From the NCBI GenBank assembly GCA_032250835.1, contig JAVVEA010000004.1:96001-160000 (forward strand): 64,000 bases of DNA, given 5' to 3'. A program made the position numbers and the translations under genes. Each line of letters opens with the position of its first letter. Position 1 is the first letter of the stretch. This document shows, piece by piece, positions 1 through 64,000 of the stretch. The notes beneath the pieces are model-generated. The model ran no database searches and was not told the origin of the DNA. It worked only from the letters and a program-made list of their open reading frames with translations. The stretch is from a bacterium. Its GTDB lineage: Bacteria; SAR324; XYD2-FULL-50-16.

Positions 1-2
1 GT

Positions 3-3000
3 GAACTCAGTGCCCTGTCCTAGTTGGCTTTTTACCTCTATTTTGCCGGAATGGCCTTTGACGATGTTGTAGGTCACCGAAAGTCCCAGCCCGGTGCCCC
101 GGCCCACGTCTTTGGTGGTGAAAAAGGGCTCGAAGAGCTTGGGCAAATGCTCGGGCTTAATCCCCGCTCCCGTATCGGCAACCCGGATGCGGACCTCACC
201 GCCCGAGCTTTCGGTGGTTAGGGTAATTTTTCCTTGGGTTTCAATGGCCTGAGCGGCGTTGATGATCAGGTTCAAGAAGACCTGATTGATCTGTTGGGGG
301 TAACACTCCACCAGGGGTAAGGGGTGGAAGGCTTCGATCACCTCACATTTGTATTTAAGCTCGTTCCAAGCCAGCTGCACGGCCTTGCGTAAAGACTCAT
401 TTAAGTCCGTCGGGGTCATCTGGTCTTGGTCGGTATGGGCAAATTCTTTGAGGTTGCGCACAATCGCCTTGACCCGCTCGGTGCCCTCAATGGTGTCTTG
501 AAGCAGTTGGGGGGAATCTTGGAGTATATAAGGCAGTTCCAATTCTTCTTTTAAAGCCTCAAGGCGTTCTCTTAAGCTGGGACTCAACTCCACCTGTTCT
601 TCTAACTCAGCGTAAAAGGCCAACATCCGGTGGTAGGCCGTTAGGTATTCGGCCAGGGAATTTAGGTTGGAATTAACATAGCCGATGGGGTTGTTGATTT
701 CATGGGCGACACCTCCCGATAGGGTGCCTAGGGCTTCCATCTTCTGGGACTGGACCAACTGAGCTTGTACCAGCCGGTCTTGGGTGACGTCGGCGCAGAT
801 GAAAACGATCGAGGCCAATCCGCCCTCAGGGGCCCGGACCGGGGAGATGGTCGCTTCGTAGTAGACAAAGCCACGCTCCGGATCGGGGCGCGAAAGTTCG
901 CCCCTCCAATCGGCAAAATCCGAGAGGGACTGGCAGATTTCTTGGTAGATGGGCTCGCTCTGTTCCTCACAGGCGAGCTTGCCCGAGACGAAGAGTGCTT
1001 GGGGAAACACCTGGGGGTCTAAGGAAAAGGCGGGGTTTTGGTAGAGCAATTTGCCTTGGGGGTCGGTGATGAAGACCATGTCGTCTACTTGATCGATGGC
1101 GGTGCGCAGCCTCCGTTGGCTTTCTTCGGCTTGGCGGCGTGAACTGATGTCGCGCAAAATGCCCGAATAAAACCGGTGCCCACGCATTTCCCAGGAGGCC
1201 AAGGATAGTTCCCCAGGAAAATCGCTGCCTTCTTTGCGCCGGCCCAATACCTCGTCTACCTGCCTTAATCCCTGTAGGCTACGCCGCTGAGCCGCGGTTT
1301 TTAGGGCCTCTAGGTCATTGACACTGCGGTTGGGCGGGAGGGCCTCTTCGATGCTGCGCCCGATCATTTCTTCTGCGGTATAGCCAAACAGCAACTCGGC
1401 CCCTCGGTTCCAAAAGACCAAGCGCCCCTGCTCGTTGAAGGTCAAGATGGCGTCCATCGAGGCCTGCAATAGGGTGCGTAACTGCTCTTCGGAGTATTGG
1501 AGCGCCTCGGTGGTGCGTCTTTGGTCGGTGATGTCCTGGCCGCTGGCTAAAATCATCCTCGGTTGTCCTGAGGAGTCGAATAACACGCTATTGTGCCAAG
1601 AGATCAACCGTTCGGTTCCGTCGCTGCGGACAATCTTATTTTCGGCGTAGGTCCTTTTCTGGTATTGGTTCTTTAGTAACTTCTCGAAGATATTAGAGAC
1701 CTGCTCAACGGCGCTTTTGGGAACACAATGTTCCAGCCAAGAGCGCCCCAATAGTTCCTTTTCGGTCCAACCCAATATCTTGGTTCCGCTGCGGTTGATC
1801 ATGCGGATTCGGCCTTTTAGATCTAAAGAGACGATCATCACCTCGGCGATGTTGAGATATTCTTGGGCGAGGTTTCGCTGATCGGTCAGTTGGTCTTCGG
1901 CGGCCCGGTGGGCTTCGATCTCGTTGAGCAGGTGGCGGTTGGTGGTGCGTAGGGCTTCGGTGCGCCGGTCGACCTCGGCTTCTAGGCGGTCGGTAGCCTG
2001 TTGGATACGTTCCGTCATTTTGTTAAACCCCTGGGCCAAGAGGGCAAACTCATCTTTACCATGGACCGGAATGGGCCGGGGCTGGTCGCCCTGAGCTAGG
2101 TCTTCCATGGCCTCTTTCAGCTGGTTTACGGGCTTAAAGAGGTAGCGGCTCAGCCACAGGGCCAGCAATACCGAAAGGCCCACTTGAAAGACCAGTAAGC
2201 TCCAATAGAGTCCCCGCAATTGGAAAAGGTTATCCAGCGCCAAGGATTCCTGCAGCCCGATCAATAGAACCCATTGGGCCCTTTGTGCCTGCCCTTCTTT
2301 TAAGGTGACGAACTCGATTGGGAAGTGCGCATGGGCCACCATAAAGATTTCGCCTCCGAAACTTTGCCGGGTCCATTCGCCGCTGAGGCCCCATAGATCC
2401 AACGGCCCGGTCCAATGATCCATCTGCTGCTCAAAGGACGCTGAAGGCGAGAATAACTTGCCCGTTAGGCTCGAAAGGATGGCCCGCTCACTTTGAGATG
2501 CCTTAGGGATCTGGTTTAAAATTTGGGCTAAAAAACCTCGGTCAAGGACCACCAACAAGGTACCCATCAGATGGCCCTGACGCCAAATCGGCACCGACAA
2601 ACCGATGCCCTGGTCATCGACGTTTTTTTGATTACTACGGTCGCTGTAGACTGTTTCTCCCTGACCTTTTGCGGTGGTTTCACGCCACCAGACTTGGTCG
2701 TTGTAAAGAAAATGCGGCACCCGGGCGGAAGCGGCGAGCAAGCGGCCTTGGCGGTCTGTAAGGTAAATAGAGGCAATTTGTTGGTCATGGATGGCCACAT
2801 ATTCACGCAGATTTCGAGAAACTGGGTGGTCGAAGATTTGGTCAGCCCACTGGCTGTTCCCGCCGGATTTTTCCCAGTCTGCTTCGCGCTGTTGGTCCTT
2901 GGGGCCCAGCGGGAGGCTTGGCTGGACATATAGGGAATTAAAATAGGGAGAATCGGCGAGGCGGCTGGTTTCCAGGGCAAACTGGTTGATCCGAGCCGCC

Positions 3001-3158
3001 AGTTGCCCGACCAAAGATTGGGCTTGGGCAGCCATACCCCGGCCCACGAAGTTACGCTGGCTTTCGACGGTCCGCTCGAAGGATTGGTAAGAAAACAGCA
3101 GCAGCGGACCGGTGGCTAATAAAAGTAAACTCAAAAAGAATTTCAGACGTAAGGACAT
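3..3158 (-). CDS. Membrane sensor histidine kinase (HAMP + multiple PAS + HisKA/HATPase), runs off the left edge
   Basis: Absent from the ORF track. Manual translation from ATG 3158 gives MSLRLKFFLSLLLLATG. H-box GGVAHEINNPIGYV and ATP-lid LFEPFFTTKDVGRGTGLGLS...GQGTEF are present, and the end of the window is in frame with the ATG. Confidence 0.9.
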   Translation of the reverse strand, partial: MSLRLKFFLSLLLLATGPLLLFSYQSFERTVESQRNFVGRGMAAQAQSLVGQLAARINQFALETSRLADSPYFNSLYVQPSLPLGPKDQQREADWEKSGGNSQWADQIFDHPVSRNLREYVAIHDQQIASIYLTDRQGRLLAASARVPHFLYNDQVWWRETTAKGQGETVYSDRSNQKNVDDQGIGLSVPIWRQGHLMGTLLVVLDRGFLAQILNQIPKASQSERAILSSLTGKLFSPSASFEQQMDHWTGPLDLWGLSGEWTRQSFGGEIFMVAHAHFPIEFVTLKEGQAQRAQWVLLIGLQESLALDNLFQLRGLYWSLLVFQVGLSVLLALWLSRYLFKPVNQLKEAMEDLAQGDQPRPIPVHGKDEFALLAQGFNKMTERIQQATDRLEAEVDRRTEALRTTNRHLLNEIEAHRAAEDQLTDQRNLAQEYLNIAEVMIVSLDLKGRIRMINRSGTKILGWTEKELLGRSWLEHCVPKSAVEQVSNIFEKLLKNQYQKRTYAENKIVRSDGTERLISWHNSVLFDSSGQPRMILASGQDITDQRRTTEALQYSEEQLRTLLQASMDAILTFNEQGRLVFWNRGAELLFGYTAEEMIGRSIEEALPPNRSVNDLEALKTAAQRRSLQGLRQVDEVLGRRKEGSDFPGELSLASWEMRGHRFYSGILRDISSRRQAEESQRRLRTAIDQVDDMVFITDPQGKLLYQNPAFSLDPQVFPQALFVSGKLACEEQSEPIYQEICQSLSDFADWRGELSRPDPERGFVYYEATISPVRAPEGGLASIVFICADVTQDRLVQAQLVQSQKMEALGTLSGGVAHEINNPIGYVNSNLNSLAEYLTAYHRMLAFYAELEEQVELSPSLRERLEALKEELELPYILQDSPQLLQDTIEGTERVKAIVRNLKEFAHTDQDQMTPTDLNESLRKAVQLAWNELKYKCEVIEAFHPLPLVECYPQQINQVFLNLIINAAQAIETQGKITLTTESSGGEVRIRVADTGAGIKPEHLPKLFEPFFTTKDVGRGTGLGLSVTYNIVKGHSGKIEVKSQLGQGTEF

Positions 3159-3240
3159 GCAGAAACCTGGGGCTATTTTACTTCAGGGCATTTTACCCTT
3201 CCAAGGTCGCTGTGACCAGAAGGTTTTTTTTGGTTCCTTT

Positions 3241-4497
3241 TTAAAGAACGCCGACCCATTCTTCTAGGTCCGTTAACGACTTGAGGTAGGCGGCTTGCGC
3301 CTTGAGGTAGCGTACTTCAAGGTCCAGGAGTTGGGCCTTGGACATCAACACCTTGCCGATGTTTTTTTGCCCGGCACTGTACAGCCGCTCATTGAGGCTC
3401 CCGGCGCGCCGCGCCGGAGGTAAGATTTTCTCTTCAAACAGCTTGATCATGCGTTGGGCATTGACCACGTGGTTGTAGTGTTGGGCCACCTGCTCGCGTA
3501 CCTGTTGGGCCATCTCTTCATATTCCGAGGCGCTCCGTTCTTGGGCAAATTGGGCTGCTTTAAAACGGCCTTGGTTTTTACCTGAACCCCAAGGGAGGCT
3601 GATCCCCAGACTTAAGTTGTAGGCGTCTTTGCCCGAGTCGGCCAAGCTGGCATTGGCGCTGGGGCCGATCTGGAAGTAGTTGATCCCGAGTTCAAGCGCC
3701 GGAGCGTTGGCTTTAGAGCCTTCGAGTTGAGCCTTTAATCGGTCTGCCTGCGCTTGGGCTTGTAAGGCGAGAAGGCCGGGGTATTGGGCTAAGGCCCGGT
3801 CGATGAGCGGCTCTAAGGGGCGCTCAAAGTGGGGCAGCGGGGGGGCGGCGACTTGTTCCACCAAAGGCTCACCGCCGCGTCCTAGCAGGTGGTTGAGGCG
3901 TACCTGGGCGTCGGTTAAGCGGTCTTGCATCTCCAGTAATTGATAGGCGCTCTCCCCGGCACGCGCCTGGGCTTCAAAGATGCTGTCTAAAAGGTTTTGG
4001 TTGCGTTGGCTTTCGATGCTGCCCATTTGGACGAGCCGCTCGATCACCTCCTGGATTTCACCGAGCAACTCAGGCATGGCCGCAAACTGCCAGAGGTCAT
4101 AGTAGGTGGCCTTGACATCCCGGCGGATTTTCCGCTCGACCACCTTAAGGCGGTACTCCGCCGCCTGGGCCTCCAATTGGGCCGCATCCTCGGCTTTGCT
4201 GGTCCAGCCGGGGAAAGGGAGCTTCTGGCTGATGCTGATGATCCGGTCCTGGGGCCCCAGGCGAGTTTCTATCGGTTCGATGAACTGTTGGACCTTAAGC
4301 TGGGTGGGCTCCCAGCCCTGGGCTTCTTGCACCTTGGCTTGGCTCGCCCCCAAGGCGGCTTGGGCCGCCACGAGGCGCGGGTTTTGGCGCTCTGCGACTT
4401 CCAGTAACTGGTCCAAGCCCACCCCCCTTTGGGGGAGCGGAGCCGCCCAGAGCAGGGGGACCCAGAGCAAAAAAAGGCAGCTAAATACAGCTTTCAT
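3241..4497 (-). CDS. TolC/CusC-family outer membrane efflux protein
   Basis: Signal peptide, OEP-like coiled-coil repeats (ISQKLPFPG, LGISLPW); last gene of the RND operon. Confidence 0.88.
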   Translation of the reverse strand: MKAVFSCLFLLWVPLLWAAPLPQRGVGLDQLLEVAERQNPRLVAAQAALGASQAKVQEAQGWEPTQLKVQQFIEPIETRLGPQDRIISISQKLPFPGWTSKAEDAAQLEAQAAEYRLKVVERKIRRDVKATYYDLWQFAAMPELLGEIQEVIERLVQMGSIESQRNQNLLDSIFEAQARAGESAYQLLEMQDRLTDAQVRLNHLLGRGGEPLVEQVAAPPLPHFERPLEPLIDRALAQYPGLLALQAQAQADRLKAQLEGSKANAPALELGINYFQIGPSANASLADSGKDAYNLSLGISLPWGSGKNQGRFKAAQFAQERSASEYEEMAQQVREQVAQHYNHVVNAQRMIKLFEEKILPPARRAGSLNERLYSAGQKNIGKVLMSKAQLLDLEVRYLKAQAAYLKSLTDLEEWVGVL

Positions 4498-4500
4498 GGT

Positions 4501-4971
4501 CTATTTGGTGATGAACTTGAGGGTGGCTACGTCTTTGACCCCGCCCAAGTCGATATGTAAATCCAATTTCCAATAGCCGTCCATCTGTACCGGGAAGTTG
4601 AACCGGAACTTACCGTCTCCTAAAGCCTCTACCTGGACCTCGGGCAGTTGCATTTCCATGCCCGGCATGTGGTAGCTGGCCGAAGTGATGGTGGCCGCAC
4701 TGGCCGGGGTGTTGTCGCGGGCCACAACGGTGATTTCGAAACTAGCCATGCCCTTGCCGGTGGGCACCAGCGGGGCAAGGACCTTAAATTGGCGGCGCTT
4801 GGACCAATATTCGGTCTTTTTGAAGGGGCCCAGCGGGGCCTTGCCTAGTTTTTGGCTCATTTGGCTGTTCCCGGAATGATCCATGCCTTCCATACCGGCC
4901 ATGCCTTGGGCGAAGGCGGTTGGAGCTAGGCCCAAGAAGGTGAAACAAAGGGCTAAGGTTAAAGTTTTCAA
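4501..4971 (-). CDS. Periplasmic YtkA/FixH-like Met/His-rich protein
   Basis: Signal peptide, MAGMEGMDH, HMPGMEM and MDGYWKL motifs; TTG start overlaps the cusA stop. Confidence 0.7.
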   Translation of the reverse strand: MKTLTLALCFTFLGLAPTAFAQGMAGMEGMDHSGNSQMSQKLGKAPLGPFKKTEYWSKRRQFKVLAPLVPTGKGMASFEITVVARDNTPASAATITSASYHMPGMEMQLPEVQVEALGDGKFRFNFPVQMDGYWKLDLHIDLGGVKDVATLKFITK

Positions 4972-7900
4972 GCTTCCTCCTGTGTTGATGGGGCTACGGT
5001 GAAGTTGCGACCGCGCCAGATTGAATAAATTACCGGATAAACTAACAATTCAAGGACCACCGAAGTGGCGATCCCCCCGACCATGGGCGCGGCGATGCGC
5101 TTCATGATTCCCGCCCCGGCCCCGGTAGACCAAAGGATTGGGAGTAAACCAAGCCACGTGGAAGCGGCGGTCATCAGCTTGGGCCGGATCCGCCCCGCCG
5201 CACCTTCGACCAAGGCTTCGACAAAGTCCTGGGGCGTCTTCAAGCGGCCTTCGGCAGCCCAGCGGCGGTGGCTCAGCTTTAAGTAAAGTAACATCACCAC
5301 CCCGGTCTCGGCGTCCAAACCCGCCAAGGCGATGATCCCCACCCAGACGGCCACCGAAAGGTGGTAGTCTAACACCCAAAGCAGGCCGAAGGCCCCGATC
5401 AAGCTGAAGGGGACCGCCATCAGGACGATCACGGTCTCGGCGACGCTACGAGTGTTAAGATAAATCAACAGGACCACCAGGGCCAACGTCAAGGGCACCA
5501 AGGTGGCTAGGGTCTTTGCGGCCCGCTGCAAATGCTCGTACTGACCGGCCCAGGCCAAACTCACCCCGACCGGCAAGGGGACTTCGTTGGCGATCCGCTC
5601 TTTGGCTGCGGCAACATAGTCTCCCAAATTGGTTTTGTTTTGGTCGATGTCCACAAAAACAAAGCTCGCCAGCCTTCCGTTTTCGTCGCGGATCATCGGC
5701 GGGCCAGTGCGGACAAAGATTTTTGCCAGTTGGGCGATGGGGATGTGGGCCCCTTTGGGGGTGGGGATCAGGATTTTTTCAAGTTCCTCGATGCTGCTGC
5801 GGAAGTCGCGGGCATAGCGCACTTGGATCGGGTAACGTTCTCGGCCCTCGACGGCGATGGAGACGTTTTTTCCGCCTACCGCTACGGCCAAACTGGTGAG
5901 GATTTTTTCGGCACTGAGGCCATAACGCGCCGCCTTTTGGCGGTCGATCTCGAAATCAATGAAGTGGCCGCCGGTGCTACGTTCGGCGAAGGCGCTACGG
6001 GTGCCCGGCAAGTCTTCTAAGGTCTTTTCAATGGCCTTGCCGACCGCCTCCACCTGAGCCAAGTCGGCCCCTAAAACCTTGATGCCCACCGCCGAACGGA
6101 TGCCGGTAGCCAACATTTCGGTCCGGGTTTGGATCGGCATCCACCAAATATTCGGCATGCCGGGAATCTGGACCTTGCGGTCTAATTCTTGGGTTAGTTT
6201 GTCTAGGTCGTAGCCTTGACGCCATTGCGACTTGGGTTTAAAAGACACCACCGCTTCGATCATCGAGAGCGGGGCCGGATCGGTGGCCGACTCGGAGCGG
6301 CCAATTTTGGTGAAAACATGATCCACCTCGGGCACTTCCTTGATCTCGCGCCCCACCCGGTGGGCGATGTCCACCGCCTCGCCGATGCTGATGCCCGGAA
6401 CCGCCGTGGGCATGTAAAGTAGGGTTCCCTCATTGAGCGGAGGCATGAATTCACTGCCCAAATGGGTGGCCAAGGGCCAGATGCTCACTACGCCCAGGAG
6501 TGCCAAAATCAACACCCTTTTGGGCCGCTTTAAGACCCAGCGAACCAAGGGCGCATAAAAGGCAATCAAGGCGCGGCTGATGGGGTGTTTCTCTTCGGGT
6601 AACGCCTTGCCCCGCATCAGCAGGACGGCCAAAGCGGGGGTCAGGGTGATGGCCAGAATCGCCGCTGCGGCCATACTGAAGGTTTTGGTCCAGGCCAGGG
6701 GCTTAAAGAGTTTCCCTTCCTGGCCGGTCAAAGCAAAGATGGGCATGAAGCTGACGGTGATCACCAAAAGCGCGAAGAACAGGGGGCGCCCCATTTCGGC
6801 CATGGCCTTGGCGATCACCTCGGTGCGGGGGCCCGGTCTCCCTTCGTCCTCCCAACGTTCTAAGTGTTTGTGGGCGTTCTCCACCAAAATAATGCTGGCG
6901 TCTACCATTGCCCCGATGGCGATGGCGATGCCCGAAAGGGACATAATGTTGGCGGTCAGGCCGCTGTAACCAAAGGGGATGAAGCTGATCAATACCGCCA
7001 AGGGTAAGGGGATGATGGCGATCACGCTGCCCCGGATGTTCCATAAGAAGATCGAAACCACCAAGGCTACGAAGATCACTTCTTCGGACAACTTGTTGAT
7101 CAAATGATCTACCGCCTCATTGATCAAAATGCTGCGGTCGTAGACCGGAACGATCTCAACCCCTTCGGGAAGGGCTCGCTGCAGTTCCTTGAGCCGCAGT
7201 TTAACGCGGTCGATCACTTCCTTGGCGTTGCCGCCCCAGCGCATCACCACAATCCCCCCGACAGTCTCCCCTTCTCCGTCCAGGTCGGCGGCTCCGCGTC
7301 TCATTTCTGAGCCAATGGTGACATGGCCTAGTTGCCGCACAAAGACCGGGGTGCCTTGGAATTCCGCGACTGGTACCAGTTCCAAATCTTCGGGGCTTTG
7401 GATGTAGCCCCGACCGCGGATGAAATGCTCGGCGCCGCTTATTTCTAAGACCCGTCCACCTACGTCTAGGTTGGACTTGCGGACCGCGTTGACCACCTGT
7501 TCGATGCTGATGTCGTAGGCCCGCAGCCGGTTGGGGTCTAGCTGGACTTGGTATTGCTTCACAAAGCCGCCCACTGAGGCGACCTCGGCCACGCCGGGCA
7601 CGGACTTGAGCTCAAAGGCCAAGACCCAGTCTTGCAGCGAGCGCAGATCAGCCAAGCTGCGTTTGCCGCTGCGGTCTCTTAGGGCATATTGGTAGACCCA
7701 GCCGACCCCGGTGGCGTCGGGGCCTAATTCGGGCGAGACACCGGGGGGAATCTTTTGGGCGATACCCGAAAGGTATTCCACCACCCGCGAGCGGGCCCAG
7801 TAGAGGTCCGTCCCTTCTTCAAAAATCACGTTCACGAAGCTGAGCCCAAAAAAGCTTTGACCCCGCACGTATCGGACTTTGGGTGCCCCTAATAAAGAGG

Positions 7901-8111
7901 TGACAATCGGGTAGGTGACTTGGTCTTCGACCAAGTCGGGGCTCTGGCCGGGCCAGTCGGTGTAGACGATAACCTGCACGTCCGAAAGGTCGGGGATGGC
8001 GTCTAAGGGCACCTCATGCAGCGACTTGAGGCCCCAAAGCCCCATGCCTAGGGACATGACCAATACCATTGCCCAGTTTTTGACGCACCAGCGGATGATT
8101 TGCTCGATCAT
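4968..8111 (-). CDS. cusA: CusA/SilA-type heavy-metal RND efflux permease
   Basis: LDAIPDLSDVQVI, EDQVTYP, LGPDATGVGW, GSEFMPPLNEG, RIRPKLMT motifs; 1047 aa. Confidence 0.95.
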   Translation of the reverse strand: MIEQIIRWCVKNWAMVLVMSLGMGLWGLKSLHEVPLDAIPDLSDVQVIVYTDWPGQSPDLVEDQVTYPIVTSLLGAPKVRYVRGQSFFGLSFVNVIFEEGTDLYWARSRVVEYLSGIAQKIPPGVSPELGPDATGVGWVYQYALRDRSGKRSLADLRSLQDWVLAFELKSVPGVAEVASVGGFVKQYQVQLDPNRLRAYDISIEQVVNAVRKSNLDVGGRVLEISGAEHFIRGRGYIQSPEDLELVPVAEFQGTPVFVRQLGHVTIGSEMRRGAADLDGEGETVGGIVVMRWGGNAKEVIDRVKLRLKELQRALPEGVEIVPVYDRSILINEAVDHLINKLSEEVIFVALVVSIFLWNIRGSVIAIIPLPLAVLISFIPFGYSGLTANIMSLSGIAIAIGAMVDASIILVENAHKHLERWEDEGRPGPRTEVIAKAMAEMGRPLFFALLVITVSFMPIFALTGQEGKLFKPLAWTKTFSMAAAAILAITLTPALAVLLMRGKALPEEKHPISRALIAFYAPLVRWVLKRPKRVLILALLGVVSIWPLATHLGSEFMPPLNEGTLLYMPTAVPGISIGEAVDIAHRVGREIKEVPEVDHVFTKIGRSESATDPAPLSMIEAVVSFKPKSQWRQGYDLDKLTQELDRKVQIPGMPNIWWMPIQTRTEMLATGIRSAVGIKVLGADLAQVEAVGKAIEKTLEDLPGTRSAFAERSTGGHFIDFEIDRQKAARYGLSAEKILTSLAVAVGGKNVSIAVEGRERYPIQVRYARDFRSSIEELEKILIPTPKGAHIPIAQLAKIFVRTGPPMIRDENGRLASFVFVDIDQNKTNLGDYVAAAKERIANEVPLPVGVSLAWAGQYEHLQRAAKTLATLVPLTLALVVLLIYLNTRSVAETVIVLMAVPFSLIGAFGLLWVLDYHLSVAVWVGIIALAGLDAETGVVMLLYLKLSHRRWAAEGRLKTPQDFVEALVEGAAGRIRPKLMTAASTWLGLLPILWSTGAGAGIMKRIAAPMVGGIATSVVLELLVYPVIYSIWRGRNFTVAPSTQEEA

Positions 8112-9928
8112 TTAGACTCCTCTGGCTCACCAAAGCGGGGCAGCGCATTGCGGAGTTGGGCCTCAGAACTGATCAGGAAGTTGGCCGAGAAGCTGATCAT
8201 CTGACCGGCCTCTAAGCCTTTAGTGATCTCTACCCACTCCCCGTCGCTGACGCCGGTCTCTACCTCCTGGGGGATAAAATAGCCCTGGCCTTGGGTCTTA
8301 AAGACGTATTTATGTCGCCCCGAATACAGCACCGCGCGGCGCGGCACCGACAGGCGCATCCCCTGGTCACTGCGGATTTCCACGTCTGCAAACATGCCCG
8401 GCTTGAGCAGCAAATCTTCGTTGCCCACCTCGATGCGTAATTTTAGGGTGCGGGTGCGGGGGTCTAAGAAGGGGTAGAGGTAGTCCACCTTGCCTTCAAA
8501 GCGGTAGCCCGGCTGGTAAGGCAGGCTCAAAATCGCCCGGTCCCCGGCGTGGACCTCATAGGCCTCGTGTTCGAAGATTTCGGCGAGCGCCCAAAGCTGG
8601 GTTAGGTCCGCGATTTTAAAGAGCGGCTGGCCCTTTTTAGCAAAGGCCCCGTCCACCAGATTTTTCTTTAAGATAAAGCCCGTAAAGGGGCTGGTGATCA
8701 CCTGTGCCCTAGGCGGGCGTTGGCGTTTTTGTAGCTCCGCCATCTGTTCGGGGCTAAAGTCCCAGAGCTGTAGTTTCTCACGGGCCGAGCGGTAAAGGAC
8801 TTGGTCTGTTTTGCTGCTGCGGGAATCGCGGTGAAGTTGCAGGAAAATTTCCTGGGCCTCGAAGAGTTCGGGGCTGTAGATACTAAAGAGGGGGTCGCCT
8901 TTTTTGATGAACTCCCCTTCGCGGTTGGCGAAGAGTTTTTCCACGTCCCCTGAATACTTGAGCGAAACGTCGTAAACCTGGGTCTCGTCCAGTTCGATCC
9001 TGGCCACGCTGCTCAAGCCTTTGGAGAGGTGGCGTAGCTCCGCCTTGCCCAGCTCCACACCGATCATCATCATCCGCTTTTTGCCCAGGTAGACGTTGGG
9101 ACCCGCCGGGAGGTCCGGGGCGTTTTCGTCGGGGCCTTTATAAAGGATGTCCGGGTGGCCTACGCTGAGCGCAAAGGGAAACTCGGCCAGGGTCTTGCCC
9201 TTCTTTTGGATGCGGATCGGCAGTTCCCAACCGCCGCCCATACTGAGAATCACTTCGGCTTGGTACTTACCGCCGCCCAAGGATTCGGCTTGGGAGGTGG
9301 TGGACATGCGCGGCATGGTGCCCATCTCGGGCATAAAGGCCTCAATCTCAATTTGGGCCTGTTCTACGGGCTTACCGGCAGCATCGTTGAGGGTAAAGGT
9401 CAGTAGGTTTTCGCCCACTTGCGGCGGGTTGGGGTCAATGGCCAGGGCGTCAATCACCCATTCGCCGCGTTTATGGCCCTTGACTTGGGCTGGGGGCGCG
9501 CCTTCAGGTGCCCCTTTATAGTTCAAGCCCGGCGCGCCGACGCTGAGCGCGAAGGGAAATTCTTTCAGCGTCTTTCCCGCCTTTTGGATGCGGATCGGCA
9601 GTTCCCAACCACCGGCCATACCCAGGATCACCTCGGCCTGATATTGCCCAGAGCCTAAGGATTCGGCGGTGGACTTGGTGGACATGCGCGGCATGGTGCC
9701 CATTTCGGGCATAAAGGCTTCTACCTCGATTTCCGCTGACTCTATAGGTTGTCCCTGAACATTGCTCAGCTTAAAAGTCAGTAGGTTTTCCCCCACTTCG
9801 GGGGACCCGGGGTCTAGCTTGATTTGGGTGATTATATAGTCGCCTTGCCGGAAGCTCTCGGCGGCCAAGCCGACATTGGCAAAGAACCCCAATAAGATCA
9901 GGGTCCATCCAAGGGATTTTAACAACAT
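8108..9928 (-). CDS. cusB: CusB-type periplasmic adaptor with two tandem N-terminal YtkA/FixH-like domains
   Basis: C-terminal MFP (IYSPELFEAQE, YLYPFLDPRTRT, LKPGMFA); N-terminal duplicated AFMPEMGTMPRM...GGWELPIRI domain. Confidence 0.88.
   Translation of the reverse strand: MLLKSLGWTLILLGFFANVGLAAESFRQGDYIITQIKLDPGSPEVGENLLTFKLSNVQGQPIESAEIEVEAFMPEMGTMPRMSTKSTAESLGSGQYQAEVILGMAGGWELPIRIQKAGKTLKEFPFALSVGAPGLNYKGAPEGAPPAQVKGHKRGEWVIDALAIDPNPPQVGENLLTFTLNDAAGKPVEQAQIEIEAFMPEMGTMPRMSTTSQAESLGGGKYQAEVILSMGGGWELPIRIQKKGKTLAEFPFALSVGHPDILYKGPDENAPDLPAGPNVYLGKKRMMMIGVELGKAELRHLSKGLSSVARIELDETQVYDVSLKYSGDVEKLFANREGEFIKKGDPLFSIYSPELFEAQEIFLQLHRDSRSSKTDQVLYRSAREKLQLWDFSPEQMAELQKRQRPPRAQVITSPFTGFILKKNLVDGAFAKKGQPLFKIADLTQLWALAEIFEHEAYEVHAGDRAILSLPYQPGYRFEGKVDYLYPFLDPRTRTLKLRIEVGNEDLLLKPGMFADVEIRSDQGMRLSVPRRAVLYSGRHKYVFKTQGQGYFIPQEVETGVSDGEWVEITKGLEAGQMISFSANFLISSEAQLRNALPRFGEPEESK
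9162..9810. repeat. Intragenic direct repeat of the two YtkA-like domains (~9162-9430 and ~9540-9810, offset 378)
   Basis: Shared blocks such as ttttggatgcggatcggcagttcccaacc and gtggacatgcgcggcatggtgcccat. Confidence 0.85.
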
Positions 9929-10007
9929 GGATTAATACCTATCCGAACTATGAACCAACGCGCTAGCGGGCTTATCCCACTAGGCTGAAACGCCGATGGT
10001 GGACAGA

Positions 10008-10433
10008 CTAATTCAGCTGGACTTGCTTGAGCGAGACGGGGGTCTGGGCCGTAAGGGGCCGAGGCATTTCTTTGGGCTTTAAGCGGCGGGTCCAGAGCAC
10101 CCAAGTCATGGGCAAGCTGAACAGCAGGGGCCAAAAAGGAAGGCTTAGCAGAGATGGGTCGATCTTCAGCAGCGTCAAGGCCGGGGAAATTTGTAGGTCC
10201 ACGCAGCAGGGCAGGGCGCTGGAATCGCAGCAGTCCGGCAACGCCGCCGGGGTATGGCCATGCTCGTGGTCCATGGAATGCCCCAGGTGGACCATTGAAG
10301 GCGTAGGCGCAGACATCATGGCCTCATGTGCCGCAGCGCACTGCGCCGAGCCCAGCAACGCCATCGCCATCAAGGCAATCAGCGTATGCAACCAAAATGT
10401 AGGGACCTTAACCATCATCACGCACAACTCCAA
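10008..10433 (-). CDS. His/Cys-rich exported leader protein heading the cus operon
   Basis: Signal-like N-terminus, HLGHSMDHEHGH, DCC...PCC and a Pro-rich tail; true start may be a few codons downstream. Confidence 0.65.
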   Translation of the reverse strand: MELCVMMVKVPTFWLHTLIALMAMALLGSAQCAAAHEAMMSAPTPSMVHLGHSMDHEHGHTPAALPDCCDSSALPCCVDLQISPALTLLKIDPSLLSLPFWPLLFSLPMTWVLWTRRLKPKEMPRPLTAQTPVSLKQVQLN

Positions 10434-10480
10434 AGATTGGCTCTATTATCTACCCCCTTAGGGTAGAGGTCAACCGAAAT

Positions 10481-10855
10481 TTATTTTTGACGCCCCAAGC
10501 CATATTCGCCCGTCCAAGCACCACGGCGGAACCCCAGCTTCAACCATTTGGGCCAACAGGCCCGCTTCTTTTGCGGATCACCCGGAAAAGGCACCAGGGG
10601 AGGCTCGCCGCCTTTGACTTCACCAAGGTTGCAGGCCTTGGTCATCATCCAGCTATACCCAACCCGCAGTTTTCCGCCTTCGGTTTCGGCCCATTCTAGG
10701 TGCGCCGGTGCTTGCTCATGAAAGAGCAACCGCTTGCGGATTAGACAGCTAAAATAGAGCTCCATCTCCACGTAAAGGGGCCTTTCCCTTAAATCCAGCG
10801 CCTTTCGGGCGGCGGCGTCTAGTTGGATGTTCGGTAAAGGGTGCAGCGGATTCAT
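10481..10855 (-). CDS. Hypothetical protein
   Basis: 124-aa ORF 6 nt after the MCP stop; MELYFSCLIRKR segment and W-rich C-terminus. Confidence 0.7.
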   Translation of the reverse strand: MNPLHPLPNIQLDAAARKALDLRERPLYVEMELYFSCLIRKRLLFHEQAPAHLEWAETEGGKLRVGYSWMMTKACNLGEVKGGEPPLVPFPGDPQKKRACWPKWLKLGFRRGAWTGEYGLGRQK

Positions 10856-10861
10856 GGTTCT

Positions 10862-12451
10862 TTAGGTTTTAAAAACCGACAGTTGGTCTTTTAGCTCTTC
10901 GGCCATGGCGGAGAGATCGTTGACGGTGTGGTCCACCTCTTTCATCGCTTCGGCCAGTTGCCCCATGGCGGTGCTGTTGGTGTAGGCCACTTCATTGATG
11001 TCCGTGGACATGCGGGCCACCTCGCTGGTGCGTCGTTTTTGCCGGTCCACTTCGCCGGCTAAAACCTGGGCCCGTTCGTCGATGGCGGTGACCTTGGAAA
11101 TTAAGGATTCTACCGTATTGGTCGCCCCCATCACGGTCATGTTGCCCATGTTGACATGGGCGTATGATTGCTCGATCAACCGGTTGATTTGGTCGATGGT
11201 GGTCGCACTGCGTTCAGAGAGGGTTTTGACCTCCTGCGCGACGACCGCAAAACCCCGACCAAATTCGCCTGCTTTGGCCGCTTCGATGCTGGCGTTGAGG
11301 CTGAGCAACTTGGTCTGGGTGCCGATCTTGGCGATTTCGGCGGTGAAGTGGATGATCTTTTGGGTTGAGTCGGCGATGCGGCCCATGGCCTGCTCGATGT
11401 TTTTGAGCGCCGCGCGGCTCTGGTCCGTATCGGCCATGGCCGCCTTAACCAGCTGGATCATCTGTTGGGTTTCTTCGCCCATCCGCTGGCCTCCGGCGTC
11501 CAATTCTTCTAGCTCACGGGTGGCGTTCTTGACGGCTTGGTAAGAGCGGTCGGTACCCTGGTTGATTTCGGTGGCGTTGCGGTCCACTTCTTCGATGGTC
11601 GCGGCCAGTTCGGTGGTCGAGGCCGAAAGGGTTTCGGTGTGGCCGTGGACATTGCGGATCAGGTTGCCCACCGAGCAAACCAAACCCGCGAAGGCACGCT
11701 GGCTCTGGCCCACTTCGTCGGCGGCATCGGAGCCAAGGTCGCAGCGTAGGTCCTTAGAGGCTTCAACTTCGGCGACCATCACGGCCATCCGCTTTAAGCG
11801 CCCAGAGATCCGGCCGGTCACGAAAAAACCGAGCCCTAAAGAGATGAAAATCGCCAAGACCGACAAGACGGTGCTGCTGCGGTTGTAGCTCTGCATCCGC
11901 TCGATGGTGGTCCCTAACTGTGCGGTGGCTAATTTGACCTGTTCTTCGGTGAAGGGGGCCAAAACCTCGCTGAGCGCAGCGGCGGCGGAGTCGAAGTCCG
12001 CCATCATCAAATTGCCCCCGGCGGGGCCCCGGTCGATGTAAGCTTGGGCCATCTTTTGGCCCATAGCGTAATAGGCGTCCACCCGTAAAGACAATTGGTT
12101 TAGCTGGTCTAAACCTGCTTGGTTGCCTTCGGCTTGATAAAAGGCGCGGAATTTTTCGAGCCGTTCGTTAAATTCCTGGTAGTTTTTAGCGGCTTCATCA
12201 AAGCCGTCGTTGAGGCCGTCGAGCCCGCGGGTGGCGGAGATGTCGGTCAGCCACTGTTGGATTTGGACAATGTTTTTGTCCATTTGTTGGGCCAACAAAG
12301 CAAAGGGGACGTTGGTGCGTCCGGCGCGGTCCAGGGAACGTTGGATGTCGTTACCCATTTGGTAGGACCAAAGGCTGAGCCCGGCTAACATCAAGGCGGG
12401 CAAGGCCAATAGCGCCAGGATTTTATCTCTGATTTTAATGTTTTGTAACAT
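10862..12451 (-). CDS. Methyl-accepting chemotaxis protein
   Basis: Two TM segments around a helical periplasmic domain (QIQQWLTDISATRG), HAMP, and [27 protein letters not shown]. Confidence 0.93.
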   Translation of the reverse strand: MLQNIKIRDKILALLALPALMLAGLSLWSYQMGNDIQRSLDRAGRTNVPFALLAQQMDKNIVQIQQWLTDISATRGLDGLNDGFDEAAKNYQEFNERLEKFRAFYQAEGNQAGLDQLNQLSLRVDAYYAMGQKMAQAYIDRGPAGGNLMMADFDSAAAALSEVLAPFTEEQVKLATAQLGTTIERMQSYNRSSTVLSVLAIFISLGLGFFVTGRISGRLKRMAVMVAEVEASKDLRCDLGSDAADEVGQSQRAFAGLVCSVGNLIRNVHGHTETLSASTTELAATIEEVDRNATEINQGTDRSYQAVKNATRELEELDAGGQRMGEETQQMIQLVKAAMADTDQSRAALKNIEQAMGRIADSTQKIIHFTAEIAKIGTQTKLLSLNASIEAAKAGEFGRGFAVVAQEVKTLSERSATTIDQINRLIEQSYAHVNMGNMTVMGATNTVESLISKVTAIDERAQVLAGEVDRQKRRTSEVARMSTDINEVAYTNSTAMGQLAEAMKEVDHTVNDLSAMAEELKDQLSVFKT

Positions 12452-12598
12452 CTTTATGCTATCCTAAGCCTGGGGTTCTCTTATAGATTATCCAGTAGAA
12501 CCAAGAAAAGGCAATCTAAAGATCAGCCCCCAATCCAGCCGGACCCTGATCTAACAAGTTTCTGCCTCTTGGCTATTGAAAAATCAGGAGAAAAATTC

Positions 12599-13258
12599 AT
12601 GAATTCTTTAAAGCTAATCAGCTTTGACCTTTGCCCCTTTGTCCAGCGTTCGGTGATCTTACTCAAAGAGAAAGGCTTGGATTTCGAGGTGGAATACATC
12701 GACCTAGCCAACAAGCCCGAATGGTTTTTGAAGATCTCGCCTTTAGGCAAGGTGCCGGTATTGCAAGTTGGAGCGACCATCTTGTTTGAATCGGCGGTGA
12801 TCGCTGAATACCTAGACGAGATCAGCCCCCCTTCGGCACACCCGAAGGACCCGCTGGTAAAGGCCCAAAACCGCGCTTGGATCGAATTCAGTTCTAGCCT
12901 GTTAGGCTCTCAGTTCATGATGTGTTGCGCTGAAGACGCCGCCGGTTACAAAGCCAAGCTTGACGAATTACGCGCTGGGCTGTCGCGCCTAGACGCCCAG
13001 CTCAAGGGCGGCCCCTTTTTTAATGGTGAAAAACCCCATTTGATTGATTTCTGCATCGCTCCGCTGTTCCAGCGGATGGAACTGATCGAGCGGCGCGGCG
13101 GCCCTACGCTGACCCAAGGGATGCTCAAGTTGCGCCATTGGAGCCAAAACCTGCTAGAGCGAAATTCGGTCCAGGACTCGGTTCCCCAAGGCTTTGAAGA
13201 TAAATTTGTCGAATACCTAAAGTCTCGGGGCGGGCATTTGGCCGGTTTGATCCGTTGA
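12599..13258 (+). CDS. Glutathione S-transferase family protein
   Basis: CPFVQR, SPLGKVPVL and FESAVIAEYLDE motifs; AGGAG RBS before ATG 12599. Confidence 0.93.
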   Translation: MNSLKLISFDLCPFVQRSVILLKEKGLDFEVEYIDLANKPEWFLKISPLGKVPVLQVGATILFESAVIAEYLDEISPPSAHPKDPLVKAQNRAWIEFSSSLLGSQFMMCCAEDAAGYKAKLDELRAGLSRLDAQLKGGPFFNGEKPHLIDFCIAPLFQRMELIERRGGPTLTQGMLKLRHWSQNLLERNSVQDSVPQGFEDKFVEYLKSRGGHLAGLIR

Positions 13259-13420
13259 GCTGAGCTTAGCCTAATCGCGGAGAGTTCTTGAGCTTTACCC
13301 GGCTTTCTTGTAACCCATAGAAGCGCCCTGGGTAGTCTAGGGCCACTATGAGGTCTGATGATGCGCACAAACGGTTACCGCCTTTTTAGCACCGGACCCC
13401 GACCGGGCGGGGAACGGTAG

Positions 13421-15082
13421 ATGTCTTGGCTCACCCAGCGCTTAAAGCTGAGTCCTTCGGTGACCACCTACCTCTTGGCGAGGACCTTTTCGATCTATTT
13501 GATCGTGACGATCTTGCTGACTGGGGTGCAGATGCTGTTGCATTACCAACAGACCGAGGCTTATCTAGCCGCCGACCGGGGCAGTCTGCAAAAAACCCTA
13601 GACCCCCACATCCGCCACAGCCTACAAACCCTTAACTACGATTCTTTAGAGGTGGCTTTAGAGGGCCTGCTGACCAACCCCGCAGTGATCGGGGTCAAAG
13701 TTACCGGGCCGCAGGGCGAGACGCTTTTTGCCGGCGGTATCCACCACGATGCTCAGGGGCAATGGACCGCTTTAAAGGGCATCCGGAATTTTTTAAAGAA
13801 CCTGCCCACCGATTTCCAGTTGCCGGAACTCATCGGTCGTCCTATCGAACTGACCAGTCGCTACCGCCTAGAAGGGCGCTTGATCGGGGCGTTACATCTG
13901 TTTGCGGACCAACGCCCTGCCTTCGAACGGGTCCGGCGGGATTTTACCTTGATCTTGATCAACGCCGCTATCAAAACCCTAGTGATTTGGGCGGTCTTTA
14001 TCTACTTCGCCCGTATCTTGATCAGCCGCCCGTTAAGGGACCTTGCCGCCGCCGCCCAGAAGGTGGATTTTAAAAACCCAGAGCTGGTGCTGGCCGATTT
14101 TTCGGCACCTTACGAAAACGAGCTGAAGCTCTTGGGTGATACCTTCAACCGCATGAGCCGCCGTCTGTATCAGGATTTTTTGACCACCCAAAGGTTGCAG
14201 CGCAACCTGACCGAGCAAAACAAAGACTTAGAAGATACCGTCGAGGCGCGGACCCTAGAGCTAGACGAAAAGAACCACCAGTTAGAAGAGGCCTTAGAAA
14301 ATCTGCAACTCTTCCACCAGCAGATGGTTGACTCAATCCACTACGCCCACCGGCTACAGCAGGCGGTCTTACCCCACCCTGAAAGACTCAAGGAAATCTT
14401 ACCAGAGAGCTACTGGTTCAGTGAGGCCAAGGAGATTGTGGGCGGGGACTTTTATTACCTTTGGACTGAGCCGCAATATTTGGTTTTGGGGATCTTCGAC
14501 TGCACGGGCCACGGCATCCCTGGGGCTTTGATGACCATGACCGCCGCCACTGTGCTGCGCCATATTTTGGCCGATGGGACCGCGCTCGGACCGGCGGAGA
14601 TCTTTAAGCAATTGGACCGCGGCCTGCGCGACGCTTTGCAAAAAAGCCAGCAGGCTGATGAAAATGATGAAGGGCTTGATGGGGCTTTGTTGGTGGTGCA
14701 TTGGAGCCAGCGTCGCTTGGTCTTTGCCGGGGCCCATTTGCCGCTGGCCTACATGGACCCTGAAGGCCCCTTAGTCTGGCTCAACGGCACCCGCCAATCG
14801 GTAGGTTACCATAGCTCCCAGGAACCTTTGGAAATCACTGAGCAGGTTTTAGAGCTAAAACCGGGGCGCAGGTATTACCTTTTTACCGACGGCTGTTTTG
14901 ACCAGAAAGGCGGCATCTCCGGGTTCCCTATGGGTAAAGGGCAATGGCGCAGTTGGCTGGAAGAAACGCGGCCCTATAGCTTGGCTGAGCAGGCCCGCCG
15001 CTTAGAGCAGTTGCAGTCTCAGTGGTCTTTGGGGCGAGGTACGACCGATGACCGCAGCTTGTTGGTTTTTGAACTGCCTTAA
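13421..15082 (+). CDS. Membrane HAMP + SpoIIE/PP2C phosphatase
   Basis: Two TM segments, HAMP, VGGDFY, DCTGHGIPGA, FTDG and TDDRS motifs. Confidence 0.9.
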   Translation: MSWLTQRLKLSPSVTTYLLARTFSIYLIVTILLTGVQMLLHYQQTEAYLAADRGSLQKTLDPHIRHSLQTLNYDSLEVALEGLLTNPAVIGVKVTGPQGETLFAGGIHHDAQGQWTALKGIRNFLKNLPTDFQLPELIGRPIELTSRYRLEGRLIGALHLFADQRPAFERVRRDFTLILINAAIKTLVIWAVFIYFARILISRPLRDLAAAAQKVDFKNPELVLADFSAPYENELKLLGDTFNRMSRRLYQDFLTTQRLQRNLTEQNKDLEDTVEARTLELDEKNHQLEEALENLQLFHQQMVDSIHYAHRLQQAVLPHPERLKEILPESYWFSEAKEIVGGDFYYLWTEPQYLVLGIFDCTGHGIPGALMTMTAATVLRHILADGTALGPAEIFKQLDRGLRDALQKSQQADENDEGLDGALLVVHWSQRRLVFAGAHLPLAYMDPEGPLVWLNGTRQSVGYHSSQEPLEITEQVLELKPGRRYYLFTDGCFDQKGGISGFPMGKGQWRSWLEETRPYSLAEQARRLEQLQSQWSLGRGTTDDRSLLVFELP

Positions 15083-15189
15083 AACCTTGGGCTCGGGAAA
15101 TTGTTGCCAACAGCGGCTAGGCAAGACGCCCGAAGGGCGCTAGAGTGACCGCAGAAATACCCAACTTTTAGAACAACCAAAAAGCTTTT

Positions 15190-15816
15190 ATGTTTCCCTT
15201 GATTTTTGACCTCTTTGAGCGCGGCGGGATCATGATGTATCCCCTTTTGCTCTGTTCGGTCTTGGTGCTCACCCTCACCATCGAACGCGTCCTGGTGCTG
15301 CGCCGTCAGTCGCTGTTGCCTAAAAGCGCCTTGGAGCGTTGGCGGAGCTGGCTCGGTCAGGGGGTACCCGTACCACTACCCCCGTCCAGCCCGGCTTTGC
15401 TGGACCAATTGTTGTTGCCCATCTTGCCCTATTTTCCGATCCCTCTTTCGCGCCTAGAGGAGCGTTTTTCGGACCTCTCGCGCAAAGCCAAAAACCGCCT
15501 GGAACGGGGTGTGGTTTATCTCGACACCATCGCCGGAGTGGCCCCGTTGTTGGGTCTTCTGGGGACTGCGCTGGGTATGGTGGAGGTCTTTGCTAAGCTG
15601 AGTTTAGGCGGGCAAACCAAGATCGAAGCCCTTTCGGGCGGCATCAGCCAAGCCTTATTGACCACTGTGGCGGGCTTGGTGGTGGGGATTCCGGCGCTGA
15701 TCGCCGCGAACCTTTTCACCCGGCAGATCGAGAACCTTTTACTCAGCGCTGAAGACCAAGTAAACGGCTTGTTGGATCAATATTTTGACCAGATGATTGA
15801 TCATGAAACTCGTTGA
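15190..15816 (+). CDS. exbB: MotA/TolQ/ExbB proton channel protein
   Basis: APLLGLLGTALGM and GISQALLTTVAGL motifs. Confidence 0.88.
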   Translation: MFPLIFDLFERGGIMMYPLLLCSVLVLTLTIERVLVLRRQSLLPKSALERWRSWLGQGVPVPLPPSSPALLDQLLLPILPYFPIPLSRLEERFSDLSRKAKNRLERGVVYLDTIAGVAPLLGLLGTALGMVEVFAKLSLGGQTKIEALSGGISQALLTTVAGLVVGIPALIAANLFTRQIENLLLSAEDQVNGLLDQYFDQMIDHETR

Positions 15817-16201
15817 GTTTAAAAAGCGGCAAACCCAAATCAACCTGACCGCCTTGATCGACGTATTGTTTTTGTTGATCATTTTCTTTTCGGTGAGCAC
15901 TAAGTTTGCCAACCAAGAGGCGGTACCTATCGACTTACCCAAAGCCAAGACCGCTCAGGGGCTTTCGGTGCAGACCCGCTTGGTGATCGGCCTGAAAGAC
16001 GAAAACCATCTCTGGCTCAACGGCAGCAAAGTCACTTGGGAACAATTAGACGCCGAACTGGCCAATCCGCTTTTTGACCGCAATGAAAAGGTGGTGCTGA
16101 ACATCGACCAAAAAGTTCCCTATGGTAAGGTGATCTCATTGCTCGACCAATTACGGGAAAATAATTTCGAGAAGGTGGCCTTTGGCTCGGAAAGTCCCTG
16201 A
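15803..16201 (+). CDS. exbD: ExbD/TolR biopolymer transport protein
   Basis: INLTALIDVLFLLIIFF and IDLPKA motifs. Confidence 0.88.
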   Translation: MKLVEFKKRQTQINLTALIDVLFLLIIFFSVSTKFANQEAVPIDLPKAKTAQGLSVQTRLVIGLKDENHLWLNGSKVTWEQLDAELANPLFDRNEKVVLNIDQKVPYGKVISLLDQLRENNFEKVAFGSESP

Positions 16202-16958
16202 AATCTGGATTTGGATCGCGGCCCTAGCTTTGGCTCTGGTGATCCATTTGGCCACGCTGCCCGGTGTGTCCCAGTGGATATCCAAGGCTTTTTTGGCCCA
16301 GCCTCGATCCGCTCCGATCACCTTAGACTTAACCCAAGCTTTGCCGCCTCAGGTCCAACCCAAGCCGCCCCAGCGAAAATCCCCCTCGAAGTTTGAGCCC
16401 CTGCCTGAGGAAGAGAAGGTCTTGACCGACGCACCGGACCATATCGACCCCAAGGCCATGAGCAGTGGGCCCAAAGCGGGCGGGGCACAGGACCAAGGAA
16501 CCAAAAAGGCGCAGCGTAAGGGTGAGGGGGCCGCCGAAGCGGAGAAGTTCTTTAAAAATAACGGCCCCCTTTCGACCGGCGAAGGCGGCCTAAACTACGC
16601 GATCAACAATTACCAATGGAGCTATGAGCGGTTCATGAAGAACTGGGCGGTGGCTTTAAGCCAGCGTTGGCTGGCTCCGGCGGACTACCTAAAGGGCCTT
16701 GTGCCCGAAGGCGGTTATGTCTGGGTTAAGGTGATCCTGAGTAAAGACGGCGGGGTGCAGAGTTTTGAGGTGATCGAACACAACGTGACCGATGACATGG
16801 CGGCCATGGTGGTTTATGCCATCAACGGGGTACGCACCCGCCCCCCGCTCCCGGAAAATTTCCCTGAAGAGAAACTAGTCGCCTATTGGCGCTTTATCTA
16901 TCCCCCCTTTGAACAACTCAAAGCCATGCTCGAAGCGCAACGCCAAGGTGGGTCATGA
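16182..16958 (+). CDS. TonB/TolA-like energy transducer
   Basis: N-terminal TM containing His (LVIHL), Pro/Lys linker, TonB-C-like end (PPLPENFP); follows exbBD. Confidence 0.65.
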   Translation: MARKVPEIWIWIAALALALVIHLATLPGVSQWISKAFLAQPRSAPITLDLTQALPPQVQPKPPQRKSPSKFEPLPEEEKVLTDAPDHIDPKAMSSGPKAGGAQDQGTKKAQRKGEGAAEAEKFFKNNGPLSTGEGGLNYAINNYQWSYERFMKNWAVALSQRWLAPADYLKGLVPEGGYVWVKVILSKDGGVQSFEVIEHNVTDDMAAMVVYAINGVRTRPPLPENFPEEKLVAYWRFIYPPFEQLKAMLEAQRQGGS

Positions 16959-18091
16959 ATCCCTTTGAATTAACCATCGAGCGCTGGGCTTGGCCGGGCT
17001 TAGGGATGGGGTATTTTGAAGAGAAGGCCGTCTTTCTGCCCAATGTCCTGCCCGGTGAGCGGGTGCGGGCTGAATTGATCAAAGCCGGAAAAAAGCACCT
17101 AGAAGCGCGCTTGGTCGAGGTATTAGACGCAGCGGACCAAAGGGTCCAGCCGGACTGTCGTCAATATCCGGCCTGCGGCGGTTGCGGCCTGTTGCATCTA
17201 AGCTACGGCGACCAACTCCAGATGAAGACGCAATTATTGGGCGAGTTGCTTAACCGCCACCAGTTAGAAGCTCCCTTTGAGGTCCGGCCCGCGCCCCAAC
17301 CGCTGGCCTACCGCTATAAGGCGAGCCTGAAAAGCGATGGGGCCCTGATCGGCTTGAATCGCTACCGTAGCGAACAGTTACTAAAGATCACCGACTGTTG
17401 CTTGGTTTTGCCGCCCCAGATGTTAGAGGCCGTGGCCCAGATCGAGCCCCGCTCGGATTGGGACTTAAAGGCTTTGCTTTCGCGCTCCAGTGGCAAGTTG
17501 GCGCTGATCTGGGACAAGCGGGGACAGACCAAACCCCAGGTGGGCTATGGGCAGACGGTTATCGAAGATTATGGGGCCGGGCCGATTGAGTTGCAGGCGG
17601 CAAGGTTTTGCCAGTCCAACCCGATGGTGACGGAGCAGATTTTAGGGGACCTTAAAGAAGCGTTGGGCGGGATCACCCATTTGGTGGAACACTACGCTGG
17701 GGCAGGCACCTTGACCCTGGCGCTGGCACCACAGATGACCAAGCTTTGGGCCTTTGAGTCCGAACCGGGGGCCGCCAAGCTGGGCGCACGCAATTTGGGG
17801 TCTTTTGAGGCGGTGCGTTTTAAGGCCGCCCGCGCTGAGGGGGCCCAAATCCCCCAAGAGGCCGAAGCGCTGTTGGTGGACCCGCCCCGTGCCGGGATGG
17901 CATCCGCCCTGGTCGATGCGGCGCTGGTTTCAAAGTTAAGCCGGATCGTTTATTTAAGCTGCGACCCCCAGACCCAAGCCCGCGATTTGGCCCGGTTGGT
18001 TGCCGGTGGGTTTCAGTTAGAGTGGGTGCGGGGGTACGATATGTACCCCCAGACCGGGCACCTGGAGTCTCTGGCTTTACTGAGCCGTTAA
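16955..18091 (+). CDS. TrmA/RlmD-family RNA m5U methyltransferase with TRAM domain
   Basis: CRQYPACGGC, DPPRAG, YLSCDP and DMYPQTGHLE motifs. Confidence 0.88.
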   Translation: MNPFELTIERWAWPGLGMGYFEEKAVFLPNVLPGERVRAELIKAGKKHLEARLVEVLDAADQRVQPDCRQYPACGGCGLLHLSYGDQLQMKTQLLGELLNRHQLEAPFEVRPAPQPLAYRYKASLKSDGALIGLNRYRSEQLLKITDCCLVLPPQMLEAVAQIEPRSDWDLKALLSRSSGKLALIWDKRGQTKPQVGYGQTVIEDYGAGPIELQAARFCQSNPMVTEQILGDLKEALGGITHLVEHYAGAGTLTLALAPQMTKLWAFESEPGAAKLGARNLGSFEAVRFKAARAEGAQIPQEAEALLVDPPRAGMASALVDAALVSKLSRIVYLSCDPQTQARDLARLVAGGFQLEWVRGYDMYPQTGHLESLALLSR

Positions 18092-18507
18092 AAATCCGGG
18101 GTCGGGGGGCGCAAAGCCTTGGCTTGGCGGAACTCAAAGATCCGCTCGATCCGCTCGACTAACATAGGCGCGTCGTAGGGCTTGGTCATGTAGCTATCGG
18201 CCCCGGCCTTGAGCGCTTCCATCATCTCGTCAGGTTCCTCTTCGCCGGTGACCAACAAAACCGGTATTTCCGCCAGCGCAGGGTTGGCTCGGATCGCTTC
18301 GAGCAATTCTAGGCCGCTCATCTTGGGCATGGACCAGTCGATCACCGCCAAGTCAAAGGGCTCCTCTTGCATACGGTCTAAGGCCAGAAATCCGTCTTCG
18401 ACCACTTCTACGTCCGAATAACCTAAGCTTTGGAAGATCTTGCGCGCCAACAGGCGGATGCCTAAGGAGTCGTCGACGACGATGATTCTTAAATGTTCGA
18501 TAGACAT
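18088..18507 (-). CDS. CheY-like single-domain response regulator
   Basis: VVDD, DWSMPKMSG, VTG and KPY motifs. Confidence 0.9.
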   Translation of the reverse strand: MSIEHLRIIVVDDSLGIRLLARKIFQSLGYSDVEVVEDGFLALDRMQEEPFDLAVIDWSMPKMSGLELLEAIRANPALAEIPVLLVTGEEEPDEMMEALKAGADSYMTKPYDAPMLVERIERIFEFRQAKALRPPTPDF

Positions 18508-18621
18508 GCCCTCTCCGGCAAAGACGTTGAATTCAGGTGTGAAACAGGCTAGCTTGGGCTCATCCCGCTGATGAGCTTACGAGGGCCCAGCAGAAGAAGC
18601 AAGCCTAAGACCCAAAGGACC

Positions 18622-20745
18622 ATGTCGAAGCAAAATGCGCTGAAGGAACAATACTTGGCCGCACTGGCCGAGCGGATCGAGTCTTCGGACCCCCAGACCC
18701 GCTTCGAAGCGGCTCAAGTGGCCTTCCAACTCTTCAGCCAACTGACCGAAGAATTAGCCCCCGAAGGGGCGGTGGCCTATCAGTTCGGCGAGCGCTTCGC
18801 CCAAGCGGACCTTCCCTTTTTTTCTAGCCCCGACGACGAAACCAAACAAAGCCGCGAGGCCGCCTTTGCAGCCCGCCTGGCGTTGATTTGCGGATTGCCG
18901 GGCCTACAATCGGCCAGCCCTTGGACCACCCACCTGTTGGCCTCGGTGGCCGAAGAGGTCCAGCTAGAGCCGGGCGAGGACTTCTTATCGCCCTACCGCC
19001 CGGTGACGGGGTTGTATCTGGTGCCCGGTGAGGTGCTTTCACCGGGCCTGGGGTTGCGCCTACCGCTGGCAGAGAGCGGTGGGATCTTTGGGGAGCAGTC
19101 TTGCCGGTTCGAGACGGTCCAAGCGGCGATGCCCTTGCAAGTCGCGCAGTCAACCGGGGCCTTACTGGTGCCCAAAGACCGGCTTTTGGCCCTGCTGCCC
19201 TGGAATCCGGAGTTGCGGGGGTTGTTGATCGAGACGGTGTTGGATAAAAACAGCCAGAAGATCAAAAAACTATCCCAGGAATTTCTGGCCTGTAACGCCG
19301 AGTTGAGGCTCTCCCAGCAGATTTTAGACAACATCGGTCAGGCCAGCCTTTCGATTGATGAAAAAGGCGAAATCGGTAGCCACTATTCCTCGGTAGCCGC
19401 GCAGTATCTGGGGCACCAGGAATTGGCCGGGCGTCCCTTTGCTGATTTGATCCTACAGGGCGACCGCAAAGCTTTGCGGTCCTATTACCGGGCTTTGGCC
19501 ATGATCTTCGGCGGCAACCAATTTGACCCCAAGGTGGTTTTGGAACTGCTGCCCAAGCGCGCCAACCTCCATGGCCGTCAGTTCAGGCTGCATTATTATT
19601 TTACAGACGACCATTTAGGTTTTGTCACTTCCGTCTTTGTGCGGCTCGAAGACATCACCAAAGAACTAGCGCTGCAAGCCCGCCAACAGGCTGAAGCGGA
19701 GCGCGAAGAGCTGGACCGCAAGGTACAAGAGAAAATCCGCGCCAACCTGGGGGCCTTTTTGAGTCTTTTGGACTTGATCGAATACAACCAAGCCCACCTA
19801 GAGGACCTCAACAAAAACCTCTTGGCCCAAACCCAGCCAGATCCCCAAGATTTACGCGGGATGATGAAAGAGTTACACAGCATCAAAGGGCTTTGTGGTC
19901 AGTTTGGCTTGGGCGACTTAAAAACCCAGGTCCATCAGGCCGAAGAACAGATCCAGCGCTGTGCGCGGGGCGAAGGTGTCGCCGCAGATATGCTTGAGGC
20001 AATCAAAATCACCAAAAAAGGCTACCGCCGCGCCAAGGGCTTGATTGATAGCTTGGGGCCCGAGGTGGTGCGGATTTTAAGGGGAGTTAACTTTGAGCGT
20101 GGGGAGTACGACCTGCTGGTTGCCGCAGTGCACGCCAAGGATTGGGAGCAGGTCGGGGAGCTGGTGTTGTCGCGCGACCTAGTACCGGCGGCCAAGGTGG
20201 TCGAACATTGGGAAAGGGACTTAAAGGAGTTGGCCAAAGACTTGGGCAAACAGGTTTCCTTTACCTTCAACGCACCTGCAGACCTGAGCCTGCACCAGGA
20301 CCTAGCCCGGATCTTAAACTTCGAGTTACGCCATTGTTACCGCAACGCCATCGACCACGGCATTGAGCTACCGGAGCAACGTCAAGCGGCGGGCAAGGAC
20401 CCGGTGGGCCAGATCACCGCCAGCTTGGAAGTCAAGGCAGGGCGTTTGACGCTAAGCCTGCAAGACGACGGGGCGGGGATCGACTGGGAACGGATCAAAA
20501 ACAAAGCCCTAGAGAAAGACCATCTGGACCACGCCGTGGTACAAGGCCTGATCGACCAGGGGGAGCCTTGGCGTATCTTATTGCTGCCCGGTTTCAGTAG
20601 TCAGGATATGGTCAGCCAAGTTTCGGGTCGAGGGGTGGGGCTAGATGCGGTGGAGTCTGCGGTCGGCGAGCTGGGCGGAACCTTGACGATCCAGAGCGAG
20701 TTAGGCCAGGGCACCTGCTTCTTGGTGGATTTGCCCTTAAGTTAA
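18622..20745 (+). CDS. CheA-like kinase (sensor region + Hpt + HATPase, no CheW domain)
   Basis: ELHSIKGLCG, RNAIDHGIE, DDGAG and SGRGVGL motifs; AAGGA RBS before ATG 18622. Confidence 0.85.
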   Translation: MSKQNALKEQYLAALAERIESSDPQTRFEAAQVAFQLFSQLTEELAPEGAVAYQFGERFAQADLPFFSSPDDETKQSREAAFAARLALICGLPGLQSASPWTTHLLASVAEEVQLEPGEDFLSPYRPVTGLYLVPGEVLSPGLGLRLPLAESGGIFGEQSCRFETVQAAMPLQVAQSTGALLVPKDRLLALLPWNPELRGLLIETVLDKNSQKIKKLSQEFLACNAELRLSQQILDNIGQASLSIDEKGEIGSHYSSVAAQYLGHQELAGRPFADLILQGDRKALRSYYRALAMIFGGNQFDPKVVLELLPKRANLHGRQFRLHYYFTDDHLGFVTSVFVRLEDITKELALQARQQAEAEREELDRKVQEKIRANLGAFLSLLDLIEYNQAHLEDLNKNLLAQTQPDPQDLRGMMKELHSIKGLCGQFGLGDLKTQVHQAEEQIQRCARGEGVAADMLEAIKITKKGYRRAKGLIDSLGPEVVRILRGVNFERGEYDLLVAAVHAKDWEQVGELVLSRDLVPAAKVVEHWERDLKELAKDLGKQVSFTFNAPADLSLHQDLARILNFELRHCYRNAIDHGIELPEQRQAAGKDPVGQITASLEVKAGRLTLSLQDDGAGIDWERIKNKALEKDHLDHAVVQGLIDQGEPWRILLLPGFSSQDMVSQVSGRGVGLDAVESAVGELGGTLTIQSELGQGTCFLVDLPLS

Positions 20746-22044
20746 TTTCAGCGCAGTGAAATGATCCAGCGCCTTGTCGCCTAAAACTTCTAAGGGGTCT
20801 AGGTCCTGTTTGATGCTCAGTTCGGTTCTGCGGGCTAGATCGACCAACTCGTGGGTTAAGTCCTGGCCTTGGCCATCCTGGAAGACCGCCACTTGGGGAC
20901 GGTAAAGATCGCCTTTGGGCACGTTCATGACAAAGCCCATCCGGTTATCGCTCAGCTTCACCAACGAGCCAATGGGGAATAGGCCCATCACCGCCGAAAA
21001 GTCGTCAAACACCGCTTCATCATATTCCACCCCGGCCAGTGCGTCGATATAGCGAAGCGCCGCCGCCGCGGTCCAGGACTTTTTGTAATTGCGGCGTCCG
21101 GTCAAAGCTTGATAGATGTCTATGATCGCCAAGAGGCGGGCCTCATAGCTGGCGTCTTCAAACTTCAAGTCTTTGGGGTAAGAGGAATAAATCGACTCAT
21201 CTACTTTTACGTGGTGGTAGTACCCCATATTCACCGCCGTTTCAGGCAACTTCAGCTCGGTCAACAGATTACGGCTCTTTTCGGCATGGCTGCGCAGTGC
21301 CTTCATCTCCGCACTGTCCTTCTCGAAGGGCATAGGAGATTCTAGAATATCTTTAGGCAGCAAGCTCTTGCCGATGTCGTGTAAAATCGCCGCCAATAAG
21401 GTTTCTTGCAAATCCGCAAATACGCTGGTGCGGCCGGTCTGTTCGCTGATCTTTTGGTAGACCATGGTGAAGATCGCCCCGACGTCTACACAATGGGCGT
21501 AGGTGTGGTCCGCTTGCTTGAGGGAGGCTAGGGCCGCCATGGCGTCTATGTTGGCATTTTCTACGATCTCTTCCACTAAACCTTCAATGGCCTCTAAATT
21601 GGTGACCCCTTGGGCCAAACCGTCAAAAAGGGCTTCTACGGCAACGGTGGCTCGTTCGCGGGCGACCTTACCGGCTTTAGCTTGGGTGACCAGCTGGTTG
21701 GCCTTGGCTATGGCTTGTTTGGGGTCTTCGCTGTGGCTCTGCAACACCTCAAAGGCGGTAAAGCCTTGACGGCCCAATTCGGCTAACAGGCGCTCGTTGA
21801 CCTGGGTTAAATGGGCCAAGGCTACCGGGAAGGCAAAGACTTTTTGGGGTCGGTCACCGGGGCGCAACTCGGTGATGGCGAGATCCAGCGGCTGCCCGCC
21901 GCGCTTTAGGGAGACCCGAGCCCCCGGAAAGTTGTGCTGTAGCCATTCACATTTCTTGGCGTCTAAGGCTCCAAAACGGTCTTCTAAGTCCAGGTAAGAC
22001 TGGATGGTCATGCCCTGTTGGAGTTCGTAGAGAGTCAGCTTCAA
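20737..22044 (-). CDS. HD-GYP-like phosphodiesterase
   Basis: HTYAHCVDV, LHDIGK, HH and IDIYQALTGRRNYKK motifs; start uncertain. Confidence 0.85.
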   Translation of the reverse strand: MKLTLYELQQGMTIQSYLDLEDRFGALDAKKCEWLQHNFPGARVSLKRGGQPLDLAITELRPGDRPQKVFAFPVALAHLTQVNERLLAELGRQGFTAFEVLQSHSEDPKQAIAKANQLVTQAKAGKVARERATVAVEALFDGLAQGVTNLEAIEGLVEEIVENANIDAMAALASLKQADHTYAHCVDVGAIFTMVYQKISEQTGRTSVFADLQETLLAAILHDIGKSLLPKDILESPMPFEKDSAEMKALRSHAEKSRNLLTELKLPETAVNMGYYHHVKVDESIYSSYPKDLKFEDASYEARLLAIIDIYQALTGRRNYKKSWTAAAALRYIDALAGVEYDEAVFDDFSAVMGLFPIGSLVKLSDNRMGFVMNVPKGDLYRPQVAVFQDGQGQDLTHELVDLARRTELSIKQDLDPLEVLGDKALDHFTALKLT

Positions 22045-22267
22045 AGTGGTTGGGCTTTGGGTTTTTTTAAATCGGGTGCAACCCGTGTCTTTACAGTGTA
22101 AACGGACCGGAAGCCTCTGCCAAGCGCAAAGGGTATTTTGAAGCTGGGGGATTGGGCTTAGGGCTTAACTTGTTTTTTTTACGGACCTTTGACTTGGACT
22201 TGTTGGGGGGTAGGGCTGAATCGGGCATAGTGAAGTCATCTAAACTACCCCGATAAGAGGAGGGACC

Positions 22268-22627
22268 ATGTTTGATGAATACGCCTTTAAGCAGGCCGCA
22301 CGTCTTGGATTTTGGCTGCACCGAGAAAAAGGCGGCAATGTCCATTCTTTTTGGCCTAAGTTAGATTTCTTCACGCCGCTGCTCAAGGGCACCCGGTTAG
22401 AGGAGCTGCTGGAACGAATGCATTACGATGAATTGGGCCAGGTGGACGAAGCCTTTTTAGACCAGATGGCCCAAGAGATGACGCCCTTCCAAAAGACCCA
22501 AACCCTTTACTTTTTGGATCACTTGAGCGAACGAGACCGGCAAGACCTCCCGCTTGCCGAATTGACCAAGATGCGCGACCTTTACCACCGCATCCTCTTT
22601 GGCCGGCCTTTGTCGGCCTTAGGCTAA
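22268..22627 (+). CDS. Hypothetical protein
   Basis: 119-aa ORF with strong GAGGAGG RBS. Confidence 0.7.
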   Translation: MFDEYAFKQAARLGFWLHREKGGNVHSFWPKLDFFTPLLKGTRLEELLERMHYDELGQVDEAFLDQMAQEMTPFQKTQTLYFLDHLSERDRQDLPLAELTKMRDLYHRILFGRPLSALG

Positions 22628-22636
22628 GTTCTGGGT

Positions 22637-23371
22637 CTAGAGGCCGCTCAGTAAGCGGGGGTCGTCGCTGAAGACCCCGTGCAGGCCTAGTTTAAACAGC
22701 TCTCGGGCCCGCTCGGCTTGGTTGACCGTATAGACCAAGTATCGGTAGCCGCCTTGGTGCAGGGCGATGGCATCGGCCTCTTGGGCGTGGGCTTGGTCCC
22801 CGTGGAAGGCATAGGCGTCCAAACGGCGCAGCATTGCCCAGGACTCAGCGTCCAGCGGCGACACGCTGAGTAAGGAAAGGGCCATTTGCGGCGCTAAGGC
22901 GCGCAGGCTTAAAAGGCAATCGGCGGCAAAGGAACTAACCAACACCGAAGAGGTCAAGTCCCGTTCGTTAAGGGCCTCCATCATCTGGCCCAAGACCCGA
23001 TCCCCACCGGTTTTATAGGTTTCGGGCTTGATTTCTAGGTTCAGGGCAATCCGACCCTTCGCGAGGTCTAGTAATTCCTCAAAGCTGGGGATTAAGGTCC
23101 CGGCAAACTCCGGTCCCTTCCAGGCCCCGGCGTCGAGCTGGCGCAATTCCTGGTAACTTTTTGCTTGGATAGATCCCTGGGCCCCGGTGATCCGGTCCAA
23201 GGTTTCGTCATGAAAGACCAGCAACCGACCATCTTGACTTAAAGCTAAATCCACCTCGGCCATCGGGGCTTTGGCTTGGATTGCTGCCTCAAGTGCCGGT
23301 AGGGTGTTTTCGGGGAAGTGGGCCGAGTCGCCTCGATGGGCCACCACGCTGGCCCAAGGGAGTAAGAACAT
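22637..23371 (-). CDS. Glycerophosphodiester phosphodiesterase
   Basis: AHRGDS, PENT, FHDETLDR, NLEIK, YTVN and SDDP motifs. Confidence 0.93.
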   Translation of the reverse strand: MFLLPWASVVAHRGDSAHFPENTLPALEAAIQAKAPMAEVDLALSQDGRLLVFHDETLDRITGAQGSIQAKSYQELRQLDAGAWKGPEFAGTLIPSFEELLDLAKGRIALNLEIKPETYKTGGDRVLGQMMEALNERDLTSSVLVSSFAADCLLSLRALAPQMALSLLSVSPLDAESWAMLRRLDAYAFHGDQAHAQEADAIALHQGGYRYLVYTVNQAERARELFKLGLHGVFSDDPRLLSGL

Positions 23372-23454
23372 GGGTCTGTAGGTTAGGGTTTGTCTTTAAG
23401 TCTAACCTTGCCTTAAACTAAAGAAAAGTCCCAAAGCTTCCCCTTGGAATCAAG

Positions 23455-23928
23455 ATGCCCTTACCGGACCTCACCCCCCAATCCCAAGACCGCCTCTGGC
23501 TGGTCAGTTCGCCGCTGCCTTGGCCTTTAGGGCCTATGGCTCGGCATGCTTGGCTGGTGGTCCAATTGGCCGATCAAGCGCCCCAACGTTGGGAGGTTTG
23601 GCAGTCCCCCCACCGGAGCCCCCTATCCTGGGGGCACGTGCATCGTGACCTCTGCGGCCCCTTTGAGGGTATGGCTCTTTGGCCGGGCTGGCGCTGTGGC
23701 CGCCGGGCCTGGGCGGCGCGGATCGAGGCCGAAGCGGTAGGCGAGACCGCCCGGCAGGTGGCGGAATTTTTAAATCACCAAGCACCTAACTATACCCACC
23801 GTAACCACTACCGGTTTTTTCCGGGCCCCAACTCCAATAGCTTTGTCGCTTGGGCCTTAGCCTCTTGCCGGTTAGCCTGGGTACTGCCTTGGACCGCTTG
23901 GGGGAGGAACTACCCCATAGAGGTATAG
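23455..23928 (+). CDS. DUF3750-like protein
   Basis: HAWLVV, RWEVW and YRFFPGPNSNSFVAW motifs. Confidence 0.7.
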   Translation: MPLPDLTPQSQDRLWLVSSPLPWPLGPMARHAWLVVQLADQAPQRWEVWQSPHRSPLSWGHVHRDLCGPFEGMALWPGWRCGRRAWAARIEAEAVGETARQVAEFLNHQAPNYTHRNHYRFFPGPNSNSFVAWALASCRLAWVLPWTAWGRNYPIEV

Positions 23929-24034
23929 GGTAAAAATTATGGTTCCCATCAAGGACTTAGCTTGATATGGATTAGGGTCCTTTCCCTGGGAAATCAACCG
24001 GGGCGTCGGTTCTGAATTCTGCCTCAGGGTCTCG

Positions 24035-27000
24035 TTGATTATTAGCCGAAAAGCGCTCATTGCGTTGGTTTTGCTGCTGAATGCCTTGATTTTTGGGTGG
24101 GCTTACCAGCGTGAGTCTGCCGCCAAGCACCAAAACCTTAAACTCCAGGAAAAACAGTTATTGGCGATGCCTTTGGAAGACGCCGGGGCTTCCTTTGGAT
24201 TGGCTTTAGGTGACTTGGCAATGCTGGCAAAACATCATGAAGTCCTGGCCTATTTAGACGGTGAGCGCGAGTTGCCGGCGGTGTTGGTGCATGACCTTAA
24301 GACGCTGGTTCAGGTTAAGCCCGCTTATCGGGAATTGACCCTGACCCGTCTGAGTAAACCAGACTTCCGGTTCAGTACCTTAAGCGGAGTCGGGCCCATT
24401 CCGGCCTATTGGCAACAGATGTTAAGCGGTGCCAACTTCCAGGCCCTGGCCCACAGCTCCCGTCAAAACCCTGAGTATTTCGTGGTCCAAGAGCAGGCCC
24501 CCGGACAGGGTGCGGCGCGGTTTGTGGTCGGTGTGGCGCTCAGCGGCCAAGACCCGAGCCGCAACAGCCTGCTGATGCTGCACTTAGACTTAGCGGCCTC
24601 CAATAGTCTGTCACGGCTGGCGGGATTCCCCTGGGCTGGGCATGTGGACTTGCTCAACGGACAGGGTGAGTCGGTTTTGACTTTGGGCTCAACCCAAAAG
24701 GTGCACCATGATCACCCCCACCAATGGCAGCGGATCTTGACCCAAGCTAAAAGCCGCGTGGAGTCTTTTGAAGACGCCGAAGGGTTGTTTACCTTCAAAC
24801 GGGTGGACCTTCTGTCTGGCTTCAGCAGCCAGGAGTTGTTGCGTTTTAGCGAAGCCGATGCCTTTGTCTGGTATTTGATCCTCCATCTGCCGCCGGAAGT
24901 ATTTGAACAGCAGACCCATGGCTTGGCGCGGTGGATTACCTTTTTATTTGTCTTGGTCTCTGCGTTGGCGGTCTTCGCTATCTGGCTTTGGGACTATTTG
25001 GGTCGCCGCTATCAGTTCAAGAACGACCAATTGAGGCAATACCACGACAACCTATTGGCAACGGTTCAGTCGGTCGGTGAAGGGATTGTGCTCTGTACCG
25101 AAGCAGGGAAAATCGAGTTTGTGAATTTAGAGGCCGAGCGGATCTTTGGGGCCCATGCCGCCGACTTGAAGGCCAAGTCGATGGAGTCCCTCTTTGTGGA
25201 CGCCAAGGTATGGGCGGACGCACCTGCGGGCCTTTGGGTTCGGCTTGAAGGCCGTCGTCTAGGGGGCTCCTTGCCCTTGGAAATACGCTGGGAAGGCTTT
25301 GATGATGGCTTTGGGGGCAGTCTGAAAGCCGTTGCTATTCGGGACCTAAGCGACCGACTGGCCTATCAGGCGGCTTTGATCAAAAGCCGCCAACAGTTAG
25401 AACAGGCCCAACAGATCGCCGCCTTTGGCTATTGGACCTTCGACCCCCTCAAAGAGACCTTCTTTTGGAGTACTGAAGTCTACCACTTGCTAGGCTATAG
25501 CGCCCAAAAAAACCAGCCGGGCTTGGATGACTTTGTCAGTGGTATGCTCGCCCAGGACCGGGAAATGCTGGCGGCCACTTTTAAGCGCGGTGCCCAAGAG
25601 CCCTTTCAATTCCAAGAAGATTATAAGTTTAGGCGGCCCAATGGGACCCGGGTGGTGCTGCGCTGTCAGGGTAAATTTACCCATCAAGAGGGGCTATGGA
25701 TCGGTACAGAAGGAACCTTGCAAGACATCACCGACCTCAGCGACGCCTTAGACCGCCTACGCGCCAGCGAGCAGCGTTACCGCCGGTTGCTTGATCTCGC
25801 CCCGGTTCCGGTGGTGGTCCAAATTAGGGGCCGGGTGCGCTACGCCAACCAAGCCTTTGCCGGTCTGGTCGAAGCTTCAACGGTCAATGACTTGATAGGC
25901 GTTGATTTCTTAAACTTCACCCAACCTCAGGCCCATCATGGCTTGATCAAGTGCTTCGAAAGCGTTAGGCAAGGCCAGCGGACCGAGCCCGAATTGGTCA
26001 AAGTAGTGACCTTAAACCACCAAACCCGCTTGTGCGAGGTGATCGGGATGCCCGTCGAATTTGCCGGTGAAGAGGCAATCCAGACGATCATCCTAGACAT
26101 TACGGAGCGCGAAGAAAGCAAACGGGCGGCCGAAGAGTCGGCCAGTAAATATAAAGGGCTCTTTGTTAATGCGCCGGACCTGATTTTCCTGGTGGACCAC
26201 CAAAGCGGCCAAATTCTTGACTGCAATCCGGCGACGACGCGCCAGTTGGACTTTAGTCGCGACGAACTGTTAGAAAAAAACATCTTTGAGTTGGACCGGG
26301 GGGTGCCTCAGCTCAGCTCCGCAGACCTAGAAGCCAAGTGCCGCGAACTGGGTAACTATAGCTTCGAAACCCGTATTTTGACCCGCGCCGGGACGTTGTT
26401 GGACTTTGAAGTCACCAGCTCGTTGGTTCGGTATGGCGATAGCTTTGCCTTCATGAGCATTTCGCGCAACATCACCGAGCGCAAGCGGGCGATGGAATTG
26501 TTGATGGCCAATGAAGAGCGCTTCAAACTCTTTTATCAGCAGGCCCCGATCGCCTACCAGTCACTCAACGCCGAGGGGGTCATCGTTGAGGTTAACCCCG
26601 CCTATTGCGAGATGCTGGGCTACCCTCGCTCAGACTTGTTGGGCAAGTGGTTCGGCGAGCTGCTGGACGACGAGAACCGGGCCCTATTCAATGAGCGTTT
26701 CGAGCGCTTTAAACGGGCGGGGCACATCGACGGGGTCGAGTTCCGCTGCCGCCGGGCTGATGGCAAGGAAATCTTAGCCGAATTAAATGGCCGCATCGTT
26801 TACAACCTACAGGGCCAATTCCAGCAGACCCAATGCGTCTTGTATGACATCACCGCCCACCGCGAACTGGAAAAGGCCTTAGAAGAGGCCAAACTAGCTG
26901 CCGAACAGGCCAGCCGCACCAAAAGCGAGTTTTTGGCCAATATGAGCCATGAGATCCGCACCCCCATGAACGGCGTCTTGGCGATGGCCCAGCATTTAGC

Positions 27001-28021
27001 AACCACTAGTTTAGATGAGGACCAAAGCGAGTCCGTAGAATTGCTGGGCCAGTCGGCCAAAAACCTCCTGGTGGTGATCAACGACATCTTGGACCTTTCG
27101 AAGATTGAGGCCGGAAAAATTGAGTTGGTCGAAGAACCCTTTGACCTGCGCCATCATGTCCAGCGTCAGGCTGAATTATTCCGGCATGACGTGAACGATC
27201 GGGGTTTGGAGTTGATCTTAAACTTGGATGAAACCCTGGCCCCGGCCTATTTGGGTGATGTTTACCGGATCGGGCAGGTGCTCAATAATTTCTTGTCCAA
27301 CGCCATCAAATTCACCGAAGCGGGGCAGATTCGCTTGAGTGTATTGGTCGATGGGGATCATATTGTCTTTGAAGTAAGTGACACCGGGCAAGGCATCCCG
27401 CTTGAGCGCCAAGAGGCGATCTTTAAACCCTTTGAACAGCTAGACAGCAGCACCAGCCGGAGATTCGGCGGCACGGGACTGGGCTTGGCGATCAGCCACC
27501 GGCTAGTGGATTTGATGGGCGGGGAAATCTCTTTGCATAGTCAAGAAGGCCAAGGTGCGACCTTTAGCTTTTGGCTTCCATTAAAAGCTTTGAACCAACT
27601 GGAACAACGGGGTGAAAAGGGTCCTCAGGGGCCACCGGACCTGTCTGGGCATTGTTTATTGCTGGTGGAAGATAACCGGGTCAACCAGAAGGTGGCCCTA
27701 AAGATTTTAAAGAAGACCCAAATCCAAATCATCTTGGCCAACAACGGAGCCGAAGCCCTGGAACTCTTGCGCCAGGAGTCGGTCGATGTGGTTTTGATGG
27801 ATGTCCAGATGCCGGTGATGGACGGCTTAGAGGCGACCCAGCAGATCCGCAGCGGTGCTGCGGGCGAACGGGCCGCCCAGCTGCCGATCTTGGCCTTGAC
27901 TGCCTTTGCGCTCGCCGGGGACCGCCAAAAATGTCTGGAAGCGGGCATGGATGGGTTTTTGTCTAAGCCCTTTGACGCCGGCGATCTCTACCGCCACCTA
28001 GCCGAGTTGTTGGGCGCGTGA
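24035..28021 (+). CDS. Hybrid sensor histidine kinase (2 TM, ~5 PAS, HisKA, HATPase, REC)
   Basis: [28 protein letters not shown] and [11 protein letters not shown] motifs. Confidence 0.95.
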
Positions 28022-28285
28022 TGGCGCAGTCTACCTAGCCCGCAGCGTTCTTTCCTAGGGGCGCCATAGCCACAAGGGCCCGAACCAAAAAAGTATCCTT
28101 ACCGCCTAGTGTTGATTGCAGCGATGGTGATCGGCCCGGAAGCCGCCCTTTCCCTCTTGCGTTGGGGCGGGTTGGCTCGGTGAGAGGGACGCAAAATTTC
28201 ATCTGGCTCGGTTGATCCCCTGTGGCGACCCATGGCTTGGGTGGGGGGCTTATGCGGATTAAGCGAAGGCGGTTGATCAGCGGAG

Positions 28286-28312
28286 CCGAGGCCTCCGCTT
28301 AGGAGGCCTCGG
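28286..28312. terminator. Perfect 11-bp hairpin downstream of the multiheme cytochrome gene
   Basis: ccgaggcctcc-gctta-ggaggcctcgg between convergent genes; no clear U-tract. Confidence 0.55.
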
Positions 28313-28329
28313 GATGTTCGCCTAGCGGT

Positions 28330-29202
28330 TTACCACTCCTTACCGTGGCATTGGTAACAGCTTTGCGCGATGTCGCTACCGCGTAGGTCGGTACCGTGGC
28401 ACTCTTCACACACGCCCACCGGGTTTTTGTATTCCGTCCCGTGCAGATAGCCGTCCTTCTCTTTAGTGTGCGGGTACTCGCTCATGCGCCACCTGGCCCC
28501 GTGGCAGCTATAGCAACTAGGCGCATCGGTGCTGCCTTTGAGGTCGCTCCCGTGGCAGGCATCACAAGTCCCCACCGGGCTGTTTAGGGCCGCGCCGTGT
28601 TTCTTGCCGCCTTTGCTTACGTCATGGGCATAGCTTGAGAAAAGCCATCTGGCCCCATGGCAAGTATAACAGCTAGGTGCCGTCACACCGCCCTTCAGGT
28701 CGCTGCCGTGGCAGTCCGCACAATTGGTGGTGGGCTGGTACATCCCCAAGCTGCTGTGCATGTAGCCGCCTTGGTTGACCGTGTGGGTCTCCAAGAGGCT
28801 CCACTTGTCACCGTGGCAGTCATAACAACCGGGGCGGAAGGTCTCTTTGCCGTGGACGTTTTCTTTTTTGAGGCTGCTGCCGCCGTGGCAGTCGCCACAA
28901 TTGTCCGGTGCGTTGAAAAAGCCCTTTTTGTGTTTGACCCCGGCGATGCTCACTAAGTGGTCGTCGTTGTTCCAGATCACCCCGTGGCAATCGTAACAAC
29001 CGGGCACGTAGGCCTGACCTTTAAGGTTGACCCCGTGGCAGGCGGTGCAATCCTTGGCTTCTTTATAAAGCTTTTTGCCGTGCTCGGCTCCGTTGAGCAC
29101 AATGTTGTGGCTGATCAAGCCGGGAATCTCTTTACAGCCGGCCACCCCGAAGAGAGCCAGCATCAGGCCCAAGAGGGCCATTCTTAAAACTTGACGCCGC
29201 AT
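28330..29202 (-). CDS. Decaheme c-type cytochrome lipoprotein
   Basis: Lipobox LFGVAG-C; 10 CxxCH motifs arranged as five di-heme repeats. Confidence 0.92.
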   Translation of the reverse strand: MRRQVLRMALLGLMLALFGVAGCKEIPGLISHNIVLNGAEHGKKLYKEAKDCTACHGVNLKGQAYVPGCYDCHGVIWNNDDHLVSIAGVKHKKGFFNAPDNCGDCHGGSSLKKENVHGKETFRPGCYDCHGDKWSLLETHTVNQGGYMHSSLGMYQPTTNCADCHGSDLKGGVTAPSCYTCHGARWLFSSYAHDVSKGGKKHGAALNSPVGTCDACHGSDLKGSTDAPSCYSCHGARWRMSEYPHTKEKDGYLHGTEYKNPVGVCEECHGTDLRGSDIAQSCYQCHGKEW

Positions 29203-29741
29203 AATAAGCTCCCTCCAATCAAACCGCCAAATGAACCGCCGATGCCGTCACAAACAATGGAGCCCCAGGCCATACTAGCGCGCAGGCTGACGACCCCGTA
29301 ATGGATGTCGTTACCGGTCAAGAAAGGGCTGGGGTCCAATCCATCGGTGTTGTTGCTGAGCTTTTCGGTAGTGCTGGCCACTCCGTAGCCGATACCTGGG
29401 CCGACTGTGTAGCGACCCAAGTTATAGGGCATAAAATACCCAATTTCCCAGGAATTAAAATCCACCTGCACGTCCGACGAAACAGCGCCTTCGCTTAGGT
29501 TTCCCTGGCCGGTGAGGTTGTGGTAAAAGAGCGTCACTTCTTGGCCAAATCCAAAAAAACCGTCGGCCTCATAGCCCAAAGCGGCACTAAAACCGGCCAG
29601 CGGTAGGACTTGGGTGGTCACGGTGGCGCCCCCTTGGAGCTTTAGGTTGCCCGCTTGAGCGGCGCTACCGAAGCTGATCAAGAGCCCGCAGACCGCGATC
29701 AACGAACGGCGGAGCCAAATGAAATGTGGGATGCTCTTCAA
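29184..29741 (-). CDS. Small outer-membrane beta-barrel-like protein
   Basis: Signal peptide ending AQA, Gly/aromatic amphipathic strands, C-terminal Phe. Start chosen at TTG 29741 behind a G-rich RBS; the ORF track starts at 29849. Confidence 0.65.
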   Translation of the reverse strand: MKSIPHFIWLRRSLIAVCGLLISFGSAAQAGNLKLQGGATVTTQVLPLAGFSAALGYEADGFFGFGQEVTLFYHNLTGQGNLSEGAVSSDVQVDFNSWEIGYFMPYNLGRYTVGPGIGYGVASTTEKLSNNTDGLDPSPFLTGNDIHYGVVSLRASMAWGSIVCDGIGGSFGGLIGGSLLCGVKF

Positions 29742-29951
29742 AGATTCCCCCCGGAATGGGTCAGATGGTTTTGGGTTAAGCGTAGTCAATTCTGCAATAG
29801 AACTTCGACTCAGTCTATGTTCGCTAAATGAACGGAAGATAAATTTCAAATTAAACTTTGGCTTATTTTAGGCCTCTCTAACCTAGACACAGGACCGGTA
29901 ACGGGTTAGACTCCGCCGCGAAGAAGCAGAAATATCTTACTTAGGGGGCCC

Positions 29952-31181
29952 ATGTTACCAGTGATTCTTGTTATTGAAGGCAGCGAAATCCAAGCCCGAA
30001 TGATCGGTGACCGGGTCCAGAAGGACCTGGGCCTTGAGGTTTGGTCGGCCAAGAATTTGGAGGGCCTCGAAGACCTACTGCACCGCGCCCAAGGCCGACC
30101 GCTGATCGCGGTGAGTAATTTGATTCTGCCGGACTGCGAGCCCGGCCAAGCGGTCGATATGTGTTTGGCCGAAGGCATCCCTACGGTGGTCTTAACCAGT
30201 AGCTTCGAGCCCCAGGTCCGCAAAGAACTGCTCAAAAAACAGGTCGCTGATTATGTGATCAAAACCTCTAGCTCCTTAAGTGAGTTGACGGCGATCCTCA
30301 AACGCTTGGTGCATAACGCCCAATTTGAGGTCTTGATCGTTGACGACTCGCGGCTTTTCCGCCAGGAACAGGCCCGCTTGTTAAAGCTTTTTCGCTTTGT
30401 GGTGTTTGAAGCCAGCAACGGTGTGGAAGCCTTGGCGCAGTTGCAGGCCCACCCTGAAGTCCGCTTGGTCTTGACCGACCTAGAAATGCCCCAACTCAAT
30501 GGGTTGCAACTAACCAACGAGATCCGCAAGACCTATCCTAAAGACAAGCTAGCCATCATTGGCCTTTCGGCCTACGCCGACGACGAAACCTCGGCCATGT
30601 TCATCAAAAACGGCGCCAACGACTTTTTGCGTAAACCCTTTTTACAAGAAGAGTTTAACTGCCGGGTCCAGCAGAACGTGGAGATGCTCGAATACATTCA
30701 AGAGCTTTATTTGGCCGCCTACCAAGACTTTTTAACCAACCTGCCCAACCGCAAGCACTTTTTTGAAGCCGGGGGCCAAAAGCTCGCCAACCGTAAGGCC
30801 CAGTGCCTGGCCATGTTCGATCTCGACCACTTCAAACAGATCAATGACCAATGGGGGCACGAGGCAGGCGACGCGGTGCTCTGCCATTTTGCGGCGCTGC
30901 TAAAAGAGCAATTGGGCGAGCGGGGGCTGATCGCCCGGTTGGGCGGTGAGGAGTTTGCCGTTATGCTGGATGAGTCGCTTGAGTCGGCGCGCCCGCTACT
31001 TGAAGGGTTGCGGCAAAAAACCGCCGAGAGTGCTTTGTTGTGGAAGGGCCAAGAACTCAAGCTAACCGTATCGGTGGGCTTGACCTTGATTGATGGCCAA
31101 AGCCTGGACGCCGGCTTGAGCGCCGCCGACAAGAACCTATATCTGGCCAAAGAAAGAGGGCGTAACCAATTGGTTGGTTAG
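29952..31181 (+). CDS. PleD-like REC-REC-GGDEF diguanylate cyclase
   Basis: Degenerate first REC, canonical second REC (TDLEMP), DLDHFKQIND and RLGGEEF motifs. Confidence 0.92.
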   Translation: MLPVILVIEGSEIQARMIGDRVQKDLGLEVWSAKNLEGLEDLLHRAQGRPLIAVSNLILPDCEPGQAVDMCLAEGIPTVVLTSSFEPQVRKELLKKQVADYVIKTSSSLSELTAILKRLVHNAQFEVLIVDDSRLFRQEQARLLKLFRFVVFEASNGVEALAQLQAHPEVRLVLTDLEMPQLNGLQLTNEIRKTYPKDKLAIIGLSAYADDETSAMFIKNGANDFLRKPFLQEEFNCRVQQNVEMLEYIQELYLAAYQDFLTNLPNRKHFFEAGGQKLANRKAQCLAMFDLDHFKQINDQWGHEAGDAVLCHFAALLKEQLGERGLIARLGGEEFAVMLDESLESARPLLEGLRQKTAESALLWKGQELKLTVSVGLTLIDGQSLDAGLSAADKNLYLAKERGRNQLVG

Positions 31182-31245
31182 CGCCGACCGCCGAAGCGAG
31201 TCCAGGAGGGCTCCCGGCGCTTAGGGGTAGGGTTGCGCCTAGGGT

Positions 31246-32043
31246 TCAGGCAAAATCTATCAAGCCTTTGGACAGGCTGATGGCGACGGCGTGCGGGGCG
31301 TTGTGGGCATCTAGCTTGGTGTAGATCTTGTTCATCAATTGCTGGGTTCGTGACTCGCTAATGGCCAACTCGTCGGCGATCATGCGGCGGTTCATGCCCC
31401 GTTGCAGCATCTGTAAAATCATCTTTTCGCGGTCTTCTAACAGGGTCTGCTCGCGTTTTTGACGCACCAGGGTAAAGGCCTTGTGGATGTGCGGCTTGAC
31501 GGTATCCAAAATAAATTCGGTTCGGCGCTCAAAAGTCACTCCGCAGAGGTTAATCTGGCTATATTCCTTTTTATTGTGCGTTTGGGCGCGCACCGCGTAC
31601 CCTTCGCCTAAACCCGCTTCAATCGCCTGCTGACGCCATTCGGGGTTGCCTTGGTAATCAAAGGCCTTCAAGTTCCAATAATGGTGCTCGAAGGCTAAGG
31701 GCATCAACAGCGAAAAGATCGGGTCGTTGTGTTCTAAGCCTGGGTTTTGTCCAGGGTGGGGCTGCTTCAGCGGCCAGTTTACTTGGAAGGACTCCAGGTC
31801 CAACAACATCCCCTCTTCATTAAACTCAGCGAGCAAGAAGCTAAGGCAGTCAAATTCTAGTAAGCCTCTAAGGGACTCAAAGATGCCTTCTAGGTCGGAT
31901 TCTTGGCGGATTTGGATGCAGCGATTGATCAGCGTCAAAATGGCTACTGCATCGCTGGGACCGCAATAGGAGAATTGCTCGGCCGTGACTTGCTGTTCCA
32001 GGGTGGGATTCATGACGCCAGATTGGGGGAGCGTTTTGGTCAT
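31246..32043 (-). CDS. LuxR-family regulator with autoinducer-binding-like domain (LuxR solo)
   Basis: NWP...DP...W...GLGEG N-terminal domain and C-terminal HTH (IADELAISE...IYTKL). Confidence 0.82.
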   Translation of the reverse strand: MTKTLPQSGVMNPTLEQQVTAEQFSYCGPSDAVAILTLINRCIQIRQESDLEGIFESLRGLLEFDCLSFLLAEFNEEGMLLDLESFQVNWPLKQPHPGQNPGLEHNDPIFSLLMPLAFEHHYWNLKAFDYQGNPEWRQQAIEAGLGEGYAVRAQTHNKKEYSQINLCGVTFERRTEFILDTVKPHIHKAFTLVRQKREQTLLEDREKMILQMLQRGMNRRMIADELAISESRTQQLMNKIYTKLDAHNAPHAVAISLSKGLIDFA

Positions 32044-32375
32044 TGCAAGGTGACTGGACCTACCATAAAAAGTACTAGTCCAAGTCGGTCAGGTCCTTTA
32101 TATCATTCCGAGGGCTTGGGGTATGACTATCGGGGGCAAGCTACCTGAAATTACCGTAAAAATCAAAGCACTTTTTGGTGACGTTCCCTGCTGGTATAGG
32201 GATTTTGTCGCCTAAAAGTCGCCTGCTGCACGCCTGAAGACCGCTAAAAGCCTATTTTTCCATCTTTAAAGTTGATTGATCCGATCAAGATTTCATACTA
32301 TATGATTTCTTCAGGAAGAGGTCCAGAACAAGAAGGCTTTTGGTTATTTCCTTTCTGTACATCTAACGAACCTAT

Positions 32376-33794
32376 GTGATGCGACTCAATCCTACGTTGG
32401 CCGTCTTTCAAGCCCTTTTTTTGGCCCTCTTTTCTCTGCTTATATTGAGCCTAGACCCCAGTGAATTATGGGTTGGGGGTCTGTTGGCTTTATTGGCAGG
32501 GGCCGGAATTTTTGGGGCCGCTCGTCTGGGCGCACAGCCGCAACGGGCCCAGGTCCAGGCCGAAGCAAGCTCCGCAGCTCCGGACTGGGTAGAGGAGGTG
32601 GACGAAAAACGCCGGATGATATTGTTGGCTGGGGACATTTTTTCGATCAACCAAGAACACCTCAACCGGGGGATCACCCGCCTCAGCAGCACCAGCAACC
32701 AAACCCATGATGCCGTTTCGGCCATTGCCGGGGCTTTGGCGCAGCTACGCCAAGGCTCCCAAAGCCTTTCAGAAAAGCTCAAGCAGATCAGCCAAGAATC
32801 TCAGGCCGCCCGTCAAGCCAGCGAAGCGGTGGGCCAGGCTATTGAAGAGAGCAACCAAAGGATGGCGGTCATCGCCCAGACTAGCGTAGAAATCGCTAAG
32901 ATCGTCGACACCATCGGGGCCATCGCCAATCAGACCAACCTCCTTAGCCTCAATGCCGCCATTGAAGCGGCCAAAGCGGGCGAGCAGGGGCGCGGTTTTT
33001 CGGTGGTGGCCGAAGAGGTGCGTAAATTAGCGACCCGAAGCAACCAGGCGGCAGGCGAGATCCGAAACCTAATCGAGCGCTCTACCCAAGGGGTTGAGTC
33101 CGGCGTGGCTACCATTGGCCGCTTGCGTGAAGGGCTCGCCCCGATCTTTAGCCAACTGGGCCACTTGGCTCAAGATATGGTCCAGATAGACCGGGAATTG
33201 ACCGAACAAGATCAGGCGATCCAAGAGATCCACCTCAGCAGCGAGAGCCTCAACCAGACCGCGAAGCTCAACCATAGTTACTTAAACGAACTTAGCCAGT
33301 CCGCATCGGCCTCTAGTGAAGGGGTGGCCTTGCTCGAAAAGATAGAGGCCTGCTTGAATCCCTTGGTACCCCAAGAGGTCCGAGAAAAGCGTCATTTCCC
33401 TTGGCAGTCCGGTTATTCGATTGGTTTAAAAACCATAGACCGGCAGCATCGGGTCTTGGTTGACTTGATTGATCTTTTGATTGCCGAAAAAAACCGGGAC
33501 CGCGAGAAATCAATCGAGATGGAAGCGATCATGACCGCGCTGCTCAATTACTGCCAAGCGCATTTTGCCTTTGAAGAAGCGGTGATGAACCGGATCGATT
33601 ACCCGGTACAGCGGGACCATAAAGCAATCCATGATCAGTTCTTAGAAGTGGCCTCCAATAAATCCGAAGGGCTCTATCGAGGCCAAACCCACCTGCCAGA
33701 AATTATTGATATTTTAGAAGATTGGCTGATCAAACATATCCAGAAAGAAGACGTCAAATATGTCGCTGCCTTCCGTAACGGGGGCGTCGAATAG
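32376..33794 (+). CDS. MCP fused to a C-terminal bacteriohemerythrin
   Basis: [17 protein letters not shown] signalling domain; IDRQH, HFAFEE, HKAIH and HIQKED hemerythrin ligands. Confidence 0.92.
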
Positions 33795-33831
33795 TACGGC
33801 CCTTTGGCTGGTAGATAGGCTGGGGTGTTTT

Positions 33832-33869
33832 AAAAAACCCGACAGTCCCTAGGGGCTGTCGGGTTTTTT
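33832..33869. terminator. Bidirectional intrinsic terminator
   Basis: aaaaaacccgacagtccc-ta-ggggctgtcgggtttttt between convergent genes. Confidence 0.85.
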
Positions 33870-33872
33870 GAT

Positions 33873-35177
<1,305 letters not shown>

Positions 35178-35954
35178 TTAAAAGCGATAAAAGCCAGTGA
35201 AGTTGAGCATGGTACCGGTGAATTCCAGGCTGGTGCTGGAGCCGTTACCTTGATTGAAGGGGTCATTACTGGTGGTCGCGTCGGGGATCGTGACGTTGCG
35301 CAGCTCTAAGACCATCCCGCCCCTGGGGGTGAACATTACATTGGTGCCGAAGGTGTTGAAGTGGGCTAAGCCTAGAAAGCTGGTCCGGCTGCGGTTGCCG
35401 CTGGTGTCTACGGAACTAAAGTCCCCGTTGAGCGCGCCGATGCCCATGCCTAAAAAGGGCTGGATTCGGTCTTCGGTGACACTGCGGAAGAACACCCGGG
35501 CGTTGACGGTGAACAGGTTAGCGCTCATCTCCACGCTAGAAGCAGCCACCGAACCTTGGCCCGCTAAGACGTCTTCACTCGTAGACGCGAAGTTGGCCCA
35601 CTCTAGGCCCCAGGCCCACCCGCCGACGTAGTTCAAGACTTCAATCGGCGTGATGCGCAAGTAGTTGAGGTTCGCGAAGAAGCTTGAAGGCGCGGCACCT
35701 TTATCAAAGGCGCTTTCGCCGGTAAACTGGGCGTAAGGATGGCGGCTATAGCCATAGTTGACCATCCCGCTGGAGACTTGATGGTAAGCGTCTTTGACGA
35801 AGTTGGGGTCCACCGCCACCCGGCTGATGTTGATCCCTTGAGCCGCTGGGTCGTTGGCCAACACCGGAGGCGCGTCCACATATTCTTGTGCCCAGAGGGG
35901 TGCGGTAAACAAACAACCCAGCAAGGCCAGCATCCAGCTTAAATGCCGCAACAT
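35178..35954 (-). CDS. Outer membrane beta-barrel-like protein
   Basis: Signal peptide, QPFLGMGIG strand, C-terminal YRF. Confidence 0.7.
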   Translation of the reverse strand: MLRHLSWMLALLGCLFTAPLWAQEYVDAPPVLANDPAAQGINISRVAVDPNFVKDAYHQVSSGMVNYGYSRHPYAQFTGESAFDKGAAPSSFFANLNYLRITPIEVLNYVGGWAWGLEWANFASTSEDVLAGQGSVAASSVEMSANLFTVNARVFFRSVTEDRIQPFLGMGIGALNGDFSSVDTSGNRSRTSFLGLAHFNTFGTNVMFTPRGGMVLELRNVTIPDATTSNDPFNQGNGSSTSLEFTGTMLNFTGFYRF

Positions 35955-35957
35955 GGC

Positions 35958-36581
35958 TTACTCCAAAAACTTACCAATCCGCTCAAGGCGATAGCCCTCA
36001 AAGAGGCTCTTGTCTGAATGGTGGGACCAATAAATGACCACTCCCTTTCCCGCGACGGTGCTTTCGTCCACAAAACCCCAATAGCGAGAATCGCGAGAGT
36101 TGCGGCGGTTGTCGCCCATCACCCATATCTTGCCTTGGGGCACCACGAATTCGCGGTTCATGGGCAGGCCGATCAGGTCGGGGTCGTAGTAGGTAAAAGA
36201 GGCTTCTTCTAGCTCGCCATTGACGTAGACTTTTTCCCCTTCAAGCTTGACCCGGTCACCGCCGACGGCGATAGCGCGTTTGATGAAGTCCGTGCTGGGG
36301 TCTTCTGGGTAAGGGAAGACGATGATGTCATGGCGCTTAACGGGGCTGGTGGCCAGCGTGATGTCCGTTAGGGGAACTACATAGCCATAGGCGTGTTTGT
36401 TCACAAAAATATGGTCACCAATCTCGATGGTATGGATCATCGAGCCCGTGGGCACTCGGTAGGGGGCGTAAAGCCAGGTACGGAACACAAAAGCCACCAC
36501 GGCGGCGAAAAGCAACGCCTCGGTCCATTCGCGGATGGTCTTGTTCTTAATGAACCGTTCCAGATTGATAATCTTTCTCAT
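35958..36581 (-). CDS. lepB: Signal peptidase I
   Basis: PTGSM, FIKR and MGDNRRNSRDSRYWG motifs. Confidence 0.95.
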   Translation of the reverse strand: MRKIINLERFIKNKTIREWTEALLFAAVVAFVFRTWLYAPYRVPTGSMIHTIEIGDHIFVNKHAYGYVVPLTDITLATSPVKRHDIIVFPYPEDPSTDFIKRAIAVGGDRVKLEGEKVYVNGELEEASFTYYDPDLIGLPMNREFVVPQGKIWVMGDNRRNSRDSRYWGFVDESTVAGKGVVIYWSHHSDKSLFEGYRLERIGKFLE

Positions 36582-36651
36582 GTAGTTCTGGATAGGATGT
36601 TTGGGTCGAGTTTAAGGTTTAGTTTATTTGCCGGGCAAATACAAGCATTCC

Positions 36652-38217
36652 CTAAGGCCGCTTCCCACGCGCCCGCAGCAATCCCCAGGTTTCCTTTAAC
36701 TCTGAACTTTTGAGCAAAACCATCAGGACCAAATATTGCCCCACCGCCACCAAAGAAAGGGCCAAAAAGCCCAAGACCAGCGGCCAACTGGCCACCAATG
36801 GCAAGAGCTGGACCAGTGTCCAGTAGATCAAAACCGAAGCCCCCAGGCTGCGCGCTAGACTCAAGCCAAAGGCGCGGTCCAGCAGCCCGGTGACCTTAAG
36901 CCGCTTGGAGAAGACCCAAAGCAGCAAGAGGTTTAGCCCCTGGGAAGCGCTCGAAGCCAAGGCGATGCCTAAGTGCCCCATAGACCGAGAAAGCCACAGG
37001 GCCCCGCCTAGATTAGCGAGCATCACGGCCAATGAGATCCAGACGGTGATCTGGATGCGCCGCGCCGACTGATAAACCGCCAAAAAGACCCGGTTGTAGG
37101 CAATGAAGCTTAAGCCCGCAATGTGAAAGACCAGCGCCCCGGCGGTCATGTCAAGGGAGCGTTGGTCGAACTGCCCGCGCAGGAACAATAGCTCGACCAT
37201 CGGGGCGGCCAGTGCCAAGGTCAAGGCGGTGACCGGGAAGGTCACAAAGGAGATCACGCTTAAAGTACGGCGCACCGAATAGACGACTTTGCCGGGTTCC
37301 TCGTCGATGAAGTGGCCCGAGAGCCGCGGCAGGATCACGGTGGTGATGCTGACCACAAAGACGCCTAAGACCAACTCTAGCAAGCGGTTCGAGAAGGTCA
37401 GCGAAGATAAAGCCCCTTCACCGAGCGTCGTGGCGATTAGGTTGCTGATCAAAATATTGATCTGGTAGATGCCCACCCCAAAAAGGGTCGGCAAAATCAG
37501 CCGGAAGACCTCTTTGATTTTGGGGTCGTACAGCCCGGCCTTAAAGAGCCGGAACCCGGCGCGGTGCAGATAAGGCAACTGAAAGGCCAACTGCAAACAG
37601 CCACCCAGCATCACCCCGATGGCAAAAGGCAGGGCCGGGTTTTCGAACCAACCCTGCATCCCCAAAGCCGCGCCCAAGATGGCTAAATTCAGCAAAACCG
37701 GCGTGAGAGCCGAGACCCAAAAGGTCCCCAGGCTGTTTAAGACGCCCTGGGCCACCGCCGCTAGGCTGATTAAGATCATGTAACCAAACATGACCTGGGT
37801 CAAAAACACCGTCGCTTCAAGGGCCTCACCAGAAAAACCCGAAGCAAAAACCTGGGCGACCAGAAAGTCGGCCTGCCAAATAAACAGCAGGGTCAGCAGC
37901 GTCAAAATCAGCGCCAAAATCCAAAAGAAACTACGGGCAAAATCCAAGGCCCGTGCTCGGCTGTCCTTTTTGTCGGCTTCACAAAAGACGGGGATGAAGG
38001 CGTTGGACATGGCCCCTTCGGCGGTCAAACGACGGAACAGGTTGGGCAGCGAAAAGGCTAGGCTGAAGGCGTCTGAATAGAGGCTGGTGCCCAATAGGGC
38101 CGCCCGCACCATCTCACGCAGCAAGCCTAAGACTCGGCTGAGCAGGGTGATGGAGCTAACGCCCAAAATGGAGCGGAGCAGTGATTTGGGCCCGGTGGAC
38201 TTAGGACTCATGGGCAT
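36652..38217 (-). CDS. murJ: Lipid II flippase MurJ/MviN
   Basis: SRVLGLLRE, PNLFRRLTAEGA and AFIPVF motifs; polytopic membrane protein. Confidence 0.95.
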   Translation of the reverse strand: MPMSPKSTGPKSLLRSILGVSSITLLSRVLGLLREMVRAALLGTSLYSDAFSLAFSLPNLFRRLTAEGAMSNAFIPVFCEADKKDSRARALDFARSFFWILALILTLLTLLFIWQADFLVAQVFASGFSGEALEATVFLTQVMFGYMILISLAAVAQGVLNSLGTFWVSALTPVLLNLAILGAALGMQGWFENPALPFAIGVMLGGCLQLAFQLPYLHRAGFRLFKAGLYDPKIKEVFRLILPTLFGVGIYQINILISNLIATTLGEGALSSLTFSNRLLELVLGVFVVSITTVILPRLSGHFIDEEPGKVVYSVRRTLSVISFVTFPVTALTLALAAPMVELLFLRGQFDQRSLDMTAGALVFHIAGLSFIAYNRVFLAVYQSARRIQITVWISLAVMLANLGGALWLSRSMGHLGIALASSASQGLNLLLLWVFSKRLKVTGLLDRAFGLSLARSLGASVLIYWTLVQLLPLVASWPLVLGFLALSLVAVGQYLVLMVLLKSSELKETWGLLRARGKRP

Positions 38218-38330
38218 AAAATTCAGTTGAGGTTACTTCGCCGAAGGTAACGGTTCCCCAAGGGATTGACCAGCCATCACCGAAAAAAAGATGGGTCTTT
38301 AGGGGGCAACCCCTTGCCAAGGCGTCGAAA

Positions 38331-38346
38331 TGGTACGATTCTTTCT
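38331..38346 (+). promoter_or_regulatory. Possible sigma-54 promoter of flhF (imperfect -12)
   Basis: TGGTACG-ATTC-TTTC versus consensus TGGCACG-N4-TTGC, ~40 nt before the ATG. Confidence 0.35.
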
Positions 38347-38385
38347 TTACCTACCGGGCTTGAACCGATTTCCCCTTGGTCAAAG

Positions 38386-39705
38386 ATGCAGGTAAAAAAA
38401 TACATCGCCAACGACATGCAAGAAGCGGTGCGGATGATCAAAGACGATCTCGGCAGCAAAGCCGTGATTCTTTCGACCCGCAAAGTCCGCAAAGGCTCTG
38501 GTGCCTTTGGGCTCTTCGGCAAATATGTCTTGGAAGTCACCGCTGCCAAGGACGAGAAGTCCCCTAGTTCGCAGGCCGCCCCGGCCCGATTGAGCGGACT
38601 GATCGAAAAACAGCGCCAAGCCGCACCCGCCTATGAACGCGAGATGCAGGCTAACTCGCCCGAGCCCCGGAGGGAACCTATGCGCGCCACTTCTGCCCCG
38701 GCCTATTCGGGCCTACAAGACGACATCGGAGAACTCAAAGATTTGGTCCTGGAGTTGCGCAAGGGTTCGCGCCGCGAGGCCAACTCCGAAGGCACCGTCA
38801 GCCATCTGCGCTACGAGATCCACGAGCTGAAACAGCTGGTCAACCAGTTGGTTTCTCAGTCCGGCGAACTGCGCAAAGAGGACCTGCACGAAAACCTAAT
38901 CGCTCTATACCAGCAGCTGTGTTTTAACGGCGTCGAAGAAAAATTTGGCCGTAAGCTCTGTGAAGAGGTCCAAAAGAAGATCCCCCGCGAAGAAATCGAA
39001 AACTTCTCTTATGTAAAGATATACCTAGCGCGGATGTTCATGCAGGTGCTGCGGATTGAACCGGCGCCGACTAAAAAAGAATCTAAGTTTAGCCCCAAGG
39101 TGCTCACCTTCTTAGGCCCCACTGGCGTGGGCAAGACCACCACCTTAGCCAAAATCGCCAGTGCCGAGAAGATGAAAAACCCGAAAATCAAGATCGGGCT
39201 GATCACCATCGACACCTACCGGATTGCTGCGGTGGCGCAGCTGCAAGAATATGCGCGGATCATCAAGGTCCCCTGTAAGGTCGTCGCCGAGCCCGAACAA
39301 TTAGAAGAGGTGCTTAAGGAATTCCGGGATATGGATTTGATCCTGATCGATTCGGCGGGACGCAGCCAACGCGACGAGATGCAAATGACCGAACTGCGCG
39401 ACTTTTTTAAAGCCTACGACGAGTTTAAGAACATCTTAGTCTTGAGCGCGACCACCAAGGACTCAGACCTGATCGAGATCACCAAGCGGTTCTCCACGGT
39501 GCCCTTGTCTGGCGTGTTGTTCACCAAGCTAGATGAGTCCACCAACTACGGCTCTATTTTTAACCATGCGATCCGCTTTAAGTTGCCCTTGACCTACCTG
39601 ACGACCGGTCAAAATGTGCCTGACGACATCGAACAGGCGAGCCGAGAGCGGTTGATCGATCTGTTGCTGAATATCTCCGGCGAGGTCCCCGAGCCCGCCA
39701 GTTAA
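38386..39705 (+). CDS. flhF: Flagellar biosynthesis GTPase FlhF
   Basis: MQVKKYIANDMQEA start, GPTGVGKTTT, DTYRIAA, TKLDE and GQNVPDDI motifs. Confidence 0.95.
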   Translation: MQVKKYIANDMQEAVRMIKDDLGSKAVILSTRKVRKGSGAFGLFGKYVLEVTAAKDEKSPSSQAAPARLSGLIEKQRQAAPAYEREMQANSPEPRREPMRATSAPAYSGLQDDIGELKDLVLELRKGSRREANSEGTVSHLRYEIHELKQLVNQLVSQSGELRKEDLHENLIALYQQLCFNGVEEKFGRKLCEEVQKKIPREEIENFSYVKIYLARMFMQVLRIEPAPTKKESKFSPKVLTFLGPTGVGKTTTLAKIASAEKMKNPKIKIGLITIDTYRIAAVAQLQEYARIIKVPCKVVAEPEQLEEVLKEFRDMDLILIDSAGRSQRDEMQMTELRDFFKAYDEFKNILVLSATTKDSDLIEITKRFSTVPLSGVLFTKLDESTNYGSIFNHAIRFKLPLTYLTTGQNVPDDIEQASRERLIDLLLNISGEVPEPAS

Positions 39706-39781
39706 AGATGAGGATTGATTTTTTGAAGACCTCCGAGTCTAATAGGGCCATGAATTACCGGTTCCACCTTTTGGGCAACAT

Positions 39782-40654
39782 ATGAGAGACCAGGCCGCAA
39801 ATTTAAGGGAACAATTTAAGGAACCTACCCCCCAGAAGGTTAGCGGGCAGGGCCTTCGTTCCTTGAGCTTTACCAGCGGCAAGGGCGGCGTGGGCAAAAG
39901 TAACATTGTGGTCAACCTTTCGGTACAGCTGGCCAAGATGGGCAAGAAGGTCCTGCTGCTCGACGCAGACTTAGGGCTCGCCAACATCGACATCATGCTC
40001 AATCTGGTGCCTCAGTTCACCATTGAAGACGTCTTGACCGGCAAAAAGAACGTCAATGAGGTGATCATGACCGGCCCCGAGGGTGTGCATATCTTGCCCG
40101 CTTCCAGCGGCATCACCGAAATGAGCGAATTGACCGGCGACCAGCAACTATCGCTGATCCAAGAGTTGAGCCGCCTCAAAGACGCCTACGACTATATCTT
40201 GATCGACACCGGCGCGGGCATTGCCAGTTCGGTCTTGCGCTTTAATGCCGCCGCCGACGAAGTCTGTGTGGTGACCAACACCGAACCGACCTCCATGACC
40301 GATGCGTACGCCTTGATGAAGATCATGGCGACTAAGTACCAGATCAAGCGTTTTAACTTGATCGTCAATTCGGCGCGGGGCATGGACGAGGCCAAACAGG
40401 TTCACCGGAAGTTAGAGACCGTGTTCAATCAGTTTTTGCCCGTTGAATTGGTTCTGACCGGTTTTATCCCCCGTGACCCCAATATTTCTAAGGCCGTGCG
40501 GGCCCAGACTCCCCTCTCGGTGCTTTACCCCAACAGCCCGACCGCCAAGGCCTTTTACCTGCTGGCAAAGCATTTAGACGCCAACCCCGGCAAAGAAGCC
40601 AACCTAGACCGGCCCAACTTCTTCCAGCGCTTAGGGCTCTGGAACAAGCGCTAA
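39782..40654 (+). CDS. flhG: MinD-like flagellar number regulator FlhG/FleN
   Basis: DQAANLR, SGKGGVGKS, DADLGLAN and EPTSMTDAY motifs. Confidence 0.93.
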   Translation: MRDQAANLREQFKEPTPQKVSGQGLRSLSFTSGKGGVGKSNIVVNLSVQLAKMGKKVLLLDADLGLANIDIMLNLVPQFTIEDVLTGKKNVNEVIMTGPEGVHILPASSGITEMSELTGDQQLSLIQELSRLKDAYDYILIDTGAGIASSVLRFNAAADEVCVVTNTEPTSMTDAYALMKIMATKYQIKRFNLIVNSARGMDEAKQVHRKLETVFNQFLPVELVLTGFIPRDPNISKAVRAQTPLSVLYPNSPTAKAFYLLAKHLDANPGKEANLDRPNFFQRLGLWNKR

Positions 40655-40659
40655 GCCGT

Positions 40660-40926
40660 TCACTTTTCTGCATTCTGATCTTTAGCGACCCTTGCCGCCG
40701 CTTGCACCTGGGCCAACCGTTCGAAGTATTTGGGGTGGTTGGTGCCCATGCACCGATCCCAAAAATTAAAATACAAACCATAGTTGCAGCGCCCAGCCCC
40801 AGGCGGCACCCCCGGCTAGGACCAAATACCGCACCAGCATGGATAAGCCATAACCCAAAAAACCAAGCCCAAATAACCGCCCAGGCTCAAGCCAGGGGGT
40901 AGGTTGTTATGGGTCGGCGACTCCAT
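40660..40926 (-). pseudogene. Sterol desaturase/fatty-acid hydroxylase family remnant (frameshift + large internal deletion)
   Basis: Manual translation: MESPT...GLV, a frameshift in a T6 run, then LGYGLSMLVRYLVLAGG, joined to CNYGLYFNFWDRCMGTNHPKY...*. The His-box core is absent. Confidence 0.7.
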
Positions 40927-40937
40927 GGGACTGGCCG

Positions 40938-41411
40938 TTAGTTGGGCGTAGTCAGTAACAAGGGGAGATCGATGCTGACCACTTCAGCGGGGTTTTCTAG
41001 GTTTTTCAGTTCCCCTTGCAGGCGGATGTCTAACATCGAAAGGTCGGCTTTGGCTTGGTTGATGGTTAGACGGAGGTGGCTGGGCAAAAAGTGCTGGCCC
41101 GCCCAGTTAGCGGAGACATCAAAGGAGCCTTGCGGGGCTAGAGCCTGTTGTTGGGTTTCGGCGGCTTGGGTAATCAAGGTTTCGGCCACTTTGAGGTCCA
41201 AATAACCTTGTGCGCCGTGAAGCCGTAGCCCAAGGGCCCGGTGCTGTCCAATCATTTGAGGGCCCACGAGGGCTTCTACTTTGGTGGGGCGGAAGTTGGC
41301 TGGTTCGCTGCGTCGTTCCGCTAAGCCCGGTTGACTGCCGCTGAGGCTAAAAAAAGCCCAACCAGCAAAGAGTATGATCAGGGCACCGATAACAGAATTT
41401 TTGGCTTTCAT
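40938..41411 (-). CDS. Hypothetical exported protein
   Basis: AGGAG RBS and N-terminal hydrophobic segment. Confidence 0.65.
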   Translation of the reverse strand: MKAKNSVIGALIILFAGWAFFSLSGSQPGLAERRSEPANFRPTKVEALVGPQMIGQHRALGLRLHGAQGYLDLKVAETLITQAAETQQQALAPQGSFDVSANWAGQHFLPSHLRLTINQAKADLSMLDIRLQGELKNLENPAEVVSIDLPLLLTTPN

Positions 41412-41634
41412 TTCTTCTCCTAGTAGGCCCCCGTTGTGTATAGTGATTGCTTGGGTAGATCGTAGGGGCTAAGGTATCTGAAACTACAGCTTACCGCAAA
41501 TAAAATGGGCTGCTATTTAGGTTAGTACCCTAGGTCCCTGTCCGTATGGCTCGGTTCTATTGAGCCCTAGCTGATTCGATTGTAGGCTCTACCCGCTTGC
41601 TTGGTCGGGGGTGCAATCCAAAGGGCTCAAGAAT

Positions 41635-41650
41635 GGGCATAGCGCTTGCT
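41635..41650 (+). promoter_or_regulatory. Sigma-54 (-24/-12) promoter of fliA
   Basis: GGGCATA-GCGC-TTGCT with exact GG-N10-GC spacing, 32 nt before ATG 41683. Confidence 0.6.
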
Positions 41651-41682
41651 TTGTCAAAGCGATCCTTCAACCTAAAAGGCCG

Positions 41683-42426
41683 ATGTACAACCCTTACGTT
41701 CAACAATCAAAGCCCAGCAAAGAAGACGTGGTCTTGGAATATGCCCCTATGGTCAAGCATATTGCCAACCGCCTCTCGGCCCGGCTGCCCGCTGGAATCC
41801 AGCGGGACGACCTGATCCAAGCAGGGATGATTGGGCTGTTGGAGGCGGCAGAAAAATTCGACGCCAGCCAGGGGAACCTCTTTAAGACCTACGCCGAGCA
41901 CCGCGTCAAAGGCGCTATGCTCGATGACTTACGCTCCAAGGACTGGATCCCCCGTTCGGTGCGCGATAATTCAGCCAAGCTGGAACGCGCCTTTAGTGCG
42001 CTACGGGGCAACAACATCGACCACCCCAACGACAAACAACTTTCCGAAGCCTTAGAGATCGCGCCGAAAGAACTGCCCGAGTTCCTCAACAAGGCCCGCC
42101 CGATCCCTTTGCTTAGCTTAGAGGGCTTAGCCAGCCACGGCACCGGCGAAGAAGAGGAGATGAACCCCCTAGACAGCCTCAGCGACCCCGACGCCATCGG
42201 TGCGGACGAAGGCTTGCTCGGGATGGAAATGAGCGAGTTGCTGCAAGAGGCAATCGAAAAGCTCCCGGAAAAAGAAAAGCTGGTCTTGGCGCTGTATTAC
42301 AACGAGGAGCTAAACCTCAAAGAGATCGGTGCCGTCTTAGACCTGACCGAATCCAGAGTCAGCCAACTGCGCACCAAAGCCATCGGCATGTTGCGCAGTT
42401 TGCTTAAAGAGAGCATGGAAGACTAG
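41683..42426 (+). CDS. fliA: RNA polymerase sigma-28 factor FliA
   Basis: DDLIQAGMIGL, RVKGAMLDDLR..DWIPRSVR and LKEIGAVLDLTESRVSQ motifs. Confidence 0.95.
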   Translation: MYNPYVQQSKPSKEDVVLEYAPMVKHIANRLSARLPAGIQRDDLIQAGMIGLLEAAEKFDASQGNLFKTYAEHRVKGAMLDDLRSKDWIPRSVRDNSAKLERAFSALRGNNIDHPNDKQLSEALEIAPKELPEFLNKARPIPLLSLEGLASHGTGEEEEMNPLDSLSDPDAIGADEGLLGMEMSELLQEAIEKLPEKEKLVLALYYNEELNLKEIGAVLDLTESRVSQLRTKAIGMLRSLLKESMED

Positions 42427-42440
42427 GACGGCCCCTCCGT

Positions 42441-42914
42441 CTAGGTCCCGGCGGCTTCTAATGCCGCCACATCCAGTTTCACCATCTTCAACATCGCCGC
42501 CATCACCGCTTCTTTGCGCTGTGGGTCTGCAAACAACTCGTTTAAGCGGCTCGGCACCACTTGCCAAGTAACGCCAAAGCGGTCGGTCAGCCAGCCGCAT
42601 TGTTGGGCCTGCCCACCTTCAAGCAACGTTTCCCAATAATAATCGACCTCCGCTTGGTCAGCGCAGTCGATCACCCACGAAATTGCAGAGGTAAATTGAA
42701 AGACATTACCGCCATTGAGGGCCATAAAAGGCTGGCCGTCCAATTCGAAGTCGATGCTCAGCACCGAGCCGGGCACACCGCCGGTGATCTCCTGTCCGGT
42801 TTTCGGGTAGTAGGTCGTTGCGAGGATGCGGGAGTTCTTAAAAAGACGACAATAAAACTCGGCGGCCTCGGCGGCTTGGTGGTCGAACCACAAACAGGGG
42901 GTTATTCGGTTCAT
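42441..42914 (-). CDS. VOC/PhnB-like protein
   Basis: ITPCLWFD, ALNGG and CGWLTDRFGVTWQ motifs. Confidence 0.92.
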   Translation of the reverse strand: MNRITPCLWFDHQAAEAAEFYCRLFKNSRILATTYYPKTGQEITGGVPGSVLSIDFELDGQPFMALNGGNVFQFTSAISWVIDCADQAEVDYYWETLLEGGQAQQCGWLTDRFGVTWQVVPSRLNELFADPQRKEAVMAAMLKMVKLDVAALEAAGT

Positions 42915-42979
42915 TTTGAAGCTCCTTCAAAGGGTTCTCTGTCAGTATAGAAAACCAGCAACCCAAAATCCACAATTGT

Positions 42980-43093
42980 TTAAAACTCCGCAAAGTAATC
43001 AAAAACCGCCAGGGCGTCTTTGTCACGGAGGCCCGCCTTGGTGGCCGCCTTGGCGCGTAGTTTGCGGTGGTGGGTTATGGCGAAGCGGTGGGC
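42980..43093 (-). repeat. Duplicated uvrC 3' end with a 114-bp internal deletion
   Basis: 42981-43024 matches 46681-46724 at 43/44, and 43029-43093 matches 46843-46907 at 63/65. Confidence 0.92.
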
Positions 43094-43239
43094 GGCAAGC
43101 GAGTCAAGAACCAAGTCGAACCGAAAGCAAACCTCTTGGAGCACCTGAAAAGCGCTCCAAAAGGAGTGCGAAAGTTCGGATTTTTTTAAAAATATTTTAT
43201 GGGGCGTGAATAGGGAAATTATACGCTGGCCGGAGTAAT
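43094..43239 (+). mobile_element. IS630-family-like remnant (transposase C-terminus + right end)
   Basis: Reverse-complement homolog of 46454-46599 (~82% identity over the 99-nt core). Decayed KRVKNQVEPKANLLEHLKS/AKVRIF...YGA* followed by ggccggagtaat. Confidence 0.65.
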
Positions 43240-43258
43240 GACCGGACCCTGCCGCAGC

Positions 43259-46114
43259 CTAAGCTCCGGGTTGGTCCGTCATATTGGAAGACTCCACATC
43301 AAGAACCATCAAGGGACGGTCCTCAAACAAGGTGGAACCCAAAAACAACTGGCCCTTGGCAAAGTCATCCAAGTCCGTGCGGATCGGCAAGGCGGCCTGA
43401 TGCACCACCTCATCTATCGGCAACAGGAACCTACCGTTGGCTTCACTTTTGATCGCCAAAAAACTTTGATGCCCTAAGGGATTTTGGGCTTTCACACCCC
43501 CGCCGAACAGCCGTTCTGGATACACCAGCGGTAAACGTCGGCCCCCCCAAATTGCGGTCTGTTGGCCCGGCAAATGCTCTAGTACTTGGACTTGCTTGGG
43601 CGAAACCAACTGCAAGATTTTGGCTTCAGGTAGCGCGAGGCGTAGCGAGCCGATCTGAACCACTAGGCAATGCAGGGTCACTTCAGACTTGGTGAAGTTT
43701 AACTCCCAACTGGTTCCCTGTCCCAGTTTGGTGGAAACCACATGGGTCCCGTTGAAGCGGGCCAAGACCTCTTTGACGGCGTTCAGGCCCACCCCGCGGC
43801 CAGCGTTTTGGTCCAGCGTCTGGGCCGTTGAAATCCCCTGCAGGAAGAGCAGGTCTAATACCTGTCGTTCGTCCATCTGCTCGACCTCCGCCAACCCCAC
43901 CACGCCAGCTTCCAAGGCCTTTGCGCGGACCCTGTCTAAATCCACCCCCCGGCCATCGTCTTCAATCCGAATCCACCGCGTTAAGATATCTTCACCAATG
44001 GTCAGGCCGATCCGGCCCTTTTCCGGCTTGCCTTGGCTACGGCGTTCCTCGGGCGTTTCCAGGCCGTGGACCACCGCATTTTTAAGCACATGGTTTAACA
44101 CCTCATGGGCGGCGGTCCAAAACTCACCGCTGGCCATTACGTTGCCCGTATCGACCACCAGTTCGACCTCCTTGCCGTACTCGCGGGCCACCGAGGGAAT
44201 CATCCTTAAATAACGGGAAACCTTGATGGGAACCTGATGGGCCGACTTGTGCAATTGCAGCAATTCGTTCAGCTGATGCCCGGCGCGGATTCGGCTTTCG
44301 GTAGGGATGTGGGGCCTAAGGTTGTAAAACAACGCCTCAAACCCACGGCGCAACTCAAAGTAACTTTGTTTGTGAACCGATAGATAAGCCTCTTCTTCCC
44401 GCTGTCTCAAGCCTCCGTCATCGGTGGACCGGCTTTCGACAAAGCGGCGGAACTCGGCGGCTTGTTCGCCGATCCAAGCCTTGGCTGAAAGGGCCTTTTC
44501 CTCGATTTCCTCTAGCCAAGCCGTCAGATCAACCTGGGGCACTCTGGCTTCGTTTAAGGCATCAATCCAGTCCTGTAAGGCGTCCACAAAGCGCGACAAG
44601 AAACGCCACAACTCGCCGGTCAGGACTAATTCCAACGCACCCAGGGGCTTGGTGATCTCTTCAATGGCGTGGCACAATTCTTTGGCCGCTGGAAAGATAA
44701 AGCCTAAACTCCCCTTTAAGCCATGTATTTTGTTGGAAACAAAGCGCAAGCGTTCTTGATATTTGGCCACCTGCTTACCCTTGAAGAAAGCGGCATATTC
44801 CTCGGGAATATAAGCCTCGCCTTCAAAGGCAAAGGTCTGCAATTTGGTCATCAACTTGGCGAGTTCCTCTGAAAGATTGATGCCATCGGCCAGAATGCTC
44901 TTTTGCGTTTCGGGATCTACAGTCACCGACATTTCCAAGATGCGCTTTTGCGCTTGGGCGTGTTTGGATAACACCACCACTTGGTCATCCAGATTGTCGG
45001 GCGTCAATTCCCCGTTCAAAACGCCCTCGGCGGCGTCGAAGCGGAAGTGGACCAAAAAACGGGTCTTCGGCTCACCGGGGCGTCCCAGGGCTAGCTTTAA
45101 GGGAAAGGGCGGGTCCTGCTGCTGTTTGAGCGCAAAATCCAGCAGCATGGTTTGGTCTGGGTCTTCAATGAATTCATTTAGCCTGGGGTAGCTGACCGGT
45201 TGGCCTTGCTCCAATTTTGCGCAAAGGTAGGGCTCTAGATCAAACCCGGCACTGATGATCTCAAAATCCGAGTTGACCTTGATGGCCATCTTATCCACCA
45301 CCTGCTGGATGCTGGAACGTTTTTCGCGGAGCTGGCTTTGGTCGCGGATCATCCCTAAATAACCGGAGAAGCCATCGCGATAATCCACACAGGGGTTCGC
45401 CCGGAAGCAGACCCACCGGATCTCGCCGTTTTGTTGTTTTAGACGGACCTCAGAAAGGTTGATCGCGGTGGCCGGTGCCTGCGGAGCGCTGCGTTCCAAT
45501 GCCGCCGCTTCGATCTGCTGCCAATCGTCGGGCTCGATCAACCTCGAAAGGCTCGACCCAAGTACCGCTTCTTCGGTATAGCCCGAGAGACTGGTCAACG
45601 AAGCGGAAACGTAGGTGATCCTAAATCCTTCGTCGCACTCAAAAAATAAGTCGGGCAACTCTTCTAACAACCGGCTGCGTCGGTCGGACTGGGTGAGTTG
45701 GCGGTGCAGTTGGTGGTATTTCAACCCCTGGCGCATGGCTCCTTCGATATCCGCCGACCGAAAGGGCTTTTGCAACCAATTTAAAATGCCCCGACTAGAG
45801 AGTGACTCGAAGGCCCCAAAGGGCTTCTGTTGCCCCAGGGCCAAGATGTAGTGGTGCTCTCTGGCGTGTTCGCCTAACAATTCCAGGTTGGTTTCGGCAG
45901 CGGGGTGGTCCAGATCGAGCAAAATGATCGCCGCTTGGCTGGCCGACATGCCATATTGCGCTTGTGATGCATCTTGTGGCCAGACCAAGGGGCAGCCTAC
46001 TTGAGAGGCGCTTTGTTCGATCAAATCTTTGAGTTCCGGCTCCAACCCGGACATGCCTAAAATATGAGGTGAGTTTGCTTCAATGATTCGGTTCATGAGG
46101 ATCAACCGGTTCAA
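43259..46114 (-). CDS. CheA-like kinase: REC-PAS-Hpt-HATPase-CheW
   Basis: LLDLD...KPF, PAS LPDLFFECD, IHGLKGSLG, KNAVVHGLE, DDGRG, AGRGVGL and a CheW-like tail; start may be ATG 46096. Confidence 0.88.
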   Translation of the reverse strand: MNRLILMNRIIEANSPHILGMSGLEPELKDLIEQSASQVGCPLVWPQDASQAQYGMSASQAAIILLDLDHPAAETNLELLGEHAREHHYILALGQQKPFGAFESLSSRGILNWLQKPFRSADIEGAMRQGLKYHQLHRQLTQSDRRSRLLEELPDLFFECDEGFRITYVSASLTSLSGYTEEAVLGSSLSRLIEPDDWQQIEAAALERSAPQAPATAINLSEVRLKQQNGEIRWVCFRANPCVDYRDGFSGYLGMIRDQSQLREKRSSIQQVVDKMAIKVNSDFEIISAGFDLEPYLCAKLEQGQPVSYPRLNEFIEDPDQTMLLDFALKQQQDPPFPLKLALGRPGEPKTRFLVHFRFDAAEGVLNGELTPDNLDDQVVVLSKHAQAQKRILEMSVTVDPETQKSILADGINLSEELAKLMTKLQTFAFEGEAYIPEEYAAFFKGKQVAKYQERLRFVSNKIHGLKGSLGFIFPAAKELCHAIEEITKPLGALELVLTGELWRFLSRFVDALQDWIDALNEARVPQVDLTAWLEEIEEKALSAKAWIGEQAAEFRRFVESRSTDDGGLRQREEEAYLSVHKQSYFELRRGFEALFYNLRPHIPTESRIRAGHQLNELLQLHKSAHQVPIKVSRYLRMIPSVAREYGKEVELVVDTGNVMASGEFWTAAHEVLNHVLKNAVVHGLETPEERRSQGKPEKGRIGLTIGEDILTRWIRIEDDGRGVDLDRVRAKALEAGVVGLAEVEQMDERQVLDLLFLQGISTAQTLDQNAGRGVGLNAVKEVLARFNGTHVVSTKLGQGTSWELNFTKSEVTLHCLVVQIGSLRLALPEAKILQLVSPKQVQVLEHLPGQQTAIWGGRRLPLVYPERLFGGGVKAQNPLGHQSFLAIKSEANGRFLLPIDEVVHQAALPIRTDLDDFAKGQLFLGSTLFEDRPLMVLDVESSNMTDQPGA

Positions 46115-46448
46115 AATTTATCAACTTCATAACTAGATTGGAGTCTATTTTGATCTCTAACTCTTTGTATCAATTTGCCGTTAAACCTCAGTTAACCGGT
46201 CCCAAACCCCTCTGCCATAGGCCTTGGGCGGATAAAGTTTGGGTTTCTTTGGTTGGGTACCAGGGCCCAAAGCTTAGACCAAAACCCAAAGTCTCAAGCC
46301 CTATCCGGTGGCCCATCCTTTGGGCTGGTCAAAGGTTTGTTCGGATTGGCCTGCAATCAGAAGGAAAGCCGGTGTTGGAAAAAAGGGGACCTCGGGCCTG
46401 GATCAAGCGGCTTTCGTTACCCCCAGACAAGCCCGACTTGCCTGGGGT

Positions 46449-46637
46449 TATGATCCGGCCAGAGTATAATTCCCTTCTCCTCGCCGCATAAAGTACCTGT
46501 ATTTTTAAAGAAGTTGCGAACTTTCGCAGGTCTTTTGGTGGGCTTTTCAGGTGCCCCAAGACGTTTGCTTTCAGTTCGGCCTTGTTCCGGGCTCGCTTGT
46601 GACCTGACGCGTTGGATTTAACCTACTTATTTAAAAA
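46449..46637 (-). mobile_element. IS630-family-like remnant (transposase C-terminus + right end)
   Basis: FLNK*VKSNASGHKRARNKAELKANVLGHLKS / KRPAKVRNFFK / YAA followed by ggccggatcata, resembling IS630 transposase C-termini. Confidence 0.7.
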
Positions 46638-46679
46638 TGTAGATCCATGTGGTTATAGTGAATGGACCCATAACCACCC

Positions 46680-48539
46680 CTAAAGCTCCGCAAAGTAATC
46701 AAAAACCGCCAGGGCGTCTTTGTCGGAAAGGCCCGGCGTGGCGGCTAGGTCTTCGGGCATTGCGGCTTTGATGGCCCCGAGACTGCCGAAATGCTTGAGC
46801 AGGGCCTTGCGTTTGGTGGGGCCGATGCCGGGGATTTCTTCTAGGCCCGACTTGGTGGCCGCCTTGGCGCGTAGTTTGCGGTGGTGGGTGATGGCGAAGC
46901 GGTGGGCCTCGTCGCGGATGCGCTGCAAGAAAAACAGGGTGCTGCTGTTTTTGCGTAGATGGACCGGATTTTTGCGGTTCGGTTTGACCACATATTCATA
47001 GTCTTCTTCAAACTTCTCGACCCCCTGGCGTTTTTCGCTGCGCCCCTTGGCTAGGCCGATCACCTCCGTGTCGCGCTGGTCGAGGCCTAAATCACTTAAA
47101 ATAGACATTGCCGCTGAGAGTTGGCCCTTGCCGCCATCGATGATGATCAAGTCGGGCCAAGCGGCGTCTTCTTCGCTAAGTCTTTTGTAGCGGCGCTTGA
47201 GTACCTCTTCCATGCTGGCGAAGTCGTTGGGGCCCTCGACGGTCTTGATTTTAAAGATCCGGTAGTCCTGCTTGTAGGGTTTGTTTTCCTCAAAGACCAC
47301 GCAACTGGCCACCGAGTTTTTGCCCATGGTGTTGGAAATATCAAAACACTCCACCCGGTTGGGCCGGCGCGCAAGGTGCAGCACCTTCTGGGCCTCTTCT
47401 AAAATCAACTCTTCGGCCTTGGCCCCCATCATGCGCAGCTTGAGGTTGTCTTCGCCGTTGCGTTGCGCCATTTCCATCAGGCTTTTTTTGTCGCCCCGCT
47501 GGGGCGTGAGCAGGTGCACCTTGGTTTGGCGGCGCTGGACGAAGTATTCTTCTAAAATCTCCATATCGTCGTTGACCATCGGCAACAAGATCTCCTTGGG
47601 CAGGGGCTTGTCGCCTGCGAAATACAGCCGCGCCATGGCGGACCGCAAGAGTTCTTGGTCGCTATATTGTTCGCCTTCTTTAAAGAAAATAAAGTCGTCC
47701 GAAAGCAACACCCCGCCGCGCAAGAACAGCAACTGGACCCCCGCAAAACCGCCCTGGCGCACCAGTGCTAAGACGTCGCGGTCGGTACGGTCTTTACTCA
47801 AGACCCGCTGCTTGGTGAAGGTGTTGCGCACCGCCTTGAGCTGGTCGCGCACCAGCGCCGCTTCCTCAAAGCGCATAGCCTCGGACTTGGCCTTCATCTC
47901 GGCCTCCAAACGACCCAACAATTCCTCATGGTGCCCTTTGAGCAGCCATACCACCTTTTCGACCAACTGGCCGTAATCCTCGGGCGTTACCTCCCCGTCA
48001 CAGGGGCCCAAGCAACGGCCCATTTGTTTGTTGAGACAGGGGCGGTAGGTCTTGGTGCCCTCTAAGTCAAATTTACTTTGGCGTAGCGGGAAGTAGCGGC
48101 GGATGGTGGACATCGCCGCGCGGGCCGTCTTGACCGAAACATAGGGGCCAAAATAGAGGGAGCCGTCCTTCTTGGGGTTGCGCACCAGATAGAGCCTGGG
48201 GAAGCGCTCCTTGATGGTCAGTTGGAAGTAGGGGTAAGACTTATCGTCCTTTAGTTCAATGTTGTACTTGGGCCGGTGGGTCTTGATCAGGTGGTCTTCT
48301 AAGATCAGTGCCTCCACCTCGTTGTGGGTGACGATCCAAGCCAGGTCCGCCACCTTGCCCACCCAGTGGGACACCCGGGGGTCGTGGGCGGCGGTGGCGG
48401 CAAAGTAGCTTTTGACCCGATTTTTGAGGCTTTTGGCCTTGCCGACATAGATGATCTTGCCCCGGTCGTTTAAAAAGCGGTAAACGCCCGGTTCGCTGGG
48501 CAGCAGCGCTAATTTTTCAGATAGGACGGTTTCGGCCAT
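46680..48539 (-). CDS. uvrC: Excinuclease ABC subunit C
   Basis: GVY...YVGKAK GIY-YIG, ECFDISN, IDGGKGQL, RDEAHRFA and HhH IPGIGP motifs. Confidence 0.97.
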   Translation of the reverse strand: MAETVLSEKLALLPSEPGVYRFLNDRGKIIYVGKAKSLKNRVKSYFAATAAHDPRVSHWVGKVADLAWIVTHNEVEALILEDHLIKTHRPKYNIELKDDKSYPYFQLTIKERFPRLYLVRNPKKDGSLYFGPYVSVKTARAAMSTIRRYFPLRQSKFDLEGTKTYRPCLNKQMGRCLGPCDGEVTPEDYGQLVEKVVWLLKGHHEELLGRLEAEMKAKSEAMRFEEAALVRDQLKAVRNTFTKQRVLSKDRTDRDVLALVRQGGFAGVQLLFLRGGVLLSDDFIFFKEGEQYSDQELLRSAMARLYFAGDKPLPKEILLPMVNDDMEILEEYFVQRRQTKVHLLTPQRGDKKSLMEMAQRNGEDNLKLRMMGAKAEELILEEAQKVLHLARRPNRVECFDISNTMGKNSVASCVVFEENKPYKQDYRIFKIKTVEGPNDFASMEEVLKRRYKRLSEEDAAWPDLIIIDGGKGQLSAAMSILSDLGLDQRDTEVIGLAKGRSEKRQGVEKFEEDYEYVVKPNRKNPVHLRKNSSTLFFLQRIRDEAHRFAITHHRKLRAKAATKSGLEEIPGIGPTKRKALLKHFGSLGAIKAAMPEDLAATPGLSDKDALAVFDYFAEL

Positions 48540-48688
48540 TTTTGGAGGCTCCTGGCGGTTTGGGCTTGTCCTTGGGACTCTAAAACGTTAGGCTTAATGG
48601 ATTGCCTTGAAGGCAGAATAGAACAACCCCGAGCGGGCGGCAAGCCAAGCTTCGCTGCGGCGGTTTCCCCACCAATCTTATAGGACCC

Positions 48689-49309
48689 ATGAAGGATCTG
48701 TACGTAACCTGCCTGGACTTAGAAGGCGTTTTAGTACCCGAAGTCTGGATCAACGTAGCCAAAAAGACGGGTATCGAAAAGCTCAACCTGACCACCCGCG
48801 ACATCCCGGACTACAACGAGTTGATGGATATCCGATTAAAGGTGATCGAAGAGCATGGCCTTAAGTTGCAAGACATCCAGGCGGTGATCGCTACCTTGAC
48901 GCCCTTTGAGGGGGCCCGCGAGTTTTTGGGCTGGCTCAAGGAGCGTTGTCAGGTATTGATCCTCTCGGACACCTTCATCGAGTTCGCTAAGCCGCTGATG
49001 GCCCAATTGGACATGCCCACCATCTTCTGCCACAGCCTCAGCACCCACCCCGACGGACAGATTGCCAATTATCATCTGCGCATCGACGACCCCAAACGCC
49101 GCGCGGTCCGCGCTCTGCGGGACCTGAATTTTAAGACCATCGCCGCCGGGGACAGCTTCAACGACACCAGCATGCTCGAAGAAGCCCATCAGGGCATCTT
49201 CTTCCGCCCTCCGGCCGCCATCGCCGCCCAATTCCCGCAATACCCAGTGGTGCAGGATTTTGAAGCCTTTAAAGCCGAGTTGAATAAACACCTCCCTGAT
49301 CCCTACTAA
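48689..49309 (+). CDS. thrH: Phosphoserine phosphatase/homoserine phosphotransferase
   Basis: CLDLEGVLVPE, TTRDIPDY, ILSDTF and AAGDSFNDTSML motifs. Confidence 0.93.
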   Translation: MKDLYVTCLDLEGVLVPEVWINVAKKTGIEKLNLTTRDIPDYNELMDIRLKVIEEHGLKLQDIQAVIATLTPFEGAREFLGWLKERCQVLILSDTFIEFAKPLMAQLDMPTIFCHSLSTHPDGQIANYHLRIDDPKRRAVRALRDLNFKTIAAGDSFNDTSMLEEAHQGIFFRPPAAIAAQFPQYPVVQDFEAFKAELNKHLPDPY

Positions 49310-49315
49310 GACGCC

Positions 49316-50554
49316 ATGAGCCCCATCCAACGGCTCTTTAGCGAACCCCATCGTCTCTATTTCACCAGCGGCGCTTTGGCGCTGCTGTTGCCCATGGCTT
49401 GGTGGGGTCATTATCTGGCCCTACGGCTGATCCGCCCGCCGGAACTTTACGGCAACCCGCTGGCGGTGCACGCCTTTGGTCTGCTTTTCGGGGCCTTTCC
49501 CTTGGCGGGGTTGGGCTTTTTGTTTACCGCCTTCCCGCGCTGGTGTGATTCTTTAGATCATTTGGGCAAAAGTTATCTGGGGCCCTGGTGGACCTTGAGC
49601 TTTGGCCTGATCTTTTACTTTTTCCAGCTTTGGAGCCAAGGGCCCTGGGGGCGGATTGGGGCCTTTTTGCTCTTTGTGGGCTTACTCTGGGCTTGGTTGC
49701 ACTTGGCCCGGCTTTGGAAGGCAGGACGTCAGCCCGACAAACGCCAACCGCTGTACCTGCTGCTGGTGTTCTTCGGCGGTGTGGCGGGCTCAGGTTTGGC
49801 CGCACTCTACCAATACTTCCCCAACCCGGCCCTGTACAACACGGCGCTGGCCTTGGGCGTCTATTTCTTTTGGCCGGGGTTGGTTTTGGTGATCGGCTGG
49901 CGGTTGCTACCCTTTTTTACTGAAAGCCGCTTAGGGCCCATCGGCTGCCGCTCAATGCCCTGGGCTTTGCCTCTGTGGATCGTCGGCTTGGCGGTCAAAG
50001 CGACCGGGCAGGTCTTGGACTTCAAGCAGCTTTGGCTGCTTTCGGACGGGCTCTTGCTGGGCGTGACGCTGGTTCAGTTTTATCATTGGAAGCTTTGGCG
50101 GCGTAAAGAGATGATGCTCTCGTACCTTTACCTTGCCCTGGCTTGGTTCCCCGTCTCCTTGTTGTTTGGGCTGGCTGCCGGTTGGGACCGATTGAGCGGC
50201 GGTTATGAGTTGCATTTGGACATGGCCGGGGTCCACGCGTTGACCGTGGGGATGATGGCCAGCATGCTTTTTGCCATGCTCAGCCGGGTTTCCATGGGCC
50301 ATTTTGGTTTGCGTCCGGCGGCGACTTGGCTGACCAATACAGTTTTCTTTTTGTTGCAGTTAGCCGCCCTAAGCCGGGTAGGCCTGGAATTAGCGCTGAT
50401 CGCCCAAGCCAATGTCTTGAGCTGGTTGAGCCTCCCGGCGGGCCTTTGGCTGGCTGCTTTTGGCCTCTGGGCCTTGAGGTTTTTGCCTTTTTACTTTAAA
50501 CCTAGAGCCGACGACGCGCCCGAAGCGCCCCGGTCGGTACCACCCCAACCTTAG
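49316..50554 (+). CDS. nnrS: NnrS-family membrane protein
   Basis: PHRLYF, GFLFTAFPRW, RLLPFFT and HALTVG...RVSMGH motifs. Confidence 0.85.
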   Translation: MSPIQRLFSEPHRLYFTSGALALLLPMAWWGHYLALRLIRPPELYGNPLAVHAFGLLFGAFPLAGLGFLFTAFPRWCDSLDHLGKSYLGPWWTLSFGLIFYFFQLWSQGPWGRIGAFLLFVGLLWAWLHLARLWKAGRQPDKRQPLYLLLVFFGGVAGSGLAALYQYFPNPALYNTALALGVYFFWPGLVLVIGWRLLPFFTESRLGPIGCRSMPWALPLWIVGLAVKATGQVLDFKQLWLLSDGLLLGVTLVQFYHWKLWRRKEMMLSYLYLALAWFPVSLLFGLAAGWDRLSGGYELHLDMAGVHALTVGMMASMLFAMLSRVSMGHFGLRPAATWLTNTVFFLLQLAALSRVGLELALIAQANVLSWLSLPAGLWLAAFGLWALRFLPFYFKPRADDAPEAPRSVPPQP

Positions 50555-50560
50555 AGATTT

Positions 50561-53500
50561 ATGACCCGCGAAGAGTTCCAAAAGCTGCTGGACAGCCAAG
50601 TATTCTTGATCGACGGTGCCATGGGCACGATGATCCAAAATTACGGCTTTGGCCCCGAGGTTTACGGTGGCGAAGTCTTCCAGATGCTTTCGGACTTGTT
50701 GGTCTTCTCTCGGCCCGATGCGGTCAAAGAAGTGCACTTGGCCTATTACCGGTCCGGCAGCAACGCGGTGGAAACCAACAGCTTCGGGGCCTCGCCGCTG
50801 CGTTTGGCGGAGTTTGACTTTTCTGGGTTGGACTTAAGCGAATTCCCCGAGGAATTTCAGGACATCAACCGCCTGCCCCTAAAAGAATTTGCCTATAAGA
50901 TGAGCTATCAGGCCATCAAGATCGGCTTAGCAGCCAAAGAAGAATACGCCGCCAGCCCCGAATATGATGGCCGCTCCCTGGCCGTCTTGGGTAGCATCGG
51001 CCCCAGCAACTGGGTCTTGAGCCCCACCCACGCAGACTTGCACAAAGGCAAGTTCGACCAGATCGAAGACAACTTCTTCGAACAGGTGCGCGCCATGATC
51101 GACGCGGGGGTGGATATCCTGCTCTTTGAAACCCAACAGGACATGCTGGAACTGAAGGCCGCGGTCTTCGGAGCCCAGCGGGCCATGAAGGAATGCGGGC
51201 GCGAAGTGGCCATCATCACCCAAGTGACGGTGGACCAATTCTCGAAGATGCAGATTTTCCATACCGACGTGCAGGCCGCCTTGGTGACGCTGCAAGGCAT
51301 CGGCATCAGCGCCTTCGGCATCAACTGCTCAATCGGCCCCGACCTGATGCGCCCTACCGTCGAAAAGCTGGTTAAATATTCTCAAATCCCTATTTCGGTG
51401 ATCCCCAACGCGGGTCTGCCGGTTTCTGAGAATGGCCAGACGGTCTTTAAGCTGCAGCCCGAAGACTTCGCCAACTTCATTGAGCCCTATATCGAAATGG
51501 GCGTGAATATCGTCGGCGGTTGTTGCGGTACCAGCCCGGCGCATATCGCCGCCTTGGCCCAAAAGGTCAAAGGCAAGACCCCCCGCCCCCGCAAGCCTCA
51601 TCAGGGTCTTTGGGTTTCAGGGCCCCAGCGGGCCATCGAGATTGACGGGGACGACGCCTTGGTACGCATCGGCGAGCGCCTCAACGTGCGGGGCTCCAAA
51701 AAGGTGCGGGACGCCGTGGAAAACGAGACGGGCATCGACCAATCGGTCTTAGAAGAGGTGGTCAAGGAGCAGGTCGAGGATTTAGGCATCGAGGTGTTGG
51801 ACGTCTGTATGGACAGCAACCAAGTGAATACCGCCGAGACCTTGGTTTCTGTGATCAAGGGCCAGTGCGTGGACTTCTCCGGGGCCTTCTGTATCGACAG
51901 CTTTGACGTAGAGGCCCTAGCCGAAGCGATCAAGGCCTATCCGGGCCGCCCGATCATCAACAGTATTTCCTTAGAAGAATACGCCGAGGGGCTCGATAAG
52001 GTGGACGCCGTTTTGGCCGTGACCAAGGCCCACGCGCCGCTGTACATTGCCCTGACTACCGGCCCCGAAGGCCCGGCGGTGACCAAGGAACAGAAGATCG
52101 ACTTGGCGAGCCAAATCCTCAAGAAAGCCATCGAGAAACATGGCCAGAAGCCCGAACAGTTTTTGGTGGACATCAACGCCTTCCCGATCGGTTCCGAATC
52201 CGAAGAGGGGATGAACTTCGCGCTCGAATCGATCCACTCGATCAAAGGGATCAAGGCGCTTTATCCGGGCGTAAAAACCACCATCGGCGTCGGCAACCTG
52301 ACCAACGGCTTGGCCAAAAAGCCTTACATGCGCAAGGTTTTGACCTCCGTCTTCTTAGACGAGGCCCGCAAAGAGGGCTTAGACGCCGCCATCGTCAACC
52401 CCCAGCACTACGTCCCCATCGAGTCTTTGCCCGAATCGGACCGGGCCTTGGGTTTGAAGATTGTGTTGGAGCGGGACATGGACGCCTTTGCGTTGCTAGA
52501 GGAAATCGCCGAAGCCAAGAAGGGCGGCCCGGTAGTGAAAAAGACCCGCTACGAGGACCTAAGCGACATCGAGGCGATCTGCCAGAAGATCAAAGACGGG
52601 CACAAGGAACGATCCGCCGGGCAGGTGAGCCTAGACGGGGCGAGCTATGACTATGCCGATAAAATTGTCGAGCAGGTAGCCAAAGTGGTCCGCGACGGGA
52701 TGGAGCCCTTGGTGATGATCAACGACCATTTAATGGTCGCCATGGAACAGCTAGGCGAAGGCTTTGCGGACGGACAGGTTTCGCTGCCCCACTTGCTCAA
52801 GGCAGCCGACGTGATGAAGCAGGTGATGGGCTTTTTGGAAACCTTCATGAAAGCCCGCCAAGGCCAGAGTGGCGACGTGCCGATCAAGGGCACGGTGGTG
52901 TTGGGCACGGTCTACCAGGACGTGCACAGCATTGGCAAAGACCTGACCAAAACGCTGATGGAAAACTATGGCTACCGGGTGATCGACCTGGGGGTACAGG
53001 TGCCGCTGGCTAAGTTTGTGGAGACGGCCATGGCCGAAGGGGCCACCACTATTGGGGCTTCGGCGCTGTTGGTGCAGACCAGCAACCACATGATCACCCT
53101 GTCTAAAATGATGGAAGAAGCGGGCTTGGGCGACAAGGTAGACCTGCTGATCGGCGGGGCTCCGGTGAGCCAGCGCCATGCTGCCCAGGTGGCCTTGGCG
53201 GGCCGCGAAGACCAGATGCGCTCCAATGTCTTTTACTGCGGTTCGGCGATGGACGGCGTCAATATCTTAAGCCAACTTTCCGAGGGCCCTCGGCGCGACG
53301 AACTGCTGGTGAAAAACAAAGAACGCTTAGAAGAGGCCTTGGTGACCGGAGCCCAACGGGCGGCCAATCAGGCGGCCTTGATGGCCAGCCTGCCTCACCG
53401 CGCCGTGAGTGAGCGGGCCGGGGCGGGGATCGAAAAGGCCATTGGGCCCCAAGAGGTCCATATCCCGCTGACCCAATTTGTAGAAAAGCTGAACCAGACG

Positions 53501-54163
53501 CTGTTGTTTACGCTGAACTGGAAGTACGGCGGCAAGGGCGGCTGGGCCAAGAAGGGGATCACCGAAGAACAACTCAAGGCGGACTTAAACGCTTGGGCAG
53601 AGCGCGCCGAGAAAGAAGGCTGGATTGCGCCCCAGGGCGTTTGGGCCGTTTTGCCTTGCCGCCGCGAAGGGGACCGCTTGACTATATATGATGTGAGCGG
53701 CCAGAAGGCCCAGGGGCAGTTGGAGTTTAACGACGTGATTGGTCAGGGGAAGACGGACCGGTTTAATGTAGCCCATTATTTCCGCTCAAAAGAATTGGAC
53801 CTGATCGGTCTGCAATTGAGCACCGCCGGGAAGGCGGTCCAGGCGGCGTTGGCTTCCTTGAAAGGCGAAGACAGCGAAGCTGCTTGGCTGTTGCAGGGGT
53901 TATCGGACCGGGTGGCCGAAGACATGGCGGCTCATTTGGAGTCTTTGATCCGCGCCCACCTCTTTGGCTCCGGCGAAGCGACGACCTGTCGTTATTCACC
54001 GGGCTACCCCGCAATGCAGCAGATCGAAGGCAACGGCCCGATCTTCGAACTGACAGAAGCAGGCCCCCGGTTGGGCGTCTCTCTGACCGATGGCTTCGAG
54101 TTCGACCCCACCGGCAGCACCGCCGCCGTGGTTTGCTTCCACCCGGAGGCGGGGTATCATTAG
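50561..54163 (+). CDS. metH: Cobalamin-dependent methionine synthase
   Basis: DGAMGTMIQ, GINCSIGP, GGCCGT, IGERLN, DVHSIGK and RYSPGYP motifs. Confidence 0.93.
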   Translation: MTREEFQKLLDSQVFLIDGAMGTMIQNYGFGPEVYGGEVFQMLSDLLVFSRPDAVKEVHLAYYRSGSNAVETNSFGASPLRLAEFDFSGLDLSEFPEEFQDINRLPLKEFAYKMSYQAIKIGLAAKEEYAASPEYDGRSLAVLGSIGPSNWVLSPTHADLHKGKFDQIEDNFFEQVRAMIDAGVDILLFETQQDMLELKAAVFGAQRAMKECGREVAIITQVTVDQFSKMQIFHTDVQAALVTLQGIGISAFGINCSIGPDLMRPTVEKLVKYSQIPISVIPNAGLPVSENGQTVFKLQPEDFANFIEPYIEMGVNIVGGCCGTSPAHIAALAQKVKGKTPRPRKPHQGLWVSGPQRAIEIDGDDALVRIGERLNVRGSKKVRDAVENETGIDQSVLEEVVKEQVEDLGIEVLDVCMDSNQVNTAETLVSVIKGQCVDFSGAFCIDSFDVEALAEAIKAYPGRPIINSISLEEYAEGLDKVDAVLAVTKAHAPLYIALTTGPEGPAVTKEQKIDLASQILKKAIEKHGQKPEQFLVDINAFPIGSESEEGMNFALESIHSIKGIKALYPGVKTTIGVGNLTNGLAKKPYMRKVLTSVFLDEARKEGLDAAIVNPQHYVPIESLPESDRALGLKIVLERDMDAFALLEEIAEAKKGGPVVKKTRYEDLSDIEAICQKIKDGHKERSAGQVSLDGASYDYADKIVEQVAKVVRDGMEPLVMINDHLMVAMEQLGEGFADGQVSLPHLLKAADVMKQVMGFLETFMKARQGQSGDVPIKGTVVLGTVYQDVHSIGKDLTKTLMENYGYRVIDLGVQVPLAKFVETAMAEGATTIGASALLVQTSNHMITLSKMMEEAGLGDKVDLLIGGAPVSQRHAAQVALAGREDQMRSNVFYCGSAMDGVNILSQLSEGPRRDELLVKNKERLEEALVTGAQRAANQAALMASLPHRAVSERAGAGIEKAIGPQEVHIPLTQFVEKLNQTLLFTLNWKYGGKGGWAKKGITEEQLKADLNAWAERAEKEGWIAPQGVWAVLPCRREGDRLTIYDVSGQKAQGQLEFNDVIGQGKTDRFNVAHYFRSKELDLIGLQLSTAGKAVQAALASLKGEDSEAAWLLQGLSDRVAEDMAAHLESLIRAHLFGSGEATTCRYSPGYPAMQQIEGNGPIFELTEAGPRLGVSLTDGFEFDPTGSTAAVVCFHPEAGYH

Positions 54164-54213
54164 CTGAACCGGCAGAGCCCAAAACCCGGCGGAGCCAAAA
54201 TAAGCGGGGTCCA

Positions 54214-54330
54214 GGGGCCATCGGCCTCTGGCGCTCCCATCCCGTCGGGCTTCCCCCGACGCTTGAGGGTGTGAATCCCCAAGCGTTTTAGGCCCTTCCT
54301 TTCTTGGCCAAGGGGGGCACAAGGCCTCTT
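54214..54330. repeat. Cluster of short REP-like palindromes
   Basis: ccaggggcc-atc-ggcctctgg, cgtcggg-cttc-cccgacg and acgcttg...caagcgt. Confidence 0.55.
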
Positions 54331-54350
54331 CAAGGAATTAAGATTTGGGA

Positions 54351-54533
54351 CTACTTTTTTTGGCTGGCAAAAAAAGTAGCAAAAAAACCAGCCCCCAGGT
54401 GGCTCGCCGCTAAGACCCCGTACGCCAAGCTACGCTAAAAGCCAAAACTCGCCCTCGCTACGCTCGGAGCTCAGACAGTTGGCTTTCTTAACGCTACGCT
54501 TGGCTACGGGCTCTAAGCGCCTCACCAACGGGG
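54351..54533. repeat. Structured ~180-nt palindromic element
   Basis: 12-bp stem 54351-54362/54368-54379 followed by nested stems cccgta/tacggg, gccaagc/gcttggc and aaagccaa/ttggcttt. Confidence 0.6.
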
Positions 54534-54681
54534 GTATCAAAAGACCCTATCCACCAAGGCGTTTCGAAGCCAAAGGCCGAAGGTGACGGGCATGACGCCG
54601 CAAGCACTGCAAGTGTTGCTCATGTTAACTGTCGGTGAAGCCGACTCCCTACTGCTCGAAGCTCGAACAATTTGGCCTTTT

Positions 54682-54822
54682 GGCTGGGCAATACTCGCCG
54701 GCTCGCATTGCTACCCACGCAGCCCTCGGCCTGACGGCCTCGAAGCTGCTTAGCGCGGCTAGGGGCTCTAAGCCGCTCGCAAAAGGGAACCCAGGACCCT
54801 TATCCCGCAAGTCTTGGGATTT
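54682..54822 (+). repeat. Left arm of a ~140-bp inverted repeat
   Basis: About 91% identical (13 differences in 141) to the reverse complement of 57420-57559. Confidence 0.93.
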
Positions 54823-54933
54823 ACCGGCGCAAAATTAGGCAACGGTCCCCTGAATTAGGGTGAACTATCAGGGAACTTTCTTGAAGTTTCGCCCTACTCC
54901 GGCTATTATATGGGGTAGCACAAGGAGAGCAAA

Positions 54934-55128
54934 ATGATCCAACTTCATACCGAATTTTTGGTTGATGAGTCAGGGCAGAAGAAGGCCGTTCTTTTGCCTT
55001 TGAAGGACTGGGAGCAGGTCCTTTGCGAGCTGGAAGAGTTGGATGACATCCGCGCCTATGACCAAGCAAAACAGTCTCCCGAGGAATTTGTTCCTCTGGA
55101 AGAAGGTCTGAAGCTCCTCCGCAAGTAG
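54934..55128 (+). CDS. Putative type II antitoxin
   Basis: AGGAG RBS; acidic 64-aa protein (LVDESGQKKAVLLP...ELEELDDIRAYD) directly upstream of the relE remnant. Confidence 0.75.
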   Translation: MIQLHTEFLVDESGQKKAVLLPLKDWEQVLCELEELDDIRAYDQAKQSPEEFVPLEEGLKLLRK

Positions 55129-55132
55129 GCAG

Positions 55133-55321
55133 GTGAGCTACCAAGTCCTGCTCTCTCGCAGCGCAATCAAATCCCTCAAAAAGTAACGCCAGCTGACCGA
55201 CCGCGCCTGGCGCATCCGCGTCGGTAACTACCGAATCATCTACGAAATCAACGAAGGCGAATTAAAGATTTTGGTGATCCTGATCGGTCACCGCAAGGAA
55301 GTCTATCGTGAAATCAGGTGA
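55133..55321 (+). pseudogene. relE: RelE/ParE-family toxin pseudogene
   Basis: VSYQVLLSRSAIKSLKK* then WRIRVGNYRIIYEINEGELKILVILIGHRKEVYR; early stop and missing middle. Confidence 0.85.
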
Positions 55322-55510
55322 CTGAATACCAATAGACAGTTACTAAAGAAAAACAGCTGCAAGTCAGCATCGACTACTACCAAAATTTCAAAAATAGGTA
55401 TACTGTCGCCTGATTTACAGGATTCCGACAGGGCTCTCAGACCATCGAGATCATCGACTGTCGATTGCGCTCGTTAGAATGATAATCAAAATTTCTAAGG
55501 TTTCCACGGT

Positions 55511-56065
55511 ATGTATACCCTATTTTTCTACGCAATATTTTTCATCTACGTGGCTGCGACAGTAATTCTCAGTTGGCGTTGGCCTGCCGTTCGATGGGAA
55601 TATGATTTGATTTGGAACTATTGTTTGATTGTCATTTCGGTCCTTACGGTAGCCGCGCTAAAAATCGAAATTAGTAAGCTCCAGACAAGCCTTTTGGCAA
55701 AACTAGTCGTTTTTTTAACCGTGGTTATAAACATCGGCTTAACGTTCAGATTGCTGACAGTCAGTGATCACGTCGAGGTTGATGTTTCGCTTCTGTTTAA
55801 TTCATTTCTCCCCTTCATTGTTACCAATATTGGGGTGCTATTTTTTTGGGCGTACATCTTCGCACAACCAGGGACAAATAAATATGAAGTTGCGCACACA
55901 ATGAGCTTCGGCGCTCCAATAATCTTGGTCCTCGGAATGGGGTGTTTCCATTTAACTGGACCCGGAATTAGTGAAAATTTTTTTGTTGCCTCAATGACAA
56001 TTTGCGTAATCAATATGATTCCCTTCCTCGTTGCTGCAAGACGCCTAGCGGACAAAGATGAATGA
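55511..56065 (+). CDS. AT-rich multi-pass membrane protein
   Basis: 184 aa with ~6 hydrophobic segments; overlaps the next gene by 8 nt. Confidence 0.7.
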   Translation: MYTLFFYAIFFIYVAATVILSWRWPAVRWEYDLIWNYCLIVISVLTVAALKIEISKLQTSLLAKLVVFLTVVINIGLTFRLLTVSDHVEVDVSLLFNSFLPFIVTNIGVLFFWAYIFAQPGTNKYEVAHTMSFGAPIILVLGMGCFHLTGPGISENFFVASMTICVINMIPFLVAARRLADKDE

Positions 56066-57377
56066 CAAAAAAATTAACATAACAAACAAGGCAAGACATC
56101 TTCTATCACTTCTATATTCTTTTTTCCGGGGAAAGGTAGTAGAAGTGTCTTCCTATCTTTTTAGGATCGCGGCCAAGTGGACAATATTATTGCATATTTT
56201 CAGGGCCATTTCTAGATGCTTAGAAAGCCGCTATCTTTTAGTTCTTTATATTGTTTGTTTAGAGTTCATTGTTGTTCTTATTCTAGCTATAACTGCGAGT
56301 TCTTTTTGGTCCTTTGATAACCGTAGAATTGATCAATACGAGAAAGTTTGCATTTTATACTTGGCTGTTTTTGGGGAGTCAGAAAGGTGTACGGAGGTGC
56401 TGGCCGAAGGAAACATGCTTGTGACGTTTCAAAACAACGAGACGTCAGGTCACTTTTTTAAGATCACTCACTCGCCACAAGATGGGATTCACTTAGATTT
56501 AAACGTACAGTTCTTTAACTATAAGGACTATCTTTCTGTAATGATATTTGTTTTTTCAATAGCAATTTACAACTTTTTGTTGCTGCAAACCCAGGTTCGG
56601 ATCTTCATTAAAGAAATTGTATGGATGAATCTCTCAATAGCGGGATTAGGTTTTTTGGTTTTCTTTTTCGGTCAAGCGTGGCTGGATAATTGGCTGTTCA
56701 TAGACTCAGCCCTGCGTTCCCCTTGGGTCGCCATTATTGTTACCATTGTGACTATGTATTTATTTTTAATGTGGTTTGGTCGGTATCAGAGGCTAAATCG
56801 GAAACAACTGATCGAGGCACTTATTGGTGGAATATCTTTGTTGGGTTTTTCTTTGTTCTTAAAGTATGGAGTTGTTGAAAATCGAATATCCCAGCAGGTG
56901 TATATAGATTTTTCAGAGGAATTGCCGGGTTTTGATGCGGGCTTCTATAAAGCTGATAAAAATCAATACTCTCAAATGAACAAGGTTTTATCAAGAATTC
57001 AGAAAGCCATTGCTGAATATGGATTGGAAGCGAACACTCTCGTAGTGGAAGGCCATACCTCTCCTGAGCAAATTAAGGATCAAAACCCATGTGGACGAGA
57101 TCCAGAGCTATGTTCGAAATGGCGGAGCTATCGCATTGATAAGGCGGTTTCAGATAAACAAGGAAACTTAATTCCTTTAAAATCCAACATTGAGTACTTT
57201 TTTAATAGTAATATTGAGCTTGGTTTTTTGAGAGCTTATGTAGTTTGGGATTTTTTAAACCGCCAAAGAACAGAAAAACTACCGACAATACAAAGGATTT
57301 ATCCAGTATCGGTTTCCCATTTCTATCCAAGCCCTAAAAAGACCAGGAGAGTGATTGTCAGGTTGATAAAGCAATAA
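56058..57377 (+). CDS. AT-rich multi-TM protein with C-terminal OmpA/MotB-like domain
   Basis: About 5 TM segments, then LVVEGHTS...NIELGFLRAYVVWDFL...RRVIVRL. Confidence 0.7.
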   Translation: MNDKKINITNKARHLLSLLYSFFRGKVVEVSSYLFRIAAKWTILLHIFRAISRCLESRYLLVLYIVCLEFIVVLILAITASSFWSFDNRRIDQYEKVCILYLAVFGESERCTEVLAEGNMLVTFQNNETSGHFFKITHSPQDGIHLDLNVQFFNYKDYLSVMIFVFSIAIYNFLLLQTQVRIFIKEIVWMNLSIAGLGFLVFFFGQAWLDNWLFIDSALRSPWVAIIVTIVTMYLFLMWFGRYQRLNRKQLIEALIGGISLLGFSLFLKYGVVENRISQQVYIDFSEELPGFDAGFYKADKNQYSQMNKVLSRIQKAIAEYGLEANTLVVEGHTSPEQIKDQNPCGRDPELCSKWRSYRIDKAVSDKQGNLIPLKSNIEYFFNSNIELGFLRAYVVWDFLNRQRTEKLPTIQRIYPVSVSHFYPSPKKTRRVIVRLIKQ

Positions 57378-57419
57378 TGTTTACGCTAATCAGCGTTATT
57401 GTATATATTTTTCAGCCCC

Positions 57420-57559
57420 AAATCCCAAGACTTGCGGTTTACGATCTTGGGTTCCCTTTTGCGAGCGTCTTAGAGCCCCTAGCCGCGCTAAGCAGCTTCA
57501 AGAACCTCAGGCCGAGGGCTGCGTGGGTAGCAATGCGAGCTGGCGAGTAATGCCCAGCC
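57420..57559 (-). repeat. Right arm of the ~140-bp inverted repeat
   Basis: Reverse complement of 54682-54822. Confidence 0.93.
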
Positions 57560-57643
57560 TAAGGCGTCGGTGCAGCCGACACAAGTTCCCAAGGGCCCCT
57601 GGGCCCCGCTTACTTGACCTTTTCTAAGGGCAACTTAGGTATT

Positions 57644-58207
57644 TTAGTTCAGAATATTGGCCAACGCCGCCTCGGTCCGGGTGCCGTCCTTAAAGTCCTC
57701 ATTGAGGTGCAACACCCCCGCTTGATCAAAAACCAAAGTGATCCCCATGGTCCCGTTAAACTCGCCCACCGCCGCTTGGTTAACGTCCGCAAGGGCGGTC
57801 AAGCCCGAGCTGGCAAATCCGCTTTCCACCAATTCGCGGGCCGTCGCCGCCGAACTCCCCGAGACGTAATCGATCAGGTAATAACCCGCCGTGGGATACA
57901 TCGCCTTGGTGTGGTTGCTGAGGTGGTCCTGGTGGCTGGCGCAGATCGGGCACCACATGGTGAAATAAAAGACTGTAGCGGGGTGCTGGGCCACCAAGTC
58001 ACTCAATTGCACCGCGTTGCCGCTGGTGTCGTACAAGGTGAGATTTAAATTGGTTCCCGATTGCTCCGTTTCGCCCTGGGCGTTGACCTGGGTTTGGTCG
58101 CGCTGGTCGGTGGCGCTGGGGTTGAGGTCGTCGGCTATATCCTTACAGCCCACCAAAGCGAACAACCCAAGGGCCACCCAAAGGGACTTGAATTTAGAAA
58201 AATACAT
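57644..58207 (-). CDS. Thioredoxin-fold (redoxin) lipoprotein
   Basis: Lipobox LVG-C; VFYFTMWCPIC motif. Confidence 0.8.
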   Translation of the reverse strand: MYFSKFKSLWVALGLFALVGCKDIADDLNPSATDQRDQTQVNAQGETEQSGTNLNLTLYDTSGNAVQLSDLVAQHPATVFYFTMWCPICASHQDHLSNHTKAMYPTAGYYLIDYVSGSSAATARELVESGFASSGLTALADVNQAAVGEFNGTMGITLVFDQAGVLHLNEDFKDGTRTEAALANILN

Positions 58208-59141
58208 GGCTTAAGGAGAAGCTAAGGGTTTGGGTCTTCGGGAAGTTTGTTCCCGAAAGGCTGTTGTTCCAACTACCTTTGACGATCCAGTCTTTTTCGC
58301 CAGTGGACCAAGCGCCGGTCAGGCTGAAGCTACGTTTGGAAACTTCCGTGCCTTCGGTCGGAACGCCATTGATCCGGGCGGCGGCCTCAACCATGTCGGC
58401 CATCGCCCCCGTTAAGGTGAAGATGTCGAAGCTGTAAAGCTGCCAGCTATAGCCCAAAGAAAGGCCCTGGGTTTGGCGGTCGCCCAAGACTTTGTCGTAA
58501 GGCTTGACCCAAGAGCCATATTCGCGGTTCACAGGACGGGTGAAATGTTTGCCATAACCGAAGTTGACCCCGGCATTAAAACCGCCAATGGATTTTTCGA
58601 TGTTCACCGTCGCATCGGCGCGGTAAAAGCCCCGTCCGGTGATGTCGAAGCTGTTGCGGACGTCGTCGTAAGGAGAGATGCCAGTGGGGACCGTCAAGCC
58701 CAGCCCGAAATAAATTGCTGGGCGTAGGTCCGAAATGTCGCGCACTTCGGTCACGCAAGTGACCTCGTCAAAGGTTTCGTAGAGCAGGTTTACGGATGTA
58801 TCACCTAAGCCCTGGGTGCGGCTGGTGATCCCCGAATAGCGGTTGTTGTTGTCAACATATGAGCCCACCACCGAACCCTGCCAACGCCCAGCAAAGCGGT
58901 AGCCATAGCCCGCCGAGATGCGGTTTTGGGAGAGCGAAGAGTTGGCCGGGTCCGGGCGGTAGGTGCCCGCGCCGTCCCAATAACCGTCGTAGACCTCGCG
59001 AGCCACCGAGACATCGACCATCTGCGGCCCGCCCTTGGGCAAGATCAACGCCCCCGCCGAGCCCCCGCCGCAGCAGGATGCGGCCTGTAAAGAGGCGGGC
59101 AGCCAAAGGGAAAGCGAGAAAAGCAAAACAAAATACTTCAT
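58194..59141 (-). CDS. Outer membrane beta-barrel transporter-like protein with N-terminal Cys pair
   Basis: Signal peptide followed by ASCCGGG; GLGD and GLTVPTG motifs; C-terminal FF. Confidence 0.7.
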   Translation of the reverse strand: MKYFVLLFSLSLWLPASLQAASCCGGGSAGALILPKGGPQMVDVSVAREVYDGYWDGAGTYRPDPANSSLSQNRISAGYGYRFAGRWQGSVVGSYVDNNNRYSGITSRTQGLGDTSVNLLYETFDEVTCVTEVRDISDLRPAIYFGLGLTVPTGISPYDDVRNSFDITGRGFYRADATVNIEKSIGGFNAGVNFGYGKHFTRPVNREYGSWVKPYDKVLGDRQTQGLSLGYSWQLYSFDIFTLTGAMADMVEAAARINGVPTEGTEVSKRSFSLTGAWSTGEKDWIVKGSWNNSLSGTNFPKTQTLSFSLSHVFF

Positions 59142-59159
59142 ATGGATTTTGGGCCAGGA

Positions 59160-59179
59160 GGCCGGGCCGAAGCCCGGCC
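59160..59179 (-). terminator. Intra-operon hairpin with UUCG loop
   Basis: On the minus strand GGCCGGGC-UUCG-GCCCGGCC, just after the lipoprotein stop; no strong U-tract. Confidence 0.5.
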
Positions 59180-59195
59180 CCCAAAGGGTTTACCT

Positions 59196-60830
59196 CTAAG
59201 GAGTGACCGTGAAGGTAGCGTAGCCGTTGCTGGTACCTACGGCGGAGCCGTCGGTGGTCAGTTGGCTGCTGTCTAGAGTCGCTTTGATGTAAATCTTGCC
59301 GCTGGTCCCGCTGGTCAACCCGCTGATCCCGCTCAAGGTCCAAACACCAGAGCCCGAGCTGGTCATGTTGGTCCAGGTGCTGGCGTCGGTGCTGGCTTGC
59401 AGGGTAATGGTCGTCGGGGTGAAGGCGTAGCTGGTTCCCGTGTTGTAAGTCGTTCCGCTAACAATCGCCGGGAAGCTCATCATCGATTCACGGGTGGCCA
59501 AATACACACTAAAGGTATGCGACCCGGTGCTACCGCTCAGGCTGTTTTTGAACAAGAAGAAGTAGCGGGCTTCGGTGCCGCCGGACATGGCCATGGTTAG
59601 GGCGGTCTGGTGGCGCAGTGTGGCGCGGGTGGTGTCGGACATCGAAGGCTTGACCAGCGGGTAAAAGACCGCCGATTCGGTGGCGCCGCTCTTGGTGACC
59701 TTGGCGGTCAGTTGCCAATAGCCCATTTGGGTGGTCCCCATGTAACTGGGCATCAGGTAATAGAGCGTACAGCTGTGGGTTCCAGCGGTGCTGCTTTCGG
59801 TGCAGCCCACCACCGGAGAACTGTGGCTGTAAGAATCCATATGCATCATCGGGGTCAGCGCCAAGCTGGCACCGCTCACCGCGTTGCCCGAGTGATCGGC
59901 AACCTTCAGGCTGAACATAGTCTTGCCCTGCATGGCCGCCATGCTGCCGGGAACGTAGGTGACCATATAGCTGGAGGTTTTGACCATTTTACCGAAGGCC
60001 GTATTATCCAAGTCACTGGCCACTAAGCCCGTTTTGTTTTGGGTGCCTTCAAAAAAGCCCCGGTAGGCGGTGTCAAACTGGCTGGGGAGCGCCGCCGAAA
60101 GGTCCGATCCGGCAAAACTTAACTGGCTGCTGCCTGCTTTGCCGTCCAGGCTGCCGTCGGCCAAGTCTTGGCCCAAGATAGCCAGAAGGCTGTCCTGATC
60201 ACTGGCGGCACCGCCCAGATTTTTGTTCAGTTGGCTGAAGCTGGCGGCGCGCAGACCGGCCTTCTTTTGGGCAGTGGTAGCGGTAGCATCGGGGGTGCTG
60301 GTCGCTGAAATGGGCAGTTGGCTATGGTCGACGCTATAGCCAAACTGGTCGCTAAAGGCGGCGCGGGCGGCGGTTAGACGGTCGGCCAGAGTGGTGACGC
60401 TACTGTGGTGCGTTGCCCACTGCGCGGCGGCGGTGGCCACAATGGTGGTCTCGGGCGTTAGGCTTACGCTTGTGGCGGTACTGCTCAGCTCGTTGGCGGC
60501 TACGTAAGCCGAGAGCCCGTTGGTGGCGTTGACACTGCTGCCGGTGGCTTCGTCGGTATAAGAACCGCCGGTGGCGGTGAAGAGCAGCGTTTGGGCGCGT
60601 TGTTCTTCAGTTAAAGCTACGCTGTAGTTTCCGTCGGCATCGGTGGTGGTGGTCGTAAACCAAACTCTGCCTTGTTCATCGGCCACTTGTACCTGAGCAC
60701 CGGCAGTGGGGCCAGCCATCACCCGGCCCGAAATGGTGACGTCGTTGTTGGTGCTGTCGTTAGCCGACTTACAGCCCACCGATAGGGCCGAGAGGGCCAC
60801 AAGGCCCCAAAAGGTCATCTTAAATTGCAT
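59196..60830 (-). CDS. Ser/Thr-rich surface lipoprotein with Ig-like and YtkA/FixH-like domains
   Basis: Lipobox LSVG-C, TTDADGNY, PMMHMDSYSHSSP and YYLMPS...MGYWQL motifs. Confidence 0.75.
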   Translation of the reverse strand: MQFKMTFWGLVALSALSVGCKSANDSTNNDVTISGRVMAGPTAGAQVQVADEQGRVWFTTTTTDADGNYSVALTEEQRAQTLLFTATGGSYTDEATGSSVNATNGLSAYVAANELSSTATSVSLTPETTIVATAAAQWATHHSSVTTLADRLTAARAAFSDQFGYSVDHSQLPISATSTPDATATTAQKKAGLRAASFSQLNKNLGGAASDQDSLLAILGQDLADGSLDGKAGSSQLSFAGSDLSAALPSQFDTAYRGFFEGTQNKTGLVASDLDNTAFGKMVKTSSYMVTYVPGSMAAMQGKTMFSLKVADHSGNAVSGASLALTPMMHMDSYSHSSPVVGCTESSTAGTHSCTLYYLMPSYMGTTQMGYWQLTAKVTKSGATESAVFYPLVKPSMSDTTRATLRHQTALTMAMSGGTEARYFFLFKNSLSGSTGSHTFSVYLATRESMMSFPAIVSGTTYNTGTSYAFTPTTITLQASTDASTWTNMTSSGSGVWTLSGISGLTSGTSGKIYIKATLDSSQLTTDGSAVGTSNGYATFTVTP

Positions 60831-60846
60831 CGTTTTTTTCAGACAA

Positions 60847-60947
60847 AGGTCCCTCTACTCCCGGTTCATGCAGGAGCAGAAAAAATAAGGGTTTTTTCAC
60901 AAGCTAAAGGTCGAGAATAAATTCCCGATTAGGCTTGTGGGGGACCT
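60847..60947 (-). promoter_or_regulatory. Candidate structured leader/attenuator
   Basis: 60941-60947 is complementary to 60847-60853 and encloses two hairpins. Confidence 0.5.
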
Positions 60948-61294
60948 CGGTCGTTTGGATGCCGCTCGAAAGAAGAGCAAATATGCAGGGGAGCCGCCAC
61001 CAACAGGGTGGGGACGAAAGAAAGTGAAGGCTGGTCAGTAACCTGGGCCGGGTCAACCACCAGCAACGCCGCACCGCAAAGGTCGCAGTCGCCGCAATCA
61101 TGCTCGGTCGCTGGGCCGTCTTGGTTTGCCGTGGCACCGACGGAGCAGACAAACTGGTTGCTGCTAAGCAGTTCTTCTAAGCTGAGCTGAAAATCACCGG
61201 CCATCAACACCGTAGGCAGCGCAAAGACGCCATGCATCAGCAGGGCGAGCAGCAGCAGAGGTGTATAAAAGGGCTTTTTCAACGAGCGGGTCAT
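60929..61294 (-). CDS. DUF2946-like leader protein (CxxCxxC, C-terminal RGPP)
   Basis: Signal-like N-terminus, FVC, HDCGDCDLC and ...RGPPQA*. Confidence 0.75.
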   Translation of the reverse strand: MTRSLKKPFYTPLLLLALLMHGVFALPTVLMAGDFQLSLEELLSSNQFVCSVGATANQDGPATEHDCGDCDLCGAALLVVDPAQVTDQPSLSFVPTLLVAAPLHICSSFERHPNDRGPPQA

Positions 61295-61505
61295 GAACTC
61301 AGTTTTCGGCGGTTAACGGAACGCATTGGATAACCAACCTAAAGGCTCTCGGTCAAGTAAAGCTTTTTTGATGGGGTCGGTTGTTGAGTGATAGAACGGG
61401 GGGTCTTGAGTTTACTAAGCTTGGCGGCTTCTGCCAAGCGCTAGTGCCGAGTAGCGGCTCCCATCGTTACCAACGGCTGATAGATCGAATGACCCCATTG
61501 AGACG

Positions 61506-62636
61506 TTAGGGCAAAGAGGTAAGGAGTACGGCCAATTGGGTCTGGCTGCCGCAACCGGTCTTACCGAAGACCTGTTTGAGCTGTCCACGGACCGTTTCGT
61601 AGGCAACGCCAACGGAATCGGCATAGGTTCTTAAATCCGTCCCCGAGGCGACTGACCGGGCTAATTTAGCTTCCGCCTTAGTTAGGCCAAAAGCCTGCCC
61701 TATTTGCATGGTCGGAGCGATCCTGGCTTCACCCGGAATCCCTATCAATAGGATCGTTCCTGGATTGGTGCCCAAAAAATCTAAGTCCCAGGGCTGGTCT
61801 TCAAGACACAAAAAGCGGAGCAATAGAGGCGGCCCTGTTTCTTCGGTGCAACGCACCACCCAGTCACCCGAAGCGAGTCTTCTTTGATAAGGAGGTGAAA
61901 GCCGGCGTCTAATTTGCCGGTCTAGTTGCGGTGAGCTGGCCCTCAATTGCCTCTGGTGCAACCGTAAATCCCGCCGTCCCTCCAGTAGATTTCTGGCCGG
62001 TTCGTTCTGGTACTCAAGTTGGCCCTTTTCATCGAACACCATCGCCCCCCAGCGTATCTGGCCTAAGGTCTGTTCCAGCACCCGATTTTGCAACTGAAGC
62101 GAACCGAACTGCTGCTGTAGAATCAATGACTTTTGTACAAGCGGTAGTAATTGGCCAATGAACTGGACGGCCCAGGCCGGGTGTGTTTCTTGTTTTTGTG
62201 CCCTCAGAAAACCACCAATAAAAGAATGAGCGCCGTCTAGCTTTAGGGAAAAACCGGCGGGACAGGCTATACCTTGCGGGCGTACAAACTCTTGAAAGTA
62301 TTCTTCTTGAATATACTCCCTATAGGTGCTGTTGATCTGGTCCAGATCCGCAAAAGTGTACACATGGTTAGCCGAAGGGTTGGCGACGATCATTTTTTGG
62401 AAGGGGTCTAATCTGGCGTAGTGCGCCCCGAAACGCTTTACCAAGTGCTCGTCGAATCCGTGGTGGTAGCCTTGTATGAAGCGGAAATCGGTCCGATCAA
62501 AAATCCGATAGTGGAAGATCGGGCAGTCTACCACTTGGGCAATCTCATGGAATACTTCTGGGGCAGCGTCTAAAGAATAGGACAGATCCATGATCCGTCC
62601 TCCAATCCGCATTAGAGTCTGGGCATCTGGAGGCAT
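61506..62636 (-). CDS. LuxR-type HTH regulator with sensor/PAS region
   Basis: YARLDP, PAS-like segment and FGLTKAEAKLA...TVRGQLKQVFGKTG..Q..L. Confidence 0.85.
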   Translation of the reverse strand: MPPDAQTLMRIGGRIMDLSYSLDAAPEVFHEIAQVVDCPIFHYRIFDRTDFRFIQGYHHGFDEHLVKRFGAHYARLDPFQKMIVANPSANHVYTFADLDQINSTYREYIQEEYFQEFVRPQGIACPAGFSLKLDGAHSFIGGFLRAQKQETHPAWAVQFIGQLLPLVQKSLILQQQFGSLQLQNRVLEQTLGQIRWGAMVFDEKGQLEYQNEPARNLLEGRRDLRLHQRQLRASSPQLDRQIRRRLSPPYQRRLASGDWVVRCTEETGPPLLLRFLCLEDQPWDLDFLGTNPGTILLIGIPGEARIAPTMQIGQAFGLTKAEAKLARSVASGTDLRTYADSVGVAYETVRGQLKQVFGKTGCGSQTQLAVLLTSLP

Positions 62637-62933
62637 GAGAATCGGCTAGGGGACCAAGAGCTAAAGGGCTCAAGTCAAAATCATCGAAAGAAATTTTCCT
62701 ATTCGATTCCAGCGTAACATTCTGATCAGCCAGACCAGAAATATTTATTTGGTCAATTTCGGTCAAAATATCCCCCAAATGGGGGATGAAACGGGTCGGC
62801 GGAGGCGTGTAGACTAGGTTTTGTTCCCCTTTCCGTATCGAAGGGAGGTACTGGCTCCAGGGGTGGGCGTGCAACCCCCTTAGGCACCCCGGCCCGCTCC
62901 TGGAGCTTGAAAACGTCAAGCCAAGGACCGCTG

Positions 62934-64000
62934 ATGAAACCTATGCTGCTATTTTGGGCCGCCCTGCTTTGGGCCCTGCCCGCGCTGGCTGCCGGGCCGT
63001 CCGAGGCGCTGCGCTCGGCGGCGACGACCCTGGCCCGCTCGGGCCTGCAAACCCACTCTTCAAAGACGATTTTTATCAAGGTGGTCAACCGCCACTCCCA
63101 ACTGCCCGACAGCAAGGCCCAAGAGATTCAGGTCTGGGCCCGCAAGGCCCTGGTCGAGGCGCTGCCGGACTTTAAGCTGGTGGTGCTGGAAGAAAGTCTG
63201 GCCGGGGTCAACCTGAACCGGGCGGTGCAGCTCAAGGGCGAATACGAACAGCAGGGCGCGCAAGTGACGGTGCGCTTCACCGCCCTAGACGGGGTGCAAG
63301 GATCGGTGCTGGCCCAGGCCCGAGCGATCTTCACCGAAGCGGGCCGCGACCGGCAGTTGATGGCTATCTTGGACCTTGAGGCCCCAGAGCTCAGCGCCAA
63401 CCACCGCAAGGCCTATAGCGAGATCCTCAAGTCCGCCATCGCCGCCACGGGGGCCTTTCAGTTGGCCAGCAGCGCCGACGTGGACCGCATGAACGCCGAC
63501 GCTATCCAAAAGGTCTACCAATGCACCCGCGACGAATGCGCCACCATCATCGGCGAACAGTTGGGCGTAGACCGGGTGCTGGCGACCTCCTTGATCCGCA
63601 TGTCCAAGACCCAATACCTGCTCTCGGCCAAGATCATGGACATCCAGGATGGGCGGATCGAAAAGCAGGCCACGCTCCAGCACAAGGGCGGGCTGGAGTC
63701 CCTGGACCGTTCGCTGGGGGAGTTGGCGGCCAAGTTGACCGGGGGAAAGGTACCTCAACCCGTTTTGGGGAAAGGGAACGCTCAAATCCACGTAAAGTCG
63801 GAACCTTCTGGTGGTGAAATATTTCTCGACGGCATCCCGCTGAACCGAAAAACCCCCAGCCTGCTCAAAGACCTGCCCAGCGGGCAACACAAGATAGCCG
63901 TTATGCGGGACGACCGCGGAGCCAGCCAAGTCTTGGAACTGGAAGACGGCGGCTTGGCCAAAGTAAGCCTGACTTTGACCGACCAACTCGATTCGGAGGT
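62934..64000 (+). CDS. Exported protein with CsgG/TolB-N-like and PEGA domains, runs off the right edge
   Basis: Absent from the ORF track. AAGGA RBS, MKPMLLFWAALLWALPALAA, CTRDECATIIGEQLGVD, VKSEPSGGEIFLDG...KTP. Confidence 0.8.
   Translation, partial: MKPMLLFWAALLWALPALAAGPSEALRSAATTLARSGLQTHSSKTIFIKVVNRHSQLPDSKAQEIQVWARKALVEALPDFKLVVLEESLAGVNLNRAVQLKGEYEQQGAQVTVRFTALDGVQGSVLAQARAIFTEAGRDRQLMAILDLEAPELSANHRKAYSEILKSAIAATGAFQLASSADVDRMNADAIQKVYQCTRDECATIIGEQLGVDRVLATSLIRMSKTQYLLSAKIMDIQDGRIEKQATLQHKGGLESLDRSLGELAAKLTGGKVPQPVLGKGNAQIHVKSEPSGGEIFLDGIPLNRKTPSLLKDLPSGQHKIAVMRDDRGASQVLELEDGGLAKVSLTLTDQLDSE

Follow-up and report, generated by a model that had tools for sequence, protein, structure and literature searches.

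CruR (Bp2923) of Bordetella pertussis is a small exported DUF2946 protein whose ORF heads the cruR-bfrG-bp2921 operon. Its CXXC motif lies at residues 90-93 and its RAPP motif at residues 139-142, a spacing reported to be kept within 1-2 residues across more than 2000 members of the DUF2946 family (PMC9426467). In Rhodobacter capsulatus, the exported arrest peptide CutF of the cutFOG operon belongs to the same family, though it combines a CxxxC motif with an EF-P-sensitive PPP and controls a multicopper oxidase. As the preprint outlines its mechanism, copper binding leads to stalling and the downstream gene is switched on (bioRxiv 10.1101/2025.02.05.636593), a polarity opposite to that of CruR. 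Small RAPP/RGPP upstream ORFs (uORFs) are described as enriched 5' of copper and thioredoxin genes, and RGPP as giving the most stable arrest among the RAPP-like motifs tested (PMC12992588). The families named downstream in the excerpts of the RAPP/RGPP uORF survey (EMBO J 2025) include TonB receptors, YcnI, PCu(A)C, PepSY and DsbA/thioredoxin.

The window, a 64,000-nucleotide stretch of a SAR324 genome, contains a locus that resembles these systems in its leader and differs from them in its cargo (Table 1). The leader is separated by 98 nt from a lipoprotein gene, which is followed after 54 nt by an outer-membrane barrel gene that overlaps a redoxin lipoprotein gene by 14 nt. An earlier, sequence-only reading had described four co-oriented genes without a TonB-dependent receptor. 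All four do lie on the minus strand, re-translation placed the motifs as described, and scans of 34 large ORFs of the window and of the recurrent neighbor families in related genomes revealed no such receptor. As that reading also held, the cargo set is unlike the characterized cases, with neither the TonB-dependent transporter and PepSY_TM protein of the CruR operon nor a multicopper oxidase, and the lipoprotein-barrel-thioredoxin module is not among the families that the survey excerpts name. Leader control of this kind has been published before (CruR, CutF, RGPP uORFs); no description of the cargo turned up in the literature searched. Our leading interpretation, to which we assign a probability of roughly 0.4, is that the module is an arrest-peptide-controlled operon for envelope Cu(I) handling that acts as a TonB-independent relay.

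Table 1. Positions of the genes, motifs and predicted regulatory elements of the locus, in window coordinates.
Feature	Position	Strand	Description
Leader ORF, 121 aa	60929-61294	minus	Predicted DUF2946/CruR-type exported arrest peptide
CGDCDLC codons, leader residues 67-73	61076..61096	minus	Putative periplasm-exposed metal-sensing motif
RGPP codons, leader residues 116-119	60938..60949	minus	Putative ribosome arrest site, 2 residues before stop
Leader-lipoprotein intergenic region, 98 nt	60831..60928	minus	Strong predicted RNA structure
Lipoprotein, 544 aa	59196-60830	minus	Lipobox ...SVGC; Met/His block at residues 329-397
YtkA-like Met/His domain, lipoprotein residues 285-450	59481..59978	minus	M329, M331, H336, M360 invariant (27 sequences)
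Barrel, 315 aa	58194-59141	minus	Signal peptide, then ASCCGGGS; FapF/COG4313 (PF13557) type
SCCGGG codons, barrel residues 22-27	59061..59078	minus	Invariant N-terminal segment of predicted mature barrel
Redoxin lipoprotein, 187 aa	57644-58207	minus	Lipobox LVGC; thioredoxin fold, WCPIC at residues 85-89
WCPIC codons, redoxin residues 85-89	57941..57955	minus	CxxC of ResA/TlpA-like lipoprotein (MWCPIC..H)
Weak sigma-70-like promoter match 5' of leader	61409..61437	minus	TTGGCA-17-TAAACT, 9/12, consensus match only

By inspection, the leader begins with an export signal (K/R residues, then a hydrophobic segment), and it ends in RGPPQA. It aligns with positions 3-117 of the 117 in Pfam PF11162 (DUF2946; E 0.0098), and despite this full-length coverage its score of 17.1 bits is below the curated cut-off of 23.7; its closest ortholog, from locus L001 (33% identity over 82 aa, E 2e-5), passes with 25.8 bits and likewise places its R(A/G)PP 45 residues from CxxC. 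The CxxC-to-RGPP distance is 45 residues in the window leader and in all four RGPP-type relatives, each of which also contains CxxCxxC, while in two RAPP relatives the corresponding distance is 44 or 46 residues. On this sequence evidence, the leader can be classed as a divergent arrest peptide of the DUF2946/CruR type, as had been proposed, and the motif taken for its arrest site is reported to be very strong (PMC12992588). Its place as a small exported protein at the head of an operon, the R-x-P-P motif 45 residues past CxxC near the C-terminus, and the long gap before the cargo are shared with CruR. In contrast to CruR, the motif is RGPP rather than RAPP and is followed by two rather than three residues, there is an extra cysteine (CxxCxxC), and the protein falls below the Pfam cut-off. 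From CutF the leader differs in having CxxC and RGPP where CutF has CxxxC and PPP. It also resembles the surveyed uORFs in encoding a small secretory protein whose RGPP is close to the C-terminus, at the head of an operon that looks like one for metal homeostasis and contains a gene with a thioredoxin domain.

The RNA between the leader and the lipoprotein gene is predicted to be strongly structured. Positions 60810-60975 fold with a minimum free energy of -52.6 kcal/mol (z -4.42; 0 of 200 shuffles as stable), a structure in which the stall codons are base-paired to a stretch some 20-30 nt ahead of the AUG of the lipoprotein gene. An analogous fold is predicted at L001 (z -5.29), where the stall codons likewise pair upstream of the lipoprotein start. 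As a point of likeness to CutF, both loci thus have strong predicted structures that tie the stall codons to RNA ahead of the following start codon. In simulations that masked the footprint of a stalled ribosome, the effect was modest: the unpaired probability of positions -25 to -1 rose from 0.42 to 0.55 in the window, and start-site accessibility at L001 from 0.37 to 0.59. At about 20 nt from the AUG, the sequence shielded by this pairing is too distant for an obvious Shine-Dalgarno sequence. With 20 C and 21 G in 98 nt, the intergenic region is neither C-rich nor G-poor, in contrast to the 162-nt region of CruR, and a CruR-like Rho termination mechanism is therefore not indicated.

Among 80 related genome loci (homologs by phmmer, E<=1e-3), the lipoprotein was found in 76, the barrel ORF in 78 and the redoxin in 75, and in 71 of the 80 loci the trio keeps its order and strand, with most of the other nine loci interrupted by a contig end. 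This arrangement is far beyond chance, and the 14-nt overlap, kept in 56 of 75 loci, indicates that the redoxin gene is translationally coupled to the barrel gene. Co-conservation of all four genes had been anticipated; it holds for the three cargo genes and fails for the leader, since a six-sequence leader HMM detected DUF2946 at the module in only one of the 80 loci. Other loci have Cys-cluster/PPP leaders or RegB/RegA-like regulators nearby. Directly downstream, 36 of the 80 loci have a TlpA/ResA-like gene and 39 a gene for a small cytochrome c. A His/Met-rich PF13557 barrel neighbors three loci. A RegB/RegA-like two-component system adjoins 15 of the 80; in Rhodobacter-type systems regA and/or regB are cotranscribed with the Sco homolog senC (PMC9147068). 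The recurrent neighbors are for the most part housekeeping genes rather than copper genes.

The 544-aa lipoprotein is modeled as an N-terminal beta-sandwich, a helical domain and a C-terminal beta-rich half (pLDDT 91.9, pTM 0.86), of which short relatives of about 300 aa retain only the C-terminal half. Pfam YtkA scores below its curated cut-off on the window copy (E 0.083) and matches seven of 27 relatives (best 4.7e-6), and the domain aligns with an Atlas structure of a YtkA-like cluster (TM 0.80) and with Helicobacter pylori CrdA (Foldseek match 9ll2_A, TM by target 0.69). The YtkA-like assignment made from sequence is thus borne out at the family level. The thioredoxin fold of the second lipoprotein is supported at the same level, with AhpC-TSA/Redoxin Pfam matches in 24 of 24 relatives, a Redoxin score below the curated cut-off for the window copy, and pneumococcal thioredoxin lipoproteins and ResA as the closest solved structures. 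Its invariant residues are Y81, M84, W85, C86, P87, C89, D113, Y114, M154 and T157, and the CxxC has an invariant Met and an almost invariant His at its flanks. However, the cis-proline of true thiol-disulfide oxidoreductases is absent, MGTT aligning with the LPTT of ResA, so that the "thiol-redox" label given earlier may be wrong; the substitution of Met-Gly would place the protein closer to a Sco-type metal carrier than to a reductase.

The nearest described parallel to this pair is the set of CuA-assembly factors in which CtaK (YtkA), a His/Met lipoprotein, works with the lipoprotein Sco, which is reduced by TlpA (PMC9145763, PMC13344008). Here too, a YtkA-family His/Met lipoprotein is paired with a thioredoxin-fold, Cys-containing lipoprotein, and a TlpA/ResA-like reductase adjoins in about half of the related loci. 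Unlike in CtaK, the YtkA-like domain ends a much larger multidomain lipoprotein, and the thioredoxin-fold partner has CxxC instead of the CxxxC of Sco and is not matched by the SCO1-SenC family of Pfam. The two genes are also separated by the gene for an outer-membrane barrel, and no oxidase genes adjoin them.

The barrel of the window has no Pfam match, and PF13557 matches eight of 25 relatives. Its model (pLDDT 81.1) resembles the 12-stranded barrels of FapF (Foldseek E about 1e-12, TM 0.63-0.79) and the COG4313 channel Pput2725 (4rl8; E 1e-11, TM 0.67/0.77), upholding the barrel assignment at the family level. Across 25 sequences sharing 46-72% identity with the window copy, A20, S22, C23, C24, G25, G26, G27 and C129 are invariant. 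Candidate signal-peptide cleavage lies before A21, or before C23 as a possible lipobox, a pattern that we take the consensus WAASCC to fit as well. A segment of about 17 residues precedes the first strand; in Pput2725, the N-terminal ~14 residues are described as occluding the lumen (PMC4493636). Model confidence is low for the SCCGGG segment (residues 13-29) and for the best-conserved loop (155-169), so the model does not fix where the cysteines sit with respect to the lumen or to C129. Pput2725 and FapF differ from this barrel type, which has an invariant SCCGGG at the mature N-terminus and an invariant third cysteine, is obligatorily paired with two lipoprotein genes, and is tied neither to aromatic catabolism nor to amyloid secretion. 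A search for barrel fusion proteins found none, which is weak evidence.

The anatomy of the genes, their family relationships, the invariant motifs, co-conservation, the gene overlap and the predicted RNA structure are observations; for the Cu(I) relay, we infer from them that copper is the ligand and that the three proteins touch, as well as stalling, transport direction and regulatory polarity. The genomic setting is in favor of the relay, with the downstream TlpA/ResA-like and cytochrome c genes, the RegB/RegA-like systems, the His/Met-rich PF13557 barrels and, at two loci, a CusB-CusF and RND system. The leader N-terminus would be exported through Sec, and with the ribosome at RGPP, CxxCxxC would be newly exposed to the periplasm. 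The RGPP motif would arrest elongation at the peptidyl-transferase center, and metal binding at the leader cysteines, or its absence, would change the rate of release. A stalled ribosome would open the RNA structure and so set the expression of the three downstream genes. Their products may form one outer-membrane-associated relay, in which the lumen-occluding N-terminal segment of the barrel, predicted to be 12-stranded and FapF/COG4313-like, carries the invariant Cys-Cys-Gly-Gly-Gly, the larger lipoprotein provides a putative Met/Met/His/Met Cu(I) site of the CtaK/CrdA type, and the thioredoxin-fold lipoprotein acts as a Sco-like metal carrier. Such a relay would carry Cu(I) from outside to the periplasm and supply cuproenzymes such as haem-copper oxidases; acquisition as the role is a guess. 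In this genome copper might switch the module off, as for CruR, but PPP[KR]-ended, CutF-like leaders precede the same cargo elsewhere and CutF is copper-induced, so polarity is not readable from the motif. If correct, the relay could illustrate a route by which some bacteria bring copper across the outer membrane in the absence of a TonB-powered receptor.

The strongest competitor, which we consider unlikely, is copper or silver detoxification, in which a CutF-like, copper-induced module would hold periplasmic Cu(I) on its Met/Cys sites and release it through the barrel. The copper-induced stalling reported for CutF (bioRxiv 10.1101/2025.02.05.636593) would suit this role, as would three Zetaproteobacterial loci whose PPP[KR]-ended leaders recall the GPPPRL tail of CutF and the likeness of the lipoprotein domain to CrdA, a copper-resistance determinant. 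A CusB-CusF and RND system adjoins two loci, and the window itself encodes a Cus-like RND system with two YtkA domains in its fusion protein, so that domains of this family serve efflux in this genome. However, the signature of the window leader (CxxC, 45 residues, R-x-PP) is that of CruR and not the CxxxC/PPP of CutF, neither multicopper oxidase nor CopA occurs among the recurrent neighbor families, and the TlpA-like, cytochrome c and RegB/RegA-like linkage points to biogenesis of a respiratory cuproenzyme.

That linkage can also be read, with somewhat lower probability still, as belonging to a thiol-redox device, in which the thioredoxin-fold lipoprotein, drawing electrons from the TlpA-like protein and cytochrome c, sets vicinal cysteines on the barrel plug that gate the channel, and the leader cysteines sense periplasmic redox instead of copper. 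The overlap of the barrel and thioredoxin-fold genes fits such a device. By their NCBIfam names, the RegB/RegA regulators respond to redox. DsbA and thioredoxin genes are also listed as preceded by RAPP/RGPP uORFs (PMC12992588), and the CutF model, as summarized in the preprint, has nascent-chain disulfide formation decide stalling (bioRxiv 10.1101/2025.02.05.636593). Against this, the lipoprotein lacks the cis-proline kept by substrate-binding oxidoreductases, the invariant Met/His site would be left without a role, and all DUF2946 members characterized in the sources consulted respond to copper.

SoxY has a Gly-flanked cysteine arm, and by analogy the barrel cysteines, which lie in a flexible glycine-rich segment with thiol-redox partners nearby, might carry sulfur in covalent form, as persulfide or polysulfide, through the outer membrane. 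Many carriers belong, by record title, to Chromatiales, Thiotrichaceae, Thiohalomonadales and Ectothiorhodospiraceae, groups known for sulfur oxidation. This is improbable, as the module also occurs in 12 Zetaproteobacteria, four Nitrospinota and two Nitrospirota loci, scans of the recurrent neighbor families yielded neither sox nor dsr genes, and the Met/His site and DUF2946 leader indicate metal. COG4313 channels are implicated in hydrophobic molecule uptake (PMC4493636), and PF13557 is found in some relatives, yet an ordinary channel for a hydrophobic small molecule, accompanied by two unrelated envelope lipoproteins and a non-regulatory small exported protein, is very improbable given the strict gene order, the conserved overlap, invariant Cys and Met/His motifs across three cargo proteins, the exact leader spacing with terminal RGPP, and the absence of aromatic-catabolism genes among the neighbors scanned. 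A consensus scan of the region for promoter-like sites returned four, compared with 1.4 +/- 1.1 in shuffles.

The sequence-only reading had described a candidate copper-acquisition operon in which an arrest-peptide leader precedes genes for metal capture, channel and thiol-redox proteins, and the four co-oriented open reading frames that it listed are present in the window. Its family assignments were largely right; the label of acquisition is not established. The best reading of the locus, to which we assign a probability of about 0.4, is a Cu(I) relay at the outer membrane, controlled by an arrest peptide and serving cuproenzyme supply. The leader is the first of the four genes and is separated by 98 nt from the gene of a YtkA-like lipoprotein, while the genes for the outer-membrane barrel and the thioredoxin-fold lipoprotein share a 14-nt overlap. 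The LuxR-like gene upstream is left outside the system because it has no homologue in any of the best 80 of 158 related loci (phmmer). A TonB-dependent receptor, said at the outset to be missing, is indeed found neither in the operon, nor among 34 large ORFs of the window, nor in the recurrent neighbour families scanned.

Coordinates of the leader, the three cargo genes and associated features in the window and in related loci (L-numbers)
Feature	Sequence	Coordinates	Strand	Basis or position
Leader ORF, 121 aa	window	60929-61294	minus	ORF call
YtkA-like lipoprotein, 544 aa	window	59196-60830	minus	ORF call
Barrel protein, 315 aa	window	58194-59141	minus	ORF call
Thioredoxin-fold lipoprotein, 187 aa	window	57644-58207	minus	ORF call
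Leader CGDCDLC codons	window	61076-61096	minus	checked by re-translation
Leader RGPP codons	window	60938-60949	minus	checked by re-translation
Barrel SCCGGG codons	window	59061-59078	minus	checked by re-translation
Thioredoxin-fold lipoprotein WCPIC codons	window	57941-57955	minus	checked by re-translation
LuxR-like gene	window	61506-62636		upstream of leader
Zetaproteobacterial upstream small ORF	L006	4456-5019
Zetaproteobacterial upstream small ORF	L011	4291-4791
Zetaproteobacterial upstream small ORF	L026	4707-5072
RegB/RegA (PrrB/PrrA)-like redox system	L003	9801-11658
RegB/RegA (PrrB/PrrA)-like redox system	L073	3268-5101
RegB/RegA (PrrB/PrrA)-like redox system	13 further loci

Judged by its sequence, the leader belongs to an already known class, the DUF2946/CruR-type arrest peptides, because of its relationship to DUF2946, its 45-residue motif spacing and its RGPP. 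It scores 17.1 bits against DUF2946 (PF11162; E 0.0098), below the cut-off of 23.7, over profile positions 3-117 of 117. The nearest related locus (L001) has at the same position a 151-aa ORF, which exceeds the cut-off with 25.8 bits and is 33% identical to the window leader across 82 aligned residues (E 2e-5). In the window leader, the CXXC motif is present as CGDC at residues 67-70, overlapping CDLC at 70-73, and the C-terminal RAPP-type motif as RGPP at residues 116-119 of 121; by inspection, its N-terminus is basic at first and then hydrophobic for about 20 residues, a candidate export signal. Of 51 candidates in a word-index search for homologues, the window's own protein was the sole match. 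When a profile of the two leaders was run exhaustively with HMMER, 8 proteins matched at E<=1e-3, six of them beyond the two query leaders: four small leader-like proteins and two long, unrelated-looking ones. The CxxC-to-RGPP spacing is exactly 45 in the window leader, the L001 leader (P0122) and the relatives P0123 and P0125, and all four of these RGPP-type leaders have CxxCxxC and two residues past RGPP; the RAPP-type relatives P0127 and P0128 have spacings of 46 and 44 and three residues past RAPP. The leader matches CruR of Bordetella in motif and in the spacing from CxxC to R-x-PP, which in the CruR family is about 45 residues and constant within 1-2, according to the accessible text of its description (PMC9426467). 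The regulatory principle is already known: in the available portion of a recent study, RGPP arrests in several contexts and is the most stable arrest inducer of the RAPP-like motifs, and small secretory RAPP/RGPP uORFs are enriched upstream of genes for TonB receptors, YcnI, PCu(A)C, PepSY and thioredoxin/DsbA (PMC12992588). By analogy, copper-dependent arrest is the putative control of the downstream genes.

The RNA between the leader and the lipoprotein gene is predicted to be strongly structured. The segment 60810-60975 folds at -52.6 kcal/mol (z -4.42; 0/200 shuffles equally stable), with the Arg-Gly-Pro codons of the leader paired to a segment that lies some 20-30 nt 5' of the AUG of the lipoprotein gene, and the equivalent region of L001 (-70 kcal/mol, z -5.29) shows analogous long-range pairing. 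When the 28-nt footprint of a stalled ribosome was masked in simulation, 22-27 kcal/mol of structure was lost, and positions -25 to -1 became, on average, more likely to be unpaired (probability 0.42 before and 0.55 after in the window, 0.37 and 0.59 in L001). These predicted folds fit a SecM/CutF-like model in which the stalled ribosome opens the next start, with a modest effect in two sequences; the comparison draws on the CutF stalling model as far as the preprint's accessible text presents it (bioRxiv 10.1101/2025.02.05.636593). Rho-type control of the CruR kind is disfavoured because the 98-nt spacer, with 20 C and 21 G, is not C-rich. An Rfam scan of the whole window gave zero matches and therefore no known riboswitch or leader RNA, and a terminator scan was uninformative since 5 were seen and 5.5 expected.

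Relatives of the barrel form 650 protein clusters at E<=1e-3 among 5447 candidates, and a scan of species-representative genomes matched 262 stretches, 158 of which encode a barrel relative. The locus comparisons use the best 80 of these 158, all from MAGs or uncultured organisms: 59 Gammaproteobacteria, 12 Zetaproteobacteria, 4 Nitrospinota, 2 Nitrospirota, 2 unclassified Proteobacteria and 1 Lambdaproteobacteria (L001, a Candidatus Lambdaproteobacteria MAG). Among these best 80, the phmmer counts are 76 loci with a homologue of the lipoprotein, 78 with one of the barrel ORF and 75 with one of the thioredoxin-fold gene. In 71, the three cargo genes stand together with their order unchanged, and an overlap of exactly 14 nt joins the barrel and thioredoxin-fold genes in 56/75. 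Missing cargo genes are mostly explained by contig ends, and one locus (L062) has no detectable lipoprotein although upstream sequence is present. The proposed co-conservation of four genes therefore holds for the three cargo genes but not for the leader, of which phmmer found a homologue in 0/80 of these loci, and a six-sequence leader HMM, run against all their ORFs of at least 40 aa, matched L001 alone.

Other leaders nevertheless precede the cargo elsewhere. The 62 loci with at least 450 nt upstream were screened for ORFs that end near the lipoprotein start and have a Cys motif as well as PP among their last 12 residues; six loci were flagged (L001, L006, L026, L049, L054 and L077), of which L077 resembles a c-type cytochrome and L049 is doubtful; the candidate in L011 was spotted by eye, outside the screen. 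In the three Zetaproteobacterial ORFs (L006, L011 and L026), the N-terminus is export-like. Their C-x-C-x-C cluster and PPP[KR] tail are set apart by a spacer of 47 residues in each, and Pfam gives no significant match to them. This tail resembles the GPPPRL end of CutF from Rhodobacter capsulatus, as reported in the part of the preprint available (bioRxiv 10.1101/2025.02.05.636593), and the three ORFs possibly form a CutF-like arrest leader family of their own. The RGPP and PPP types resemble paradigms of opposite polarity, copper repressing through CruR and inducing through CutF. Separate lineages thus couple the cargo to different sensors.

The neighbourhood of the module bears on what a Cu(I) relay would serve. 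Among the best 80 of 158 loci, 39 have a small c-type cytochrome after the module (35/64 of those with at least 2.5 kb downstream) and 36 a TlpA/ResA-like thioredoxin (33/64). An ActS/PrrB/RegB plus ActR/PrrA/RegA-like two-component system lies within about 2-4 kb in 15 of these 80, with both genes in 12; the matches are full-length (E 1e-70 to 1e-77 and about 1e-58) and below the NCBIfam cut-offs. In Rhodobacter-type systems, regA and/or regB are cotranscribed with senC, a Sco homologue required in cbb3 oxidase assembly (PMC9147068). The strongest rival holds that the relay serves detoxification instead of cuproenzyme supply, and CusB-CusF and RND copper efflux genes adjoin 2 of the best 80 of 158 loci. 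Other recurrent neighbour genes are mostly housekeeping.

The first cargo protein carries a putative copper site. In its AlphaFold model (pLDDT 91.9), a beta-sandwich at the N-terminus and a helical domain precede a C-terminal half rich in beta structure, and short lipoproteins of about 300 aa in 22 loci retain the C-terminal half alone. M329, M331, H336 and M360 are invariant among 27 aligned sequences and would form the Met/His site. The proposed YtkA likeness is borne out at family level: YtkA (PF13115) matches 7/27 members at E<=0.1 (best 4.7e-6), the window copy staying below the cut-off of 25.9 bits at 14 bits (E 0.083), and residues 285-450 align with a YtkA-like cluster in an Atlas structure search at TM 0.80 by query. 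Foldseek with the whole lipoprotein gave mostly generic Ig-like matches, the sole informative one being CrdA of Helicobacter pylori at rank 49 (9ll2_A; TM by target 0.69, rmsd 3.6, 118 columns), and PDB sequence searches with the lipoprotein profile or the YtkA region alone gave nothing meaningful. CrdA is a Met-rich periplasmic copper protein, according to the source's accessible text (PMC9182242), and CtaK/YtkA is a His/Met lipoprotein acting with the lipoprotein Sco in CuA assembly (PMC9145763; PMC13344008); conserved His and Met are common to CtaK (PMC9145763) and the family of the window lipoprotein. A Cus-like RND efflux operon in the window (3241-9928, minus) comprises an outer-membrane factor, an AcrB-family pump and a 606-aa membrane-fusion protein with two strong YtkA-like domains (E 2.2e-35), by which match it is a second, unambiguous use of YtkA in this genome.

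The thioredoxin-fold lipoprotein has the fold and its WCxxC, and AhpC-TSA and Redoxin Pfam families match 24/24 of its relatives, with pneumococcal thioredoxin lipoproteins and ResA nearest in the PDB (2yp6 at 7e-10; ResA 3c71 at 3e-8). Invariant residues are Y81, M84, W85, C86, P87, C89, D113, Y114, M154 and T157. The cis-proline loops of ResA (LPTT) and the pneumococcal proteins (IPTE) align to an invariant M-G-T-T, so a defining oxidoreductase feature is absent and a Met is gained next to CxxC. With its cis-proline replaced, the protein is not filed as a canonical ResA/TlpA thiol-disulfide oxidoreductase. From these residues we infer a possible Cys/Met metal site. Two less likely rivals to a Cu(I) relay are thiol-redox gating, against which the missing cis-proline counts, and, less likely again, a role of the barrel's Gly-flanked Cys-Cys arm as sulfur carrier. 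The protein is not a Sco/SenC copper chaperone by sequence, having CxxC and not CxxxC, and SCO1-SenC matches 0/24 members at E<=0.1; a functional likeness to Sco/SenC is speculation. In the tether between lipid anchor and fold (residues 24-36), a DDLxPSG motif is conserved, with P30 and S31 invariant in 24 sequences, and since a conserved linear motif is unusual for a linker, this suggests a docking peptide. The 'AhpC_TSA' genes recorded in DUF2946 operons, in the available text of PMC9426467, may be this gene.

The barrel model (pLDDT 81.1) suggests a 12-stranded fold of the FapF/COG4313 type. Its closest folds in Foldseek (E about 1e-12 to 1e-11, TM 0.63-0.79) are FapF (E 9e-13, TM 0.69/0.74) and the COG4313 channel Pput2725 (4rl8_C; E 1e-11, TM 0.67/0.77). 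The window barrel has no Pfam match, PF13557 matches 8/25 of its relatives (best 1e-6) and 14% of the members of its Atlas cluster, and the best PDB sequence match of its profile is FapF (E 0.049). Among 25 sequences 46-72% identical to the window copy, A20, S22, C23, C24, G25, G26, G27 and C129 are invariant. The two most conserved segments, residues 13-29 with SCCGGG and a loop at 155-169 (PTGISPYDD...FDITGRG), are both modelled at pLDDT <50; a segment of about 17 residues lies ahead of strand 1. In Pput2725, the N-terminal 14 or so residues occlude the lumen from the periplasmic side, as described in the accessible text of PMC4493636, and by homology the SCCGGG segment, of low confidence in the model, should take the same position. 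The weakest rival makes the protein an ordinary hydrophobic channel, as its fold would allow, and leaves the invariant Cys-Cys aside. Fused forms of the barrel were not found at E<=1e-10 among 8000 long candidates, which is weak evidence.

Apart from a few TonB-dependent receptors, little is understood of how copper passes the outer membrane of Gram-negative bacteria. In this locus, a leader from a family experimentally tied to copper points to a compact three-gene module, and literature on DUF2946, YtkA/copper, PF13557/Phenol_MetA_deg/COG4313 and MetA-pathway/copper was not found to describe the trio. A more far-reaching proposal, which we regard as rather unlikely, is that the cargo constitutes a previously unrecognised TonB-independent Cu(I) outer-membrane route, with a plugged barrel, two lipoproteins and three interchangeable sensors by lineage. 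Such a route would be in use among marine and sediment chemolithoautotrophs: the small plugged barrel would bear Cu(I) on its N-terminal Cys-Cys arm and pass it to the two lipoproteins anchored in the outer membrane (to the Met/His site of the YtkA-like protein and the Cys/Met site of the thioredoxin-fold protein), both of which would supply cuproenzyme assembly. Depending on the lineage, the sensor would be a RegB/RegA-like system or a leader, either of the RGPP DUF2946 type or of the Cys-cluster/PPP type. Should the copper reading hold, the module is a candidate thiol/thioether-based system through which Cu(I) enters or leaves passively, and a natural experiment in which one cargo is controlled by leaders of the RGPP or PPP type or by a redox two-component system. 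If it is wrong, the plugged barrel's invariant N-terminal Cys-Cys and a thioredoxin fold lacking its cis-proline still need explanation.

Several further features adjoin the module or lie elsewhere in the window. The cytochrome c and TlpA-like genes that follow the module in other loci are not in the window (tblastn). An 82-nt gap separates the 3' end of the thioredoxin-fold gene from a 2.6-kb low-GC segment (54679-57562; GC 0.38-0.45 vs about 0.57-0.60 around). The segment is flanked by 127-nt inverted repeats (54679-54805 and 57436-57562, 90% complementary) with an adjoining 31-nt pair, and contains three ORFs, a small one (54934-55128) and two that look like multi-pass membrane proteins (55511-56065 and 56058-57377), for which no family match was found; it looks like an insertion where other genomes hold those two genes. 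In L003, the RegB/RegA-like system runs in the direction of the module and comes immediately after the TlpA-like gene. NHL-repeat multihaem cytochromes (about 814-889 aa, with MtrC/MtrF-like matches) stand directly upstream of the lipoprotein gene in 10 loci of gammaproteobacterial MAGs, including L003 (2486-4954), L039, L040, L043 and L076, with further multihaem cytochromes alongside. A second PF13557-type barrel with a His/Met-rich N-terminal region adjoins three loci (L016 3957-5012, L064 3984-5006 and L034 11019-12056). The window also holds an ExbB/MotA-family gene (15190-15816), despite there being no TonB-dependent receptor among the large ORFs scanned, and an NnrS-family gene (49316-50554) directly before a B12-dependent methionine synthase gene. 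In L001, a multihaem cytochrome (Cytochrome_C7/c3; 8488-9348) directly follows the thioredoxin-fold gene, and its homologue in the window (28330-29202, minus; 39% identity, tblastn E 3e-52) lies 28 kb away.
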